A stretch of DNA of 63,301 bases, counting the filler, from Collodictyon triciliatum (taxonomy: Eukaryota): NCBI GenBank assembly GCA_043381765.1. It is 5 parts of 5 records of this genome, joined end to end, with 100 filler letters (N's around TTAATTAATTAA, not from the genome) between each part and the next. Parts side by side here need not be neighbours in the genome. Positions count along the whole stretch, not along the records: positions 1 to 14,748 come from JBHJMP010001780.1; 4 more parts are not named here. One strand, written 5' to 3'. Both the position numbers and the translations under genes were made by a program. The notes under the pieces were generated by a model. The model was not told the origin of the DNA. It saw nothing but the letters and a program-made list of their open reading frames with translations, and made no database searches. This document shows, piece after piece, positions 1-63,301 of the stretch; the stretch's first letter is position 1; each line of letters begins with the position of its first letter.

Positions 1-250
1 TTTTATTTATTTTATTTATTTTATTTATTTTATTTATTTTATTTATTTTATTTATTTTATTTATTTTATTTTATTTATTTTATTTTATTTATTTTATTTT
101 ATTTATTTTATTTTATTTATTTATTTTATTTATTTTATTTATTTTATTTATTTTATTTATTTATTTTATTTATTTTATTTATTTTATTTATTTTATTTAT
201 TTTATTTTATTTTATTTTATTTTATTTTATTTTATTTTATTTTATTTTAT
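1..250. repeat. (TTTA/TTTTA)n microsatellite, intronic
   Basis: Tandem TTTA/TTTTA units ending shortly before the AG acceptor at 271-272. Confidence 0.95.
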
Positions 251-272
251 TTCATAATTCACCTTTTAATAG

Positions 273-546
273 GCATGACAAAGCCCTGGGATATTACCGT
301 AAATCACTTGAAATCCGACTGAAATTATACGGAGAAATGCACCCTAACGTTGGGGATACATACTACAATATTGGTAGTCTACTCATGAACCAAAAAAATT
401 ATCAGGAGGCTCTGAACATGTTCCAAAAGGCCAAGGAAGTGTATGAGCACGTTTATGGCGTGGACCACTCTGAGACCAAATATGCCGAAAAGAACCTGCT
501 AAAAGCGCAGAAGAAGCATTCTGGAAGGGAATGCCCAATCCAGTGA
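273..546 (+). CDS. Terminal exon of a TPR-repeat protein (kinesin-light-chain/TPR_12-like) ending in a CaaX box
   Basis: After ttttaatAG the frame reads HDKALGYYRKSLEIRLKLYGEMHPNVGDTYYNIG...YQEALNMFQKAKEVYEHVYGVDHSET, typical long TPR units; ends RECPIQ*. Upstream exons lie outside the window. Confidence 0.8.
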
Positions 547-1337
547 TTCTCTTCCTATCCAATCCACCCCATTAAAACAATTCATTACTTCATCCATACA
601 CTCTCCTTTCCACAAAACAAGTTCAATCCTTCTATCGTGATGGCCACCAAACTGAATGCAGACAGATGATTTTCAGCTTGTTTACGGAGGACTGGATTCT
701 TTCAATTTATTCAATGCAAAGTCAGAGGGCTGGATAAAAAATAATCAGAAATCAACCTAACCTTACCAACCACGTACTTGTAAAGATGGATTTCCATGCT
801 TCTTTGATAATAGATATTTGATAAGCATCACGAACTATAAGGATGATGATGTACTGATCATTAACGCGCCACTGCTATAGTGTGCTTCCATTGGATGTTT
901 TCATTACATTTTTATTTTTTTCCCGGTGATTGCATATTCCGGCATTAGCTTTGTAAAAACAATGCTTTTTCATTCTTTTTTTTTTTTTGCGTAACGGCGG
1001 GCTGTAATCATATGCGCTCCTTTTGTATGTCCTCATTATGTTTTTTTATCACAATCCTAGTTTTCATGTTCTCTGTAAAAATCCTTGACTGATTACACTA
1101 ATCTGGACTGAATCGGCACCTTCCGTAGAGATTTGAGGGCGAAGTACTGAGTGTGTTGTGCGAAGTTGGGTCATTGTTTATCTCAAATGCGATTGGTTTC
1201 GTTTAATCTCGTAAAATTTATCTGTTTGCTAGAGTTAAACTCGAATCGATTCCTTTGTCTTCTCTTTTCTTAACTTTTCCTCCCTTTTATTATTTTTTTC
1301 ATTTTGCTTCACTATGTTTAGTTTTTTGTTCTTTGTT

Positions 1338-1378
<41 letters not shown>

Positions 1379-1544
1379 CAGGTCCGGGGGGGGGTTGTGG
1401 TCGGTATTTGTTCTTTGTTTCTTATCTTACTGTTTTGAGGAATTTTTAGTAACCATACAATATTTCACACTTGCCTCATAACAGGATGTATCCAAGAAAG
1501 AAAAAACAAAGGAAATCCGAATTGACCTAATTATTCTGATACAG

Positions 1545-1690
1545 CCACTTAAGTGTATTATTTACTAGAAGGGAATATACCATCTCTCGATTGGTAAACC
1601 TGGTTCGCCAGTATCCAAGGTCTCACCACTTTTTTCACAAGTGTCGTGTAGTGGTGAAGGCTGCCAGGAAAGACCCGACAGCCTGTTTTT
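1545..1690 (-). ncRNA. Candidate Fanzor omegaRNA (scaffold ~1690-1565 plus flank-derived guide ~1564-1545)
   Basis: Directly 3' of the Fanzor RuvC-III/stop there are four hairpins on the minus strand (1684-1658, 1657-1623, 1611-1600, 1596-1578), with G-U pairs valid only in minus-strand RNA and a GAGA tetraloop. The position matches known TnpB/Fanzor omegaRNAs. Boundaries are inferred. Confidence 0.65.
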
Positions 1691-3778
1691 TTAAAGAAAG
1701 TGTATGCATTCTTTTGGGGTAGGATTAAAAAAACCTATCTTGGGATATCATTAGCGCTGTTTAAGTCCCTTGTCAAGAATACACTGTGTTTGCTTTCTTA
1801 GTGATTGCATTCTTTACATATGAGACATTTATACAACTTTTTTTCGAGTTTGCTTTCAGTATTATATATTCCAGTTCCTTTTTCGCAGTTAAAACACATC
1901 TCGATGTTCTAAATTCATATACACTAACCGTTTCAAAACGTTTGGGTACTATTTTTCGGATTCCTCTTCCGATTGTTGCCATAAAATGGTTCATCTGAGA
2001 TTTTCTGCTCCAGCCTCCATACGCCAGTACAACATCCTTGCCAAATGTCTTTTCGATTCGGTCCATAAACAACGGTTCACTTCTTTTTTTTATCAGCATA
2101 CTGTCTCCATCTCATCTTTCGAAAAGTTCCTTGTTCATAAAATCTGGAAAATTCTACTGGTATCTTGATTTCATAGATACATATATTCGAAATTGTTCAT
2201 AATCGACCGTGCGTGAATTATGTTTACTCAGTTCTGTCTCTAAATCGACTAAAGATACTCTTGATGTCTCAAACTGCTGATTCTCTTCAAAAGTCACGGC
2301 ACCAAAAGAAATAGCACTTTGTAAATCTGTTGCCACGCATATCCCTGAATAATTGTACTCTACTTTTCTTTTTTTCTCGCGCAAGAGTATTGAGTGCCCC
2401 TAAATAACAAGGTTTGTTATCATGTCTTGTTTGGTGTGGCGCGTAACGTAATTTCTTAACTGCCTCATCCACCATGCAAACAAAATTAAACTTGCCTGCG
2501 TCCACTCAAACATTTTTTTTTTGCCGCTAATAAAGATAACTGCCCTTCGGAAAGTTCATCTATATAAACATATTCTTGAGTTTTTTTTTATTATATTTGG
2601 ATTTTGCATTTGAAATACGTTTCTTTTCAAACAATAATAACACCACCAAGCCGTCTGTTTGTATCATGTATTTAAAATTGTTGTCTGTTTGATGAAAACC
2701 CCTCTTCTTGATTTCAAAGAAATCATCCCATAGGGTCTCTTTGCATCCTGATATATTCTTCAGTAATGATGTTTTTCTAGTTAATACTAACAGACCTACC
2801 AAACATGCAGTATCTAGAGTAACATGACATGACATATTGGTAGTTCTTATAGGGATTGGTTGAAGCAGTTTGGCTCCAATGTCCTCAAAAATGAGACTCA
2901 TGTAAATCAGACATGGTATGTACTTCTTCGGATTGACTTTGACGTCATATTCGATACCATTTACAATATCGCTGGGAATAATATGATTCAAATGCGTTAT
3001 AGCCCATTCTTTATATTGTTTCGGTATTTCGAGTTTCTTGAAGGTGGCTTTTCTTATTTAACTTTCGTAACTCTGGCTTTTTAATAGCATCCGTAATATT
3101 CTCATCTCCAGGAACTGTTTGATTTATAAAGAGCATTAAACTTTTTACATAATGACCCTTAATATTTTTATGATAAGCTGCTAGCATTTGCTTCGCCAAG
3201 CACGGTAATACATGAGACAATCCAACCAACGGAATGCGTTCTTCTCGGGACAAAAAGGAATCGAAAATCATTGAGATAAAAAGCCATCATGTCTTTACTC
3301 ATTTCTGGATTTTTAAACTTGCGGGTCTACCTTGTGAAACTACTCCGACTGTCTTTAAAGCATACAAAAAAAAAAACATTTCATCGGTTGTTGGGAGTTG
3401 TTGTGATTTCAATATGTAACATCTTGCAAACAGAAAAGTGTCGGTAACCAAATTATGACATAACAAAACCGCATCGTTGATTTTGTAATAGTCATCCGGA
3501 TTCTTTACAATCGACTTTAGAGATGTTTTCATATTTCGATGGTCTGGTTTTACAGACTTCTGATTATCAGACTCGAGGCGTTTTCTTTTCTTCATCTGAA
3601 AGTCTTTGCTTTACCTTTTCCTCTAGAAAACTACCGAGTTTTCAATTTTAACAAAACTTTAGTCTATTAGTCAATATATATAACTGCATAAAATCAATTT
3701 ATGTAAAATTAAGCATCTACCGAGACTCTCAAAAATGTGCGCATTGTGGCAAACAAACACACAAAGTTTTTTAGGTGA
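1565..3778 (-). mobile_element. Non-autonomous Fanzor-carrying element with Helitron-type termini, copy 1 (2214 bp)
   Basis: Closely similar to 13240-14748, with homology starting at A|TCAC in both copies. The minus-strand 3' end is TACCAATCGAGAGATGGTA(hairpin)-TATTCCCTT-CTAG|T. No TIR seen. The 3' end rests on this single copy. Confidence 0.75.
1735..3595 (-). pseudogene. Fanzor1-type (TnpB-like) RNA-guided RuvC nuclease, ~620 codons, frameshifted
   Basis: Fragments in order: basic N-terminus MKKRKR; IQTDG..V; EYVYIDEL; RuvC-I VDAGKFNFVCMVD; ETELSKHNSRTVD; VVLAYGGWS; RuvC-II VYEFRTSR; Zn ribbon CFNC...CKEC (shifted frames); RuvC-III FLTRDLNSANDI. Confidence 0.88.
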
Positions 3779-4167
3779 TGTATCTTACAAGCTCAATCTG
3801 CGTGCGCCGAGAGGGAGAGAATAAAAAGAGTAAAAAATTGCTTAGTTGGGAGGCTGACACGGAAAAATGGAAAAAAGAAAGAAAAAATGCGCCCAGCACC
3901 CACCAGAAGAAAATTGAATGCAATGAAAAAAAGCGCTTACCTCTCTTGGGTGATGACTAAAAATCAACGTCTTGCGGCTAAGGAATAAATGCTTTTTTAA
4001 TTAGGAGAAGTGATGAAAAAATAGCGTATACGCGACCGTTGAGAAAGATATAAAGTGGAATTTATAATATATTATATCAAATTAACGTAAAAAGGGGTTA
4101 AACCATATATTTTTCTGGAAATGTAATAGAATCAAGCATCAGTTGTGCTACTTTACTAAAATGCCAA

Positions 4168-4788
4168 TTTATTCTTCCTTTCAATTTTGTGCAGGGCGGT
4201 GGAGATGTTAGCTTTGATTCGCTAGCCTTCTTTTGCGTGGACGATACTTGGTGGCCGGGTGGCGGAGAAGTAGTCGGCAATCAGGAATTGCATCCTGCAG
4301 TTTGGCCTGTAGCCTGAGTCTTGTGCTTGCATGAGAGAGACAAGGCGAGGTTGAATCTCTTTCTCAGTCTCTTTCCACATGTCTCTTCTCACAGGTTCTG
4401 AGTAGTAGAGAACGTGCAGGTGGCGAAGAAAGCTATTGAGGAAAGAGATTTGTATGATGTCATTCAACCTATTATCAGGAATGAGTGGCTGGTTATTGGG
4501 TCTCGCTTTGCGTGAGTATATGCGCGCTATCCACATAGTCCATAGCAAATGGCCTCGCGTCACTGCCCAGAATGTTCTTGCATCTGGACGCAGCTGTTGC
4601 AGAGGCCCAAATATCGCCTGGATTGGGCCAACAGCCGCAGCCGTCTTGAGTGCCAGTCGAAGAATCTCACCGGCTATTTCGCGCAGTGTTTGAGCGAAAG
4701 AAATTTTTGTGATGATTTTTTTTTTATTATTCTTCCTTTCAATTTTGTGCAGGATGGTGGAGATGTTGGCTTTGGTTCGCTAGCCATC
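4168..4788 (-). mobile_element. Two tandem 5'-truncated 3' ends of a putative non-LTR (L1/Tx1-like) retrotransposon
   Basis: Open minus frame FAQTLREIAGE...FWAVTRGHLLWTMWIAR...HAKEG* resembles a LINE ORF2 C-terminal W-x-x-W-x-x-R motif. The stop plus ~50 nt tail with an AATAAA-like signal is repeated at 4716-4788, there followed by an A10 tail. Confidence 0.5.
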
Positions 4789-4807
4789 AAATTTTTGTGA
4801 TGATTAA

Positions 4808-5012
4808 CTCAGAGAAATAGATTAAAACCTCGCCTTACTTTTCTCATACAAGCACAAGACCCAGGCTGCAAACTAAATACATCATACATTTATTTGATAA
4901 CAGAGTACCGATCTGCTAACCGGCCACCAAGTATCGCCTATGAAAACGAGGGCTATCAAATCAAAGCCAATATTGTCCATCCATTGCACAAATTGTCAGG
5001 AAGAATAAAAAC
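4808..5012 (+). mobile_element. Diverged inverted third copy of the same 3' end
   Basis: Translates KPRLTFLIQAQDPG...LITEYRSANRPPSIAYENEG versus QPRLVSLMQAQDSG...LIADYFSATRPPSIVHAKEG at 4222-4370 (minus); ends GGAAGAATAAAA like the other copies. Confidence 0.55.
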
Positions 5013-6369
5013 AACGGATTGTCTATCTCTGAAACGCCCTGAGGAATCCAACGCGCCATTTAACTTTCGAGAACGGCCATCACTACAACATGTCATGAGA
5101 GTAATTCATCCGCCTTGCAAGAGAGAGATTTAGTCGTTGCGTAAGCATGACCCATATGTAGGAATATCCAAATAATTAAGGACTATTTTACGCCTAGCCA
5201 TACCTTCCTTTACGCTTCCTCAAGAGAGAAAAATAAAGCATCTCTGTATTTTGAGACACACACCCTCTTCTTACATATGTGTCATAGTAATGCGCACAAG
5301 TAGACGGCATAACTTAAAAAACTGTTAATTAAACAGCATCTTTAAGCCTGTCGCGTCTTTTTTTACTTTTCTTTTTGCATTACTAATTGCCCAACTTGGA
5401 TACTGTTTCTCATATTATTGTTTTGAAAATATGCTCCTCCAGAATATCAATCGTAAACTGTAGTGCATGCTCTAGTTTTAAGTGAGATTAAAATATCACA
5501 ACATATCTGAAATTAATTTATTTAAGAATGAAATTTTATTACTTCCTCTATTCATGAAGATAATCACGAATTGTGTTGTAGTATTATTCACATTTCGAAA
5601 GTAATAGATATCTAGAGTTTCGGTCTCAAATATTGGATATGTATTGTGTCGTCTCTAATTAAATTTTATTATTCTCCCTTTGTCAAAATTACGTTCCTGT
5701 GTATACGCATATTCCTGCAGTGTTTAAGACAAGGAGCTACCTTTGCTCTTATTTTATTTTTGCTCCAGCTAGGATACGTTGATTTATACTATCCACAGAT
5801 TGAATATTGACATTTTTATGAAGCCTCCTGTACCTAGGAGGACCTGTGTATCCAGCTAATAGCCCTATCTCTTGAAAAGAACCATTTCATTACTTTTTCA
5901 TACTTTGTTCTTCAAAATTCATTCTCATATGGCTGTTTCCTAAATTTTCGCTAGTTTAACTAAAGTAGAAGATTCATTAATATTAGTAAAGCTTCCGTAA
6001 TTTTTTTATTAGTTAACCAGGGCAAGGAAGGTTAGGTCAGGTTCACTTTTAAGCGAGTGATCTGAGATATATTGGTATAAAATTTATATATCCCGGAAAG
6101 TATTAACTAAGTGATTTATCACTGGTTTTTTTGAGAGAGATCTCCACCACGAGACTTTTTTGTGGATTCTGTAGTTTTGGGGTCAAGAAACAATCTTCGC
6201 TTCTGCTGCAGGGCTTGATGTCCTCTACTAAGCGTTGGAAGCTCAAGAAACTATGTTTTTAGATAGAAAAGATTCAATACTACAGATAACTAATATAAAA
6301 GAAACGGCAGATGAATACATAATATATTAGCATGCGACAGAGTAAATAAGATTATTTTGCATACTGTGC

Positions 6370-7159
6370 GTTTGTTTTACCTCGTTTTCTGAGATATCCA
6401 GAACCACAAGATTAGTTAGTAGACTTACAGCCTCGGGTAGATTTCTTAACTTTTATTTAGATTATTTGATGAGATTTTATTAATAATTGAGCGGATATGT
6501 ATTAATAATGATACACAGAGATTCTGAGTTTCTGATTTTCTTATATATTAAAAGGTACCTTGTTTTTCGAGACATCCAAATACATAATTGAAGGTATGAA
6601 GCACACAGATTCAGGGAATTCACAAAACTATTAAAAAAAAATTAAATTTTATTATTTGAATTGATCATTACAGTATGATTGAAAAATTACGCAGTTTCTT
6701 CCAAGTGACAAGTATGTCAAGCGCTGCATGAGTGTGATGCTGCTTGGCAATACAGCGAGTTTTAATGCGTACAAACTAAGTGATTCGAATTGGATATGCG
6801 ATTTTCTTGGATTCCACATCAGCTTTGTTACTGACTCAATCTATAAAGGTTTATAATAAGGTATCACAGATGCACCATTTCATGAAAACTGCCTAATTGC
6901 TATATAAAATATTACTCGCTCGCATAATTGTAGTGTCTGAATGCTTCTCTCCCGTAAAGTGTCTTCAGCCACCCAGAAAGGAAGATTGGAGATTCCCCTT
7001 GGAGCTCTTTCAATGTTGCGATGAATACCACTGTTAATTTTAAGAGTTTGAAGACTCTTGAGCGCCGTGAAGTGTGGTGGAAGTTCATGTATCTATGTGC
7101 ATTATGATATAATCACTTTATGGGATTTTATGTTTTCGACTAAGCATGTGAGAATTTTA
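6370..7159 (-). pseudogene. Degenerate LRR-coding continuation downstream of the LRR ORF
   Basis: Isolated minus-strand LRR peptides IHELPPHFTALKSLQTLKIN (~7095-7035), PSIMYLDVSKNK (~6594-6558) and LRNLPEAVSLLTNLVVLDISENE (~6450-6381), separated by stops or possible introns. Confidence 0.5.
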
Positions 7160-7831
7160 TCATAGTAGGAGTACCGGGTTATCCTGAAGATAAAGCTCTT
7201 TCAGATTAGTCAGGTGTGATATTTCTAACGGCAGAGACGATATCGCATTCTTGTGCATCCAGATATTCGATATTCCCACCAAGTTGGATATTTGTTGAGG
7301 TATACGTGATATATAGCAGCAGGCAACACGAAGAACTTTAAGACTCATCAAAAAAGGTATTGGGGACATCGTCGATAATAAATTGAGATTCATGTTGAGC
7401 TGGATGAGATTTGTAAGACAAGATATTGGAGGCAACGAGGATAGCTGATTATCAGTCAAGTCGAGGTATCTAAGACCCGTTAAACACGATATCTCTTCTG
7501 GTATCGATGATAGTCGATTGGAAAGAAGGTTCAGGTGAGAGAGGCGAGTCAAGATCAATATTTCTCGAGGAAATAATGAGAAATCATTTTGATTTATGAA
7601 TAGCGCCGTGAGATTATTTAACCGACTTATTTCTGAAGAAATCGATGGCAGTTGGTTGAATCCGAGAATAAGTCCAGATATGTGGGTTAGGTGAAAGATA
7701 CCAAGGGGAACCGACGTAAAATTTCTGTGAATCAATCGTAGCTCTGTGTGATTACGAAGAGTGGCAATGTCAGGGTCCTCCGTCAGGATGCGAAGTTCTT
7801 CGAGGTGTTCAAGCTCGTTGGGCATGGCCAT
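7160..7831 (-). CDS. Leucine-rich repeat protein (223 aa, ~8 LRRs)
   Basis: Repeated LxxLxLxxNxLxxLPxxI units (e.g. LTGLRYLDLTDNQLSSLPP). May be the intact 5' part of a longer decayed gene. Confidence 0.85.
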   Translation of the reverse strand: MAMPNELEHLEELRILTEDPDIATLRNHTELRLIHRNFTSVPLGIFHLTHISGLILGFNQLPSISSEISRLNNLTALFINQNDFSLFPREILILTRLSHLNLLSNRLSSIPEEISCLTGLRYLDLTDNQLSSLPPISCLTNLIQLNMNLNLLSTMSPIPFLMSLKVLRVACCYISRIPQQISNLVGISNIWMHKNAISSLPLEISHLTNLKELYLQDNPVLLL

Positions 7832-7955
7832 GGAGATGAATTGGAAGGAAACTGGTATGGGCTCCGGGGCTGGCTGAATTAGCGTGTCTTTCGGCTAAGG
7901 TGCTTGCTTGGTGTTTTGTCCTCTGATAGTGCTGTGTGTGAGTATTTTAGAGCGG

Positions 7956-7963
7956 TTTATATA
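7956..7963 (-). promoter_or_regulatory. Putative TATA box of the LRR gene
   Basis: TATATAAA on the minus strand in GC-richer flanks, ~125 nt upstream of the ATG at 7831. Confidence 0.35.
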
Positions 7964-8461
7964 CACCCCTGGGGCTGCGGCACGCATATATAAAATGGAG
8001 GAATGAATATAAGGAGGATGAAATTGAGACGAGATTTAATGTCTGGAAGACTGTGTTCATATAAGTATAATTTATGAGATAGTGTGTGAAATATACAATC
8101 TACTAACTAATTAAATGATTCACAGAACCATTTATTCAAATATAGTGTAATTTCCATAATAACAATACAAATATGGTATGATAAATTATTAGTTTTTGCA
8201 GACACGAAACGCAAGAAGCTTTTTTTTTTATCATAATTCTTTCATTTCGCCAGAGTTTCGGTGGGAGGTTTGGGCGAAGCTCGCTGTAAAAGAAACAATC
8301 AAAAAGCAGGATTAATCAAAGGACTTAGATAATGGTGATTGTAATTAACAAGAAAGAATAAAGAAATAATGCCATGTAATGTTCTTTTACTTTTATATAG
8401 GACACAAGACACAAACACAAGAAAACATTCGGCTGCCCAAAAAAATCGCAAGATCGCCTGA

Positions 8462-9649
8462 ATGAAACTAGATTGCGTGGTATGTCAGGATAGGTACAAA
8501 GATCCGCGCTTTCTTCAATGCGGTCATTCATTCTGCCTTGGGTGCCTTACAAACTGGTTCGCTCATGACAGTGCCTCAGCTTTACCGTGCCCAACATGCC
8601 GTCAGGAAACCAATATACCCGCCGGCGGCTGCTCACATCTCCCCCGAAATTATGCTCTGAATGATGCTTTAGAGTCTCCAGCCTCAGTCTCAGCCCCAGC
8701 CCCAGCTCTAATTCCTAGGCCACCTCCAGTCCATAGACCATCATCTTATCAATACCTTTCTGCGAAGGCAAAGAACCTTACAAAACTGATAAGAAGTCAC
8801 TCATCCCCGACACTCTTTATGTCTGTGATTTTTTCGCTATTCTGTGTCTGCGATAGGGCTGAGGTTATTTTATTTCTGGCTTTGGTTACATCCTTTGCCT
8901 TTCAGATCCGCTCTATCGTGTCCTCCACGACCGGGACAGGGGCCATTGTTCTCATTGAAATATGGATTTTGATTTGCTCCAGCGTGTTGTGGGTCCTACT
9001 TGCCTCCATGCTTATCATCATGGGTGGGAAAACTCTGATGATTACATTCCATTCGAGTGTTTTTTATTCATCAGCATCCGTACTTTCCTTTGGACTAGCG
9101 AAGCTACCTGCAGAGATTTATCGTTCACTTGATGTATTGGCCAGCGGAGGAGAGTACCCCTTGTACATCACCATAAACATAGCGAGTTTAATTTACGAAA
9201 ATATGTGGTATGTATCAAGGTTCGCCATGGAATATGCCCAAATAGCTTTCGAGTTAGTATTCAATGCGCTGGGAACAACTCTTTCTATTCTTTTCGAAAT
9301 TATTTACATCATATCTGCGACTTTGCTCCATATATTTCATGTTGGAATAGTCTATGTTCCGACGATGTTACAAATTCTCCATGATGTGACACTGTACATA
9401 ATATCGCCTCTCTGGTCTTTGTTGGTAACTTTGGTTTCATACACACCAACACTGACGCAATCCTTTTTCAACTTTGTCTTCTACATTTTTGGCCATTTGC
9501 CTTCGCTCGCATATATCGGATTTTCTGGATTTGTGGAATTCATACGATGGATTGTCGGGATGTATAACTTTGTCCTTTCAACATATACAGTAGCAAAGAC
9601 GTTGCTGGTGGCAATATTCTTTTCAGTAATGATTCGCTATGGCAACTAA
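8462..9649 (+). CDS. RING-HC (TRIM-like C3HC4) protein with multi-pass hydrophobic C-terminal region; putative membrane E3 ligase
   Basis: CVVC...DPRFLQCGHSFCLGC...CPTCR...LPRNYAL, then a Pro-rich linker and many hydrophobic segments; intronless 395 aa. Confidence 0.85.
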   Translation: MKLDCVVCQDRYKDPRFLQCGHSFCLGCLTNWFAHDSASALPCPTCRQETNIPAGGCSHLPRNYALNDALESPASVSAPAPALIPRPPPVHRPSSYQYLSAKAKNLTKLIRSHSSPTLFMSVIFSLFCVCDRAEVILFLALVTSFAFQIRSIVSSTTGTGAIVLIEIWILICSSVLWVLLASMLIIMGGKTLMITFHSSVFYSSASVLSFGLAKLPAEIYRSLDVLASGGEYPLYITINIASLIYENMWYVSRFAMEYAQIAFELVFNALGTTLSILFEIIYIISATLLHIFHVGIVYVPTMLQILHDVTLYIISPLWSLLVTLVSYTPTLTQSFFNFVFYIFGHLPSLAYIGFSGFVEFIRWIVGMYNFVLSTYTVAKTLLVAIFFSVMIRYGN

Positions 9650-10335
9650 CTAAGCACCCAATCGCCAGAGGCTTCAGACTGGTTAAATAGTTCAACTTTT
9701 TTGTTATATTTTTCCCTGTGATGCAACCATTCTCACGGCACGCAGCTCTTCTATAGTCCCTCTCTCGCAAAACTGTGAGCTCCATTAAACATGGCGATAC
9801 CCAAGGACGATGAAATAAAAAAAAGAGTTCGAGCTTGGGTGACTGAATGTGTGTTTTCATGTGAAGAAATTGATTTTTACGATCTCATACCCAAAATCAC
9901 TGACGGGCAATAATCAACTGCATTTGTGCGTGTCAATGGCGAGAAGCAACTCCTTTTTTTCCCTCCTTTTTTTTCCTCTCCATTTTTTTTCTTCTTTTAC
10001 TCAAGCAGATCCACGACTTCTTCAGACTCACCATTAGGGTTGTTTGAAACCCCATTCTCAAAGCTCATACTGACCGAGCGAAGGGTCTGTTCGTAAGGAG
10101 TTTTCGAAGAGGTCGCCAGTTTGGTATTTTCGCGTACTTTTGTCCATTCTTTCCGATGAAAACCTGCGGCAGCCGGGTTGCTGTGCATTTTCTTGATTGT
10201 TTCTTATTATTGCGACTCCTTCTCGCTTGCTTTTTTTCTTCAATCAAAGCACCACAAATGCAATATTACCAATCATGCATCCTACCTACGGTTCTGATGC
10301 CCACGGAATTCAATACATGTAAGGAAAGTTAGCTA

Positions 10336-10336
<1 letters not shown>

Positions 10337-10410
<74 letters not shown>
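10337..10410. repeat. poly(A) tract
   Basis: Uninterrupted A run of about 74 nt. Confidence 0.9.
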
Positions 10411-10417
<7 letters not shown>

Positions 10418-10821
10418 GAGCCAGCATCTCAATGGAAATATTTTATCCCGCTTATAACGCCGCAACTTAAAAAAACGAATGTATTTTTCTATTCGCGAAA
10501 GCTTCGGCGTAGCATTTAATAGTGTAATTTTTTTTTTATAATTCTTTATTGGCACAAGTAAAGCAAACCTCAACGAGATACAATATCGTGGATAGATTGT
10601 TTTATACGAAGTGTTAACTGTCTGTATCATTTTGTTAGTCACTAGGCTTTGTGACTTCTTTTCTTGAGTAACATTCATTATACACGAATCACACGTGAAC
10701 GACAAAAATCTTTCATTTTGAAACGTTCACATATTCTTTTACGATTGCTTCGATTGGACGTCTCTTATTGTTATATTGTGCATCTATACCCACTCCCCTT
10801 TTAACACCATTTAGGTTGCCC

Positions 10822-11733
10822 ATGACCACGTCTCCAACAAACTCGCCGTTAGTCTGCAGCGTTTGCCTTGATTCGTACACTGACCCTCGCATGCTTTTAT
10901 GCGGTCATTCATTTTGTTTGCCATGCATCGAAAGGATGCACAAATCCACACGATCCAATTGGCTTCAATGCCCGAACTGTCGATTAATTATCCCAGTGCC
11001 TAAAAACAGTTGCAAAACTTTCCAAAAAAACCTTGCTCTTGTAGGAAATAACCAGGCTATCTTTAATAACAGAAACATATCCATAAGGCCTCTTTTATCA
11101 AACAGATGCTCGAGTGAGCCACGATTTCTTCATGAGATGTCCCTTCCGTCAGACGGGACTGAAAGTACCATCAAAAGCACCGGCGTCTCGGATAATGCTG
11201 CTTCGAATCGTTTGTCTCCATCACAAATTCAACACGAGTACCGCGAGCGCCTTCGCATCCAGTTTGAATATCATGGGATCAGCAGGAGCCCAAGTTCTTT
11301 TCAAGTTCGCGAACGTCAAGTGACACCTGCTGTAAATCGAAGACATGTTGCCCCCGTCGAGATTGTTGATGTTGATAATATTGTAATCAAGCTTCTTTTT
11401 TCTGTGATTGCTCTTACATCGGTGGTATCAAGCTTTTCACAAAGTAACCACGCATTTTGGTCTACGGCTTCATTACTGTTGTATCTAGTTTACTGTTCCT
11501 TCATTGCGATGAGAAGATGGGAAGTCAACCCATCAGCGTCCATATCCGACATCGGAAAAAAGATTTTGGTCTCCTCCGCTCTTTTGTTATGGTTTTCTCT
11601 GGTTCATGTACACAAGGTTCGGAATTACATACATTTCACTTCTCCTGAGAGCATAAAGGAAAGCCTCTGGGCCTTGTTTGGAGGCCATCACCACGCGCTG
11701 GTTGGCCTGTGGCAATACTTGTTCCCTGAGTGA
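10822..11733 (+). CDS. RING-HC protein with C-terminal transmembrane helices; paralogue-like neighbour of 8462-9649
   Basis: ATG at 10822; CSVC...DPRMLLCGHSFCLPC...CPNCR...FQKNLAL; about three hydrophobic helices near the C-terminus. Confidence 0.85.
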   Translation: MTTSPTNSPLVCSVCLDSYTDPRMLLCGHSFCLPCIERMHKSTRSNWLQCPNCRLIIPVPKNSCKTFQKNLALVGNNQAIFNNRNISIRPLLSNRCSSEPRFLHEMSLPSDGTESTIKSTGVSDNAASNRLSPSQIQHEYRERLRIQFEYHGISRSPSSFQVRERQVTPAVNRRHVAPVEIVDVDNIVIKLLFSVIALTSVVSSFSQSNHAFWSTASLLLYLVYCSFIAMRRWEVNPSASISDIGKKILVSSALLLWFSLVHVHKVRNYIHFTSPESIKESLWALFGGHHHALVGLWQYLFPE

Positions 11734-11791
11734 CGTTTCGACAGCGTCTGACACCAGCATGCAATAATTACATGCAATAAAAATTCAGAGT

Positions 11792-11913
11792 CTGTTTGTT
11801 TGTTTGTTTGTTTGTTTGTTTGTTTGTTTGTTTGTTTGTTTGTTTGTTTGTTTGTTTGTTTGTTTGTTTGTTTGTTTGTTTGTTTGTTTGTTTGTTTGTT
11901 TGTTTGTTTGTTT
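11792..11913. repeat. (GTTT)n microsatellite
   Basis: Perfect tetranucleotide tandem array. Confidence 0.95.
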
Positions 11914-13239
11914 GAAAAAAAATCCATGTTGATCTCATCTTTGCAATACGAATAAATGTGGTATCACAGAGACAAACGGAGTTGAGAGGAATAATTAACA
12001 ATAAAATAAAATAAAAAAACACAATAATTAAGAAAATATCTCATTTGCAGGGAAACAAGCACGCTGAAAGAGAAAAGAAGAGCACACTCTCCAGAAAATA
12101 ATATTAAACTGAGCTTCTTTCCTTCTTCTCCCAAATCACTACATTCTAAGCCAGAAAAAAAAAAACACGCAAGCGATCGGAAAGAAGGATCCCGAGAAGG
12201 ACGAGAACACCTACCAGGAGAACCGCCACAGCCCTGCCCCATGGGATGCCTACTGACTGTACGCAAACCGTACGCAAGCCGACAAAGTTGACCCAGAGAG
12301 CGAAAAGGTAACTTGACCGCATCCCTTGCAACACAGGTTATGCACCGAGACACACCGACGACCAGGACGCCGGCTGCCACCGACCCGTGAGTCAACAAAC
12401 GAGTAATAAGACGGAGCGAGCTCTTTGAAACTAATATTAATGATAAAAGAGGAATAAAAAAAGGCCTATCGAGCTCAAGCCATCGACCCACGGGTAGCAA
12501 GAGAACAAGAGACTCCTGAAGAAAGGGTTGATAGGCCTCAAGCTTCCGCTATCGACCGACGGGCAGCAAGATAAGTATGAATATACTGCTCGGTATTAGT
12601 CGCTCTGATTCATTCATCCGTTTCTTTTTTCTTTTTTCTTTTTTCTTTTTCTTTTTCTTTTTCTTTTTCTTTTTCTTTTTCTTTTTCTTTTTCCTTTCTT
12701 TTTCCTTTCTTTTTCCTTTCTTTTTCTTCAGTCTCATTCAGCTTGTAAACGAATAAACTTTATTACAAAGGTTGTGGCGAACTTAGTTTTATCCCTTTCA
12801 AGGTACACATCACTTTTTATACAACGAAAGTGTGCCCATATATAACAGTTTATGGCACAGACAACCATCGAATTAAATCTGGATTGACAAAGGCAGGAGC
12901 TTTGATGAATCCAAGACAGCACCTGAATAATATAATAGTGTGATTAGTATATACAATAAAAAAAATACTTAATAATCTCATTCTATTCACATAACAAATT
13001 TATATTTTATTTTCCATTTGATTCGCATTAAAATTCAAGATTACAAACAAGGTGTTACCTTGGCCCAGACAGAACCCACACCATAAACTTGCCACCAAAC
13101 ATGCATTTCAAAAAAGTATACTATTCACACTTGCGGTGGTAATCATGTTGTTTGGGTCGATATGTTGAATTTCAGTCGCAATGGCTATACGGCTGTCCTT
13201 TCGAACTCGCCGAATGGGCTCTCAGCGTTTTGTCTCAAA

Positions 13240-14748
13240 TCACTTCTAAAAAAAAAAAAAACTTTGTGTGTTTGTTTGCCACAATGCGCACATTGTGAGA
13301 GTCTCGGTAGATGCTTAATTTTACATAAATTGATTTTATGCAGTTTTATTATTTTTATCAAATTGACTGATTGACTGATGTTTTATTAAAATTTAAAACT
13401 CGGTAGTTTTCTAGAGGAAAAGGCAAAACAAAGACTTTCAGATGAAGAAAAGAAAACGCCTCGAGTCTGATAATATAAAGTCTGTAAAACCAGACTATCG
13501 AAATGTGAAAACATCTCTAAAGTCGATTGTAAAGAATCCGGATGACCATGACACAATCAACGATACGGTTTTATTGTGTCATAATTTGGTTACCGACACT
13601 TATCTGTTTGCAAGATGTTACATATTGAAATCACAACAACTCCCAACAACCGATGAAATGTTTTTTTTGTATGCTTTATAGATAGTCGGAGTAGTTTCAC
13701 AAGGTAGACCCGCAAGTTTAAAAATCCAGATATGAGAACCGACATGATGACTTTTTTATCTCAATGATTTTCGATTCCTTTTTGTCCCGAGAAGAACGCA
13801 TTCCGGTCGTTTGGACTGCCTCATGTATTACCGCACTTGGCGAAGCAAATGTTAACAGCTTATCATAATAATATTAAGGAACATTTTGTTAAGAGGTTCC
13901 TGTGCTTTATAAATCAAACAGTTCCTAAAGATAAGAATATTACGGAAGCCATTAAAAAGGCAGGGCTACGAAAGCTAAAAAAAAAAAATAAAGCCATCTT
14001 CAAGAAACTCGAAATACTGGAACAATATAAAGAATGGGCTACAACGCATTTGCATCGTATCATTCCCAGCGATATTGTAAATGGTATCGAATATGACGTC
14101 AAAGTCAATCCGAAGTACATTCCATGTCTGATTTACATGAATTGCATTTTTGAGGACATTGGAACCAAAAACTGTTTCAACCAATCTCTATAAGAACTAC
14201 CAATATGTCATGTCATATTACTCTAGATACTGCATGTTTGGTAGGTCTGTTAGTATTAACTAGAAAAACATCATTACTGAAGAATATATCAGGATGCAAA
14301 GAGACACTGTGGGATGATTTCTTTGAAATCAAGAAGAGGGGTTTTCATCAAAGAGACCACAGTTTTAAATACATGATACAAACAGACGGCTTGGCGGTGT
14401 CATTATTGTTTGTAAAGAAACGTATTTCAAATTCAAAATTCAAATATAATAAGAAAAAACTCAAGAATATGTTTATATAGATGAACTTTCCTAACAGCAG
14501 TTATCTTTATTAGCAACAAAAAAAATAGTTGTAGTGGACGCAGGCAAGTTTAATTTTGTTTGCATGGTGGATGAGGCATTTAAGAAATTACGTTACGCGG
14601 CACACCAAACAAGACATGATAGCAAATCTCTTGAAAATCACAAAATACTCTTGCGCGAGAAAAAAAGAAAAGTAGAGTACAATTATTCAGGGATATGCGT
14701 GGCAACAGATTTACAAAGTGCTATTTCTTTTGGTGCCGTGACTTTTGA
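13240..14748 (+). mobile_element. Fanzor-carrying element, copy 2 (5' two-thirds; truncated by assembly gap)
   Basis: Starts A|TCACTTCTAAAA..ACTTTGTGTGTTTGTTTGCCACAATG and is colinear with the reverse complement of 3778-2287. Confidence 0.85.
13442..14748 (+). pseudogene. Fanzor1-type nuclease, copy 2, frameshifted, 3' part in gap
   Basis: ORF pieces 13442-13681, 13837-14193, 14205-14480 and 14534-14748 match copy 1; includes RuvC-I KIVVVDAGKFNFVCMVD. Confidence 0.85.
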
Positions 14749-14792
14749 NNNNNNNNNNNNNNNNNNNNNNNNNNNNNNNNNNNNNNNNNNNN

Positions 14793-14804
14793 TTAATTAA
14801 TTAA
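14793..14804. other. Artificial scaffold linker TTAATTAATTAA inside N gap (also 29624-29635, 44412-44423, 59202-59213)
   Basis: Identical 12-mer with stops in all frames centred in similar-length N runs; contiguity across these joins is uncertain. Confidence 0.9.
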
Positions 14805-14889
14805 NNNNNNNNNNNNNNNNNNNNNNNNNNNNNNNNNNNNNNNNNNNNAAAAAAAAAAAAAAAAAAAAAATTTTTTTATAATTTTTTGG

Positions 14890-14931
<42 letters not shown>

Positions 14932-16770
14932 CTCCTTTCTTCTTTCTAAAAAAAAAATAAAAAATATGTATCCTATCATTGATAATAACCCATGCAACTT
15001 GCGCAGTGCTCAGAGAATTGGAGATTAACAAACTTGGTCAAGTATTCGAGTATGGTTTATTGGAAAGTAAGGAGGAGGTACCACACCAGGCTGCAGCAGA
15101 AGCCGAAAAGCAAGCCGTGGAGAAAGTGGCAGATTTACCGGAGGCCAGTGTGGCCAACTAACACGTCCTCAAAGCCATCGCCTTTCAGCCTCATTGAGCA
15201 ATCCTTTCAGCTGTGAAAGCGACTATACGGTTAACCCAAACAATAAAACAAAACAAAAATTGATATCTGTTTGTGCCATCAATGCGCTTTTTTATGTATA
15301 ATATATGACCCCTTTTGCATTCTATCGTAGAATGCATGAAATAAACTGTGTATTTCTTCTCCTTTTCAGTGTGTTGAAAAAAAAAACAATAGAATATTTT
15401 ACTTCATATTGCTGGGTACCACAGTAAACCCACTAAAGTATTCTACAGTAATACTCATAATTTTATCATACTTCTATTATTTGATTATCTTACCCCATCA
15501 AATCTCAAATAAATAAATAAATATTTAATTCTAAAAGGGCAACACAGAGCCCTTTTTTCCTGATGCCAATTCTTGTCTGCTTTTCATGCATCAGCCCTCA
15601 TGAGCTCTTCCGGACGATATCTTTCTCCTTCAACCGACCCAAAGTCCGAGAAGGTTACGCCACATCCCAGGGTCACGGAACACCCAGCTTTGCGGCACAA
15701 GTAGGATGTTGCATTCACTGAGTACGGGTTCGGACCACAGTCTCCAACAGAGATTATCTTGTGATTAGATTATGCTCGTTCCTGGGCAGAAGAGGCCTAT
15801 TCTTTTTCTTTTTTTTTCTTTTTTTCTTTTTTTTTCTTTTTTTCTTTTTTTCTTTTTTTCCTTTTTTCTGCGTATATGCAATGCGTGATGCTGCAACATA
15901 AAAACAGAACAGGAGTCTGTGGCGTGGGCAAAGTTGTCCACAGACATGCCGACCATCCAAGCGCCTTCAGAGTCTGCCATCTCTCAGGCCCCCACACCTG
16001 CCAGAAATGACGCGCTATCCCAGGAGAGGCATCATGTTCTTCCGCCACGCATATGCGTTTGTGTGGATGCCTGTTGTTCGGACGATTGCGCTTTTCCTGC
16101 TGTTTCACAGATTCTTTGCTCTGCGATGATTCATGCAAAGGCTCCCCAAACAGACGAGATGCCGTCAGAGTCTGTTGGCGGCGGCCTGGCTCATGAGCGA
16201 CTCGAGCCTCCTATGAGGCCTTCGCAGGGATGACATGGAGATGACTCCGGAGTGAATCTGGCCTGTCTGCTTGCCTTTCTGGACGGACGCTGGGCTTTGT
16301 GCTTGGCCGTGTGGGTCGTTTTATGGGAGGTGGGTTTAATGTCACACCACGACTTTTACAATGCAACGAAAGTATGGACACGGGGCTTCTCCATAGTTGG
16401 CGGCGACTCTATCAAACACAAGACTAATGGACTACGAGTGCAATAATAGATTCTACATGTGTCTTTATTATGCACCACCTACGGTAATAAAAGAGACTCG
16501 TTTGAACTAGTGATGTTGCATTCGTACAAGTGGACATGGGGACATGAAAGTCGGGTGCTTCTCTTCGTTATCATAATCTTATGGATTGCTGGGTGGCATT
16601 TGATTGAAAGTGTTCTTTTGTTGTTGTTGTTGTTGATGTTTGTTTGTTGTTGTTTTTTTGTTTGATTTTTTTCTCTGAAAAGGAAAATAGAGGCAAAATC
16701 ATATCGGAGGGTGAAAAGAGGAAAATGCGTGGCTATGTGCAAGTTGACAACGTCAAGGGATAATAGCGTG

Positions 16771-18575
<1,805 letters not shown>

Positions 18576-20205
18576 TCCTAGGCAACTGCAAAGGTGAGTC
18601 AACAATTAGCATCTGCAGAGAACATGGAGGTAGAGTGGGACTGGAATTAAAAGACATATGTTGGAGTCCACGAGATCCTGATTCAAGGATAGTCGCCCGA
18701 AAACTGCGACCAAGGACCAAAAGTTGTGACCTTGGGACTGAGTTATTGAAAAACTCAAGTGCTTTAATGGGTGTTTCCAGAAGATGAGGATGTTACGCAA
18801 TTTTCTTGTCACGTCAGACAACGGCCTATAGACTGTTCCTGAATCGCTAATGGTCTTGGTGTCTACAGACCTTGCAAAAGACTATAAAGTGTTTCTTTTG
18901 TCTTCTTCCAACAAGAGCAGGAGGAGCAAAGGCCATCGTTGCTGATTCTGCATTTGCGGCCTTTGGGGTCTGACCCTGTAGAAGCTGCGTTCGTTGGCTC
19001 TATCTCTGAGATACCCATCGGCCTTTGCAACAGAGCCCCGAGAAATGCATTTTGTCGATCGTGGGCACGACACCGATACCGCCTCAACCCAACCCAACAT
19101 TGTTCCGAAGATCTCCCCGCTGTGCACACCCAGCACATTCAAACATTCAAAAGTTTAAATCGATTGGATGTCCAATGTGGTGATTTTCGGAATTCCTTTT
19201 TGTGGATATTTAAGATAAATGCGCCACAAGGTGTGCAACTGAATTAGACGGAAGTGGTGCTCAATGACCTCCCACATTGAAACGTCAACATTCAATGTGT
19301 ATTAAATGCATCACTACAATAAATATTTGCATCTTTATTTCGAATTGATACGCTTTTAAAATGGACTCTATAATATTAATTATAAATTCCTCATTTGGAA
19401 ATTAACGTTGTCGGGGTCAACTTTGCTGCTATCTGCTCGACCGTTGGGAGCCTTTTCCAAGCCCAATCAATCGCCATAACCTTTGCTTTGAGCAAGTTTC
19501 TGCCACATGACTGCCCAAGAGCGCAGCTCAATACTCCAAACAACCACAGTTGCACGAGTACCTTTGGCACTCATTGGGCAACAAATCAAACTTGTGGACG
19601 AGTGTCGAGAACTTGGAGGCTGAAACTCTGTCTCATGAGTTCCGTTCTTGTTTCCACAGCAGAGTTGGATTCTTTAAAAAAAAGAGGGAGCTGACTCGCA
19701 GCCAAATAAAGAGGTGAAAACCCATATAAAGTCATGTGGACTTGCTGGTGTGGGAGTGAATCTGGATCCTTCATGAACCTGACCTGTTTCTTTTGTTTAT
19801 CTACAAGTCTGTCTCTCTTAAAGTCACCCTTTTACTTTCTATACTCACGGTCACATTTCTTTCGTATTTATCTTATTCTTTTTTTTTTTCTCATCCTCAT
19901 CTTCATTTGATTTCCTTTTCGCTTCGTCGTTTGCAACCTGCGCTGTGATCGGAGGTTCTAAAGCACGACAAGGACTTTGCAATGAACACTCGAAGCCACC
20001 CACATCAAACTCCGCGATTAATATTAAAAATAACAAAATATTCATTCGCAGCAGCTTTAAGCCGCCCTCAAGCAGGATCTCCGGGTCTATCAGGGCTGCT
20101 ATTGAAGGAAGGATACTTTAAGGTGAAGCGGGAGTAGAAGCCTTGGAAGAAGTTTGCCAGCTCAAGTCACAAAGCAACATAGCAGATCGATCGAGCAAAC
20201 ATACA

Positions 20206-23200
20206 ATGTCCACTAACGAAGCCGCAAGCAGTCTGAGCGTGGAAGAATCCGTTGATCACATCACTAATGGGGCTAAAGAAGAGAACGGCGTAGCACCCTC
20301 ATCCGAGAATCCTTCTGTTGTAAACCAGAGCCCTGTTCGCAAATCTAGTATCCAGCGAGAACTTGGAGAGTTATCCGAAGGTTTATTTAGTACGAAGCCT
20401 TAGCTTTATTATGTATTGTTCTTTTCCTTGTCTCTTTGGTTTTGCTTGTTTTTTTTTTGTTTTTTTTTTGTTTTCTTTGTTTTTGTTTTGTTTTGTTCCT
20501 AGTGTTAGTTTTTAGTCTTTTTTTTTCTATATTACTGGGTGTCCACTTTCTTTTTGGGATCGCCATCGATTCTTCGAAAAGGAGATGGCCTTAATTATAT
20601 TGGTTTCAATTTGTCGGGCCTCATTATGATGATGTAATGGGACAGTGAAGTATTCCTGTATTTCGTAACTAACTTTACAAACATAGTGAATAAGCATCTT
20701 GATTTTCAAAGTATTTTCATAAATTCATTTTATCGTACTTTTTTTTTCTCTCTCTTAACATGAATACAGGCTTGGCCGGTCTCCCTGCTCTCCGAAAGCG
20801 AAAATCTGTTGAGTTATATTCTCCTGAACTCCCTCGTGAACCGACACCGCTAATTATCCAAAAGGTTTCTTCACAAAATCTATTAATACCCACTATGTAG
20901 AAGAAGGACTTTCCCAAACCACACCCGAAACCACAGGATATGATTTTGCACTCTATGATAATAAAAATTTCAGTATCAAGAATTTTACGCAATAGGGACT
21001 TGGAGAAAAGCTTGGAGACATCGAAAAGGGTATGTGTAATAGCGTAGTCCTTTTTAATTTTCTATATGTCGACTGTAGAGGGGCTCTGATGTAATATTAT
21101 GATTGCTTCTACACGCTCCATCTAACTGTTTTGTATTTCATGGGTCACTCTATTTTTTATGCTTTTCCCTCGCGCCATTAAGTCTTATTTGATACCAACC
21201 GACCTAAATCTTACCCAGCGGCCCAACACATTCGTGCTATATCACGCAATTCGAACATTCTAATGGATCTTCATAAAGTAATATTTGGAAAAGGATGCCC
21301 ATTGGTAGGTGCAACATACACATGTGCAGTGACTTTTTAACATAGTGCTGATCAAAATGAAGCTTTTCTTTTTTTCTTTTGATTTTCAGAACCAATCATG
21401 TATCTATTTTGTATTTGATTACATGGCCCAGTGTCATATCATGTTTTGATCGCATAAAGTAAATGTAATCAAATGAGTTTACCCAAACGTATGTGGTGAA
21501 TACTCCTAAAAATATAATTAAAATATTAGGCTAAACTGAAAGATAATCTCCTTAACTACTCTGGCGTGTCTGCAACTGAATCGGTTTGAATTTTTTTTTT
21601 TTACGGAGTTTTACGTGCTCCTAATGTCATATATTCATGATGTCAGCTGGTGGAGTGGCTAGAACCGCATAAACTATCGAAAGCACTTCATATTCCATAC
21701 ATATCCTTCTCCTAAACTTCAACTATTGTGTTTTATTGTTTCAATAGGCGAAGGAAAAGGACAAACTAACCAATCGTCTTTCAAAGCATACGAGGCCTGA
21801 AATTGTTGAGTTCATAGAAGCACTCGGTCTATCAAAGCAAGGAATTAAGGTGTAATTTGAAATCACCTGATTCCTTTAAACGATTAATTATGAAATGATA
21901 TCCTCCATTGTCTGTTTATTTGATTCCATAACCAACAAGGATAAATTGGGTCATGGCGATAGATACATATATGAAGGCCAATAACTTAGAATGGAGTTGT
22001 TGAACGAACTATATATAAACAACAGGATGAACTTGTTTCAAGACTTTCCGACTTTCTTGAGAAGCCTGGAGAAAATGCATACGTAAGCTAGAAATTGCTG
22101 TAGAGAGTATCATATCGTGCAGTATTTTGCTTTTAATTTACCATCATTTTGTTCAGAAAACTCCCTGAGAGAAAATAATAAACTGAACTAAAATTTTTCA
22201 ATAATTTCCTGTTTATCTGCCTCGTGTTTTTACATGGTTTATATTGGGATTTGCATCAAGAAGCCATATATGTGATCAAAATAGCTTACCTCTATCCTTG
22301 TGTCATTGTAATTATAAACATAGCACCAAACCCCAAAGAAACCAAAGAAAGCTGAGACGCCAGAGGAGAATGGACATGCCACATCTATTTCCAAGGCATT
22401 CTATTTACTTGATTCAGAATTCTCAATCCTTCGCACATTACGATACTCTTCTAGATCGATACTATTAGATGACAGAGGCTTATAAAGTCTTCTAGTACCC
22501 TTCTCTTCCTCGTTAAAAAAATATTTCAAAATGAACGCATGAGCTCTATATCAATACTAGTATTATAGTATCGCCTCTTTCTTTTGAAAGCAACCCCAAA
22601 CGAAGCCTACCTGAAAAACAGACGCAAAATCAACCATCAGTAAGATAATCAGTACCTTTCTCTAGGTACCAACCCCAAAGAAGAACACTCCCCCTCCAAA
22701 AGATACGAAAAGCTCCAAAGGTACCAAAGTTTCTGACGAATCAGAGGACAGCCCAAAGGATGAGAGAAAGAATGAGGCAAATGATGAAGCAAATGATTTA
22801 AAGGAAGAAACAAAGGATGAGCCAAAGAATCAGTCAAAAGACGATTCGAAAGATGAGCCGAAGGAATCTGGAAAGCACCGTAAGCTAGCTCGAAGAACTC
22901 CAAGCTCGTCCATTCTTGTACCCCTCTCAGAAGCTATCGCAGCTCTCACCGCTGAGGCCAAAGAGGCCACCGAAACAGCTGAACCAACAACCAAAAATGA
23001 GGAGGCAAGCCAGTCAAGTGCCAAAAATCATGATGCTCAGGAATCAGAGTCGAAAGGTGATGCCGAGCGAATGGTCGATGAAGAAGATGAGGCTAACGAA
23101 CAAAAAGTGAATGAACATAAGGTAGAGGATAATGCACTCCGTAAAGATGCTCCTTCTGAGGCTGAGGCTGAGGCTGATGCCGACGTTGCTAAGAAAGTAG

Positions 23201-23481
23201 AGACGAACGATGATGGGTCTACAAGAAAAGAGCCCTTAAGAAAGGAGTCGGCCGAGAAACCCACAGATAGTGTTTTCCCTCCAGATGAAGATATTGTAGA
23301 AAAAATCAAAGAGCTGATTCCCACCGTCGACTTGGAGTCAACCACCCCAAGGCAGGTCAAGGAGGCTCTTGAAAGGTTGTTTGGGGTACTGCTTGATTCC
23401 AAATCGGACTTTATTACACAAACCATCCGGACTCTTCTTTCGGAGGGCTCCGCGCTATCCCAAAGTGCCGCTCCACAATAG
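20206..23481 (+). CDS. DEK: DEK-like chromatin protein, multi-exon
   Basis: Exons encode RKRKSVELY, GTGEKLGDIEK, LMDLHKVIFG, LKDNLLNYSG and DELVSRLSDFLEKP (DEK central/SAP-like region), a charged linker, and C-terminal DEK_C PPDEDIVEKIKELIPTVDLESTTPRQVKEALERLFG. Some internal exon limits are approximate. Confidence 0.8.
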
Positions 23482-24271
23482 CTCATCATCAATCACTCAT
23501 CGATACGGTTTGTTTCTTTGTTTTTCAACAATAATGCAGGTGTATTTCACTTCCTTTCCTTAGTTCGGTGGCGACATATTTGATTTAATGCGCCGAATAT
23601 TTCCATTCCAGAGAATATAAGAAGAATCAGCGCAAATCATCAACCTAGTCATTGATAGATAATCATCACTTTAGCACAGACACTCGCACAATTAGCTATT
23701 CCTGAACTCAGCCTCCTCGCCATTGAAACAAGAGCGATTCAAACAAAGAAGCAACACACCCAACAACCACGCACATACTTTCCTCACAATCCTTTCCTCC
23801 TCTTTTCTTTACCTGATTTATCCTCATTCTGTCGACTGAAACAAATAACCCCGAGCCAAACCTCCTTCTCTCCTTCCCCGCTGTCGCTGTCGACAGAAAA
23901 ATATAAAGCAAAGCCGCTGCACATCTCGACACGGATGAGGTTGTGGAGATGCGTGAACGCGTGCTCTTTGAAAAGTTTGAAGTAAACATAGGAATGTAAG
24001 TATCAGATTGCACGCAATTCACGCTGTGTACAATGACTTGCTGATTCCATCAATCGAGATTACTTCGCTGTGGCTTTTACTGTCCTACTTTTTTTTATTT
24101 TTATTTTTTACTTTCCTTGGTTTTATCTAATTTTAAATAATCAAATGATTGCTAGTGATTTTACATTGTTCTAGCTATATAGAATACTATAATTTCAGCG
24201 AGTAGAATCAGGATTTTTTTTTCCTTCAGACTTTAAGTTTAATTTGATATCCTTCCTACTTTCTTGGAGAA

Positions 24272-27200
24272 TTAAAGATAAAGGGGAGATCTGTAACAAA
24301 GCATAAGGCAACAACCACAGAAAATAGAACACTCCCTTGGCCGTTGACTTAAAGAATTGCTGTTGTAATTGCCCAAAGCGCGATGAAGACTCCGATTACT
24401 AAATGCGCGACATGCCATATTCTGTCGAGTGGGTTCCACTACACAACCAGACAGAAATGAGGACTGAATATTCATATTCATACTAATGTTGATATGTAGG
24501 AAAGTTATCTGGGTCCGCACCATGGTGATTGACTTCAGGTAGAGATATGGCGGGATAACGAAGTTTAGTGGGACAACTGAACTGGCTGTGACGATGAGCA
24601 ACGTCTAAAGGAAAACAAACGAATGACCAGAACAGCCAAAAGGTGAATACTTTGCACTATGACCAAAACTTCTCATCTCACATGAGTTGAATACGCGTAT
24701 GATAGATAGATAGATGGGTGGATAGATAGACATTTAATCTATGCAGAGAAAAGTAATAGTTGTTAAGAAGTGCTATACATACACACACCTGATTGATGTT
24801 TTGGATGGTAATTCCCAATACATAGGATATTGTTATGGCAATAAAACTCCAAATAAAGAGAAAGTTCCTGGTTGGGAGCGATGCGTTCAAAATCAGTGAA
24901 GACGACTCACTCAATTCCTAAAACAAAAACAAAAACAAAAACAAAAACAAAAACAAAAACAAAAACAAAAACAAAAACAAAAACAAAAACAAAAACAAAA
25001 AGGAAAAGATTATAGATGGATCAGGTTTTTGTTGAGGCTCAGCTCGTGTCATTTAAAATTTAGAGGGCGAATATAATTGTTTCAATAAAGTAACATCAAA
25101 TAAAATTATAATTAATAAATGGCGAACTTCCAAATAGCCAATAATGGATGCTTTCTTGCTTAAACGATAAAAAAATTGAGCAGGTTTTATTGTAGAGCGG
25201 AATACAATAGGGTACGTGAACATAATTGTAACTATAAACAAGATCCGTTCGACAACTATAGTAATTCAATATTTCTTAGAAATGACACCACGAGTTTCAG
25301 GTACATGATTTTCATAAGTGAAGCGAGTAGTCAATTAAAAAGCATTTTTTTAATACAAATCGTCGGACAGCAAATCCATCACGCTTGTTTGGGAAAAACA
25401 AAACAAAACAAAACAAAACAAAACAAAACAAAACAAAACAAAACAAAACAAAACAAAACAAAACAAAACAAAACAAAACAAAACAAAACAAAAAACAGAC
25501 TTGATATTTTGGTATCAGCCTCATTGAAATTGTCCGCTATATCCTCCGACACTTTCTCTGGTATAAATTATAATAAGTAAATAGTCTTGAATCCTGAAAT
25601 TAGTTGCATGTGTCTCAAGTAAGTTGTCTCGTTGATTACCTCCGAAACGAACAAATCCACATATCCCAAACAAGACATACATGACTATTTTGATATGATT
25701 AAAAATTCAATATAATACCAGATAAACACTGTGGGCAACGATAATAACAGAATCAGAGGGTATATCTCAATGCTTAATATAATTAAATACTTGTTACAAA
25801 TGCCAGCGGATACCGTGCAAGTGACCGTGCAGTTTTATCTGGGACGGGCTGTGATAGTTCGCAATACGTCGGGAGATACTGCGAAATTTATAATAACCTG
25901 TTTTGAGCAAAGGTCGATGGATGAAATTGCAACATCCTTTTTTTATTGCACAAAGCAAATCATAGCACTTGACCAAAAAAAAATATCAGCCACTAAAGTC
26001 ATCAGATTAAGTCAATCAAAATAAGGAAAATAAGAAAAGGAAAAGGAAAAGGAAAAGGAAAAGGAAAAGGAAAAAAAAAAAGAGAAAAATAGAAATTAAG
26101 AGAAAAAAGAGAAAAAGAGAAGAAAAGAGAAGAAAAGAGAAGAAAAGAGAAGAAAAGAGAAGAAAAGAGAAGAAAAGAGAAGAAAAGAGAAGAAAAGAGA
26201 AGAAAAGAGAAAAAAAGAGAAAAAAAGAGAAAAAAAGAGAAAAAAAGAGAAAAAAAGAGAAAAAAAGAGAAAAAAAGAGAATCGTAAAGGCATGGAAATA
26301 GTGATGTGGAACGAATAAAATACGTGGTGGTTACTACTGAAAGCAAAAATAAATAACGGAACGGTCTTGAAAATGTCTACACTTGCGACGGGCTGAGTTG
26401 TATAAATGGATTGGTTCGTTGTTTCGAGTTTTCGTGGGGGTTCAAGCTACAATATCTTCTAAATGGCCTCTGTTTGAATTATGATATTTGATTGATTTAA
26501 GACTTAAAAGAAGTGTATCATTACTTCAAAATATCGAGGGGCAGACTCCAAATTCGGATACTCTATCGTATCTACCACAACTATGATGGACAGTATAGTA
26601 TAGCAGATTGTGCTGATGAAGGAGGTGAATTTCAGTCTATCGAGTCTTGGGAGACAGCATAAAGCTACCTCCAACACCTTCGTGACAGTAATACAAAATA
26701 ATGAGAAATTAGCAATCTACGGTGAAATGTAAGTTTCATCTTCATGGTATTTCAATAGGGCAGTACTTACACATATAAACGCAAGAAAAACCAAATAGTA
26801 CTGGGCACCAAATAGCTTTTCGACCTCATCTTGTCGCGAAGAGCCATCTACTAGACTTTCGACAATCTCTTTCATAACTAAAAGTAAACGCAACAGTAGC
26901 CATTTAATTATCCTCATAAACATAGCCGAATCGAATAAAGGAAAAAAAATCCTAAAAACATAGCCCGTCATTAGGTAAGTAAAGCTCTTCCATATATATA
27001 TCTGGAATAAATTTAATACATTAAAATGAGACATAAAAGGTTACTTTTGGTACTGACTTACAAATGAAATACATTTAAAAGTTCATTAAGATTTTACTTC
27101 ATATATAATCATAAACAGAAAAAAAAAACACCAAATACAGCAAATGAAAATATAAACCTATAACATACGCAGTCATGGCACCTAAGCCTTGGACTACGTG

Positions 27201-28773
27201 GAGAGCATCGACCAACATATACATCCACGGACCAGCAATTTTAAGGCTTATCTTCAAAATTGGATAATTTCATTTTACATTTTAACTTTTTTTTTTTTAA
27301 TAAAAAATCACTTTTAAGTATTCAATAGATTAATATTAGAAGAATCACATAAAACAAGTGTAATAATTTAAGCAGCTTTTGAGAAACAAAATCAGGACAA
27401 ATTGGTAGCATCATCATCTCAATTATGTAAAATAGTAATAATAAATTAAAATAAAATCATCCGACAACGAACCTGACCATATGTCACCTGTGTAGATGTC
27501 ATGCACATTTTGTGCAAAAGAAACATGTTATATCCCGTCATATAAACAGTTGTTACAATCAGAAATAATGCAAGTGGGACGCCGAGTGTCTGATAACGAA
27601 ATAACAAAAATATGAATTAAGCATTTATGAGCACAAATTTCTAATGGCTGTTCGTCGCCGCGATGTAAAACTAACAAAAAAGAAAAAAGAAGACAAAACT
27701 TCTTTGATATGAGGTCGAAATTAAAACCAGCAGAAGTATTTCTCTCGATAAAACACCAGAATAATTAAATAGAATGAATTAGAATGAATTATAATAAAGC
27801 AGAATAAAACAGAATAAAACAGAATAAAACAGAATAAAACAGAATAAAACAGAATAAAACAGAATAAAATAGAATAAAATAGAATAAAATAGAATAAAAT
27901 AGAATAAAATAGAATAAAATAGAATAAAATAGAATAAAATAGAATAAAATAGAATAAAATAATGTATAACTAGAAATACACACATAATACTGATAACATG
28001 TAACTGTAACGTGCGAGACAAAGAGAATAAAAAGAAGTAAAATCCCCAGCAAGTTCTGAATTGTGATGAAAAAAAGAAAAAAAGAAAGACATGTATTTTA
28101 GTTATATTCTTTTTGAAAACAGAAACAAAACGAAGCAAAACTGAACAAAACAAGTAACCGAGACAAAAACGAAAAATTAAAGAACCAAGGTTACAGATTG
28201 AACCAACTAGGGAAGAAGGCCACTCACACGAAAGCAGAAAGGAATGGACAATATCCCCACGCCGATGGTAGCATTGAACAGATTCAGCGTTGCTGCACGA
28301 AGAGACGTTGCTGCATGACCCCAATTGCGGCCAAAGTGATAAAAAACAAAGCCGCTTGTCTCTGTGCGAATCACATAGTCGCCGTCATTGGTGAAAGCCG
28401 ATCCGGGCTGACTCAGACTCCGGCCTCTGCTGCCTGCGCGTTCCGGAGTCACATGCACGACTTGATACGCCCGCAAAGCCAAAGACTCGTCAGCAAAGGA
28501 CTCGTCAGGCAATGGCTCGTCAGCCAGAGGCCGCATCCTCTGCACTGTGTCTGGGGCGGTGTCTCGGCCTCCGAAGCTTCGGCCGGTTGCGTCTGGCCGT
28601 TCGCGAGAGAGTGACGAAAGCCAACTGGAAAGCGACGAGCCGAAACTGTCTGGCTCCTGCCCACTTGTTGTGCCCGTGCCGCTCACTTGTCCGGACTTTG
28701 GGATGACGATTCGCTCGCTCGGCCCCAGTGCTTGCTCGCTCTGCAGCGTTTGGTACGGGGTGCGGTCGCTCAT
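24272..28773 (-). CDS. Amino-acid transporter, Aa_trans/AAAP (SLC38-like), multi-exon
   Basis: First exon ends with TM1 motif AATLNLFNATIGVGILSIPFCFRVSG; downstream hydrophobic exons include TIMFTYPIVF and VVPLNFVIPPYLYLK. The 3' end is approximate. Confidence 0.75.
26030..26280. repeat. Intronic purine-rich tandem repeats (GAAAAG)n/(AGAAAAGAGA)n; other intronic arrays of this gene at 24920-25000, 25395-25495, 27800-27960
   Basis: Visible tandem arrays. Confidence 0.9.
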
Positions 28774-29393
28774 CGGCCTGGTCTGAGCTCCTGTCTTCTT
28801 TCTTTCTTTCTTTTTTGTTTTTTCAGAATCATTTTCTTGTGACTTTTTTCGTTTTTTTTTTTAATTTTCATTTTCATTTTCATTTTCATTTTCATTTTCA
28901 TTTTCATTTTCATTTTCATTTTCATTTTCATTTGCTTTGCTTTTACGCTCTTTCTTTCCATTTGCTTTCTTCTGTTTGGCGACTTCTTTTCTGTATCAAT
29001 CAGGTGTTTATACATTTTCTTTCACTTTGTCAGTTGTTCTATTCGTACGTTTTGCAAAACGTTTATGGCTGTGTTGTTTCAAGACGTATTTTTTTTTTGA
29101 TTTTATCATATGAATGTCTATTTTTTTTTCATTTTATTTTAGGAATGGGCAGGTTTGAGAGGAAACGAGGAAAAGAGAAGCAGGCTTTCCTGGAAGCTTC
29201 CCTAATTGGCTCTGTGTTGAATCAATCTCGATCAATGCGCACTGGTTCGCACTGACATCCTTTGGGGGCTGGGAAACGCACCCACAGGCGAACAAGGCAG
29301 GTGACAACACAGCCAAAAGTAAAGAATAAAAAAGAATAAAAAAAAGAATAAAAAAAAGAATAAAAAAAAGAATAAAAAAAAGAAAAAAAAAAG

Positions 29394-29517
<124 letters not shown>

Positions 29518-29679
29518 AAAAAAAAAAAGAATAAAAAAAAGAATAAAAAAAAGAATAAAAAAAAGAATAAAAAAAAGAANNNNNNNNNNNNNNNNNNNNN
29601 NNNNNNNNNNNNNNNNNNNNNNNTTAATTAATTAANNNNNNNNNNNNNNNNNNNNNNNNNNNNNNNNNNNNNNNNNNNN

Positions 29680-30794
29680 CTTGCTCCTTGGTTCTCGGTG
29701 CGACGGGCTGGGGCAGGGTAAACGGACTATCTTTGGTGGGCGCTGGTTCTTGTGTTGCCTTCGATTTGGAGTATCCTTTCGGATATGTGACGAAGACTGC
29801 CTTGTTGCCTCCTATGTTAGCCATATTCACGTCAGTCTGAATAGGTAGTTTAAGGGGGATTTCTTTCGAGGGTTTTGGAGATGCGCTGCTCTTGGGTCTT
29901 GCGATGTGCGGGCTTGTCCAGTATTGGTGGTGGATGGCTCGAATGCGAGGATTCTGAATAAGAACCGAATTTCCCTTCCATGTCATCGTCGCTGTTTCTG
30001 TATGCGCGTATCTGCTGTGAGTCTTGTGGACTCAGTTGTTGCCTGGCCTGGCTTCCTTGACCAGTTGCTGCTTGTCTGCTTGGCAGGTGTATTCTTTTGC
30101 GGGGCTTTTACTTGTCGCTCGTTGTTCGCGGCTGGCGGACGCTCTTTGAGGATGCGCTTTGGACACTTTTACCCATGACCGTAAACTTTGCAGGGAGCTG
30201 GTTCTTGTGACAAAGAAGCTTCACCACGGCCGTGTTTGTAAAGAAGCCTTTGTCCTTTTTGATCTCCACGTGGGTCGGTCTGAACGGCTTCAGCTCCTCA
30301 CGAATAAGTTGCGGCCACACGTCCAGCTGTAGTTGGTAGAGCATTAACGAGGTCTCTGTTGGTTTACTTCTGCTGAGGCTGCTCATAATATCGATCAAAC
30401 TTACCTGCTTCAGCTCCAGAATCTTTCGAGCGTTTTCTGCAGTGCGAAAGGAAATCGTGCAAAGGCCTTCGCTGTCCGAAAAGCGCAATTGGATCGACTC
30501 TTCCCAAAGTTTGTTCGCTTTCAAGAAGGAGGCGAGCGCATCTGTGAGCCTGCGGGCTTTGTTCTTGTTGTTAACGACTTGCTCGACCACGTGCTAGAAT
30601 ACTGTCCGCTCAGACAGACTTGCAGGCGGCTTTCTTGCACGGGTCTTCCTAGACTTACGTGCAACTCGGGGGTTTTCCGCATCAGTGTTGGAACCAAAAG
30701 AACTGGCTGCGACTTGCGAAGCCCTCGACGTGTCGAAGGTGCTTTTTAAGTTAAAACTCTTGTGACCACTGATATTATCAGAAAAGTAGAACAA
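29680..30794 (-). mobile_element. Decayed ORF1-like (RRM-type) region of a putative non-LTR retrotransposon, truncated by gap
   Basis: Intronless, GC-richer block with an in-frame stop at 30591-30593 and a later frameshift. LCTISFRTAENARKIL and PQLIREELKPF...GFFTNTAVVKL...LPAKFTVMG resemble L1/Tx1 ORF1; a basic Pro/Ser-rich tail follows. Confidence 0.45.
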
Positions 30795-32799
30795 GAGCCT
30801 GTCGGGTATATTGTCTTATTTCCATGAAACAATAGGGTTTCTTCGTCTTTTTTTTTTTGAAGCAGGAATGGAGGTTGTTTGCATATATCCTGGTATTGTT
30901 CTTTGTATCGCACCATCACATTCCTTCCTATTTCTTTGTAATAATTATCAGGACATCTGCCAGGAAAATAATGCTTCAAGATAAAAAAACCATACTGCCT
31001 CTATGTTTTCTTTTGTCTGTGGAGCACGTTTAGAGGCACAACTAACATCCGGGTTAAATTAAATAAAAAAAAAAAGCTTTTATTCAGGAAATATGGAATA
31101 GTTGAAAAATAAAGGTAGCCATAGATTCTAAACTTGTAGCACATCCCCACGTAATCAACATAGTCAGACGTTGTCGAGACTTTAAATTAAAAAAAAAACA
31201 GGGTAGTGTTTTTCATCTCCAAGGAAGCGTTGGCTGCAGTATATGAGTAAGATTTTTCTTTCAGGAAAATATGATGTTCTATGCACCGTTGAATAACATG
31301 AGAAAGTCAGCCATGGAGTTTTTTTAAAAAAAAAATAGAGAAAAATAATAGAAAACGAAAGTTTGATTCTGCATCACTCAGATTCAGATTCAGACTCATC
31401 CAAGAGAGCGTTGGCAATCCTCTCCTCCAAAATATCCATCTGTTCCCTCACTAACAACGTGCCTCTACTCGCCTGCTTGTAAAATAATAATAATAATAAA
31501 TCGAAAATTAATCATGCGTCACATAAGAAAAGAAATGGAATAATGAATTACTCCAAGCGATTGTTGCCAGTCGGAAGAATCACGACATACATGAGTTCCA
31601 AAACTCCTGTCACTTATATATTTTTGTTAAAGAATTGCTTACATCCATGTTAAGGCTGCATCTAGTGTTTGCAGCAGCACTACCGGGTTCGTTGCATTGA
31701 GTATTCATGTTCGTGAAGGAATTCGTGTCATGGAAAGTATTCACTGAGTTTGCTGAGATTGCCGTTTCCTGGTTCGATATTACACTAAAGCTGGCACGAG
31801 ACAGCTGGCGGATGAAGCTTGCCGGTGGAGAACAGCATCGCAGTTGTGGAGCTCGTTGTAGTTCAGCAGGGTCTCGTAGCGTTGTCATTCTTGTGACATG
31901 ATTCAACATTCAATCAATATTGATGGTTTTTTTTTTAAAATCTTGTTTATTTTTATTTCTTGGATTCTTTTTGATCGTATTTTTATTGTCTTGATTTTTT
32001 CGATTATTTTATTTTCGATTCTTTTTTATTTTATTCTTTTCGATTATTCGATTATTTTCGATTGTATTTCATGGTTAATTTTTCTTTTTTTTTTTCTTAA
32101 TATTTCTCAATTACCTTCGAGGGTCTTTGGTGTTGTTCGCAGCCCAAAATAAAATCACTGGCATGAATCATTTGGAATAGAAGCCAGATACAATAAAACA
32201 GCTCCTCGCTCAAAAATAAAAATAAATAAATAAATAAATAAATGGGGCAATCTTTCGCGCGGTGAGTGTCTCTGCCGGCTCTGTGTATTTGTCCAATTGG
32301 AGAAGCGGCGACCAATCTGCCTCCTTTGGAAGCAGGCCGGATTTGTTTAGTCAAAGAGGCCGCATATTCTTGGCACGGCTGGATTCTTTCCATTTTCATT
32401 GGATGCAGTGTCTCTTATTCAGGCGAAAGGCCACCAACTCGCCTTTTTTGCCAACGAACTGAAAGACCAAAGAAGAAATCATTTTTCAGAAAAGTGTCGG
32501 TAGGTGATGCAACATGACGCAAAGAAACGTGGATTGGAAACACTCCAGAAGATGAAAATGGAAGCCTACTCGGTGGAGCAAAATAAGGAAGACGCTTCGC
32601 TTCTTGTCGCAGAAACTATCAACTTGTCAAAAAAGAAGGACATCATACTCAACCAATTCATCAACCAGGCTTTTTCTCAAATGGAATTAATCTATGTCCA
32701 TGGTGATAATGCATGAAAGAGAGATGATTTAACAAAAAGGCTAATAAAGCTTTAGTATGCTTTATTGGTCTATTATTTTTGGGTGGTGTGTTATATTTT

Positions 32800-44250
<11,451 letters not shown>

Positions 44251-44708
44251 ATTTCCCTTTTTATTTTCTCTTTTCTTTTTTTTTTTTTTTACTTGAATCT
44301 TATAAAAGAATATAAAAATAATATTTAAAAAAAAAAAAAAAAAAAAAGGGAGTAATAAAATTTTTTTNNNNNNNNNNNNNNNNNNNNNNNNNNNNNNNNN
44401 NNNNNNNNNNNTTAATTAATTAANNNNNNNNNNNNNNNNNNNNNNNNNNNNNNNNNNNNNNNNNNNNTCCTTTCCTTTCCTTTCCTTTCCTTTCCTTTCC
44501 TTTCCTTTCCTTTCCTTTCCTTTCCTTTCCTTTCCTTTCCTTTCCTTTCCTTTCCTTTCCTTTCCATTCCATTCCATTCCATTCCATTGCTTTTCTTTTT
44601 CTTTTTCTTTTCCTTTCCATTTCATTCCATTGCTTTTTCATTTGTTATATAATATTTCAATAGCATGATAGTTTTTCGCTGTATGACTTCCACTCACACA
44701 AAACCAGT

Positions 44709-47087
44709 TTCAATCAAGTTGCAGATTTTTTCCAAGAGTCCGCACGCATTCGCAAAGCAACCAAGACACTGACTTCCCTAAACGACGGGAAGCAAATCGA
44801 CAACATCATCCGCCTAATGAAAGAAAAGAAGGCACACGCATCAGTCATCGAGCTGCACAGGACTCTAATCCGCATCTTCATCAAGAGATACCCGCTGGAC
44901 CATCCTGGGATTTGGAACTCGTGCGAGCAGATTGACAAAGTCCACCAGGACCAGAAAACCCACGAGGAAGCGATAGAGTTCTGGTCTGAAATGAATGCTT
45001 TGTTTATGCAAGGCCTCGGTTGGTCCCACGAGAGAACCCTGTCTTCATGCCTGGTGCTTTCTGCTCATTCTGCATCCATTGGGATTCAAAAGGAACCAGC
45101 TGAGTTTACCCGCGTCAGGGAGTTTATCCAGAGCGTTGTTCCCGAATACGATGCAAGCACCAAGTGGGAGCGAGACGCAGTCATTTGTCTTCTGTTTAGG
45201 ATAGTCTATCTGTCCAGGTTGGACGAGAGCCATGCAGAGTCATCCTCGATTGCAGCCACGATTCTCAACTTCATGAACGTGTCCTTCAGCAAAATGGACT
45301 TGACGGGAATCCGCATCCCGCGCGCCAATCTTCGCCATGCACACTTGGATGGAGCCGACTTTACCGGGGCGGATTTGACAGGGGTCGACTTTACAGATGC
45401 AACTTTGGGAGACTGCATTCTGGACAACACACACATGGGCGGCACCCGCTTCGGACTCGTTTGCAGCGAACTCAGGGGTCATATAAGAACAATTAATTGT
45501 GTGTGCATTTTTGAAGGGCCAAATGGAGTGAAGTGGATTGCTTCAGCTAGTGATGATAGACTAGTTAGCATTTGGGACGTGGCGACATGCGAGCTTGTTG
45601 CCGAACTCCGAGGCCATGTTAACACGGTGACAGCGGTCTGCTTTGTGGAAGGAGCCGACGGCAAGCGAGGAGTGTGCTCGGGCAGCAAAGACAAGACGAT
45701 TCGCGTGTGGGACGTGGAGCGACTCGCGCACACAAGGACGCTGCAGGGCCACACAGACTGCGTCAACACAATATGCAGCATCCGCGGGCCCAACGGCGAG
45801 GAGTGGATTGCATCGGGCAGCGACGACGGCTCCGTGCGGATCTGGGACTGGCTCAGCGGAGATCCGATTGCGATGCTGGCCGGCCACACTTGGAGCGTGC
45901 GAAGCGTATGCGCAGTGCCGGGCCCGGGCGGCGAGCCGTGGTTGGCTTCGGGCAGCACAGACAAGACTGTGCGCGTGTGGGACGTTGGCAAGCAGCGGCT
46001 GGTCCGGACTCTGCCCCAGCGGACGGCGTACGTCTATGCCGTGTGTGCGCTGCGCGGGCCGAGCGGCGAGTCGTGGCTTGCGGCAGGCGGGAATGACAGG
46101 TCCATCCGCGTCTGGGACGTTGACCAATCGAAGATGGTCAGAAGCTTTGATTGCACATCTGACTCCATTCGATGTCTTTCTCCTTTGTCAGCCGGTGGTG
46201 GTTGCTCATTTCTGGTTTCCGAATGTAAAGAAGGCGTTTTGGGTGTGTGGGACTTCAATGTCGGGTGCAAGGTGGCAGAATTAGTTGGCCACGAAGGCCG
46301 TATTCATCACATCGCTACACGGACCGAGCCGTGTGGCTATGCTTTGATTGCTTCTGTTGGTGATGACAAGACCATTCGGCTTTGGCGTGACCTTCAGACG
46401 AAATGGAGTACTAATTCTGTCACGGTTGACAGAATGCTTCGTATGGACGACAGTTCATCACATTTTCATTCCAGACAACAAGCGAAAGGATATTTAGTCA
46501 GGATATCAGATGCCTATGAAAGTAGAGCAATCCATAGACGAGAGTACATACGGATTCGAAACGTTTCAAATTTGAGTCTGTTCAACAAGATGTCCCTTTT
46601 TGCTCGCGGTGCAACCTCAAGCGATGGTGACTTGGTTCGATTTTGCTCTCGAGGGAAATGCTCTGTGGAACAAGAGGAGGATGCGCTTCGATACTTCGAG
46701 CATCTTCGTTCCATTTGTTTGCAAGGAAACGTACACGCTTTCGAATTATTAAAGAGTTTTGCAGAGACAGAATTTGCAGGGAAATTGCAATTGGAGGCTG
46801 CATCAATGGTGAGCCGCTTTTACAAAACCGGTCTTTTCTTGGAGTTAGATGTAAATAAACGTATTCAATGGATGGGAAAGGCTCATGATTTTGAGTCCCT
46901 AAAATTGATGGCACAGGCCGGGTCTGCTTCGGCTTTTGAAGTTTTAAAAAAGTATGGTTCTATCGAGCTGGATAACATGGAGAAAACAAAGATGGTTGCT
47001 CAGATGATATCACAGTGTTATGAATATGGTTGGGGTGTAGGCTCTGATGAAATCTTGTCAGCAAGGTGGAGAGAAAAGGGAATGTGA
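44709..47087 (+). CDS. Pentapeptide-repeat + WD40 beta-propeller protein with helical (Sel1-like) C-terminus; probably the last exon of a longer gene
   Basis: Frame is open upstream of ATG 44817 to an AG near 44708. Pentapeptides DLTGIRIPRANLRHAHLDGADFTGADLTGVDFT; ~7 GH...WD repeats; C-terminal ISQCYEYGWGVGSDEILSARW. Confidence 0.85.
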   Translation, partial: FNQVADFFQESARIRKATKTLTSLNDGKQIDNIIRLMKEKKAHASVIELHRTLIRIFIKRYPLDHPGIWNSCEQIDKVHQDQKTHEEAIEFWSEMNALFMQGLGWSHERTLSSCLVLSAHSASIGIQKEPAEFTRVREFIQSVVPEYDASTKWERDAVICLLFRIVYLSRLDESHAESSSIAATILNFMNVSFSKMDLTGIRIPRANLRHAHLDGADFTGADLTGVDFTDATLGDCILDNTHMGGTRFGLVCSELRGHIRTINCVCIFEGPNGVKWIASASDDRLVSIWDVATCELVAELRGHVNTVTAVCFVEGADGKRGVCSGSKDKTIRVWDVERLAHTRTLQGHTDCVNTICSIRGPNGEEWIASGSDDGSVRIWDWLSGDPIAMLAGHTWSVRSVCAVPGPGGEPWLASGSTDKTVRVWDVGKQRLVRTLPQRTAYVYAVCALRGPSGESWLAAGGNDRSIRVWDVDQSKMVRSFDCTSDSIRCLSPLSAGGGCSFLVSECKEGVLGVWDFNVGCKVAELVGHEGRIHHIATRTEPCGYALIASVGDDKTIRLWRDLQTKWSTNSVTVDRMLRMDDSSSHFHSRQQAKGYLVRISDAYESRAIHRREYIRIRNVSNLSLFNKMSLFARGATSSDGDLVRFCSRGKCSVEQEEDALRYFEHLRSICLQGNVHAFELLKSFAETEFAGKLQLEAASMVSRFYKTGLFLELDVNKRIQWMGKAHDFESLKLMAQAGSASAFEVLKKYGSIELDNMEKTKMVAQMISQCYEYGWGVGSDEILSARWREKGM

Positions 47088-48240
47088 CCTTTCAAGTAAG
47101 GATTTTGATCTGGAATCACTTTCTTTGAGAAAAAGGCGAGTTTATTAACAAAATGCTGGGGCTGTTACTCAGAGTCTTATATCCAACCCAGATAAGAAAT
47201 CTGTCGATTCAGGAAGGGATATGCCTCTTCGGAAAACTAAATAAAGTCGAAATTTTTTTTAACTCGAGCGCGGCGTTTACATCTTCTAAATGGTATCCAA
47301 CCTTTCGTTGCGCGAGGAATGGACAAGAAACCTTGCAAGTCAACCTATTGTTCGATAATAATCTTAAAAAAAGCATCCATTTTTGTAGTTAAAGACAGTA
47401 AGGCTGCCAAGCTAATCTATGGGGAAAATAATATATTTGAAAGTTGCAGATTTATTTGAGCAGAGATACCTCGTTGGAATCTGNNNNNNNNNNNNNNNNN
47501 NNNNNNNNNNNNNNNNNNNNNNNNNNNNNNNNNNNNNNNNNNNNNNNNNNNNNNNNNNNNNNNNNNNNNNNNNNNNNNNNNNNNNNNNNNNNNNNNNNNN
47601 NNNNNNNNNNNNNNNNNNNNNNNNNNNNNNNNNNNNNNNNNNNNNNNNNNNNNNNNNNNNNNNNNNNNNNNNNNNNNNNNNNNNNNNNNNNNNNNNNNNN
47701 NNNNNNNNNNNNNNNNNNNNNNNNNNNNNNNNNNNNNNNNNNNNNNNNNNNNNNNNNNNNNNNNNNNNNNNNNNNNNNNNNNNNNNNNNNNNNNNNNNNN
47801 NNNNNNNNNNNNNNNNNNNNNNNNNNNNNNNNNNNNNNNNNNNNNNNNNNNNNNNNNNNNNNNNNNNNNNNNNNNNNNNNNNNNNNNNNNNNNNNNNNNN
47901 NNNNNNNNNNNNNNNNNNNNNNNNNNNNNNNNNNNNNNNNNNNNNNNNNNNNNNNNNNNNNNNNNNNNNNNNNNNNNNNNNNNNNNNNNNNNNNNNNAAT
48001 TTTTTTGTCTTGATTACGAAATTATTCAGAGTATGTCTATTTTTACATGGGGTATTGTTTTGCCAAAAGCGTCCATTCAAGGCATATGACAAAAATAATG
48101 GCACTCATTTCAAATACTGTTTCGCGACCATCAGGAACCTCAACTGGAAATCCCTTATTAGAATTTTCCTATTAATTATTTTTCCAAATACAAACGATGC
48201 ATCGGGCATGTAAGACAGCCACTAAGATTCAAATCGAAGA

Positions 48241-50095
48241 CTAAACTATAAAAGGAATAGTACAAACTCTTTTTTCAAGGGCCTTTAAAGCTCGTTGTTC
48301 CTCTTGGGATGGTCGTTGACCCATGAATGTGAGATATGCCATCTAAGAGACAATTACAGCAAGTATGAGGGCTTCATTCGATGGTTGTTGTTGTTTTTTT
48401 TTTTATAATAAAGAAAAGAAAAACACTTTTTTGATTTTGATAGAGCGCATGTAAGTCTATCATGAACAAGGTAAAAAATCATGCCAAAGAGAGTCAGTGA
48501 AATTACCTTAGCACGCATTGCCGTGTAAAGTCGACCTGACAATGTCACATCACCATATTTGTGATACAGTCCTGTTTGATTGCCTTCCAAATGAAAGTAA
48601 CAGTCGGCAAATAATTTGAAAATCTTGTAGTGGTGTTTTGGAGAGAAATTGTGCCATTAAATTTAGTCTCCAAAAAAAAAAAAATTGGAAAACAGACTTG
48701 ATACAATATAATCAGAGTTACATCGAGCCTCCATTCGTCGTTGAATAGTTGCCAAAATATGTGACAAATGAAATCTGATTTCTGGTTCACAGCAAGCACG
48801 GCCACAAAAGACACCATATTACTTTCCACCAGCACAGCCGCGCCCATTTTGTCCTAAATCACCATAATTAATCATGCTGAATACTGATATTCTCCGATTC
48901 AAACGAAGAGAATAGGAATAAAACCGAGAAAAACTGGAGGAGCAGATCAGTGAGATACATAGATGGGGCATTTTCATCATGCTTCGTAAAATCTCGGAAG
49001 GAATCTGAACTTTGGTACAAATTTAAGGTGGACCTAGTAAGGATATGTATTCAATTGTTTGCATAGTTGATGTCATATATTTTCACCGAGAGCCTGTTGT
49101 TGATTAGATAAAAAATAATAATAATATGACAGAACCACGCCTGCATGAAGCCACTCTAGAGGATTAGCTCTCAAAAGAAGTGTTCATAAAACTCACATGA
49201 TGGTTCTGTGAAGCCAGCCGATACTTTTGACTGATTTCACCTCGACATAGGGCAGAAGAATTTTTTTGAGCTTGATGGATTTTGTATTAAGACCTGAAAG
49301 GTTCATAGGGCTGTGGAGTATAGACACGGATGAGATGGAGTCTGCTACCTATATGACTACTTTTAATATGAGATGTGATAAACTATGAGCTTAAAAAACA
49401 GGTTTATATGAATTTTAAACTTCTTTTCTTTGATGCTTGTTGATTGCTTCAAAGGGATTCTCATTTTTCTTGAGAGAGGCCGCGGCTGATGGGACAATCT
49501 GTTCTCGCAATAAAGCTGCTATTCCAGGTGTAGATATCATTCCTTCATGGAATAAGTTGACCTGGATAGGCGCGATATTAACTTGCTATACAAAAGAGTA
49601 AAAATAAAATATTGTACCGGTATTTTTTCTTGAAACATATACCAGAAAGGGCCTAAAAAAGCTAATAGAGAACCTGAACTGAAACATCCACCATTTCTTC
49701 ACGAAGCATATGACATTGTATCTCGACACTTTGCCCATCAATATTTGGTAAAAGATTGTAAATAGACATCCCTGCTCCACTTGCCTCCAAGGACATGGCA
49801 TTCATCGATGTCTGGCTTAAATTATCATCTTCACGACCTCTTGGAGAAAGGTCTGATGTGCTTTTTGTTCGGTTGATTGAGTTGGCCGATTTTGGTTTCG
49901 ACTTTGTGGATAGCCTTGAGCTTGACAGCTGTTTTCTTGAATCACCAGTTCCTGGTGGCTGATTGTGCAGGGTATATCAAATCAATTTTACCATTTATGT
50001 AAGGAGGATCGGTTTAAATTCCAGTAATCCAGCAGAGCATGTTTATGCAAGAAAGTAAAATCATCCTGATAAAGAATTAAAAAAAAAAAAAAAAA

Positions 50096-50137
<42 letters not shown>

Positions 50138-53100
50138 TACATCTATGCAATACCTTATTTTCTTGCTTCTTTTGGGGATTAATGGTCTGTCTGTTGAATG
50201 AATTACTCCTTGATAAGGATGTATTAGGAGGTGCTGGAAGTGCTTTTTTAACAACTGGCATTTTATCATCAAGTTGAGTTGCATCAGTGGCTAAAGTCGT
50301 GTGAAGCGTGGGGATAGTATGGGATGATTCTATGGTCAAGGCTAAGCTTTGAGCTTCTCCTGTATTCCGCGGCGATAGGAGAGCGGGAGAAATCGAAGAG
50401 CTGAATAGAGAAATATCTTCTGCACCTAGGTCATCTTCATCCATTTTTGGGGGTGGAATACAGTCTTCATATTGCTTCAGCATTTCGTAATTACACGGAA
50501 CAATGTCTCCGCTACATAAGGATAATCAAGTATTATTATTTGTGTGTAAGTCTTATTTTCAAAATTTAGTCAAAAAGGAATAAATAGACAGAGTATATAA
50601 GACCGCCAAAGAATACCACCTTTGATAAATGTTTTTTTATGAACGAAGTTCCAAATTAAAGCACAGATCAACCTTGAAGGAGGGGAGTCTTTTCTTTGAA
50701 TCGGAGGAGACTGATCAAAAATATCGATTTCTCTGTCTATCTCATTCAAATGGCGGTCGATGTACTTTGGTTTCTTTGGAATTTTGTTGAATTCATTGAT
50801 GTTGCCTGCGTCAATATTGAGTATTCTTAAATCGGATACGTAACTTTATTTCGTTTGTGTTCAAAATGGGCTCTACTTGTCATGAACATAAGCTGTCCAT
50901 TCAAAACTACGGCGACACTAGGTGTTTGAACGACTCTGGTAATTATGGATATGAAAATAAATGTACTACAGGTTAGAATTATTTCATGACTGTTATTCCG
51001 AAGAGTATTTGTCGTGGGATACAACTTTAATATCTCATGAGTGACCCATGCTTCTAATAGTTGGCTAATGTGTTTTACTTTTCAGACTTCATCGTCCTTT
51101 TATTTACTATCTCCTCGAACGATGAATGCAGTCTCTCAGAGAGTTCGAACTAAGAATATTACAATTAGAGGAGTTCATACGTCATGTATAAGAAGTCAAC
51201 TCGTACGCAAATTTTTCTAATATGATTAACGATTCCCTTGGTCCTATAAGTTTCAGAGTCAGTGTATATGCTGTGGAATGATATTTCATTTTGGTGTTGG
51301 ATTAATTGATTCTATGATTGTAACTTGAGTTGGATACGTTGAACAATATCTATTCAAAATAAAAATAAAAATAAAAATGACTCCAAAGGTCGCTTCAAAA
51401 TAGGAACAAAATCAAGCGTTTCTTCTTTTGATTTCATTTCTTGATTAGCTTTACTAGATAACCGTCCAATCTGAATTCGAAGAGAGAGATATTAGTTACG
51501 TTCATGAATTAGGGGCCAGCTATGAATAATTGAAGGATTAGTTGCATTTCGTCTCAATGTCCCCTTGTTCAAAAACAACTATACATGATGAAATGATTCT
51601 GTATATAAAATAAAAACCTTATTTTGTTTGCGGTATGTTTCGATATCAATAGCCACATGATCTATGGTCCCAAGGCTTTCCAGAATCTGGTCGAATGCAT
51701 GGAGACTGGCCACTGTGTGAACGGTTTGCTGGAAATTTTGGTACGTATTACAATCAAATATGCAGGCCTTACTCTTCAAAATAACAGTTATAATAATCAT
51801 AATAAAAATTAAAATAATCATGATAATCATGATAAACATAATAAAATAAAAATATAACAAACAATACAATCGGAAAAGCCTCTGTTGTAGCCAGACTGGA
51901 AATATTTGACGAAGCAGTGGCATTTAAATGAGTAATTGCAGTCTTTGGTGCTGGTTCGGTCATGCTCTCCAATTGGGCTATTGCCAAAGACTGGCGCCTT
52001 TTCGGTGCTTTGTCTTCAGTGATTCCAAGTTGTTCCTCCTGCATTCTATGTATGATATAAACGAAAAGAAAGAGATTATTTGATGAAATATGAATGTATT
52101 AATCTATACTAGTTGTGTTAAAGCACATGGCATTGGGCTACGCACCGAGCTGTTTCGAGCATTAACCCTCGCACTCTCTCGAGTTTATCCCTCAACTTCT
52201 TGTTTCTTTCCTGTTCAGAGAAGAAATGGGATGGTATGAATTTCATATTTTTGTAGGGAAACCCAACAATAAATAGAATAAAGTAAGAAAAAAAGTGTCA
52301 TTTCGTATATTCGAAGTGATGTGAATCATTTATATATTAAAAGATATGCATACATCTTTCTCCTTTAATCTGATTTCTAGCTCTTCAATATACTGGAGCG
52401 CTTTCGACCTGGCTTCTTCAGCTTCCTTTGCAATTTTGGCTGACTTTGGAATAAAATGATTTCAGGATGCAAAGTGTTAATATCTCAAGCAAATTTCAAA
52501 ACAAAGTTATGATGAAAACTGTTATCAGCTATCAAGTATTTGCAAACTTTGAAGTCGATAGGCACACGATAATAAAGGAGAATGAATTACTTTCTGGCAG
52601 TCTTTATAAAGAACTCCAACAATGGAGATCAGTTCTGTCATCAACCAATTGTACTCTGCTCTGATTTTGGCCATTAGCAATCCTCTTTCTACACAACTAA
52701 CATGATTCTAGAACAGGATATACAAAAATAAGGCTGGATATTGCTATATTGTAAATAAATTAAGATGTCGGAAAGTTGATAATATTGAAAAATATTTGTT
52801 AGATGTGTACTTGTCTTGTAGCTTCTTGGAAGGCCATATCCCAGACAGAGATGGTTTGTCCAATTGTTTCAGATAACTTGGGCCTTTCTCCATGTTTCAT
52901 TCGCGATACTCTTTGCAAGATATAGATATGTGTATGAAAAAATCACTAGGTGTCAGTGTGAACTTATTTTATATTTAAAGAAAATATTGTAGCCAAATTC
53001 CTTACAAACGTCCAACTTCGTAGCGAATATCAGGAGCACTGTTGACTTGGTCCATTACGAGAGAGCAAAGATTGATAACCTCTTCTCTTGATGAAGGATT

Positions 53101-53160
53101 TGAGGACGGAAATGCTGGCCGTGTCCAAGATTGTTTCAACCGAAGAGTTAACATGCAGCG
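48241..53160 (-). CDS. Uncharacterised multi-exon gene with coiled-coil and Ser/Pro-rich segments
   Basis: Series of short GT-AG-bounded open segments on the minus strand (e.g. AKEAEEARSKALQYIEELEIRLKEK; MQEEQLGITEDKAPKRRQSL; last exon MAYLTFMGQRP...TIPFIV*). No family recognised; limits approximate. Confidence 0.45.
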
Positions 53161-54385
53161 AATTTGAGTGCATAAATATTATTTTATCTCTAGTAGATAA
53201 TTTTTACCTTTTGATAGCCAACGCCGCTTCATTTCATCATACACAAACTATGTTAAAAAATATAGTCTAAGAATCGGAATGTCTCGTTTTACATATTATA
53301 GTAAAATATCTTTTGAGTGTTCATCTCTTGCATTAGTTGTTGCTATAATGTTGTTAAGAGCTCACATATTGCATTTTCAAAACAGATTTTGGTTGATATA
53401 TTTATCCTGTATGATCTATCGCTCTTATCTTGTTCAAACAAACCTCACTCTCCTGCTTATTGGTTGAATCTGCTATCGGATCCTCATCATAGATGAAGAA
53501 GTTCGACGGAATGAAAGACGGTGGAACCTTGATTCAGGTCATCAATATTTTTGATGTATACTTTTCTTCTCGAGCACCAGAAAAGAAGTGGACATGCTTT
53601 ATGCGAGACAGAGGGAGAAAGACAGCACATGCTAGAAAACAAATACCAAATGCTTTGGAGCACAGAAAATCATGCGAAATAAAGAGTCCAGATGTGAAGA
53701 CGTGATAACATGATGGCATGAAAATATGAAGGAATGAAGAGATGAAGGCATGAGCAGTTGAACAGTTGATGGAAACCATCGAATACAAAGGAACTATTGC
53801 TACAACACAACCACCTTTGCGTCCAAAGCCCCAAAGTATGCCTCGAGCTCTGCAGTCCACTCACGATGAAAATCCGCCGTGTTTGTATTTGCTGTGCTTT
53901 GATTCTGGCCGTGACTCAGTGGCGCCTGACTTCGATCGCCCTTCCCTGATCGTCCCTTGTGTGGTGCTTTGCGCTCCATCGGCCTTTGCAAACGTGCCTT
54001 TGCTTCGAATGGTTTTGAGTGTCGCCGTTGTTTGCAGTGCGCAAAGCAACAGAGCAGGAAAGAGACAAACACCAGAGAACAGTGCTGAAGGATAGTAATG
54101 ACAGACTCCGTAGAGATGTCACGGATACGTTACTACTGTCTTTTCTTTTCTTTTTTTATTGTTTTCGTATACTTTCATACCTTGTTTCTATTATGTTTTT
54201 TGATTCTGTCTTTATTTGTCTTTTATTCTCCCCAGTTATCTCCATTTTCTTTATCAATCAAACACTGCAGTTTCGTGAATGGCCCCAAAAATCTGTGATT
54301 GAGTGGTGCTGTGTCTCAACAGAAAGAGAGTCAATCATTAGAAAAAGGAGGAAATCAGACAAGTAGAGAAGCAACCAAGATATCG

Positions 54386-55383
54386 TCAGTGAAGGCGGTA
54401 AACAGACGATATGTAGGATGGAATGAATTGTCGGATGTATTGCAAGAAGGCATCAATGGAGATGTGCGTTTCTTGCGGCCTTGAACTAAAGTATGCTTGG
54501 ACATTCTTTTCACAAATAATGGTATATGTTAGTTTAGATTTTTTCAAAAAAAAAAAGTGCATCAGAATGTAAATAAAATAAAATAAAGCAAAATTAAGTA
54601 AACGGATAAGTAAAAACCAAAAAGGAATAAAAAAAAATTATGTATCCAAAACTGAGCACGTTTATACAAAAATAAAAGTATTCCTACCATGAGAAGCTCT
54701 TGTGACTTGTTCGGTGGGACATTCGAGCGAGCCATCGCATCTGACACAAGCATGGCGAATTCATAAGGCGAGATAAAGTCGTCCTTGTTCGAATCGTAGA
54801 CTCTGAATATCAAAATACTACGAATGACACCAGTGGAACTCTGAAAATTATGGTCGGTGTTGTTGCGTAATGCCACCATCATAACCATAAAATCGCGTTC
54901 GCTGATATATCCATCGTTGTCCCAGTCCATGGAAGCAAACACAACATTACAGGCCATTATAACAATCTCAGACGCCTTCGATTCCAAAAGTACTTGGTAG
55001 AACTGAGTGCAATTCATCATCGAAATAGGTGCAGAGTTCCCAGGAATCACAGACGAATGTGCCTTAAACAGATTTGACAAGGCAGTAGCCTCATGTTGCT
55101 GAATGCCTGAGTCATAGTAAAAGGCGTTGACATTGGCTTCGTACATCTCACGTAAATTAGTCGGGATTGAGATCGGTGCTGTGGTTGCGATCATAGGAGG
55201 ATTTGGATGTGGAATTGATATTGTGATGTCTGGGTCAAATGAAGAGCGCCGATTAGGAAAGGGAGGAGGCACATATGTTGTTTGTTGGTCAAGTGAGTAA
55301 AGGGGGGTTCCAGGAGCTGATGACGGTTTTGTATATTGAGATGGCCTTGAATGATTCAAAGAAGGGAGTTGTAAAAAGGACGT

Positions 55384-55477
<94 letters not shown>

Positions 55478-58068
55478 ACAGTCAATTGGTTATACACATC
55501 TGTGTATTGTTTTGCAGGAGATGAGGATGGCTTACTCCTTTGAGCAGATGAATCGACTGTTTGTGGGGAGCTTGGATGTAAGTATTTATTAGCAGGATGC
55601 TGACCATTAGCAGCGGAAGATACAGAACTAGTTGGTGTTTGTGGTGTCTGTACCGCAGTTGGTGGGACATACTCAATCACATACGGGAGAATCGATATGT
55701 TACCAGACTCTTGGTTTCCAGTGACCAACAAAAATGCTGCATGATTTTTCTGTATTCCACAGTAATTTGGGGCGCTGAAAACAGTGACCAACCTCCCACC
55801 AGCACGGTATTCGAATCCCTCGTGAACGCACTGATGTGACCGAATTATGATATCAACTTTGTTATTTTCACAAAAACGATGCACAACTTCCTCAGAGAAA
55901 AGAAAAGAGGAATCTCCACGAGATGGATTCACCTCATATTCAACAGGCTTGTTATCGTCCATCGGGTCGTCCCACAGTGCCTGCACAACAAGTGGTTCCA
56001 TAGTGTCTTCGGATATTGGAAATTTCACCTCATTGATTTGGCTGATAGAGGTCAGGTTTGGTCCTATTCCTCCGTGAACGACAAACACCTTGGATTGATA
56101 CTTGAAACTGCCATCTCCACAAGGTACAAGACCTTGAATCACAGCAGCTATGGGTAAATACTTGAATGTTTCGTTAATTAAGTTAAAAATATCCGAAGAG
56201 TCGGGTCCAAGACGAGCGTTGCATTCCTTGAACAGGCCATAAACCGTGCTTGTTGTTTCTAATTCGTGGTTGCCTCGCACAAGTGTGATTTTATCCTTAT
56301 AAACCAATCGAAGACAAACAAGAAAGATAAAGACCTCTAGAGAGTTTGGGCCTCTGTCTACAAAATCTCCATTGAAAATGTAGTTGATGTGATTCAAATC
56401 GCCGTTATGGAGACGAGGCATCCCGTAGAATCGGAAGAACGAAAGTAAATCAGAAAATTGACCATGTATGTCCCCAAAGACTTTGCATGGTGTGTTGACA
56501 GTTGCCAGAGCTGTTGGTTTCAGCCTGTACTCCGCAATAAGCGCCTCAAGAAGTCCTTTTATTTGGACAGAAGTCAGCCCAAATGGTCTTTGGTTGGTAT
56601 AAGACGAGGGTTTAGGATATTCAAATGTCTCGATGCGGTCAAAAACGTTGTTTGTGAGGTTCAGGGCAAAGGAGAAACAATCTGATGGAGATGATGACTC
56701 GATGAAGCGATCGGAAAACAGTTCATCTGTTTTATATGCGTTGGAGATTTTTTCTCCATGCGAGCACACTTTTCTGTCTTTAAAGGACTTGAGTTTGGAG
56801 TGTGCTGTTCTCGTGCCGGTCATGTCACCTTGGTTTTGTGCGCTGGGTAGTATCTGTGGCATATGCACTGAAAATCCAGATATCTCCATTTCTTTCGCCC
56901 TTTCTGGTTGAGAAAATATATACAGCTTCATCAGTTTTTGTCTTTTATTTTGTAATCATTTCAATTTATGTGATTGATTATATCATTTCTAGAGAAAAAA
57001 GAGAGCCTTCCATCAATTACAGAATGTAGTTTAAAACTAAAATTCTAATGAATGTTATTCGTAAAAGAGAACAATTTGGTCACTGTAAAAAAGAAAGAAA
57101 GAAAAAGTAGTATTACGTGATGTCTTATTTACTGGTAGCGGTCCCAGCTCTGCGATTGGCTCGCATGCAACATCCGAAAATGATTTGCGGATTGTATCAG
57201 TTCCTTTGCTGTCTAATATTTTTGGGTGTGGTACTAGTAAAGGTATTATTTCATTGATGGGTTCGCAGGCGCTATCAGTGCGACTCATACTCGTTTGGAT
57301 TGTTTGCATTTCAGTGGCGCACATTTTTTTCGGTGGGATTACCTCCAGTGACATTTGAACGGATTTATCAGACAGACTTGGGGGCTGGGTCTCTGTACTT
57401 TTTGATTCGAAAGATACAGGTTGTGTAATAACTTCTGCTGTTTGAATGGACACATCAGACTGCTTCACATGCTTTGTCTGTGTTTCTTTTGATTCTTGCT
57501 CTCTATTTTTCTGAAACGGTTGATAGACTGAGTCTGATGCATCGGGTACAGATTGTGTATCTACTGGTTCCATCACCAGATTTGTTTTCACACCAAAACC
57601 TACGTTTGAACCTGAATCGGATGCAATCCTATTCTGCGTGGAATGTTCATTAAGTGGACTTTCCTCCGTGGATTTCTGAGTAGCATCTTTTGATGTGATA
57701 CTAGAGTTGCAGGCATCTTTTATTTTTGCGCTCAACAGCACCTCTGAGTCGCTATTCGATGAATGTTCATCAACTTGGATGATTGCTGTTCCCTTACTTG
57801 ATTCATTCAAAGCAAAATGGCTGTGGGTGTTTAAAGGACGTCTTGAGTTAAACTCGTCCTCGTCGATGTTTGGGTGCGTTGAATCGCTGGATACACCTAG
57901 ACTGTTTGGCGCAAAGTTTACAGGTAACCTCTCATCAGTCCTCGCGTTTCTTGAGAATAGACCAACAAGTATGGAAGAAAACAAAGTCATCCTTGAGTCA
58001 TTGGAAGTTCTTCGTTGTGGGTTCTCAGAGAGGGTACTCGCCCGGCTTTTGCTATTTCTGTTTCCCAT
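54386..58068 (-). CDS. PPP-family Ser/Thr phosphatase with N-myristoylation signal, polyQ linker and C-terminal EF-hands; exons 58068-57117, 56903-54688, 54505-54386
   Basis: MGNRNS start; GDIHG, GDFVDRG, RGNHE, HGG, RSHQ and SAPNYC motifs; EF loops DWDNDGYISERD and DSNKDDFISPYE; both introns GT-AG and phase-compatible. Confidence 0.88.
55383..55455 (-). repeat. (CAA)n coding repeat (polyQ)
   Basis: Encodes the Q/H tract between the phosphatase and EF-hand regions. Confidence 0.9.
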
Positions 58069-58746
58069 CTACGAGGGAGTTTTCCTTAATTAGTTTTTTG
58101 TGCCGGGGCAAGAAGGGCAGGTAAAATGGAGCCGTTCGCTTTCTTTTGTAGGCGAGCCAAGAAGGCGGCTTTGGCCTCCTCCTTGATCGTGCTTCGGTTC
58201 GCACAGAGTGCTTTCCTGTCACCTTCGCCGAGTTGTTCAGAGATCGTAGCGTGGGTGGCGTGCGATCCAAAGGCCGTGTGTATATATTATGTGCCAGGTG
58301 GGGAATAATTGAGGGAAAGTATTTATACATATGCGGAAAATATCATTTACATAATTATAATTATATATTAGTCACATTTTAACACATGTATATTTATCTG
58401 ATAGCAAGGGATATACAAATATAAATATCAGCAGGAAATCCATAGCCAGTAATCCCCTGTTAACCTGCGCGCCATGAAAGGAGTGCGCTTCGGGTATTAA
58501 TTCCTTCCTTGCGCCGCTGTGTATACTCAGCGAAACGCACTCTGTCATGTCTGGCGATCAAAACAAGTCTGCGTGCGATCATTCCCTGTAATATCCTTCC
58601 AGTCCTTTTCTTTTGCTTTCTATTATTTCATATCCTATCTCTCTCTCTCTCTCTCTCCATTCCATCGATTCAGCAAAACACTTTCGCTCAACAAGTCGGT
58701 CGATCACTGACTAAACTTTAGGCCAACAGATAGAGTGCCCACGAGA

Positions 58747-59037
58747 ATGCCAAAGTCACGCAGCACGTCAAATAATGGAGACGGAAGCTTCGTTGACTAT
58801 GTTGTGGCAAAGAGAAATGGAAGATTCTTGAACATGGAGGTGCATCCTGTTCGCAATTCTTTGGACACAGAAACGATAAGCAAGAGCCATAATGGAGAGG
58901 CGGAAGGTGAATTCAGTTTACCAGAAGAATATCCAATGGGGAAGATTGATGAGCTCCTGAAAAGTGTCATCCAATCACCACAAGAATATGGAAACTTTCC
59001 TTCAGGCGAGCTAAGACCCAATCTAACGTCTGTTTGA
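58747..59037 (+). CDS. Hypothetical protein or first exon, divergent from the phosphatase gene
   Basis: ATG-initiated ~96-codon ORF with coding-like composition; no motif recognised; close to a repeat and gap. Confidence 0.3.
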   Translation: MPKSRSTSNNGDGSFVDYVVAKRNGRFLNMEVHPVRNSLDTETISKSHNGEAEGEFSLPEEYPMGKIDELLKSVIQSPQEYGNFPSGELRPNLTSV

Positions 59038-59257
59038 TCATTTTCAACGAGACATTACATAAAATAAACATAAAATAAACATAAAATAAACATAAAATAA
59101 ACATAAAATAAACATAAAATAAACATAAAATAAACATAAAATAAACATAAAATAAACNNNNNNNNNNNNNNNNNNNNNNNNNNNNNNNNNNNNNNNNNNN
59201 NTTAATTAATTAANNNNNNNNNNNNNNNNNNNNNNNNNNNNNNNNNNNNNNNNNNNN

Positions 59258-59288
<31 letters not shown>

Positions 59289-59334
59289 AAAAAAAAAAGA
59301 AAAAAAAAAAAAAAGAGAGAAAAAAAAAAGAGAG

Positions 59335-59382
<48 letters not shown>

Positions 59383-59405
59383 GATAATAAACTTCAAATA
59401 ATTGG

Positions 59406-62400
59406 TACTCTGAGTCTGTCGCAAGAATGATTTTTGTGTAATCATTGAAGAAAACACCAATCGTCCCGTCGCTCAATTGATACCCGAGGCCGTACTTATT
59501 AGAATAATCCACCCATTTCGTAAGCCACATGACGGCACTGGAGCGGTCTGCATGTGTTTGATAAAACCCTGAAGATTGAAATCATTGGAAATAGAAAAGA
59601 AAGATTGGGCAAGTAAGTACAGTATAATACAAACGACAAAGAATTTAATTCATAACAGATCGATGATGTTTTTTTTTTTAAAGTGAAGTTGATCATTAAT
59701 GATAAATAGCCAGATTTTCAATACACTTTTACCGATTCCGAGGTCCTTTTCTCTGCCCTTGGAGTCCTTCTCGGGTGATGTCGCATGAGCAAAACTCATA
59801 GTCAGGTGGCGATGGATGTGTGTTAGATTTCCGCGGTCATCATCGTCCAAATCCTGTGCATTGTCAGCTAATTGAGCAGCTTCTTCTGATGCGGTGATAG
59901 CAACGAACGCGTCCTTCGGTTGGGCCCTGTCCACAATTTGAAGCTCGCTGGTGGCAGGATTTACATTTGAATGCTTCGGCCGACTTGAGGCCGATAATGA
60001 CGACGATGTCTGTTTTCCTTTTGCCCATTCGACTCCCCTTTCTTCTAGATTCAAAGGATTTGACCTTGTAGGAAGCGGTTCACCGATATGTTGGCTATAT
60101 GGATCTATGGATTCATGTTGAACGGCTGATGAGAAGAGGAAAACAGAGTGATACAGAAAATTGATTGGGTGATTTCGATTCGATAAATAAATAAATTAAT
60201 AAATAAATAAATAAATAAATAAGGAAATTTTAACATAGTTTTATAATTATTATAAAATTGCTTCGAAATTTTTTCTAGGCATTTTTCATTTCTTATTTCC
60301 TTCCTCTCTTCATTTGCGAGTGACAAGACTTTAGTGATGATAATTTTTTGAAAGAATGGAATGACACTTAACTCAAAGTCTTACCAGGCAACGGACGAGA
60401 CTTTCTTTCAAATTTGTTTGCCTTATCTCTGCTACAAAGAGATATCGGGTTGTAGTCAGAAGCAGGTCGCTCGGTATATTGGTCATGTTGCAGACTTTGG
60501 ATTTGTTGCTGAGCTACTTCGAAATCCTTTCCGCTGGGTAATCCTTTCACAACAGTTACAGATGTCGGGCTTTGAGGGCGGTCATGTGCGTTTGTGGACA
60601 GGGGATAGGTGTTTGTATTTCCTGATCCAGCAGATGGACTATCATCTTCTCCATTTTGGCGGAGCTGTGTATTAATCCGCACAAACAAACGCTGCGCGTT
60701 TCCCGCGCCTTGATTCTCCTGCGAACTTGTGCTTTCAATCGCGACACCCTGAATGCTTTGCTTTAGGTGCAGCATCACTGGGTGGCTGCTTCCCTCATTG
60801 GATGAATCCGAAGATGATTGCGCACCGAATCCTGTGGTTGATGTCGTGTGGGTCAAAGCAGATGGAAATTGTTGGAGTTCTTGACCCTTGCGTGTGTTCA
60901 TCATGGCCGGTTGGTTTTCTTTGTCCACAAAGTCGGTCAAAGCTGAAGTGCGGGGGAAGAGAGCTGCTGTGGTTTGTGAGGCTGGAACGATTTGGTTGGG
61001 TTGGAATGTTGGGGCCACGATCAAGGCTGTGATTGGAATAGACCTGGGAATGTATCCAGACTTGAAGAAGGAGTGGTTGGCGATGTCTTTCAGGGATGGG
61101 CGTTGTGCTATTGAAGAAGTATGATGTGATGATGTGATGATGTGATGATGTGATGATGTGATGATGTGATGATGTGATGATGTGATGATGTGATGATGTG
61201 ATGATGTGATGATGTGATGACGTGATGATGTGATGATGTGGTGATGTGATGATTTGATGATTTGATGATGTGATGATGTGATGATGTGATGATTTGATGG
61301 TTTGATGGTTTGATTGTTTGATTGTTTGATGATTTAGTAAATATTTATATATGTGATGGGACATGTTGGAACAGACCTGGGTCAGCGCAAAGAATAAGGC
61401 GAATCAGGGACCTTGAGTGTTCGGATATTGTGAGCCCCTCAGGGAACTCATATGTCACAGCTCGAATGCGCTTATATGTTGCTTTAATATCACTGGTCTC
61501 GAACGGGGGGCGGCCAACCAAAAGTGTGTAGAGAATTACGCCCACAGACCATATATCTACTTCATAACCATGTTCGCCGCGCCCGTCAAGCATCTCAGGT
61601 GCAATGTAGTTTGGAGTGCCACAAATAGTACTGGTAGATATTTAATGAACCGTGAGTTATATCGACAACTGACAGACCAATGTTGCCATGATATCGTGAT
61701 TTGCTGGCAAAATAATAGTCCCTGGATTTTTGCTTAATATTGGGATATTATATACGTCAAATAGAATTATTACGTTTTGCGTTCATCGGGATGAAGGAGC
61801 TGGGCTGCCAAGCCAAAGTCGCCGATTTTCATCTCCATTTTCTCATTGAGAAAGAAGTTGCCTAGTTTTAGGTCGCGGTGAATTATGTTTGAACGGTGGA
61901 GATAATGCAGTGCAGAAAGGAGCTGAAGCATGTAGTATTGCGTTTCTGATTCTGTGAGTCGACGTCTCTTTTTCATCAACTCCACGAAACTCTGCATCAA
62001 ATCAAAACAAGAAAAACAAGTAAAAAAAAAAGGAAGGAATAAACGAACAAATAGGTTATGGGTGAGCACAATAGAGAATATGTGGAATACTGTAATAGTG
62101 AGGACATTGATACGAGGTTAAAGATTAATGACGATTGTTCCGGCAAAGATAGATAAAGGATGTGTGAAAGAAAACCTTATTTTCACACAGCTCAAGAATG
62201 ATATAGACATATTCTCGGTCCTCGAAGCACTGGTGGAACTTGACGACGTTTGGGTGGTTGGTTGATCGATGGATTTTGATCTCGTTCGTCAACTGCAATA
62301 TACCGTAATAAAGGGAATAAATACGTAAATATCCATGTAGAAAGAATTGCATACGATAAAAACAAACATAAACTAAACCACGATGAAAATGAAAATGAAA

Positions 62401-62878
62401 ATGAAAATGAAAATGAAAATGAAAATGAAAATGAAAATGAAAATGAAAATGAAAATGAAAATGAAAATGAAAATGAAAATGAAAATGAAAATATAGAAAG
62501 TAAGAAATGATAACACACTTTTTCTTTTGCCTTTGACTTTATCAGGGAGCTTTTCAGAACAAACTTTCCTGCATAGACAGTGCCATTGGAAAGGTCCTTC
62601 ATTTCGTAGCACTTTGCGAAGCCACCCTATTTAATGGAGTGCGTTAATATATTATAATGAAGTAGAGAAGTTCACGCATCTGAAGGGAAAAAAGAAAAAA
62701 GAAGAAGATAGGCTCAGATCAACAGAGAATCTGTATTGACCTTTCCAAGAAGCCTGCCTCGAAGGTAGCGTTTTCCATGACTGCGATCCTCGATGACCAT
62801 TTCCTCTGCGTCCTGATTCATATCAACTGAAGCCAGAGGCTGAGCGTGCGTGGGTTTTGTCTCCAGTTGTTTGTTCAT
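59406..62878 (-). CDS. PLK1: Polo-like kinase, multi-exon, 3' end lost in gap
   Basis: [64 protein letters not shown]; polo-box [17 protein letters not shown]. Confidence 0.95.
61121..61330. repeat. (ATGATGTG)n intronic repeat; also (GAAAAT)n at 62383-62491 and (AAAATAAACAT)n at 59057-59157
   Basis: Visible tandem arrays. Confidence 0.9.
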
Positions 62879-63301
62879 GTTGTCGAAGGCCGAGGTTGGT
62901 CTCTAAACAGCGGCAGGAGAAACTGGCAGTGTCGCGATTCGTGGGCAAAAGGAATGTTTTCAATGATCCGTATGTTGGGTAAAAGTATAACAATGAGATT
63001 ACCTTGGAATGGTCGCGTAGATGGAAAGTGAGTATAAGTCTTTATTTACCGGGGTTGATCGGTTCTTGTTCGTATATGTTGATATTTTTATGTGATTTTG
63101 TGTTTTCGTGTGTTTTTATGTTTTTTTTTTATGTTTTTAGTTTTTTTAGTTTATTGGTTTTTTAGTTTATTGGTTTTTTGTTTTTCGTTGTTTTTTTTTG
63201 TTTTTTTTTGTTTTTTTTGTTTTTTTGTTTTTTAGTTTATTGGTTTTTTGTTTTTCGTTGTTTTTTTTTGTTTTTTGTTTTTCGTTGTTTTTTTTGTTTT
63301 T

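What the first reader, a model, noticed from the sequence alone, without database searches (positions are those of the whole stretch)
1565..3778. Complete eukaryotic OMEGA locus: Fanzor1 nuclease plus omegaRNA packaged in a 2.2 kb mobile element, two copies in the window
Seen: scattered minus-strand ORF pieces join into a ~620-codon protein with RuvC-I D (VDAGK), YGGWS, VYEFRTS, two CxxC (CFNC, CKEC) and RuvC-III D (TRDLNSA). A structured non-coding tail follows, and a second copy with different flanks lies at 13240. Established: this motif order, with G at the canonical RuvC-II position and the catalytic E moved to the EFRTS motif, is the Fanzor signature, and Fanzors are RNA-guided DNA nucleases. 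Inference: this is a Fanzor family from this protist, possibly uncatalogued. All three catalytic residues survive, so a consensus could be resurrected.
Basis: partly seen in the sequence, partly recalled or inferred. Interest (0 to 1): 0.92.

Follow-up and report, generated by a model that had tools for sequence, protein, structure and literature searches.

The report
Decayed Fanzor1 transposon copies, not intact
The region holds a broken copy, and part of a second, of a 2.2 kb mobile element that once encoded a Fanzor1 RNA-guided DNA nuclease; the family assignment is right, but both genes are dead, so this is an ordinary transposon relic.

Summary
They belong to a real Fanzor1 homologue. A profile of 48 full-length relatives hits 7 ORF pieces of copy 1 in collinear order. 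The window shares about 43% of residues with a 634-aa relative, P0003. P0003 matches solved SpuFz1 over its full length (E 9e-37; model TM 0.80). The window's D, E and D fall at the positions of SpuFz1 D383, E541 and D606.

The locus is not complete. Copy 1 needs 9 frameshifts and carries 3 in-frame stops. Copy 2 (13256-14748) covers only the 5' 1.5 kb and runs into an assembly gap. The two copies share several lesions and differ by 8.3% with no third-codon-position excess of changes. They are therefore neutral relics of an element that was already dead.

Contigs from four public runs cover about 1570-3773 and nothing beyond. This confirms a multi-copy unit of about 2.2 kb. The 3' tail is predicted to fold (z -3.3 to -4.1), but the omegaRNA role is unproven. 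The tail stays open in the protein frame, and a covariance model from giant-virus relatives does not detect it.

Verdict: a new, decayed member of a known kind.

The parts
1553..3772 (-). Copy 1 of the ~2.2 kb repeat unit. Both ends are uncertain by about 20 nt: the 3' end lies at 1553-1572 and the 5' end at 3772-3795.
   Evidence: Contigs of 4 public runs (149, 345, 138 and 11 laid at >=80% likeness) cover bins 1568-3835 and give zero depth in 1400-1567 and 3836-3900. Loose ends lie at 1572 (X1) and at 3772/3773 (X3), with differing flanks. Homology to copy 2 ends at 3772.
3596..3772 (-). 5' leader upstream of the start codon, shared with copy 2
   Evidence: 11 substitutions in 170 aligned sites. 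No function was tested.
1735..3595 (-). Fanzor1 pseudogene. It runs from ATG 3595-3593 to TAG 1737-1735 (~620 codons) and is broken by 9 frame changes and by in-frame stops at 2508-2506 and 1800-1798.
   Evidence: ORF pieces and their frames. Frameshift-aware alignment to P0003 residues 1-617, 255 of 588 aligned residues identical. HMM hits in collinear order. Coordinates checked.
2650..2661 (-). QTDG, matching the TDG motif described for the Fanzor1 WED domain
   Evidence: motif as described in PMC10711439 (passage)
2491..2505 (-). RuvC-I motif VDAGK. The Asp at 2502-2500 matches P0003 D372 and SpuFz1 D383. It reads DAG instead of the usual DPG.
   Evidence: Among the first 60 of 69 family members surveyed, DPG was found in 48 and DAG in 2.
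2007..2021 (-). YGGWS. Gly sits at the canonical RuvC-II Glu position (SpuFz1 reads GDWS).
   Evidence: PMC10530073 passages
1902..1922 (-). VYEFRTS. The alternative catalytic Glu (1916-1914) matches P0003 E530 and SpuFz1 E541.
1807..1896 (-). C4 zinc finger: CFNC (1896-1885) and CKEC (1818-1807), matching the nearly invariant C537, C540, C564 and C567 of the relatives
   Evidence: It lies in a different frame from the EFRTS piece.
1753..1773 (-). RuvC-III motif TRDLNSA. The Asp at 1767-1765 matches P0003 D581 and SpuFz1 D606. The stop TAA at 1800-1798 separates it from the zinc finger.
1553..1734 (-). 3' tail. It is predicted to be structured and is part of the repeat unit. It is the candidate omegaRNA scaffold region and probably also the former C-terminal coding sequence.
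   Evidence: Folds: z -4.06; z -3.27. Frame 0 stays open from 1734 to 1561, 58 codons. P0003 residues up to 617 align as far as 1663. The tail is covered by contigs of other copies. Rfam gave no match. Neither the covariance model nor nhmmer from giant-virus relatives gave a match.
13256..14748 (+). Copy 2: the 5' 1.5 kb of the element (leader plus the N-terminal two thirds of the gene up to just past RuvC-I, with VDAGK at 14534-14548). It is also a pseudogene.
14749..14849 (.). Assembly gap (two N runs around a TTAATTAATTAA linker) that cuts off copy 2

Best explanation
The region holds two dead copies of a non-autonomous DNA transposon of about 2.2 kb. One copy is full-length and one is a 5' fragment. 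The only gene of the element was a Fanzor1 RNA-guided endonuclease.

Shown: the gene is a Fanzor1 homologue. It has the family's rearranged RuvC site (D, then G at the old Glu position, then an alternative E, then D) and a C4 zinc finger. The unit is multi-copy with defined ends. Both copies are pseudogenes, share some lesions, and diverged without coding constraint.

Inferred from the family, not shown here: in intact relatives the protein binds an omegaRNA transcribed from the 3' end of the element. That RNA overlaps the end of the ORF and runs about 15 nt into the flanking DNA, which serves as the guide. The complex cuts matching DNA next to a TAM.

The element carries no transposase, so its movement depended on an enzyme encoded elsewhere. 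This explains how a copy with a broken nuclease gene could still multiply. The copies in this window can no longer make the nuclease.
For: Homology. ORF piece 2560-3057(-) hits PpFz1 (E 4.4e-4), SpuFz1 (1.6e-3) and GtFz1 (0.09) among solved structures. Piece 1773-2111(-) hits PpFz1 residues 1111-1181 (E 1.1e-3). Piece 2560-3057 finds 691 proteins at E<=1e-3 and 172 at E<=1e-10 in 1.84 billion. An HMM of 48 of these hits 7 pieces of copy 1 and 4 of copy 2 in collinear order.

P0003 aligns to 3595-1663 with 255 of 588 residues identical. It matches SpuFz1 at E 9.2e-37, PpFz1 at 7e-34 and GtFz1 at 7e-16, with nothing else at E<=1. Its AF2 model (pLDDT 88.9) gives TM 0.80/0.83 to SpuFz1, against 0.23/0.30 to Fanzor2 and 0.21/0.34 to TnpB. 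The catalytic positions map to SpuFz1 D383, E541 and D606.

Decay. The frame path is 1>2>1>0>1>0>2>0>2>0, with stops at 2508-2506, 1800-1798 and 1737-1735. The two copies are 91.7% identical (1377 of 1502 sites) with 11 indel events and 64 transitions to 61 transversions. Substitutions per codon position are 41, 32 and 20, so there is no third-position excess. In both copies the ORF ends ...KKLKNMFI* at the same A-run and continues in another frame. Other copies differ there, and at 3252, by one base.

Multi-copy unit. No transposase domain was found in 20 larger ORFs of the window.
Against: No intact copy was seen, so the activity of this lineage is inferred only.

No terminal inverted repeat was found between the two ends, and no target-site duplication could be established. 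The transposon superfamily is therefore unknown.

Several frameshifts lie in homopolymer runs. Some could be sequencing errors, but the three nonsense codons and the non-homopolymer indels cannot.

Pfam gave no hit above cut-off on any of the 8 window pieces. Only 1 of 10 full-length or partial relatives passed the PF07282 cut-off.

The omegaRNA has no comparative or expression support here.
Confidence: 0.9

Rival explanations
1. One reading: a complete, potentially functional OMEGA locus, with an intact Fanzor1 and its omegaRNA present twice.
For: All catalytic and zinc-finger motifs survive. The tail folds well. Unit size and layout resemble the ~2.1 kb SpuFz1 element (PMC10432273 section 7).
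Against: There are 9 frame changes and 3 in-frame stops in copy 1. Copy 2 is also broken and lacks the 3' third. Lesions are shared between the copies, and substitutions show no third-codon-position excess.
Confidence: 0.03
2. The Fanzor copies are remnants of an integrated giant-virus genome, not copies of a transposon resident in the host.
For: The nearest full-length relatives lie in giant-virus contigs. P0003-like genes sit at 80-88% identity in IMG/VR giant-virus bins. 279 viral stretches encode relatives. The nearest protein-atlas clusters are Nucleocytoviricota.
Against: Identity to the viral proteins is only about 43%. The unit is a discrete 2.2 kb repeat with sharp ends and hundreds of diverged contigs in four runs. 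The two window copies have unrelated flanks. Neighbouring ORFs are ordinary repeat-domain and phosphatase genes, although such genes also occur in giant viruses. An older transfer between virus and host remains possible and is compatible with the main explanation.
Confidence: 0.05
3. The frameshifts are sequencing or assembly errors in homopolymer runs, and the gene is intact in the organism.
For: Several shifts lie in A or T runs (2512, about 2590, 3248-3252). The scaffold is a draft with gaps.
Against: The three stop codons arise by substitution. Copy 2 has its own TAA where copy 1 has GAA. The copies differ by indels of 3, 4, 5 and 10 nt. There is no third-codon-position excess of changes.
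Confidence: 0.02

Closest known systems
SpuFz1 / SPu-1 element of Spizellomyces punctatus (PDB 8GKH; Saito et al. 2023, PMC10432273; Bao & Jurka 2013, PMC3627910)
   Same: A ~2.1-2.2 kb unit with a single ~630-aa Fanzor1 ORF and no transposase. It shares the domain order, the D/alternative-E/D active site and the C4 zinc finger. It is multi-copy, with partial and degraded copies in the genome. The relative P0003 matches it at E 9e-37 and TM 0.80.
   Different: SPu-1 has 30-33 bp terminal inverted repeats and TA duplications. No inverted repeat was found here. SpuFz1 copies include intact ORFs and a proven omegaRNA of about 75 nt plus a 14-15 nt guide. Here the ORFs are broken and the RNA is only predicted. 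Sequence identity is low (about 22% for P0003 in the structural alignment).
Giant-virus (Nucleocytoviricota) Fanzor1 genes such as P0003 and loci L003-L087
   Same: These are the closest full-length relatives found: about 43% identity across the whole protein, with the same motifs and the same basic N-terminus.
   Different: The viral genes are intact. They carry a strongly conserved ~140-nt 3' RNA-like element with covarying stems. That element is not detectable in the window's tail. The window's copies sit among cellular-type genes.
PpFz1 (Parasitella parasitica, PDB 9CF0) and GtFz1 (Guillardia theta, PDB 9CER)
   Same: These are Fanzor1 nucleases. The window's own pieces hit PpFz1 directly.
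   Different: They are larger proteins with extra insertions (TM 0.74 and 0.63 to the P0003 model).
Fanzor2 (ApmFz2, PDB 9B0L) and TnpB (ISDra2, PDB 8H1J)
   Same: They share the RuvC plus zinc-finger core and are guided by RNA from the transposon's right end.
   Different: They are much smaller and lack the Fanzor1 REC insertions. They gave no sequence hit at E<=1, and TM was only 0.21-0.34.

Membership tests
Fanzor1 | Sequence homology to Fanzor1 rather than to Fanzor2 or TnpB | tested here: met
   The window pieces hit only Fanzor1 chains, plus one chance-level cytochrome b row at E 0.75. P0003 hits only the three Fanzor1 entries at E<=1. The family HMM hits all major pieces.
Fanzor1 | RuvC-I Asp in a DPG-type motif | tested here: met
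   VDAGK at 2505-2491 and in copy 2 at 14534-14548. The Asp aligns with SpuFz1 D383. The motif is the variant DAG, also seen in 2 of the first 60 of 69 surveyed relatives.
Fanzor1 | Canonical RuvC-II Glu replaced by Gly or Pro, with an alternative Glu downstream (rearranged site) | tested here: met
   YGGWS at 2021-2007 and YEFRTS with Glu at 1916-1914, 33 residues apart. The Glu aligns with SpuFz1 E541. The feature is described in PMC10530073 and PMC10711439.
Fanzor1 | RuvC-III Asp (RDxN) | tested here: met
   TRDLNSA at 1773-1753 aligns with SpuFz1 D606.
Fanzor1 | C4 zinc finger between the alternative Glu and RuvC-III | tested here: met
   CFNC and CKEC sit at the positions of the nearly invariant C537, C540, C564 and C567.
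Fanzor1 | Fanzor1 fold: enlarged REC and a WED domain with the TDG motif | tested here: inconclusive
   QTDG is present at 2661-2650. The fold was tested only on the relative P0003 (TM 0.80/0.83 to SpuFz1). The window's own broken protein was not folded.
Fanzor1 | The three acidic residues form one RuvC site in 3D | not testable with these tools
   Model coordinates are not returned. The only evidence is residue-by-residue correspondence to the solved SpuFz1 site.
Functional OMEGA locus | Uninterrupted nuclease ORF | tested here: not met
   Copy 1 has 9 frame changes and 3 in-frame stops. Copy 2 is broken and truncated.
Functional OMEGA locus | omegaRNA from the 3' end, with a conserved scaffold plus a guide read from the flank | tested here: inconclusive
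   The predicted fold gives z -3.3 to -4.1, and the tail belongs to the repeat unit. Rfam gave no match. Covariance model R1 from 52 viral relatives gave 20 matches at E<=10, none in the tail. nhmmer gave none in the tail at E<=100. No RNA data were available.
Eukaryotic DNA transposon carrying Fanzor1 | Multi-copy unit with defined ends, terminal repeats, target-site duplication and a partner transposase | tested here: inconclusive
   The multi-copy unit with ends is shown. No terminal inverted repeat was found. A duplication could not be established. No transposase domain was found in 20 ORFs of the window.

The most novel reading that the evidence does not exclude
The copies belong to a Fanzor1 lineage of a freshwater, intron-poor eukaryote that public protein sets represent only by fragments. 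The best full-length hit is a giant-virus Fanzor1 at 35-43% identity. The lineage is high-copy, and other members lack several of this copy's frameshifts. Intact, active nucleases with a compact 3' guide RNA of about 120-180 nt, different from that of the viral relatives, may therefore still exist in this organism. The lineage may record a transfer between giant viruses and their host.
Probability: 0.3. Interest if true: 0.45.

Novelty: new member of a known kind. Interest (0 to 1): 0.27.

Why it matters
Fanzor1 elements, their rearranged RuvC site and their presence in protists, fungi and giant viruses are already described. A decayed copy adds little by itself. Its value is as a pointer. It marks a divergent, high-copy Fanzor1 lineage whose nearest intact relatives are giant-virus genes. 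A search of the full genome for intact members could yield another natural RNA-guided nuclease and a case of exchange between virus and host. The shared lesions also show that a copy with a dead nuclease gene still multiplied. This bears on whether the nuclease is needed in cis.

Tried and rejected
Pfam on 8 window pieces gave nothing above cut-off.

The search for homologous proteins with piece 2560-3057 and 'longer' lengths found none. That result is weak, because the search missed P0001 (291 aa, 56% identity), which one search found.

An IMG/VR scan with the window piece confirmed 0 of 31 pattern matches. An exact 25-nt tail pattern was not found in IMG/VR.

The metagenome scan with piece 1773-2111 confirmed 2 of 597 stretches. 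L001 holds two tandem intact distant Fanzor1-like ORFs. L002 is a spurious high-GC bacterial match.

Rfam on 1-16000 gave no match at E<=1.

By eye, the window tail shares CCTTCAC, AAAAAAGT and AGACC, and a KKVVRP translation, with the conserved viral 3' element. I tested this with covariance model R1 and with nhmmer. Neither detects the tail, so I do not claim homology of the RNA.

R1's best window match (37454-37598 minus strand, 27.2 bits, rough E 0.002) has no Fanzor ORF piece nearby and is AT-rich. I treat it as chance.

My first frameshift-aware alignment placed stops at 2289 and 2271. These are artefacts: ORF 2154-2399 is open there and carries a 29-33-codon insert relative to relatives.

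That insert (2363-2277, GT..AG, 87 nt, in frame) could be an intron. No joint was listed there, so this is unresolved.

The look-up of sequencing runs listed no RNA holder. X2 is only guessed to be RNA, so nothing is said about expression.

No terminal inverted repeats were found.
Full report
**1. What is in the sequence**

- the start MKKRKR at 3595-3578, a basic N-terminus
- QTDG at 2661-2650
- VDAGK at 2505-2491
- YGGWS at 2021-2007
- VYEFRTS at 1922-1902
- CFNC at 1896-1885 and CKEC at 1818-1807
- TRDLNSA at 1773-1753

The motifs lie in stop-to-stop ORF pieces in different frames. Taking the frame as the coordinate modulo 3, the path from N- to C-terminus is 1>2>1>0>1>0>2>0>2>0. That is 9 frame changes. 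There are also in-frame stops at 2508-2506 (TGA, directly before VDAGK), at 1800-1798 (TAA, between the zinc finger and RuvC-III) and at 1737-1735 (TAG). The gene is therefore a pseudogene, not a complete ORF.

**2. Is it more than chance, and what family is it?**

Pfam found nothing above cut-off on 8 pieces. Two pieces hit solved Fanzor1 structures directly:
- Piece 2560-3057 hits Parasitella Fanzor1 (E 4.4e-4), Spizellomyces Fanzor1 (1.6e-3) and Guillardia Fanzor1 (0.09). One chance-level cytochrome b row appears at E 0.75.
- Piece 1773-2111 hits Parasitella Fanzor1 residues 1111-1181 (E 1.1e-3).

An exhaustive HMMER search with piece 2560-3057 found 691 proteins at E<=1e-3 and 172 at E<=1e-10. 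The closest are fragments: P0001 (291 aa, 56% identity), P0002 (137 aa, 82%) and P0004 (109 aa, 48%). The best hit of 550 aa or more is P0003 (634 aa, 35% over this piece).

A frameshift-aware alignment pairs P0003 residues 1-617 with 3595-1663, with 255 of 588 aligned residues identical.

I built an HMM from 48 full-length family members, which I chose from the 69 hits of 570-760 aa. It hits 11 of the window's 1983 ORF pieces. All 11 lie in the two copies and are collinear. Copy 1 covers profile positions 5-84, 99-176, 185-337, 367-414, 410-443, 445-470 and 467-555, with E from 3e-49 to 1e-4.

P0003 matches SpuFz1 over its whole length (E 9.2e-37), PpFz1 (7e-34) and GtFz1 (7e-16), with nothing else at E<=1. 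Its AlphaFold model (pLDDT 88.9, pTM 0.85) superposes on SpuFz1 with TM 0.80/0.83, on PpFz1 with 0.74 and on GtFz1 with 0.63. Against Fanzor2 it gives 0.23/0.30 and against TnpB 0.21/0.34. Of 10 family members scanned, 1 passes the PF07282 cut-off, 3 match it below cut-off and 6 match nothing.

**3. The active site**

Saito et al. (PMC10432273, passages) give D383, N385, E541 and D606 as the metal-binding residues of SpuFz1, together with a CCCC zinc finger. In the alignment these correspond to P0003 D372, E530 and D581. Those in turn pair with the window's VDAGK, YEFRTS and TRDLNSA.

The Gly of YGGWS sits where SpuFz1 has GDWS, which is the position of the canonical RuvC-II Glu. Jiang et al. 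(PMC10530073, passages) describe exactly this replacement by Gly or Pro, with an alternative Glu downstream. I could not measure 3D geometry, and I did not fold the window's own broken protein.

**4. The second copy**

BLASTN of the window against itself gives one other match: 2287-3772 against 14748-13256, at 90.9% over 1505 columns. Copy 2 lies on the plus strand with unrelated upstream flank. It stops at 14748 because the scaffold has N runs around a TTAATTAATTAA linker. Its 3' third, including four of the motifs and the tail, is not in the window. It is also broken: its pieces lie in frames 2, 1, 0 and 2.

A global alignment gives 1377 of 1502 identical sites (91.7%), 64 transitions, 61 transversions and 11 indel events. 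Substitutions fall 41, 32 and 20 on codon positions 1, 2 and 3. This is not the pattern of a gene under purifying selection.

Some lesions are shared. In both copies the long ORF ends ...KKLKNMFI* at the same A-run, and the homologous sequence continues in another frame. The relative P0001 reads through this point in one frame. The T-run at 3248-3252 is also identical in both copies.

Other lesions are private. Copy 1 has the run at 2512 and the TGA at 2508-2506. Copy 2 has a TAA where copy 1 has GAA. The two copies therefore descend from an element whose nuclease gene was already broken.

**5. A multi-copy unit with ends**

No genome is held for this window. Public runs hold only small shares of the stretch. 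When the contigs of four runs were laid at 80% likeness or more, 149, 345, 138 and 11 contigs mapped. Depth is present in every bin from 1568 to 3835 for X1 and X2, with gaps in one bin for X3 and two for X4. Depth is zero in 1400-1567 and in 3836-3900.

Loose ends lie at 1572 (X1) and at 3772/3773 (X3, with differing flanks). In the one X1 contig shown, similarity continues for about 18 nt beyond 1572. At the 5' side a variable A-run breaks the alignments, and weak similarity of the flanks continues to about 3795. I therefore give the ends as 1553-1572 and 3772-3795.

Many contigs lack this copy's lesions. At 3252, one base is left out in 5 of 5 X1 contigs. There is one base more at 2156 and at 2601, and one base less at 2084 and 1877, each in part of the contigs. 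Less damaged members therefore exist. The contigs are 150-350 nt long and cannot show a whole ORF.

No terminal inverted repeat links the two ends. No transposase domain was found in 20 larger ORFs of the window. These ORFs are WD40, a phosphatase with EF-hands, RING x2, LRR, DEK_C and TPR proteins, plus ORFs without a family.

**6. The tail**

The region 1540-1800 folds at -74 kcal/mol (z -4.06). The region 1552-1700 folds at -43.5 kcal/mol (z -3.27). Two strong hairpins lie at 1683-1659 and 1657-1623. The tail is part of the repeat unit.

Calling it 'non-coding' is doubtful. After the TAG at 1737-1735 the same frame stays open for 58 codons, to 1561. The C-terminal region of relatives around RPxxF aligns there, as far as 1663. 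In known systems the guide RNA overlaps the end of the ORF (PMC10432273 section 7; PMC10711439 passages), so both roles could coexist.

To test the RNA, I fetched giant-virus relatives. P0003-like genes occur in IMG/VR giant-virus contigs at 49-88% identity. A scan found 279 stretches encoding relatives and kept 80. Of the 85 viral loci, 83 showed the RuvC-III motif and a stop. Of these, 64 gave distinct 3' segments between two anchor motifs.

I aligned 52 of the 64. By hand I dropped one empty row, one with a long insert, and near-duplicates. RNAalifold predicts 21 pairs, and 8 of them show compensatory changes. One hairpin pair reads CG 31, UA 11, AU 7, and another reads CG 33, GC 17. The element ends in GGTGTAA, after which the sequences diverge.

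This is good evidence for a guide-RNA scaffold in the viral clade. However, the covariance model built from it (139 positions) gives 20 matches at E<=10 in the window, and none lies in the tail. nhmmer gives none there at E<=100. Rfam has no match either. The omegaRNA of this element therefore remains a positional inference with a fold prediction.

**7. Mechanism**

Shown: Fanzor1 homology, conserved catalytic positions, a multi-copy unit, decay and shared lesions.

Inferred from the family (PMC10432273, PMC10530073, PMC10711439): intact members bind an RNA from the 3' end that reads about 15 nt into the flank, and they cut matching DNA beside a TAM. Movement needs a transposase encoded elsewhere. 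The window's copies cannot make the protein.

**8. Comparison, novelty and limits**

The closest known element is SPu-1/SpuFz1, which has the same size and layout. It differs in having 30-33 bp inverted repeats, TA duplications, intact copies and a proven RNA (PMC10432273 section 7; PMC3627910 passages). Fanzor1 in protists, fungi and large viruses is established, so this is a new, decayed member of a known kind.

Whether the lineage is catalogued I cannot tell. Of the papers, I read passages and one full section as stated above. The others appear only in the search listing.

Noticed in passing
L003-L087 (IMG/VR giant-virus contigs), ~120-165 nt spanning the stop codon of the Fanzor1 gene; alignment A4: The giant-virus Fanzor1 clade carries a strongly conserved 3' RNA-like element that overlaps the disordered C-terminal tail (...SSFTSS...EEKVRPS*). 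An outer stem reads GUCUU/AAGAC, or UGACC/GGUCA in L003/L004. An inner hairpin covaries. A long-range stem pairs UUUACA with the terminal GGUGUAA, and conservation stops right after it. RNAalifold predicts 21 pairs, 8 with compensatory changes. It is probably the omegaRNA scaffold of this clade. I did not check whether it is described in print.
   Followed up: partly
L001:394-2280 and 2576-4447 (metagenome contig): There are two intact Fanzor1-like ORFs (628 and 623 aa) in direct tandem, about 295 nt apart. They have DPG, GDW and DEYRTS motifs but no CxxC pairs where the zinc finger should be.
   Followed up: no
window 3772-13256: The two Fanzor copies are head-to-head, with their 5' ends facing each other, about 9.5 kb apart. 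They enclose an LRR ORF (7160-7894, minus strand), two RING-finger ORFs (8462-9649 and 10699-11733, plus strand) and an ORF without a family (11964-12548, minus strand). This is probably coincidence in a high-copy family. I did not test whether the segment moves as a unit.
   Followed up: no
window 2277-2363 (-) and 14660-14746 (+): An 87-nt in-frame insert relative to all relatives begins with GT and ends with AG. The partial protein P0001 of a relative ends inside the equivalent stretch. It could be a small intron or a lineage-specific insertion. No joint was listed there.
   Followed up: partly
window 37454-37598 (-): This is the best match of the viral 3'-RNA covariance model in the window (27.2 bits, rough E 0.002). 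It is AT-rich, has no Fanzor-like ORF piece nearby, and gets only E 7.7 with high bias from nhmmer. It is probably chance.
   Followed up: partly
window 38440-38696, 63063-63301, 29300-29580, 1285-1378, 10337-10420: Long A/T-rich low-complexity runs recur through the window and match each other. The stretch 47400-48200 is open in all six frames, which suggests a simple repeat.
   Followed up: no
window 44664-47087 (+) and 54562-56955 (-): There are long uninterrupted ORFs for a WD40 plus pentapeptide-repeat protein (807 aa) and a PPP-type phosphatase with EF-hands (797 aa). This fits an intron-poor eukaryote. The nearest atlas clusters for the phosphatase come from mixed eukaryotic phyla and give no clear placement.
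   Followed up: partly

What the first reader, a model, noticed from the sequence alone, without database searches (positions are those of the whole stretch)
1565..1596. Helitron-type termini on the Fanzor element (A|TC ... hairpin-9 nt-CTAG|T), with no TIR or transposase
Seen: homology between the copies begins at ATCAC (copy 1 gatacA|TCACCTAAAA at 3778; copy 2 ctcaaA|TCACTTCTAAAA at 13240). Copy 1 ends in a 19-nt hairpin, 9 nt, CTAG, then T. Established: Helitrons start TC, end CTRR after a subterminal hairpin and insert between A and T without a TSD; Fanzor-Helitron associations have been reported in other eukaryotes. Inference: this is a non-autonomous Helitron whose only cargo is the Fanzor system, and the rolling-circle terminator hairpin may double as the last omegaRNA stem, fixing the scaffold/guide junction at CTAG.
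Basis: partly seen in the sequence, partly recalled or inferred. Interest (0 to 1): 0.85.

Follow-up and report, generated by a model that had tools for sequence, protein, structure and literature searches.

The report
Decayed Fanzor element; Helitron ends unproven
This is the tail end of a broken copy of a small mobile element whose only gene is a Fanzor RNA-guided nuclease; its ends spell Helitron-like letters, but the other copies available do not confirm that it is a Helitron.

Summary
The letters are exactly as described: copy 1 (1565-3779, minus strand) reads A|TCACC at its start and hairpin, 9 nt, CTAG|T at its end. Copy 2 (13240-14748, plus strand) shares the start.

The gene is a SpuFz1-like Fanzor1, frameshifted in both copies. 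There is no TIR and no transposase. The last ~226 nt fold far better than shuffles (z -3.4), as expected of an omegaRNA scaffold.

**For the Helitron reading:**
- ATC plus CTRR|T near an element's ends is rare by chance, about 1 in 1000.
- Relatives in four metagenome runs never cover DNA beyond either proposed end.

**Against it:**
- The hairpin is no better than shuffles (45 of 200).
- The 3' end rests on one copy, and no relative covers 1565-1571, which includes CTAG.
- The only two visible contigs that cross the 5' junction diverge at 3773, just upstream of TAAAAAAC, so they lack TCACC.
- A related two-copy locus (L001) has neither TC nor CTRR ends.
- No RepHel is in the window, and no genome was available.

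TA lies at all four visible 5' junctions and at the 3' end, so a TA-bounded reading is about as likely. Fanzor cargo in non-autonomous Helitrons is already published. Helitron about 0.3; interest modest.

The parts
1565..3779 (-). Copy 1 of the Fanzor1 element at its widest reading (A|TC start to CTAG end). The range covered by relatives is about 1572 to about 3773.
13240..14748 (+). Copy 2, the 5' 1.5 kb only. It is cut by the scaffold end (linker of N44, TTAATTAATTAA, N44).
1681..3595 (-). SpuFz1-like Fanzor1 pseudogene. It has at least 3 phase changes and several in-frame stops. RuvC-type D at 2502-2500, E at 1916-1914 and D at 1767-1765, placed by alignment to relatives. Homology to relatives' C-termini ends near 1681.
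1565..1790 (-). Strongly structured tail, the probable omegaRNA scaffold. Helices at 1684-1674/1668-1658 (11 bp), 1657-1650/1630-1623 (8 bp), 1611-1608/1603-1600 (4 bp) and 1596-1589/1584-1578 (7 bp with a bulge, GAGA loop). A long-range helix joins 1771-1766 to 1574-1569.
1578..1596 (-). It is weak as DNA and is the last stem-loop of the RNA fold.
1565..1568 (-). CTAG, the proposed Helitron 3' terminus. It contains the TA of the rival reading (1567-1566). No relative's contig covers it.
3773..3779 (-). 5' junction ATCACCT. A|TC is at 3779|3778. T3773 and A3772 form the TA next to which two metagenome contigs diverge.
1545..1564 (-). 3' flank, which would serve as the omegaRNA guide if the element ends at 1565-1568. 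This is inferred.
   Evidence: inference from the TnpB/Fanzor paradigm

Best explanation
Window 1565-1596 is the last stem-loop and linker of the omegaRNA-like tail of a decayed, non-autonomous SpuFz1-like Fanzor1 element. Copy 1 is at 1565-3779 on the minus strand. Copy 2 is at 13240-14748 on the plus strand.

Shown:
- The only gene is a Fanzor1, broken by frameshifts and stops in both copies.
- There is no TIR and no transposase.
- The last ~226 nt fold far better than shuffles.
- Relatives in metagenomes cover about 1572 to about 3773 and nothing outside.

Inferred from the TnpB/Fanzor paradigm: a transcript running through the tail into the 3' flank gives scaffold plus guide. An intact Fanzor supplied in trans would cut the element-free version of the site. 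The element itself must be moved in trans.

The machinery that moves it is unresolved. My odds are Helitron-type rolling circle about 0.3, a TA-bounded type about 0.35, and something else about 0.35. The confidence given here is for the class-agnostic identity only.
For: Fanzor identity:
- The 112-aa piece 1773-2111 finds 363 proteins at E<=1e-3.
- 6 of 6 full-length relatives hit Cas12f1-like TNB PF07282 at E<=0.01, and 2 of 6 reach the cut-off.
- The closest full-length relative, P0003 (634 aa), aligns over residues 14-607 with SpuFz1 (8gkh) at E 9e-37.
- tblastn maps P0003 residues 1-608 onto 3595-1684.

Decay:
- Both copies show phase changes and stops.
- Relatives restore the frame at 3252 (X1 58.1 of 58.1 depth) and at 1902 (X1 19.3 of 19.3).

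Tail:
- RNA fold -60.9 kcal/mol, z -3.44, 0 of 200 shuffles as good; helices listed.
- Relatives' proteins end opposite about 1681, leaving about 115 nt to the element end. SpuFz1 has an 80-nt region plus a 30-nt IR (passages read, PMC10432273).

Bounds: zero depth at 1390-1571 in 4 of 4 runs. Depth in the 5' bin implies cover to about 3765-3774.

No TIR.
Against: - No RNA data, so the omegaRNA is inferred from structure and position only.
- No Rfam match.
- The single-sequence fold has no covariation support. The only hint is one partly visible compensatory change in helix 1611-1600 in one X3 contig.
- The exact 3' boundary is not fixed, because relatives stop at or before 1572.
- The canonical Helitron letters are unlikely by chance. 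A class-agnostic reading leaves them unexplained.
Confidence: 0.75

Rival explanations
1. The element is a non-autonomous Helitron1 (5' TC, 3' CTAG, inserted between A and T, no TSD). Its only cargo is Fanzor plus omegaRNA, it is moved by a RepHel elsewhere in the genome, and its subterminal hairpin doubles as the last omegaRNA stem.
For: - Both window copies start A|TC. Copy 1 ends hairpin, 9 nt, CTAG|T.
- Chance of ATC is 1.8%. Chance of CTRR|T within 20-100 nt is 6-27%.
- No TIR.
- No relative covers DNA beyond either end.
- Fanzor cargo in non-autonomous Helitrons is documented: PMC3627910 (sections and passages read) and PMC10530073 (passages read).
Against: - The hairpin is weak: 45 of 200 shuffles fold as well.
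- The 3' end is seen in one copy. No relative's contig covers 1565-1571 in 4 of 4 runs.
- The only 2 contigs shown crossing the 5' junction diverge at 3773 and lack TCACC. This is from 19 loose-end rows shown, with 119 not shown.
- The related L001 elements, whose bounds are set by two copies, begin at an A-run and end ...AATCARTA. Their homology runs beyond an internal CTAG.
- No Rep or helicase domain in 16 of 25 ORFs of 180 aa or more. The other 9 are overlapping frames of the WD40 ORF or span an N run.
- No Helitron2-type asymmetric TIR.
Confidence: 0.3
2. TA-bounded element. The family begins right after a TA (TA|AAAAAAC) and ends ...CCCTTC|TA. The TA would be either a 2-bp target duplication, as in SPu-1 (here without the 30-nt IRs), or the crossover core of a tyrosine or serine recombinase element (Crypton-like or IS607EU-like). 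The TA and preceding letters would serve as the TAM.
For: - TA precedes the A-run at all 4 visible 5' junctions: copy 1, copy 2 and 2 X2 contigs. The X2 contigs diverge exactly there.
- TA lies at 1567-1566 at the 3' end.
- L001 copy B is bounded TA...TA, and 3 of 4 L001 ends abut TA.
- The nearest characterised relative, SPu-1/SpuFz1, has TA duplications, a conserved CA before them and TAM CATA: PMC3627910 section 5 and PMC10432273 passages.
- Cryptons lack TIRs and share a short repeat at both termini (PMC13565253, passages).
Against: - Copies 1 and 2 share ATCAC upstream of the TA. I put a shared 5-mer this close at about 7% by chance (my own estimate from base frequencies, not a tool result).
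- No TIR, so it is not Tc1/mariner or SPu-1-like in the strict sense.
- TA is common in 35% GC DNA.
- Relatives do not cover 1566-1571 either.
- The 5' motif likeness to L001 is not significant (91 of 1000 shuffles).
- L001 copy A has no TA at its 5' end.
Confidence: 0.35
3. The two window copies are a local inverted duplication on one 14.7-kb scaffold rather than independent insertions. Their shared 5' edge (ATCAC) would then mark a duplication breakpoint or co-copied flank, not the element's terminus. The family is still a mobile element.
For: - Both copies lie on the same scaffold, 9.5 kb apart, inverted, with 5' ends facing each other.
- Metagenome junction contigs lack ATCAC.
Against: - A breakpoint only 6-8 nt from the element end would be a coincidence.
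- The copies differ by 9% and by indels, as old independent copies would.
- Copy 2's 3' side is missing, so shared 3' flank cannot be checked.
Confidence: 0.1

Closest known systems
SPu-1 / SpuFz1 of Spizellomyces punctatus (Fanzor1)
   Same: An element of about 2.1-2.2 kb with one ORF of about 630 aa and no transposase inside. The closest full-length relative aligns end to end with SpuFz1. About 110 nt lie between the stop and the element end and carry the omegaRNA. TA lies at the junctions.
   Different: SPu-1 has 30-33-nt inverted repeats. None is detectable here. The window copies are pseudogenes.
CRe-1/2/3 of Chlamydomonas reinhardtii (Fanzor1 in non-autonomous Helitron2)
   Same: A Fanzor-only cargo in a transposase-less element, with a conserved structured RNA in the 3' UTR.
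   Different: CRe elements have introns, asymmetric terminal inverted repeats, two hairpins and variable TSDs, and their ends match verified Helitrons. None of this is seen or testable here.
Canonical Helitron1
   Same: 5' TC, 3' CTAG, A and T flanks, a subterminal hairpin 13 nt from the end, no TIR and no TSD, all in the one complete copy.
   Different: The hairpin is AT-rich, bulged and no better than shuffles. The termini are not corroborated by other copies, and no RepHel partner is known.
IS200/IS605 TnpB-omegaRNA
   Same: A nuclease gene followed by a scaffold RNA that reads out over the right end into a flank-derived guide, with no TIRs.
   Different: This is a eukaryotic Fanzor1 with no TnpA, and the target motif is not established.
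Crypton elements carrying Fanzor
   Same: No TIR, and a possible short repeat (CTA or TA) at both junctions.
   Different: No tyrosine recombinase is present, and the repeat is only 2-3 nt.

Membership tests
Fanzor1 (TnpB-family RNA-guided nuclease) | Sequence homology to characterised Fanzor1 proteins across the whole length | tested here: met
   P0003 against SpuFz1 8gkh gives E 9e-37 over residues 14-607. P0003 maps onto 3595-1684. The window piece hits PpFz1 at E 0.0011.
Fanzor1 (TnpB-family RNA-guided nuclease) | RuvC D..E..D motifs and a zinc finger, in an intact ORF | tested here: inconclusive
   The motifs VDAGKFN, VYEFRTS and TRDLNSA align to relatives. CxxC...CxxC is visible only in a shifted frame. 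The ORF is broken in both copies, so these are pseudogenes.
Fanzor omegaRNA | Structured non-coding RNA at the 3' end, reading into the flank | tested here: inconclusive
   Fold z -3.44, 0 of 200 shuffles as good. No expression data, no Rfam family and no covariation set.
Helitron1 | 5' terminus TC, shared by copies | tested here: inconclusive
   2 of 2 window copies have it. 0 of 2 visible metagenome junction contigs do; they diverge at 3773.
Helitron1 | 3' terminus CTRR, shared by copies | tested here: inconclusive
   CTAG is present in the only complete copy. No relative covers 1565-1571 and none goes beyond.
Helitron1 | Stable subterminal 3' hairpin | tested here: inconclusive
   A hairpin is present 13 nt from the end, but it gives -2.6 kcal/mol and 45 of 200 shuffles fold as well.
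Helitron1 | Insertion between A and T without TSD, shown by an empty site | not testable with these tools
   No genome is held. No empty site is in the window.
Helitron1 | Autonomous RepHel element with the same ends | not testable with these tools
   No genome. No Rep or helicase in 16 of 25 long window ORFs.
Helitron2 | Asymmetric terminal inverted repeats and a 5' hairpin | tested here: not met
   No inverted match between the ends above shuffles. The 5' end does not fold: z +0.9.
SPu-1-like / Tc1-mariner-like | Terminal inverted repeats with TA duplication | tested here: not met
   TA is present at the junctions, but there is no TIR.
Crypton-like / IS607EU-like | Recombinase partner and a short shared core at both junctions | tested here: inconclusive
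   CTA or TA is present at both junctions of copy 1. The partner is not testable.

The most novel reading that the evidence does not exclude
The window family and the L001 family would belong to an undescribed class of about 2.2-kb eukaryotic elements. These carry only a SpuFz1-like Fanzor1 and its omegaRNA, have no TIRs, start at an A-run next to a TA and end next to a TA. They would move by a mechanism that is neither Helitron nor DDE, for example an IS200/605-like single-strand route or a Fanzor-dependent one.
Probability: 0.15. Interest if true: 0.7.

Novelty: new member of a known kind. Interest (0 to 1): 0.3.

Why it matters
If the Helitron reading were confirmed, it would add a SpuFz1-type Fanzor1 to the known Helitron-borne Fanzors. 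It would also give a concrete case in which the rolling-circle stop site sets where the guide begins, which bears on how Fanzors help single-strand transposons. If the ends are instead TA-bounded without inverted repeats, the element joins the unclassified Fanzor carriers whose way of moving is unknown. Either way, these two copies are dead and the general association is already in print, so the value is modest until a genome-wide set of copies is aligned.

Tried and rejected
- Pfam on six ORF fragments of copy 1: nothing meaningful.
- IMG/VR: a protein scan and two DNA patterns gave no relatives.
- A GTDB genome pattern scan gave one hit, L003, with no other similarity to the window. About one hit is expected by chance from my estimate of the collection size.
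- The JGI metagenome scan gave only distant relatives, L001 and L002. L002 is single-copy and was not used further.
- No sequencing run held half or more of the sampled words. Four metagenome runs held small shares, and parts without cover prove nothing by themselves.
- Search for other carriers of the same termini in the window: none. The 3-mismatch hit at 42764-42780 has an unrelated context.
- Protein search with the open frame 1561-1734 to catch ORFs that cross the 3' boundary: no candidates.
- Rfam: no family.
- DNA alignment of window ends with L001 ends: not meaningful. The 5' motif likeness TAAAAA(G)ACTTT is reached by 91 of 1000 shuffles.
- TAM inference from the SpuFz1 contact residues, done by eye on the alignment: R96 is conserved, but Q129, Q130 and N133 are not conserved in P0003, so no TAM can be inferred.
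- Introns as the cause of the frame changes: rejected. Copy 2 reads through where copy 1 is shifted, and relatives restore the frame by 1-nt changes.

Full report
**What is there**

On the minus strand, copy 1 begins gatacA|TCACCTAAAAAAC, with T at 3778. It ends with the 19-nt hairpin TACCAatcgagagaTGGTA (1596-1578), nine bases (1577-1569), CTAG (1568-1565) and T (1564). Copy 2 on the plus strand begins ctcaaA|TCACTTCTAAAA, with T at 13240.

blastn of copy 1 against the window finds only these two copies. They share 91.0% identity over 1507 columns, 3772-2287 against 13256-14748. Upstream of the shared ATCAC the flanks are unrelated.

Copy 2 stops at 14748 because the scaffold stops. The window is a chain of five pieces (14748, 14731, 14688, 14690 and 4044 bases) joined by N44-TTAATTAATTAA-N44 linkers. 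Both copies therefore lie on one 14.7-kb scaffold, inverted, 9.5 kb apart. The 3' end is seen only once.

**The gene**

- The 112-aa frame 1773-2111 finds 363 proteins at E<=1e-3 among 1.84 billion representatives, the best at 47-53% identity.
- Six of six full-length relatives hit the Cas12f1-like TNB domain at E<=0.01. Two of six reach Pfam's cut-off.
- The closest full-length relative, P0003 (634 aa), aligns over residues 14-607 with Spizellomyces punctatus Fanzor1 (8gkh) at E 9e-37. It also hits Parasitella Fanzor1 (7e-34) and Guillardia Fanzor1 (7e-16).
- tblastn lays P0003 residues 1-608 on 3595-1684. There are at least three phase changes and several in-frame stops in copy 1, and likewise in the 1.5 kb of copy 2.
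- These are not introns. Copy 2 reads through where copy 1 shifts. Metagenome relatives differ by single bases that restore the frame: one base fewer at 3252 (X1 58.1 of 58.1 depth; X2 34.8 of 49.7; X3 3 of 3), and an added G after 1902 (X1 19.3 of 19.3; X2 7.11 of 12.8).
- Both window copies are therefore pseudogenes or carry assembly errors, of a SpuFz1-like Fanzor1.
- The element holds nothing else. Pfam found no Rep or helicase in 16 of the 25 window ORFs of 180 aa or more. The other nine are overlapping frames of the WD40 ORF or span the N run at 47484-47997.

**The tail**

Relatives' proteins end opposite about 1681. That leaves about 115 nt to the element end. SpuFz1 has an 80-nt region plus a 30-nt IR (passages of PMC10432273).

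As RNA, 1565-1790 folds at -60.9 kcal/mol, z -3.44, with 0 of 200 shuffles as good. The helices are listed under parts. The nine-base spacer pairs in the minimum-energy fold with 1771-1766.

As a DNA hairpin it is weak, at -2.6 kcal/mol, and 45 of 200 shuffles fold as well. Rfam has no match.

One X3 contig that runs on as a loose end before 1630 is still about 70% alike by my own letter count. It shows what looks like a compensatory change in helix 1611-1600, but only part of the helix is visible.

**Are the ends real?**

No genome is held, so I used other sources. The element's DNA occurs only as small shares in four freshwater or wastewater metagenome runs. At 80% likeness, 151, 140, 11 and 1 contigs were laid from X1 to X4. 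For X1, 10/19/50/72 contigs fell in the classes 99+, 95-99, 90-95 and under 90%.

Depth is zero in bins 1390-1480 and 1481-1571 in 4 of 4 runs. It is 40.7, 16.4, 1.34 and 0 in bin 1572-1662.

At the other end, depth falls from 54.6, 50.8 and 0.99 (bin 3665-3755) to 5.94, 10.3 and 0.37 (bin 3756-3846). That corresponds to cover up to about 3765-3774. Beyond that it is 0, 1.83, 0, 0, and then 0 in all runs.

The repeat family therefore spans about 1572 to about 3773. Equally, no relative covers the last seven bases CTTCTAG or the first five, TCACC.

Of the 19 loose-end rows shown (119 are not shown), the only one at the 5' junction is X2 at 3773. It comes from two contigs whose run-on parts agree only 0.62, which for two contigs means about a quarter of sites agree, so they look like two different flanks. 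They share T3773, A3772 and the A-run, then diverge, so they lack TCACC.

**Chance**

In this window ATC has frequency 1.8%. CTRR|T occurs at 0.31% of positions, giving 6% within 20 nt and 27% within 100 nt. 15% of such sites have a hairpin of 5 bp or more upstream. In a structured RNA tail a hairpin is expected anyway.

The letters alone are therefore a 1-5 in 1000 coincidence, and that is the real strength of the Helitron reading.

**Against the Helitron reading, and the rival**

There is no TIR: 232 of 500 shuffles match the observed score. That rules out DDE-type carriers and Helitron2-type asymmetric repeats.

TA lies at all four visible 5' junctions and at 1567-1566 at the 3' end.

The one related locus with two copies is L001. 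It holds two tandem Fanzor1 genes with 79% nucleotide identity, and its protein is 40% identical to the window piece in the best segment.
- Homology between its copies starts at an A-run (GGG|AAAAAAG and GTT|TAAAAAG) and ends ...AATCARTA.
- It has no TC start and no CTRR end.
- Homology continues past an internal CTAG.
- Three of four ends abut TA.

Its 5' motif resembles the window's TAAAAAACTTT, but not significantly (91 of 1000 shuffles).

SPu-1, the nearest characterised element, has TA duplications, a conserved CA before them and TAM CATA.

The weak point of the TA reading is the ATCAC shared by the two window copies. I put that at about 7% by chance from base frequencies, which is my own estimate. 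It could also come from co-copied flank or a local inverted duplication.

**Literature**

- Fanzor1 in non-autonomous Helitrons (CRe-1/2/3, Helitron2) was described in 2013 (PMC3627910; abstract, sections 5, 7 and 12, and passages read).
- Non-autonomous Helitron ends around Fanzors, and a structured 3' RNA in the Chlamydomonas case, were reported in 2023 (PMC10530073, passages).
- Saito et al. draw the parallel with HUH transposons (PMC10432273, passages).
- A 2026 review discusses Helitron, Crypton and IS607EU carriers (PMC13565253, passages).
- Two full-text searches found 14 and 4 papers. In the passages I read, none states that a Helitron terminator hairpin serves as the last omegaRNA stem. 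I did not read those papers in full, and supplements were closed.

**Verdict**

The flagged 32 bases are best read as the last stem-loop and linker of the omegaRNA-like tail of a dead, transposase-less, TIR-less SpuFz1-type Fanzor1 element (confidence about 0.75).

Whether that element is a Helitron is open. My odds are about 0.3 for Helitron, about 0.35 for a TA-bounded type and the rest for something else. These are my own weighing of the results above, not a computed posterior.

The dual-use hairpin idea is untested. Interest is modest, because the association is known and the decisive data, a genome-wide set of copies, are not available here.

Noticed in passing
window 14749-14848, 29580-29679, 44368-44467, 59158-59257: The window is not one contiguous stretch. 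It is five scaffolds (14748, 14731, 14688, 14690 and 4044 bases) joined by N44-TTAATTAATTAA-N44 linkers, and most break in low-complexity A/T runs. Features in different pieces are not physically linked.
   Followed up: partly
window 3252, 1902, 2156: Metagenome relatives differ from the window by single-base indels that restore the Fanzor reading frame. Intact family members therefore probably exist in freshwater samples, or the window assembly has homopolymer errors.
   Followed up: partly
window 2031-2184 and 2214-2391: One X3 contig (154 nt) and one X4 contig (178 nt) are identical to the window. The X4 contig then continues with copy 2's version of a roughly 24-nt patch (about 2397-2420) where copy 1 differs. 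The organism or a very close relative occurs in freshwater and wastewater metagenomes.
   Followed up: no
L001:400-2370 and L001:2573-4540: Two tandem SpuFz1-like Fanzor1 elements on a metagenome contig, with apparently intact ORFs (548-aa P0103 at 100%). Their 3' tails keep two stems through compensatory changes (CCTGGCCA/TGGCTAGG against CCTAGCCA/TGGCTAGG). An inverted 33-nt fragment of the Fanzor 3' coding region lies just upstream of copy A.
   Followed up: partly
window 1561-1734 and 1568-1690, minus strand: Two reading frames stay open through the whole tail (58 and 41 codons). In one of them the stop codon is the TAG of the terminal CTAG. This may be chance in a G+C-richer structured region.
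   Followed up: partly
window 8462-9649 and 10699-11733: Two paralogous RING-finger ORFs lie between the two Fanzor copies, with an LRR ORF at 7160-7894. The two Fanzor copies face each other with their 5' ends across this 9.5-kb block.
   Followed up: no
window 44664-47087, 54562-56955, 22666-23481, 1-546: Long intron-free ORFs: a WD40 propeller with pentapeptide repeats, a calcineurin-like phosphatase with EF-hands, a DEK_C protein and a TPR_10/TPR_12 fragment. These suggest a eukaryote with few introns. The taxon was not determined.
   Followed up: no
window 1-250, 11790-11922, 12620-12720, 61065-61376: Simple repeats: (TTTATTTTA)n at the start of the window, (GTTT)n, (CTTTTT)n and an 8-nt period array.
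   Followed up: no
window 4169-4230 and 4727-4788: A 62-nt direct repeat, 92% identical, 558 nt apart, just beyond the 5' flank of copy 1.
   Followed up: no
window 4059-4096: A 38-nt stretch is matched by contigs in X1 and X2 that are otherwise unrelected on both sides, with the same run-on letters in both runs. Meaning unknown.
   Followed up: no

What the first reader, a model, noticed from the sequence alone, without database searches (positions are those of the whole stretch)
1545..1690. Strand-specific four-hairpin RNA immediately after the Fanzor stop: candidate omegaRNA scaffold and guide
Seen (minus strand): AGGCTGTCGGG-tcttt-CCTGGCAGCCT (11 bp with 2 G-U); TCACCACT..CACGA-cac-TTGTG..AGTGGTGA (8 bp plus 5 bp with a G-U); CTGG-cgaa-CCAG; TACCAATC-GAGA-GATGGTA (GNRA loop). 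The wobble pairs work only for the Fanzor-sense transcript, which argues for selection on RNA rather than DNA. Inference: the guide would be the host flank TAAATAATACACTTAAGTGG (1564-1545), targeting the element-free allele.
Basis: partly seen in the sequence, partly recalled or inferred. Interest (0 to 1): 0.85.

Follow-up and report, generated by a model that had tools for sequence, protein, structure and literature searches.

The report
Guide-RNA scaffold of a dead Fanzor transposon
The hairpins are real and lie where a Fanzor transposon normally encodes its guide RNA, so this is most likely an ordinary guide-RNA scaffold in a decayed copy of a repeated element, with no RNA evidence yet.

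Summary
On the minus strand, 1684-1578 forms three solid hairpins, H1 (11 bp), H2 (8+5 bp) and H4 (7 bp, GAGA loop), plus a weaker third element. The fold beats shuffles only on the Fanzor-sense strand (z -3.1 to -3.9 against -0.8). It is the most structured stretch of the whole element.

The gene upstream is a Fanzor1 relic broken into about ten reading-frame pieces. The "stop" at 1737 is probably premature, because homology to intact relatives runs on to 1684.

Contigs from four public runs show a multi-copy family whose similarity covers 1561-3822 and nothing outside it. That puts the right end near 1562, and the hairpins fill the last ~123 nt before it.

Intact relatives, many of them on giant-virus contigs, carry a strongly covarying RNA in the same slot. 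A covariance model of that RNA does not match the window.

I could obtain no other copy's 3' end as sequence, no covariation data and no RNA data.

Verdict: probably the family's omegaRNA scaffold, a new member of a known kind, usable here only in trans. The exact guide start is uncertain by a few nucleotides.

The parts
1562..3772 (-). One copy (~2.2 kb) of a multi-copy Fanzor1-only element; left end at 3772, right end near 1562 (uncertain 1572-1555)
   Evidence: Contigs of 4 of 4 runs at 80-99% likeness cover bins 1561-3822 and give zero depth in 1300-1560 and 3823-3900. The second window copy stops matching at 3772. Two X6 contigs run on unlike after 3772.
1738..3595 (-). Disrupted Fanzor1 coding region: about ten frame pieces, in-frame TAA at 1800-1798
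   Evidence: Three-frame translation and ORF list. Pieces hit PpFz1 9cf0 (E 4.4e-4 and 1.1e-3), SpuFz1 8gkh (E 1.6e-3) and, weakly, GtFz1 9cer (E 0.091). tblastn of the 634-aa relative P0003 covers its residues 1-608 across three frames.
1735..1737 (-). TAG taken as the Fanzor stop; probably a premature stop
   Evidence: Alignment to P0003 and P0024 reads through it to ...FFKKT at 1698-1684.
1658..1684 (-). Hairpin H1: 11 bp with 2 G-U, loop UCUUU
1623..1657 (-). Hairpin H2: 8 bp outer and 5 bp inner helix (1 G-U), loop CAC, A5 internal loop
1597..1622 (-).
   Evidence: 1609 differs in every other-copy contig that covers it
1578..1596 (-). Hairpin H4: 7 bp with one bulge, GAGA loop
1562..1577 (-). 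Unpaired 3' tail UAUUCCCUUCUAGUAA up to the right end; UCCCUU can pair with AAGGGA inside the RuvC-III codons in the longer fold
1540..1561 (-). Flank just past the right end: candidate guide (inferred; start uncertain by up to ~7 nt)
   Evidence: Zero depth from other copies in bin 1474-1560. One X1 contig shares TTCTAGTAA and then diverges, though a 1-nt gap would let ATAATA match too (table 7).
3773..3777 (-). Left flank CACCT: candidate TAM position (inferred only)
   Evidence: Left flanks end in ...CACCT (this copy)...CTTCT (copy 2) and ...CTTCT(A) (X6 contigs).
13256..14748 (+). Second, inverted copy of the element's 5' two-thirds, cut by the end of its contig piece; its 3' end is not present
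   Evidence: 90.9% identity over 1505 columns. 106 substitutions and 10 separate indels against copy 1.

Best explanation
1684-1562 (minus strand) is the omegaRNA scaffold segment of a ~2.2-kb Fanzor1-only transposable element.

By analogy with TnpB and Fanzor systems, a sense transcript runs through the end of the nuclease gene, across the scaffold and a further 15-21 nt into the flank. Fanzor protein binds the hairpins. The flank-derived 3' extension acts as guide and directs cleavage of the TAM-adjacent, element-free version of this site, which favours retention or re-copying of the element.

Shown here:
- the hairpins and their strand bias;
- the Fanzor homology of the upstream gene;
- the element's ends and its multi-copy status;
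- a covarying RNA in the same slot in relatives.

Inferred: transcription, protein binding, processing, guide length and TAM.

In this copy the nuclease gene is dead, so the RNA could act only with protein from an intact copy elsewhere. Otherwise it is itself a relic.
For: 1. Position. The hairpins fill the last ~123 nt before the point where similarity among copies ends: zero depth beyond 1560 in 4 of 4 runs. They begin right after the last protein motif shared with relatives...FFKKT.

2. Fold.
- Sense RNA z is -3.12, -3.38 and -3.87 for 156, 129 and 239 nt, with 1, 1 and 0 of 200 shuffles as stable. Antisense z is -0.79.
- It is the most structured of 198 windows across the element.
- GC is 0.50 here against 0.35 for the element.

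3. Three G-U pairs become A-C mismatches on the other strand.

4. Relatives.
- 54 of 80 unique downstream regions share a conserved block that overlaps the stop and ends sharply at ...AAGGTGTAAA, followed by unrelated sequence.
- A model built from 7 of them finds 45 of 80 metagenome loci, always sense and always at the ORF end.
- 27 of 30 pairs show compensatory change, and 85% of cells pair against 45-57% when slid.

5. Two X2 contigs carry internal deletions (1682 to 1933 and 1692 to 1930) that keep the hairpin region. This resembles the Fanzor-less 'ghost loci' of S. punctatus (PMC10432273, passages).

6. Published Fanzor omegaRNAs lie between the ORF end and the right end and extend 14-21 nt beyond it (PMC10432273, PMC10530073: passages). 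Their length is 75-150 nt with 2-4 stem-loops (PMC11423790, sections 4 and 5).
Against: - No sequence of another copy's 3' end could be obtained, so conservation and covariation of H1, H2 and H4 are untested.
- The relatives' omegaRNA model gives no match at 1545-1700 even at E <= 10 with filters off. It also gives none at E <= 0.001 when the window is searched together with the loci. Rfam 15 has no match there.
- The topology differs. Here there are four hairpins in a row. The relatives have nested long-range helices.
- H1 has 11 bp, not the 7 bp that SL1 shows in the three solved Fz1 complexes (PMC11423790, section 5).
- As DNA the hairpins are also significant, z -3.01.
- The sense frame is open across the whole region, so part of it may simply be former coding sequence.
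- The nuclease gene beside it is dead.
Confidence: 0.68

Rival explanations
1. The hairpins are a DNA-level end signal. They would be subterminal palindromes recognised by whatever transposase moves the element, as with the right-end hairpins of IS200/IS605, and not primarily an RNA. This is not exclusive of the main reading, since in TnpB elements one sequence serves both roles.
For: The hairpins sit at the very end of the repeated unit and are kept in deletion derivatives. Folded as DNA they still beat shuffles, z -3.01 sense and -1.94 antisense.
Against: - No transposase gene and no terminal inverted repeat were found in 1300-3900.
- No comparable structure stands out at the left end on the sense strand.
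- The strand bias is larger as RNA than as DNA.
- Relatives show RNA-type covariation, including G-U intermediates, in the same slot.
Confidence: 0.14
2. The region is the former C-terminal coding tail of the Fanzor protein, or neutral filler, and its hairpins are incidental.
For: - The sense frame is open from 1734 to the TAA at 1560-1558.
- Homology to relatives reads through the TAG.
- Relatives have C-terminal tails of very different length after the shared motif.
- One relative, L003, has its stop at the right end.
Against: - Forty-one stop-free codons in 50% GC sequence is not remarkable.
- The fold is the strongest in the element and is strand-specific.
- In the relatives, the tail codons are themselves the 5' part of a covarying RNA, so a coding tail and a scaffold coexist there.
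Confidence: 0.1
3. It is a generic 3'-UTR element, such as a terminator, a stability element or a polyadenylation context, unrelated to guidance.
For: It lies downstream of the present stop codon and is structured.
Against: It runs exactly to the element's end. No Rfam cis-regulatory family matches there. The relatives' RNA in this slot ends at the transposon end, with variable sequence after it.
Confidence: 0.05

Closest known systems
Fanzor1 omegaRNAs of Spizellomyces punctatus, Parasitella parasitica and Guillardia theta (Saito 2023, PMC10432273; Xu 2024, PMC11423790)
   Same: - The nuclease homology is to these proteins.
- The RNA lies between the ORF end and the transposon right end, on the sense strand, with the guide read from the flank.
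- Scaffold size, 75-150 nt with 2-4 stem-loops, brackets the ~123 nt and four hairpins seen here.
- GtFz1 also has four stem-loops.
- S. punctatus has Fanzor-less loci that keep the RNA.
   Different: - Protein similarity is remote (E about 1e-3 per piece).
- SL1 is 7 bp in all three solved complexes, whereas H1 is 11 bp here.
- There is no RNA or binding evidence here.
The conserved 3' RNA of the nearest protein relatives found here: ~620-700-aa Fanzor genes in freshwater and marine metagenome contigs and giant-virus MAG contigs (L001-L160)
   Same: - Closest proteins: up to 60% identity over 63 aa.
- The RNA occupies the end of the ORF up to the right end, on the sense strand, and overlaps the C-terminal tail codons.
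- It is multi-helix.
- Sequence becomes unrelated right after the end.
   Different: - There is no detectable sequence or covariance-model similarity.
- The relatives' fold is nested, with a long closing helix around an inner hairpin, whereas the window has consecutive hairpins.
- Their terminal motif ...UUUAAAU...AAGGUGUAAA is absent here.
TnpB omegaRNA (reRNA) of IS200/IS605 elements and viral or animal Fanzor 'fRNAs' (Jiang 2023, PMC10530073)
   Same: The logic is the same: a scaffold at the right end, a guide taken from the flank, and a target that is the vacant site next to a TAM. The abstract of bioRxiv 10.1101/2023.11.20.567912, seen in the search listing, states the homing role for TnpB.
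   Different: This is a eukaryotic host with no TnpA gene in the unit. TAM, processing and guide length are unknown here.

Membership tests
Fanzor1 / TnpB-type RuvC nuclease (the gene beside the finding) | Sequence homology to characterised Fanzor1 proteins over the whole length | tested here: met
   Pieces hit PpFz1 9cf0 at collinear places (741-868 and 1111-1181) and SpuFz1 8gkh. 363 library proteins have E <= 1e-3. P0003 residues 1-608 of 634 are covered. Relatives carry PF07282, the Cas12f1-like TNB domain, though only 2 of the 6 scanned reach its cut-off.
Fanzor1 / TnpB-type RuvC nuclease (the gene beside the finding) | RuvC D...E...D motifs and a CxxC...CxxC zinc ribbon | tested here: met
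   VDAGK, EFRTS, CFNC...CLIC and TRDLNSA are present in the frame pieces and match the family consensus GxDPGK, ExRTSK, CxxC and RDxNxAxNI.
Fanzor1 / TnpB-type RuvC nuclease (the gene beside the finding) | Intact open reading frame | tested here: not met
   About ten frame pieces, with an in-frame TAA at 1800-1798 and TAG at 1737-1735. Other copies differ at several of the homopolymer indel sites; for example, one base at 3252 is absent from all X1, X4 and X6 contigs covering it.
omegaRNA (functional class) | Encoded at or overlapping the 3' end of the nuclease ORF, on its strand, and running to the transposon right end | tested here: met
   The hairpins span 1684-1578 and the tail reaches 1562. 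Coverage by other copies ends by 1561. Protein homology ends at 1684.
omegaRNA (functional class) | Scaffold conserved among copies while the sequence after the right end varies | tested here: inconclusive
   The region is part of the repeated unit at normal depth and the flank is not. Only 40 of 684 differences were displayed, and no other copy's sequence could be fetched.
omegaRNA (functional class) | Stable secondary structure supported by covariation | tested here: inconclusive
   Stability and strand bias are met. Covariation cannot be tested with a single sequence.
omegaRNA (functional class) | Discrete transcript with a 14-21-nt 3' guide extension that co-purifies with the nuclease | not testable with these tools
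   No listed run is on record as RNA; X2's RNA label is only a guess.
The covarying 3' RNA family of the nearest Fanzor relatives (model R1) | A significant match to the covariance model | tested here: not met
   No match at 1545-1700 at E <= 10 with filters off. No window match at E <= 0.001, while 45 of 80 loci match.
Any Rfam 15 family | A match at or near the gathering score | tested here: not met
   Only 3 weak matches in 1-6000 at E <= 10, none of them in 1545-1700.
Solved Fz1 omegaRNAs (Xu 2024) | First stem-loop of seven base pairs | tested here: not met
   H1 has 11 bp, against 7 bp in GtFz1, SpuFz1 and PpFz1 (PMC11423790, section 5). This is a description of three cases and not a formal definition. 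The true first stem here could lie upstream.

The most novel reading that the evidence does not exclude
This eukaryotic Fanzor1 family may have replaced its omegaRNA scaffold. Its nearest protein relatives, many on giant-virus contigs, share one covarying, nested RNA fold that a 7-sequence model recognises across relatives of 38-60% identity. This element carries, in the same slot, four consecutive GC-rich hairpins with no detectable relationship to that fold. If intact copies exist in the organism behind run X2, they would give a Fanzor with a distinct, simple, modular scaffold, and a case of virus-host related nucleases using unrelated guide-RNA scaffolds.
Probability: 0.3. Interest if true: 0.45.

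Novelty: new member of a known kind. Interest (0 to 1): 0.3.

Why it matters
Fanzor-omegaRNA pairs are the eukaryotic counterparts of TnpB and Cas12 and are being developed as compact genome editors, so each new scaffold adds to the known range of RNA architectures.

This case adds a candidate scaffold for an uncharacterised, highly repeated Fanzor1 family. That family is related to giant-virus Fanzors but has a different-looking RNA. The copy in hand is dead and nothing is shown at the RNA level. Its present value is as a pointer to the family, not as a result in itself.

Tried and rejected
- Whole-genome search: no genome is held for this window.
- Pfam on the seven frame pieces: nothing above cut-off.
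- Word-based protein search with the 165-aa piece (longer proteins) and with the 58-aa sense frame over the hairpins: none found.
- Sequencing runs: no RNA holder is listed. All holders share only a small part of the sampled words, 0.05-0.12.
- Laying four runs gave boundaries and a few differences but no sequences. Most rows were not displayed: 644 differences, 120 indels, 145 loose ends and 513 pieces. The flanks had no cover, so neither this locus nor its empty allele is in those runs.
- Terminal inverted repeats: none found apart from low-complexity runs.
- tRNA-like origin: ARAGORN finds none in 1-14748.
- blastn and nhmmer of the hairpin region against 160 related loci: only chance-level 12-19-nt matches.
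- Exact 19-mer scan: 0 matches in viral contigs and 6 in bacterial MAGs. The bacterial matches extend no further than 19-25 nt and are chance.
- RNAalifold on the mixed 42-sequence alignment gave no pairs because subfamilies were misaligned. Subfamily folds did work.
- I first read the matching length of the relatives' model (125-127 nt) and of the window's hairpin region (123 nt) as support. I rejected this. The model's 5' limit was set by my own 125-nt cut, and the relatives have a further helix upstream over the RPxxF codons.
- Host lineage from a phosphatase gene: eukaryotic, but not resolved further.

Full report
**What the window is.** The 63,301-base window is five contig pieces joined by N44-TTAATTAATTAA-N44 linkers. 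The finding lies in the first piece (1-14748). The host genes are eukaryotic: WD40, RING, LRR, DEK_C and an EF-hand phosphatase.

**The observation.** All four hairpins are present at the stated coordinates on the minus strand.
- H1 is 1684-1658: 11 bp with 2 G-U.
- H2 is 1657-1623: 8+5 bp with 1 G-U.
- H3 is 1611-1600: 4 bp.
- H4 is 1596-1578: 7 bp with one bulge and a GAGA loop.

As RNA, the sense strand folds far better than dinucleotide shuffles.
- 156 nt gives z -3.12, with 1 of 200 shuffles as stable.
- 129 nt gives z -3.38, 1 of 200.
- 239 nt gives z -3.87, 0 of 200.
- The antisense strand gives z -0.79, 38 of 200.

In a scan of 198 windows of 130 nt over 1300-3900 on both strands, the two most structured are minus-strand 1600-1729 and 1575-1704, at z -3.82 and -3.53. 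GC is 0.50 in 1578-1684 against 0.35 for the element.

Two caveats apply. The minimum-energy fold replaces H3 by a 7-bp helix, 1622-1615 with 1603-1597. With DNA parameters the hairpins are still significant, z -3.01 sense and -1.94 antisense.

**The neighbouring gene.** The region 3595-1738 on the minus strand encodes a Fanzor1 homologue in about ten frame pieces. There are in-frame stops TAA at 1800-1798 and TAG at 1737-1735.
- Pfam sees nothing in the separate pieces.
- Two pieces hit Parasitella parasitica Fanzor1 (9cf0) at collinear positions, with E 4.4e-4 and 1.1e-3. One of them also hits Spizellomyces punctatus Fanzor1 (8gkh, E 1.6e-3) and, weakly, Guillardia theta Fz1 (E 0.091).
- A full HMMER scan with the 112-aa C-terminal piece finds 363 proteins at E <= 1e-3, many of them 590-700 aa.
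- Of 6 full-length relatives scanned, 5 list PF07282 (Cas12f1-like TNB) and 2 reach its cut-off.
- tblastn of the 634-aa relative P0003 covers its residues 1-608 over three frames.
- The catalytic and zinc-ribbon motifs are recognisable.
- A second, inverted copy at 13256-14748 is 90.9% identical and has its own indels. It is cut by the contig end before its 3' part.

**The stop codon.** Alignment with P0003 and P0024 reads through the TAG at 1737. The stretch ...TRDLNSANDIPR*VFLILPQKNAYTFFKKT lines up with ...TRDLNSAQNIRQLALDWLNERKRPSVFRRT. The TAG therefore looks premature, and protein homology ends at 1684, the first base of H1. The same frame stays open through all the hairpins to a TAA at 1560-1558.

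In the relatives, the C-terminal tail after this motif is encoded by the 5' part of their conserved RNA. In one locus, L003, the stop sits at the right end. "Immediately after the Fanzor stop" should therefore read [quoted passage not shown].

**The element's ends and copy number.** No run holds more than 12% of the sampled words, and none is on record as RNA. Four runs were laid at 80% likeness or more. X1 placed 149 contigs on the stretch, X2 345, X4 11 and X6 21.
- All cover 1561-3822. All have zero depth in 1300-1560 and 3823-3900.
- The left end at 3772 agrees with the second window copy and with two X6 contigs that run on unlike after 3772.
- At the right end, one X1 contig shares TTCTAGTAA (1570-1562) and then diverges. 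A 1-nt gap would let ATAATA (to 1555) match too. The right end is therefore about 1562, with an uncertainty of 1572-1555.
- No terminal inverted repeats and no transposase gene were found.

**What the other copies say about the hairpins.** Very little could be seen, because only 40 of 684 differences were displayed.
- The single displayed difference inside the region is 1609. The window has G on the sense strand, and every covering contig has A (X1 5 of 5, X2 8 of 8, X6 1 of 1).
- Two X2 contigs carry internal deletions, 1682 to 1933 and 1692 to 1930. These remove the end of the ORF but keep the hairpin region.
- This recalls the Fanzor-less "ghost loci" of S. punctatus that retain the omegaRNA (PMC10432273, passages).
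- Other copies also differ from the window at several frameshifting homopolymer sites. For example, one base at 3252 is absent from all X1, X4 and X6 contigs covering it. Less decayed copies therefore probably exist.

**Relatives and their RNA.** Degenerate-pattern scans with a 23-row protein alignment gave 352 confirmed metagenome stretches and 376 viral ones. The best identity is 60% over 63 aa, and many loci lie on giant-virus MAG contigs. No close copy of the window's own family was obtained.
- 100 loci have an ORF of 550 aa or more and enough downstream sequence. They give 80 unique downstream regions.
- Of these, 54 form one similarity cluster, 20 form a second, and 6 stand alone.
- The large cluster shares a conserved block that overlaps the stop codon and ends sharply at ...AAGGTGTAAA, after which sequences are unrelated.
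- A covariance model built from 7 of them finds 45 of the 80 metagenome loci at E <= 1e-3, all on the sense strand at the ORF end.
- On that alignment, which is fitted to the model, 27 of 30 pairs show changes on both sides. 85.1% of cells pair, against 65.4% when shuffled and 44.9-56.7% when slid.

This Fanzor clade therefore carries a well-supported structured RNA in exactly the slot where the window has its hairpins.

**The membership test fails.** The same model gives no match at 1545-1700, even at E <= 10 with filters off, and none in the window when it is searched with the loci. Rfam 15 has nothing there. blastn and nhmmer find only chance words.

The topologies also differ. The relatives have nested, long-range helices, whereas the window has consecutive hairpins. 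The longer fold does add a 6-bp closing helix between AAGGGA in the RuvC-III codons and UCCCUU in the tail.

The similar lengths, 123 nt here and 125-127 nt in the model, are not evidence. My own cut set the model's 5' limit, and the relatives have a further helix upstream.

**Comparison with the literature.**
- Viral and animal Fanzors co-purify with RNAs from the 3' non-coding region abutting the right end, with 21-nt guides used in assays (PMC10530073, passages).
- Fz1 omegaRNAs range from 75 to 150 nt with two to four stem-loops. SL1 has 7 bp in all three solved complexes, and the region beyond SL1 is described as poorly constrained (PMC11423790, sections 4 and 5).
- The window's ~123 nt and four hairpins fit this range. 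H1's 11 bp does not match the 7-bp SL1.
- Supplementary tables with omegaRNA sequences could not be read.

**Conclusion.** The most likely reading (about 0.68) is that 1684-1562 is the omegaRNA scaffold segment of a repeated Fanzor1-only element, with the flank from about 1561 downward as the guide template.

In this copy the nuclease is dead, so the RNA is either a relic or works in trans. The DNA-level end-signal reading (about 0.14) is not exclusive of this. An incidental structure in a former coding tail (about 0.10) and a generic 3'-UTR element (about 0.05) are less likely.

It is a new member of a known kind. The boldest reading not excluded is a scaffold replacement relative to its giant-virus-borne relatives.

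Noticed in passing
window 14749-14848, 29580-29679, 44368-44467, 59158-59257; also 47484-47997: The window is not one contiguous sequence. Four N44-TTAATTAATTAA-N44 linkers join five pieces of about 14.7 kb, and there is a separate 514-N gap.
   Followed up: partly
window 1325-1422: A perfect 16-bp direct repeat, AGAAACAAAGAACAAA on the minus strand (1422-1407 and 1340-1325), flanks 28 nt plus a run of 38 A. This looks like a tiny retroposed RNA 3' end with a target-site duplication, about 140 nt beyond the element's right end.
   Followed up: partly
window 13256-14748 (+): A second, inverted copy of the Fanzor element lies about 9.5 kb from the first. It is 90.9% identical, has its own frameshifts, and is cut off by the contig end.
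   Followed up: yes
L001-L160 (for example L001 3377-3503, L064 2406-2504): A large family of intact ~620-700-aa Fanzor genes, many on giant-virus MAG contigs, carries a conserved, strongly covarying ~100-160-nt RNA. The RNA overlaps the C-terminal codons and ends at ...AAGGTGTAAA. In the closest subfamily the protein tail ...EGLTITPAGEKVGQSVDFTVGKATVS is encoded by the RNA's first helices.
   Followed up: partly
window 1561-3822 against other copies: Of the 40 best-supported differences between this copy and contigs of other copies, 26 have window C where the others read T on the plus strand, which is G against A on the Fanzor-sense strand. G>A is also the commonest class between the two window copies, 22 of 106. 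The direction and cause are unknown.
   Followed up: no
window 3773-3780 and 13244-13255; window 1562-1572: Left flanks of three copies end in ...CACCT...CTTCT and ...CTTCT(A) before the element's A-run, and the right end reads ...CCCTTCTAGTAA. A shared CTTCT(A) at the left flank and near the right end might mark the target or cleavage motif or the TAM.
   Followed up: no
window 1-250: A long (ATAAA)n/(ATAAAA)n-type microsatellite runs off the start of the window, next to a TPR-like open frame.
   Followed up: no
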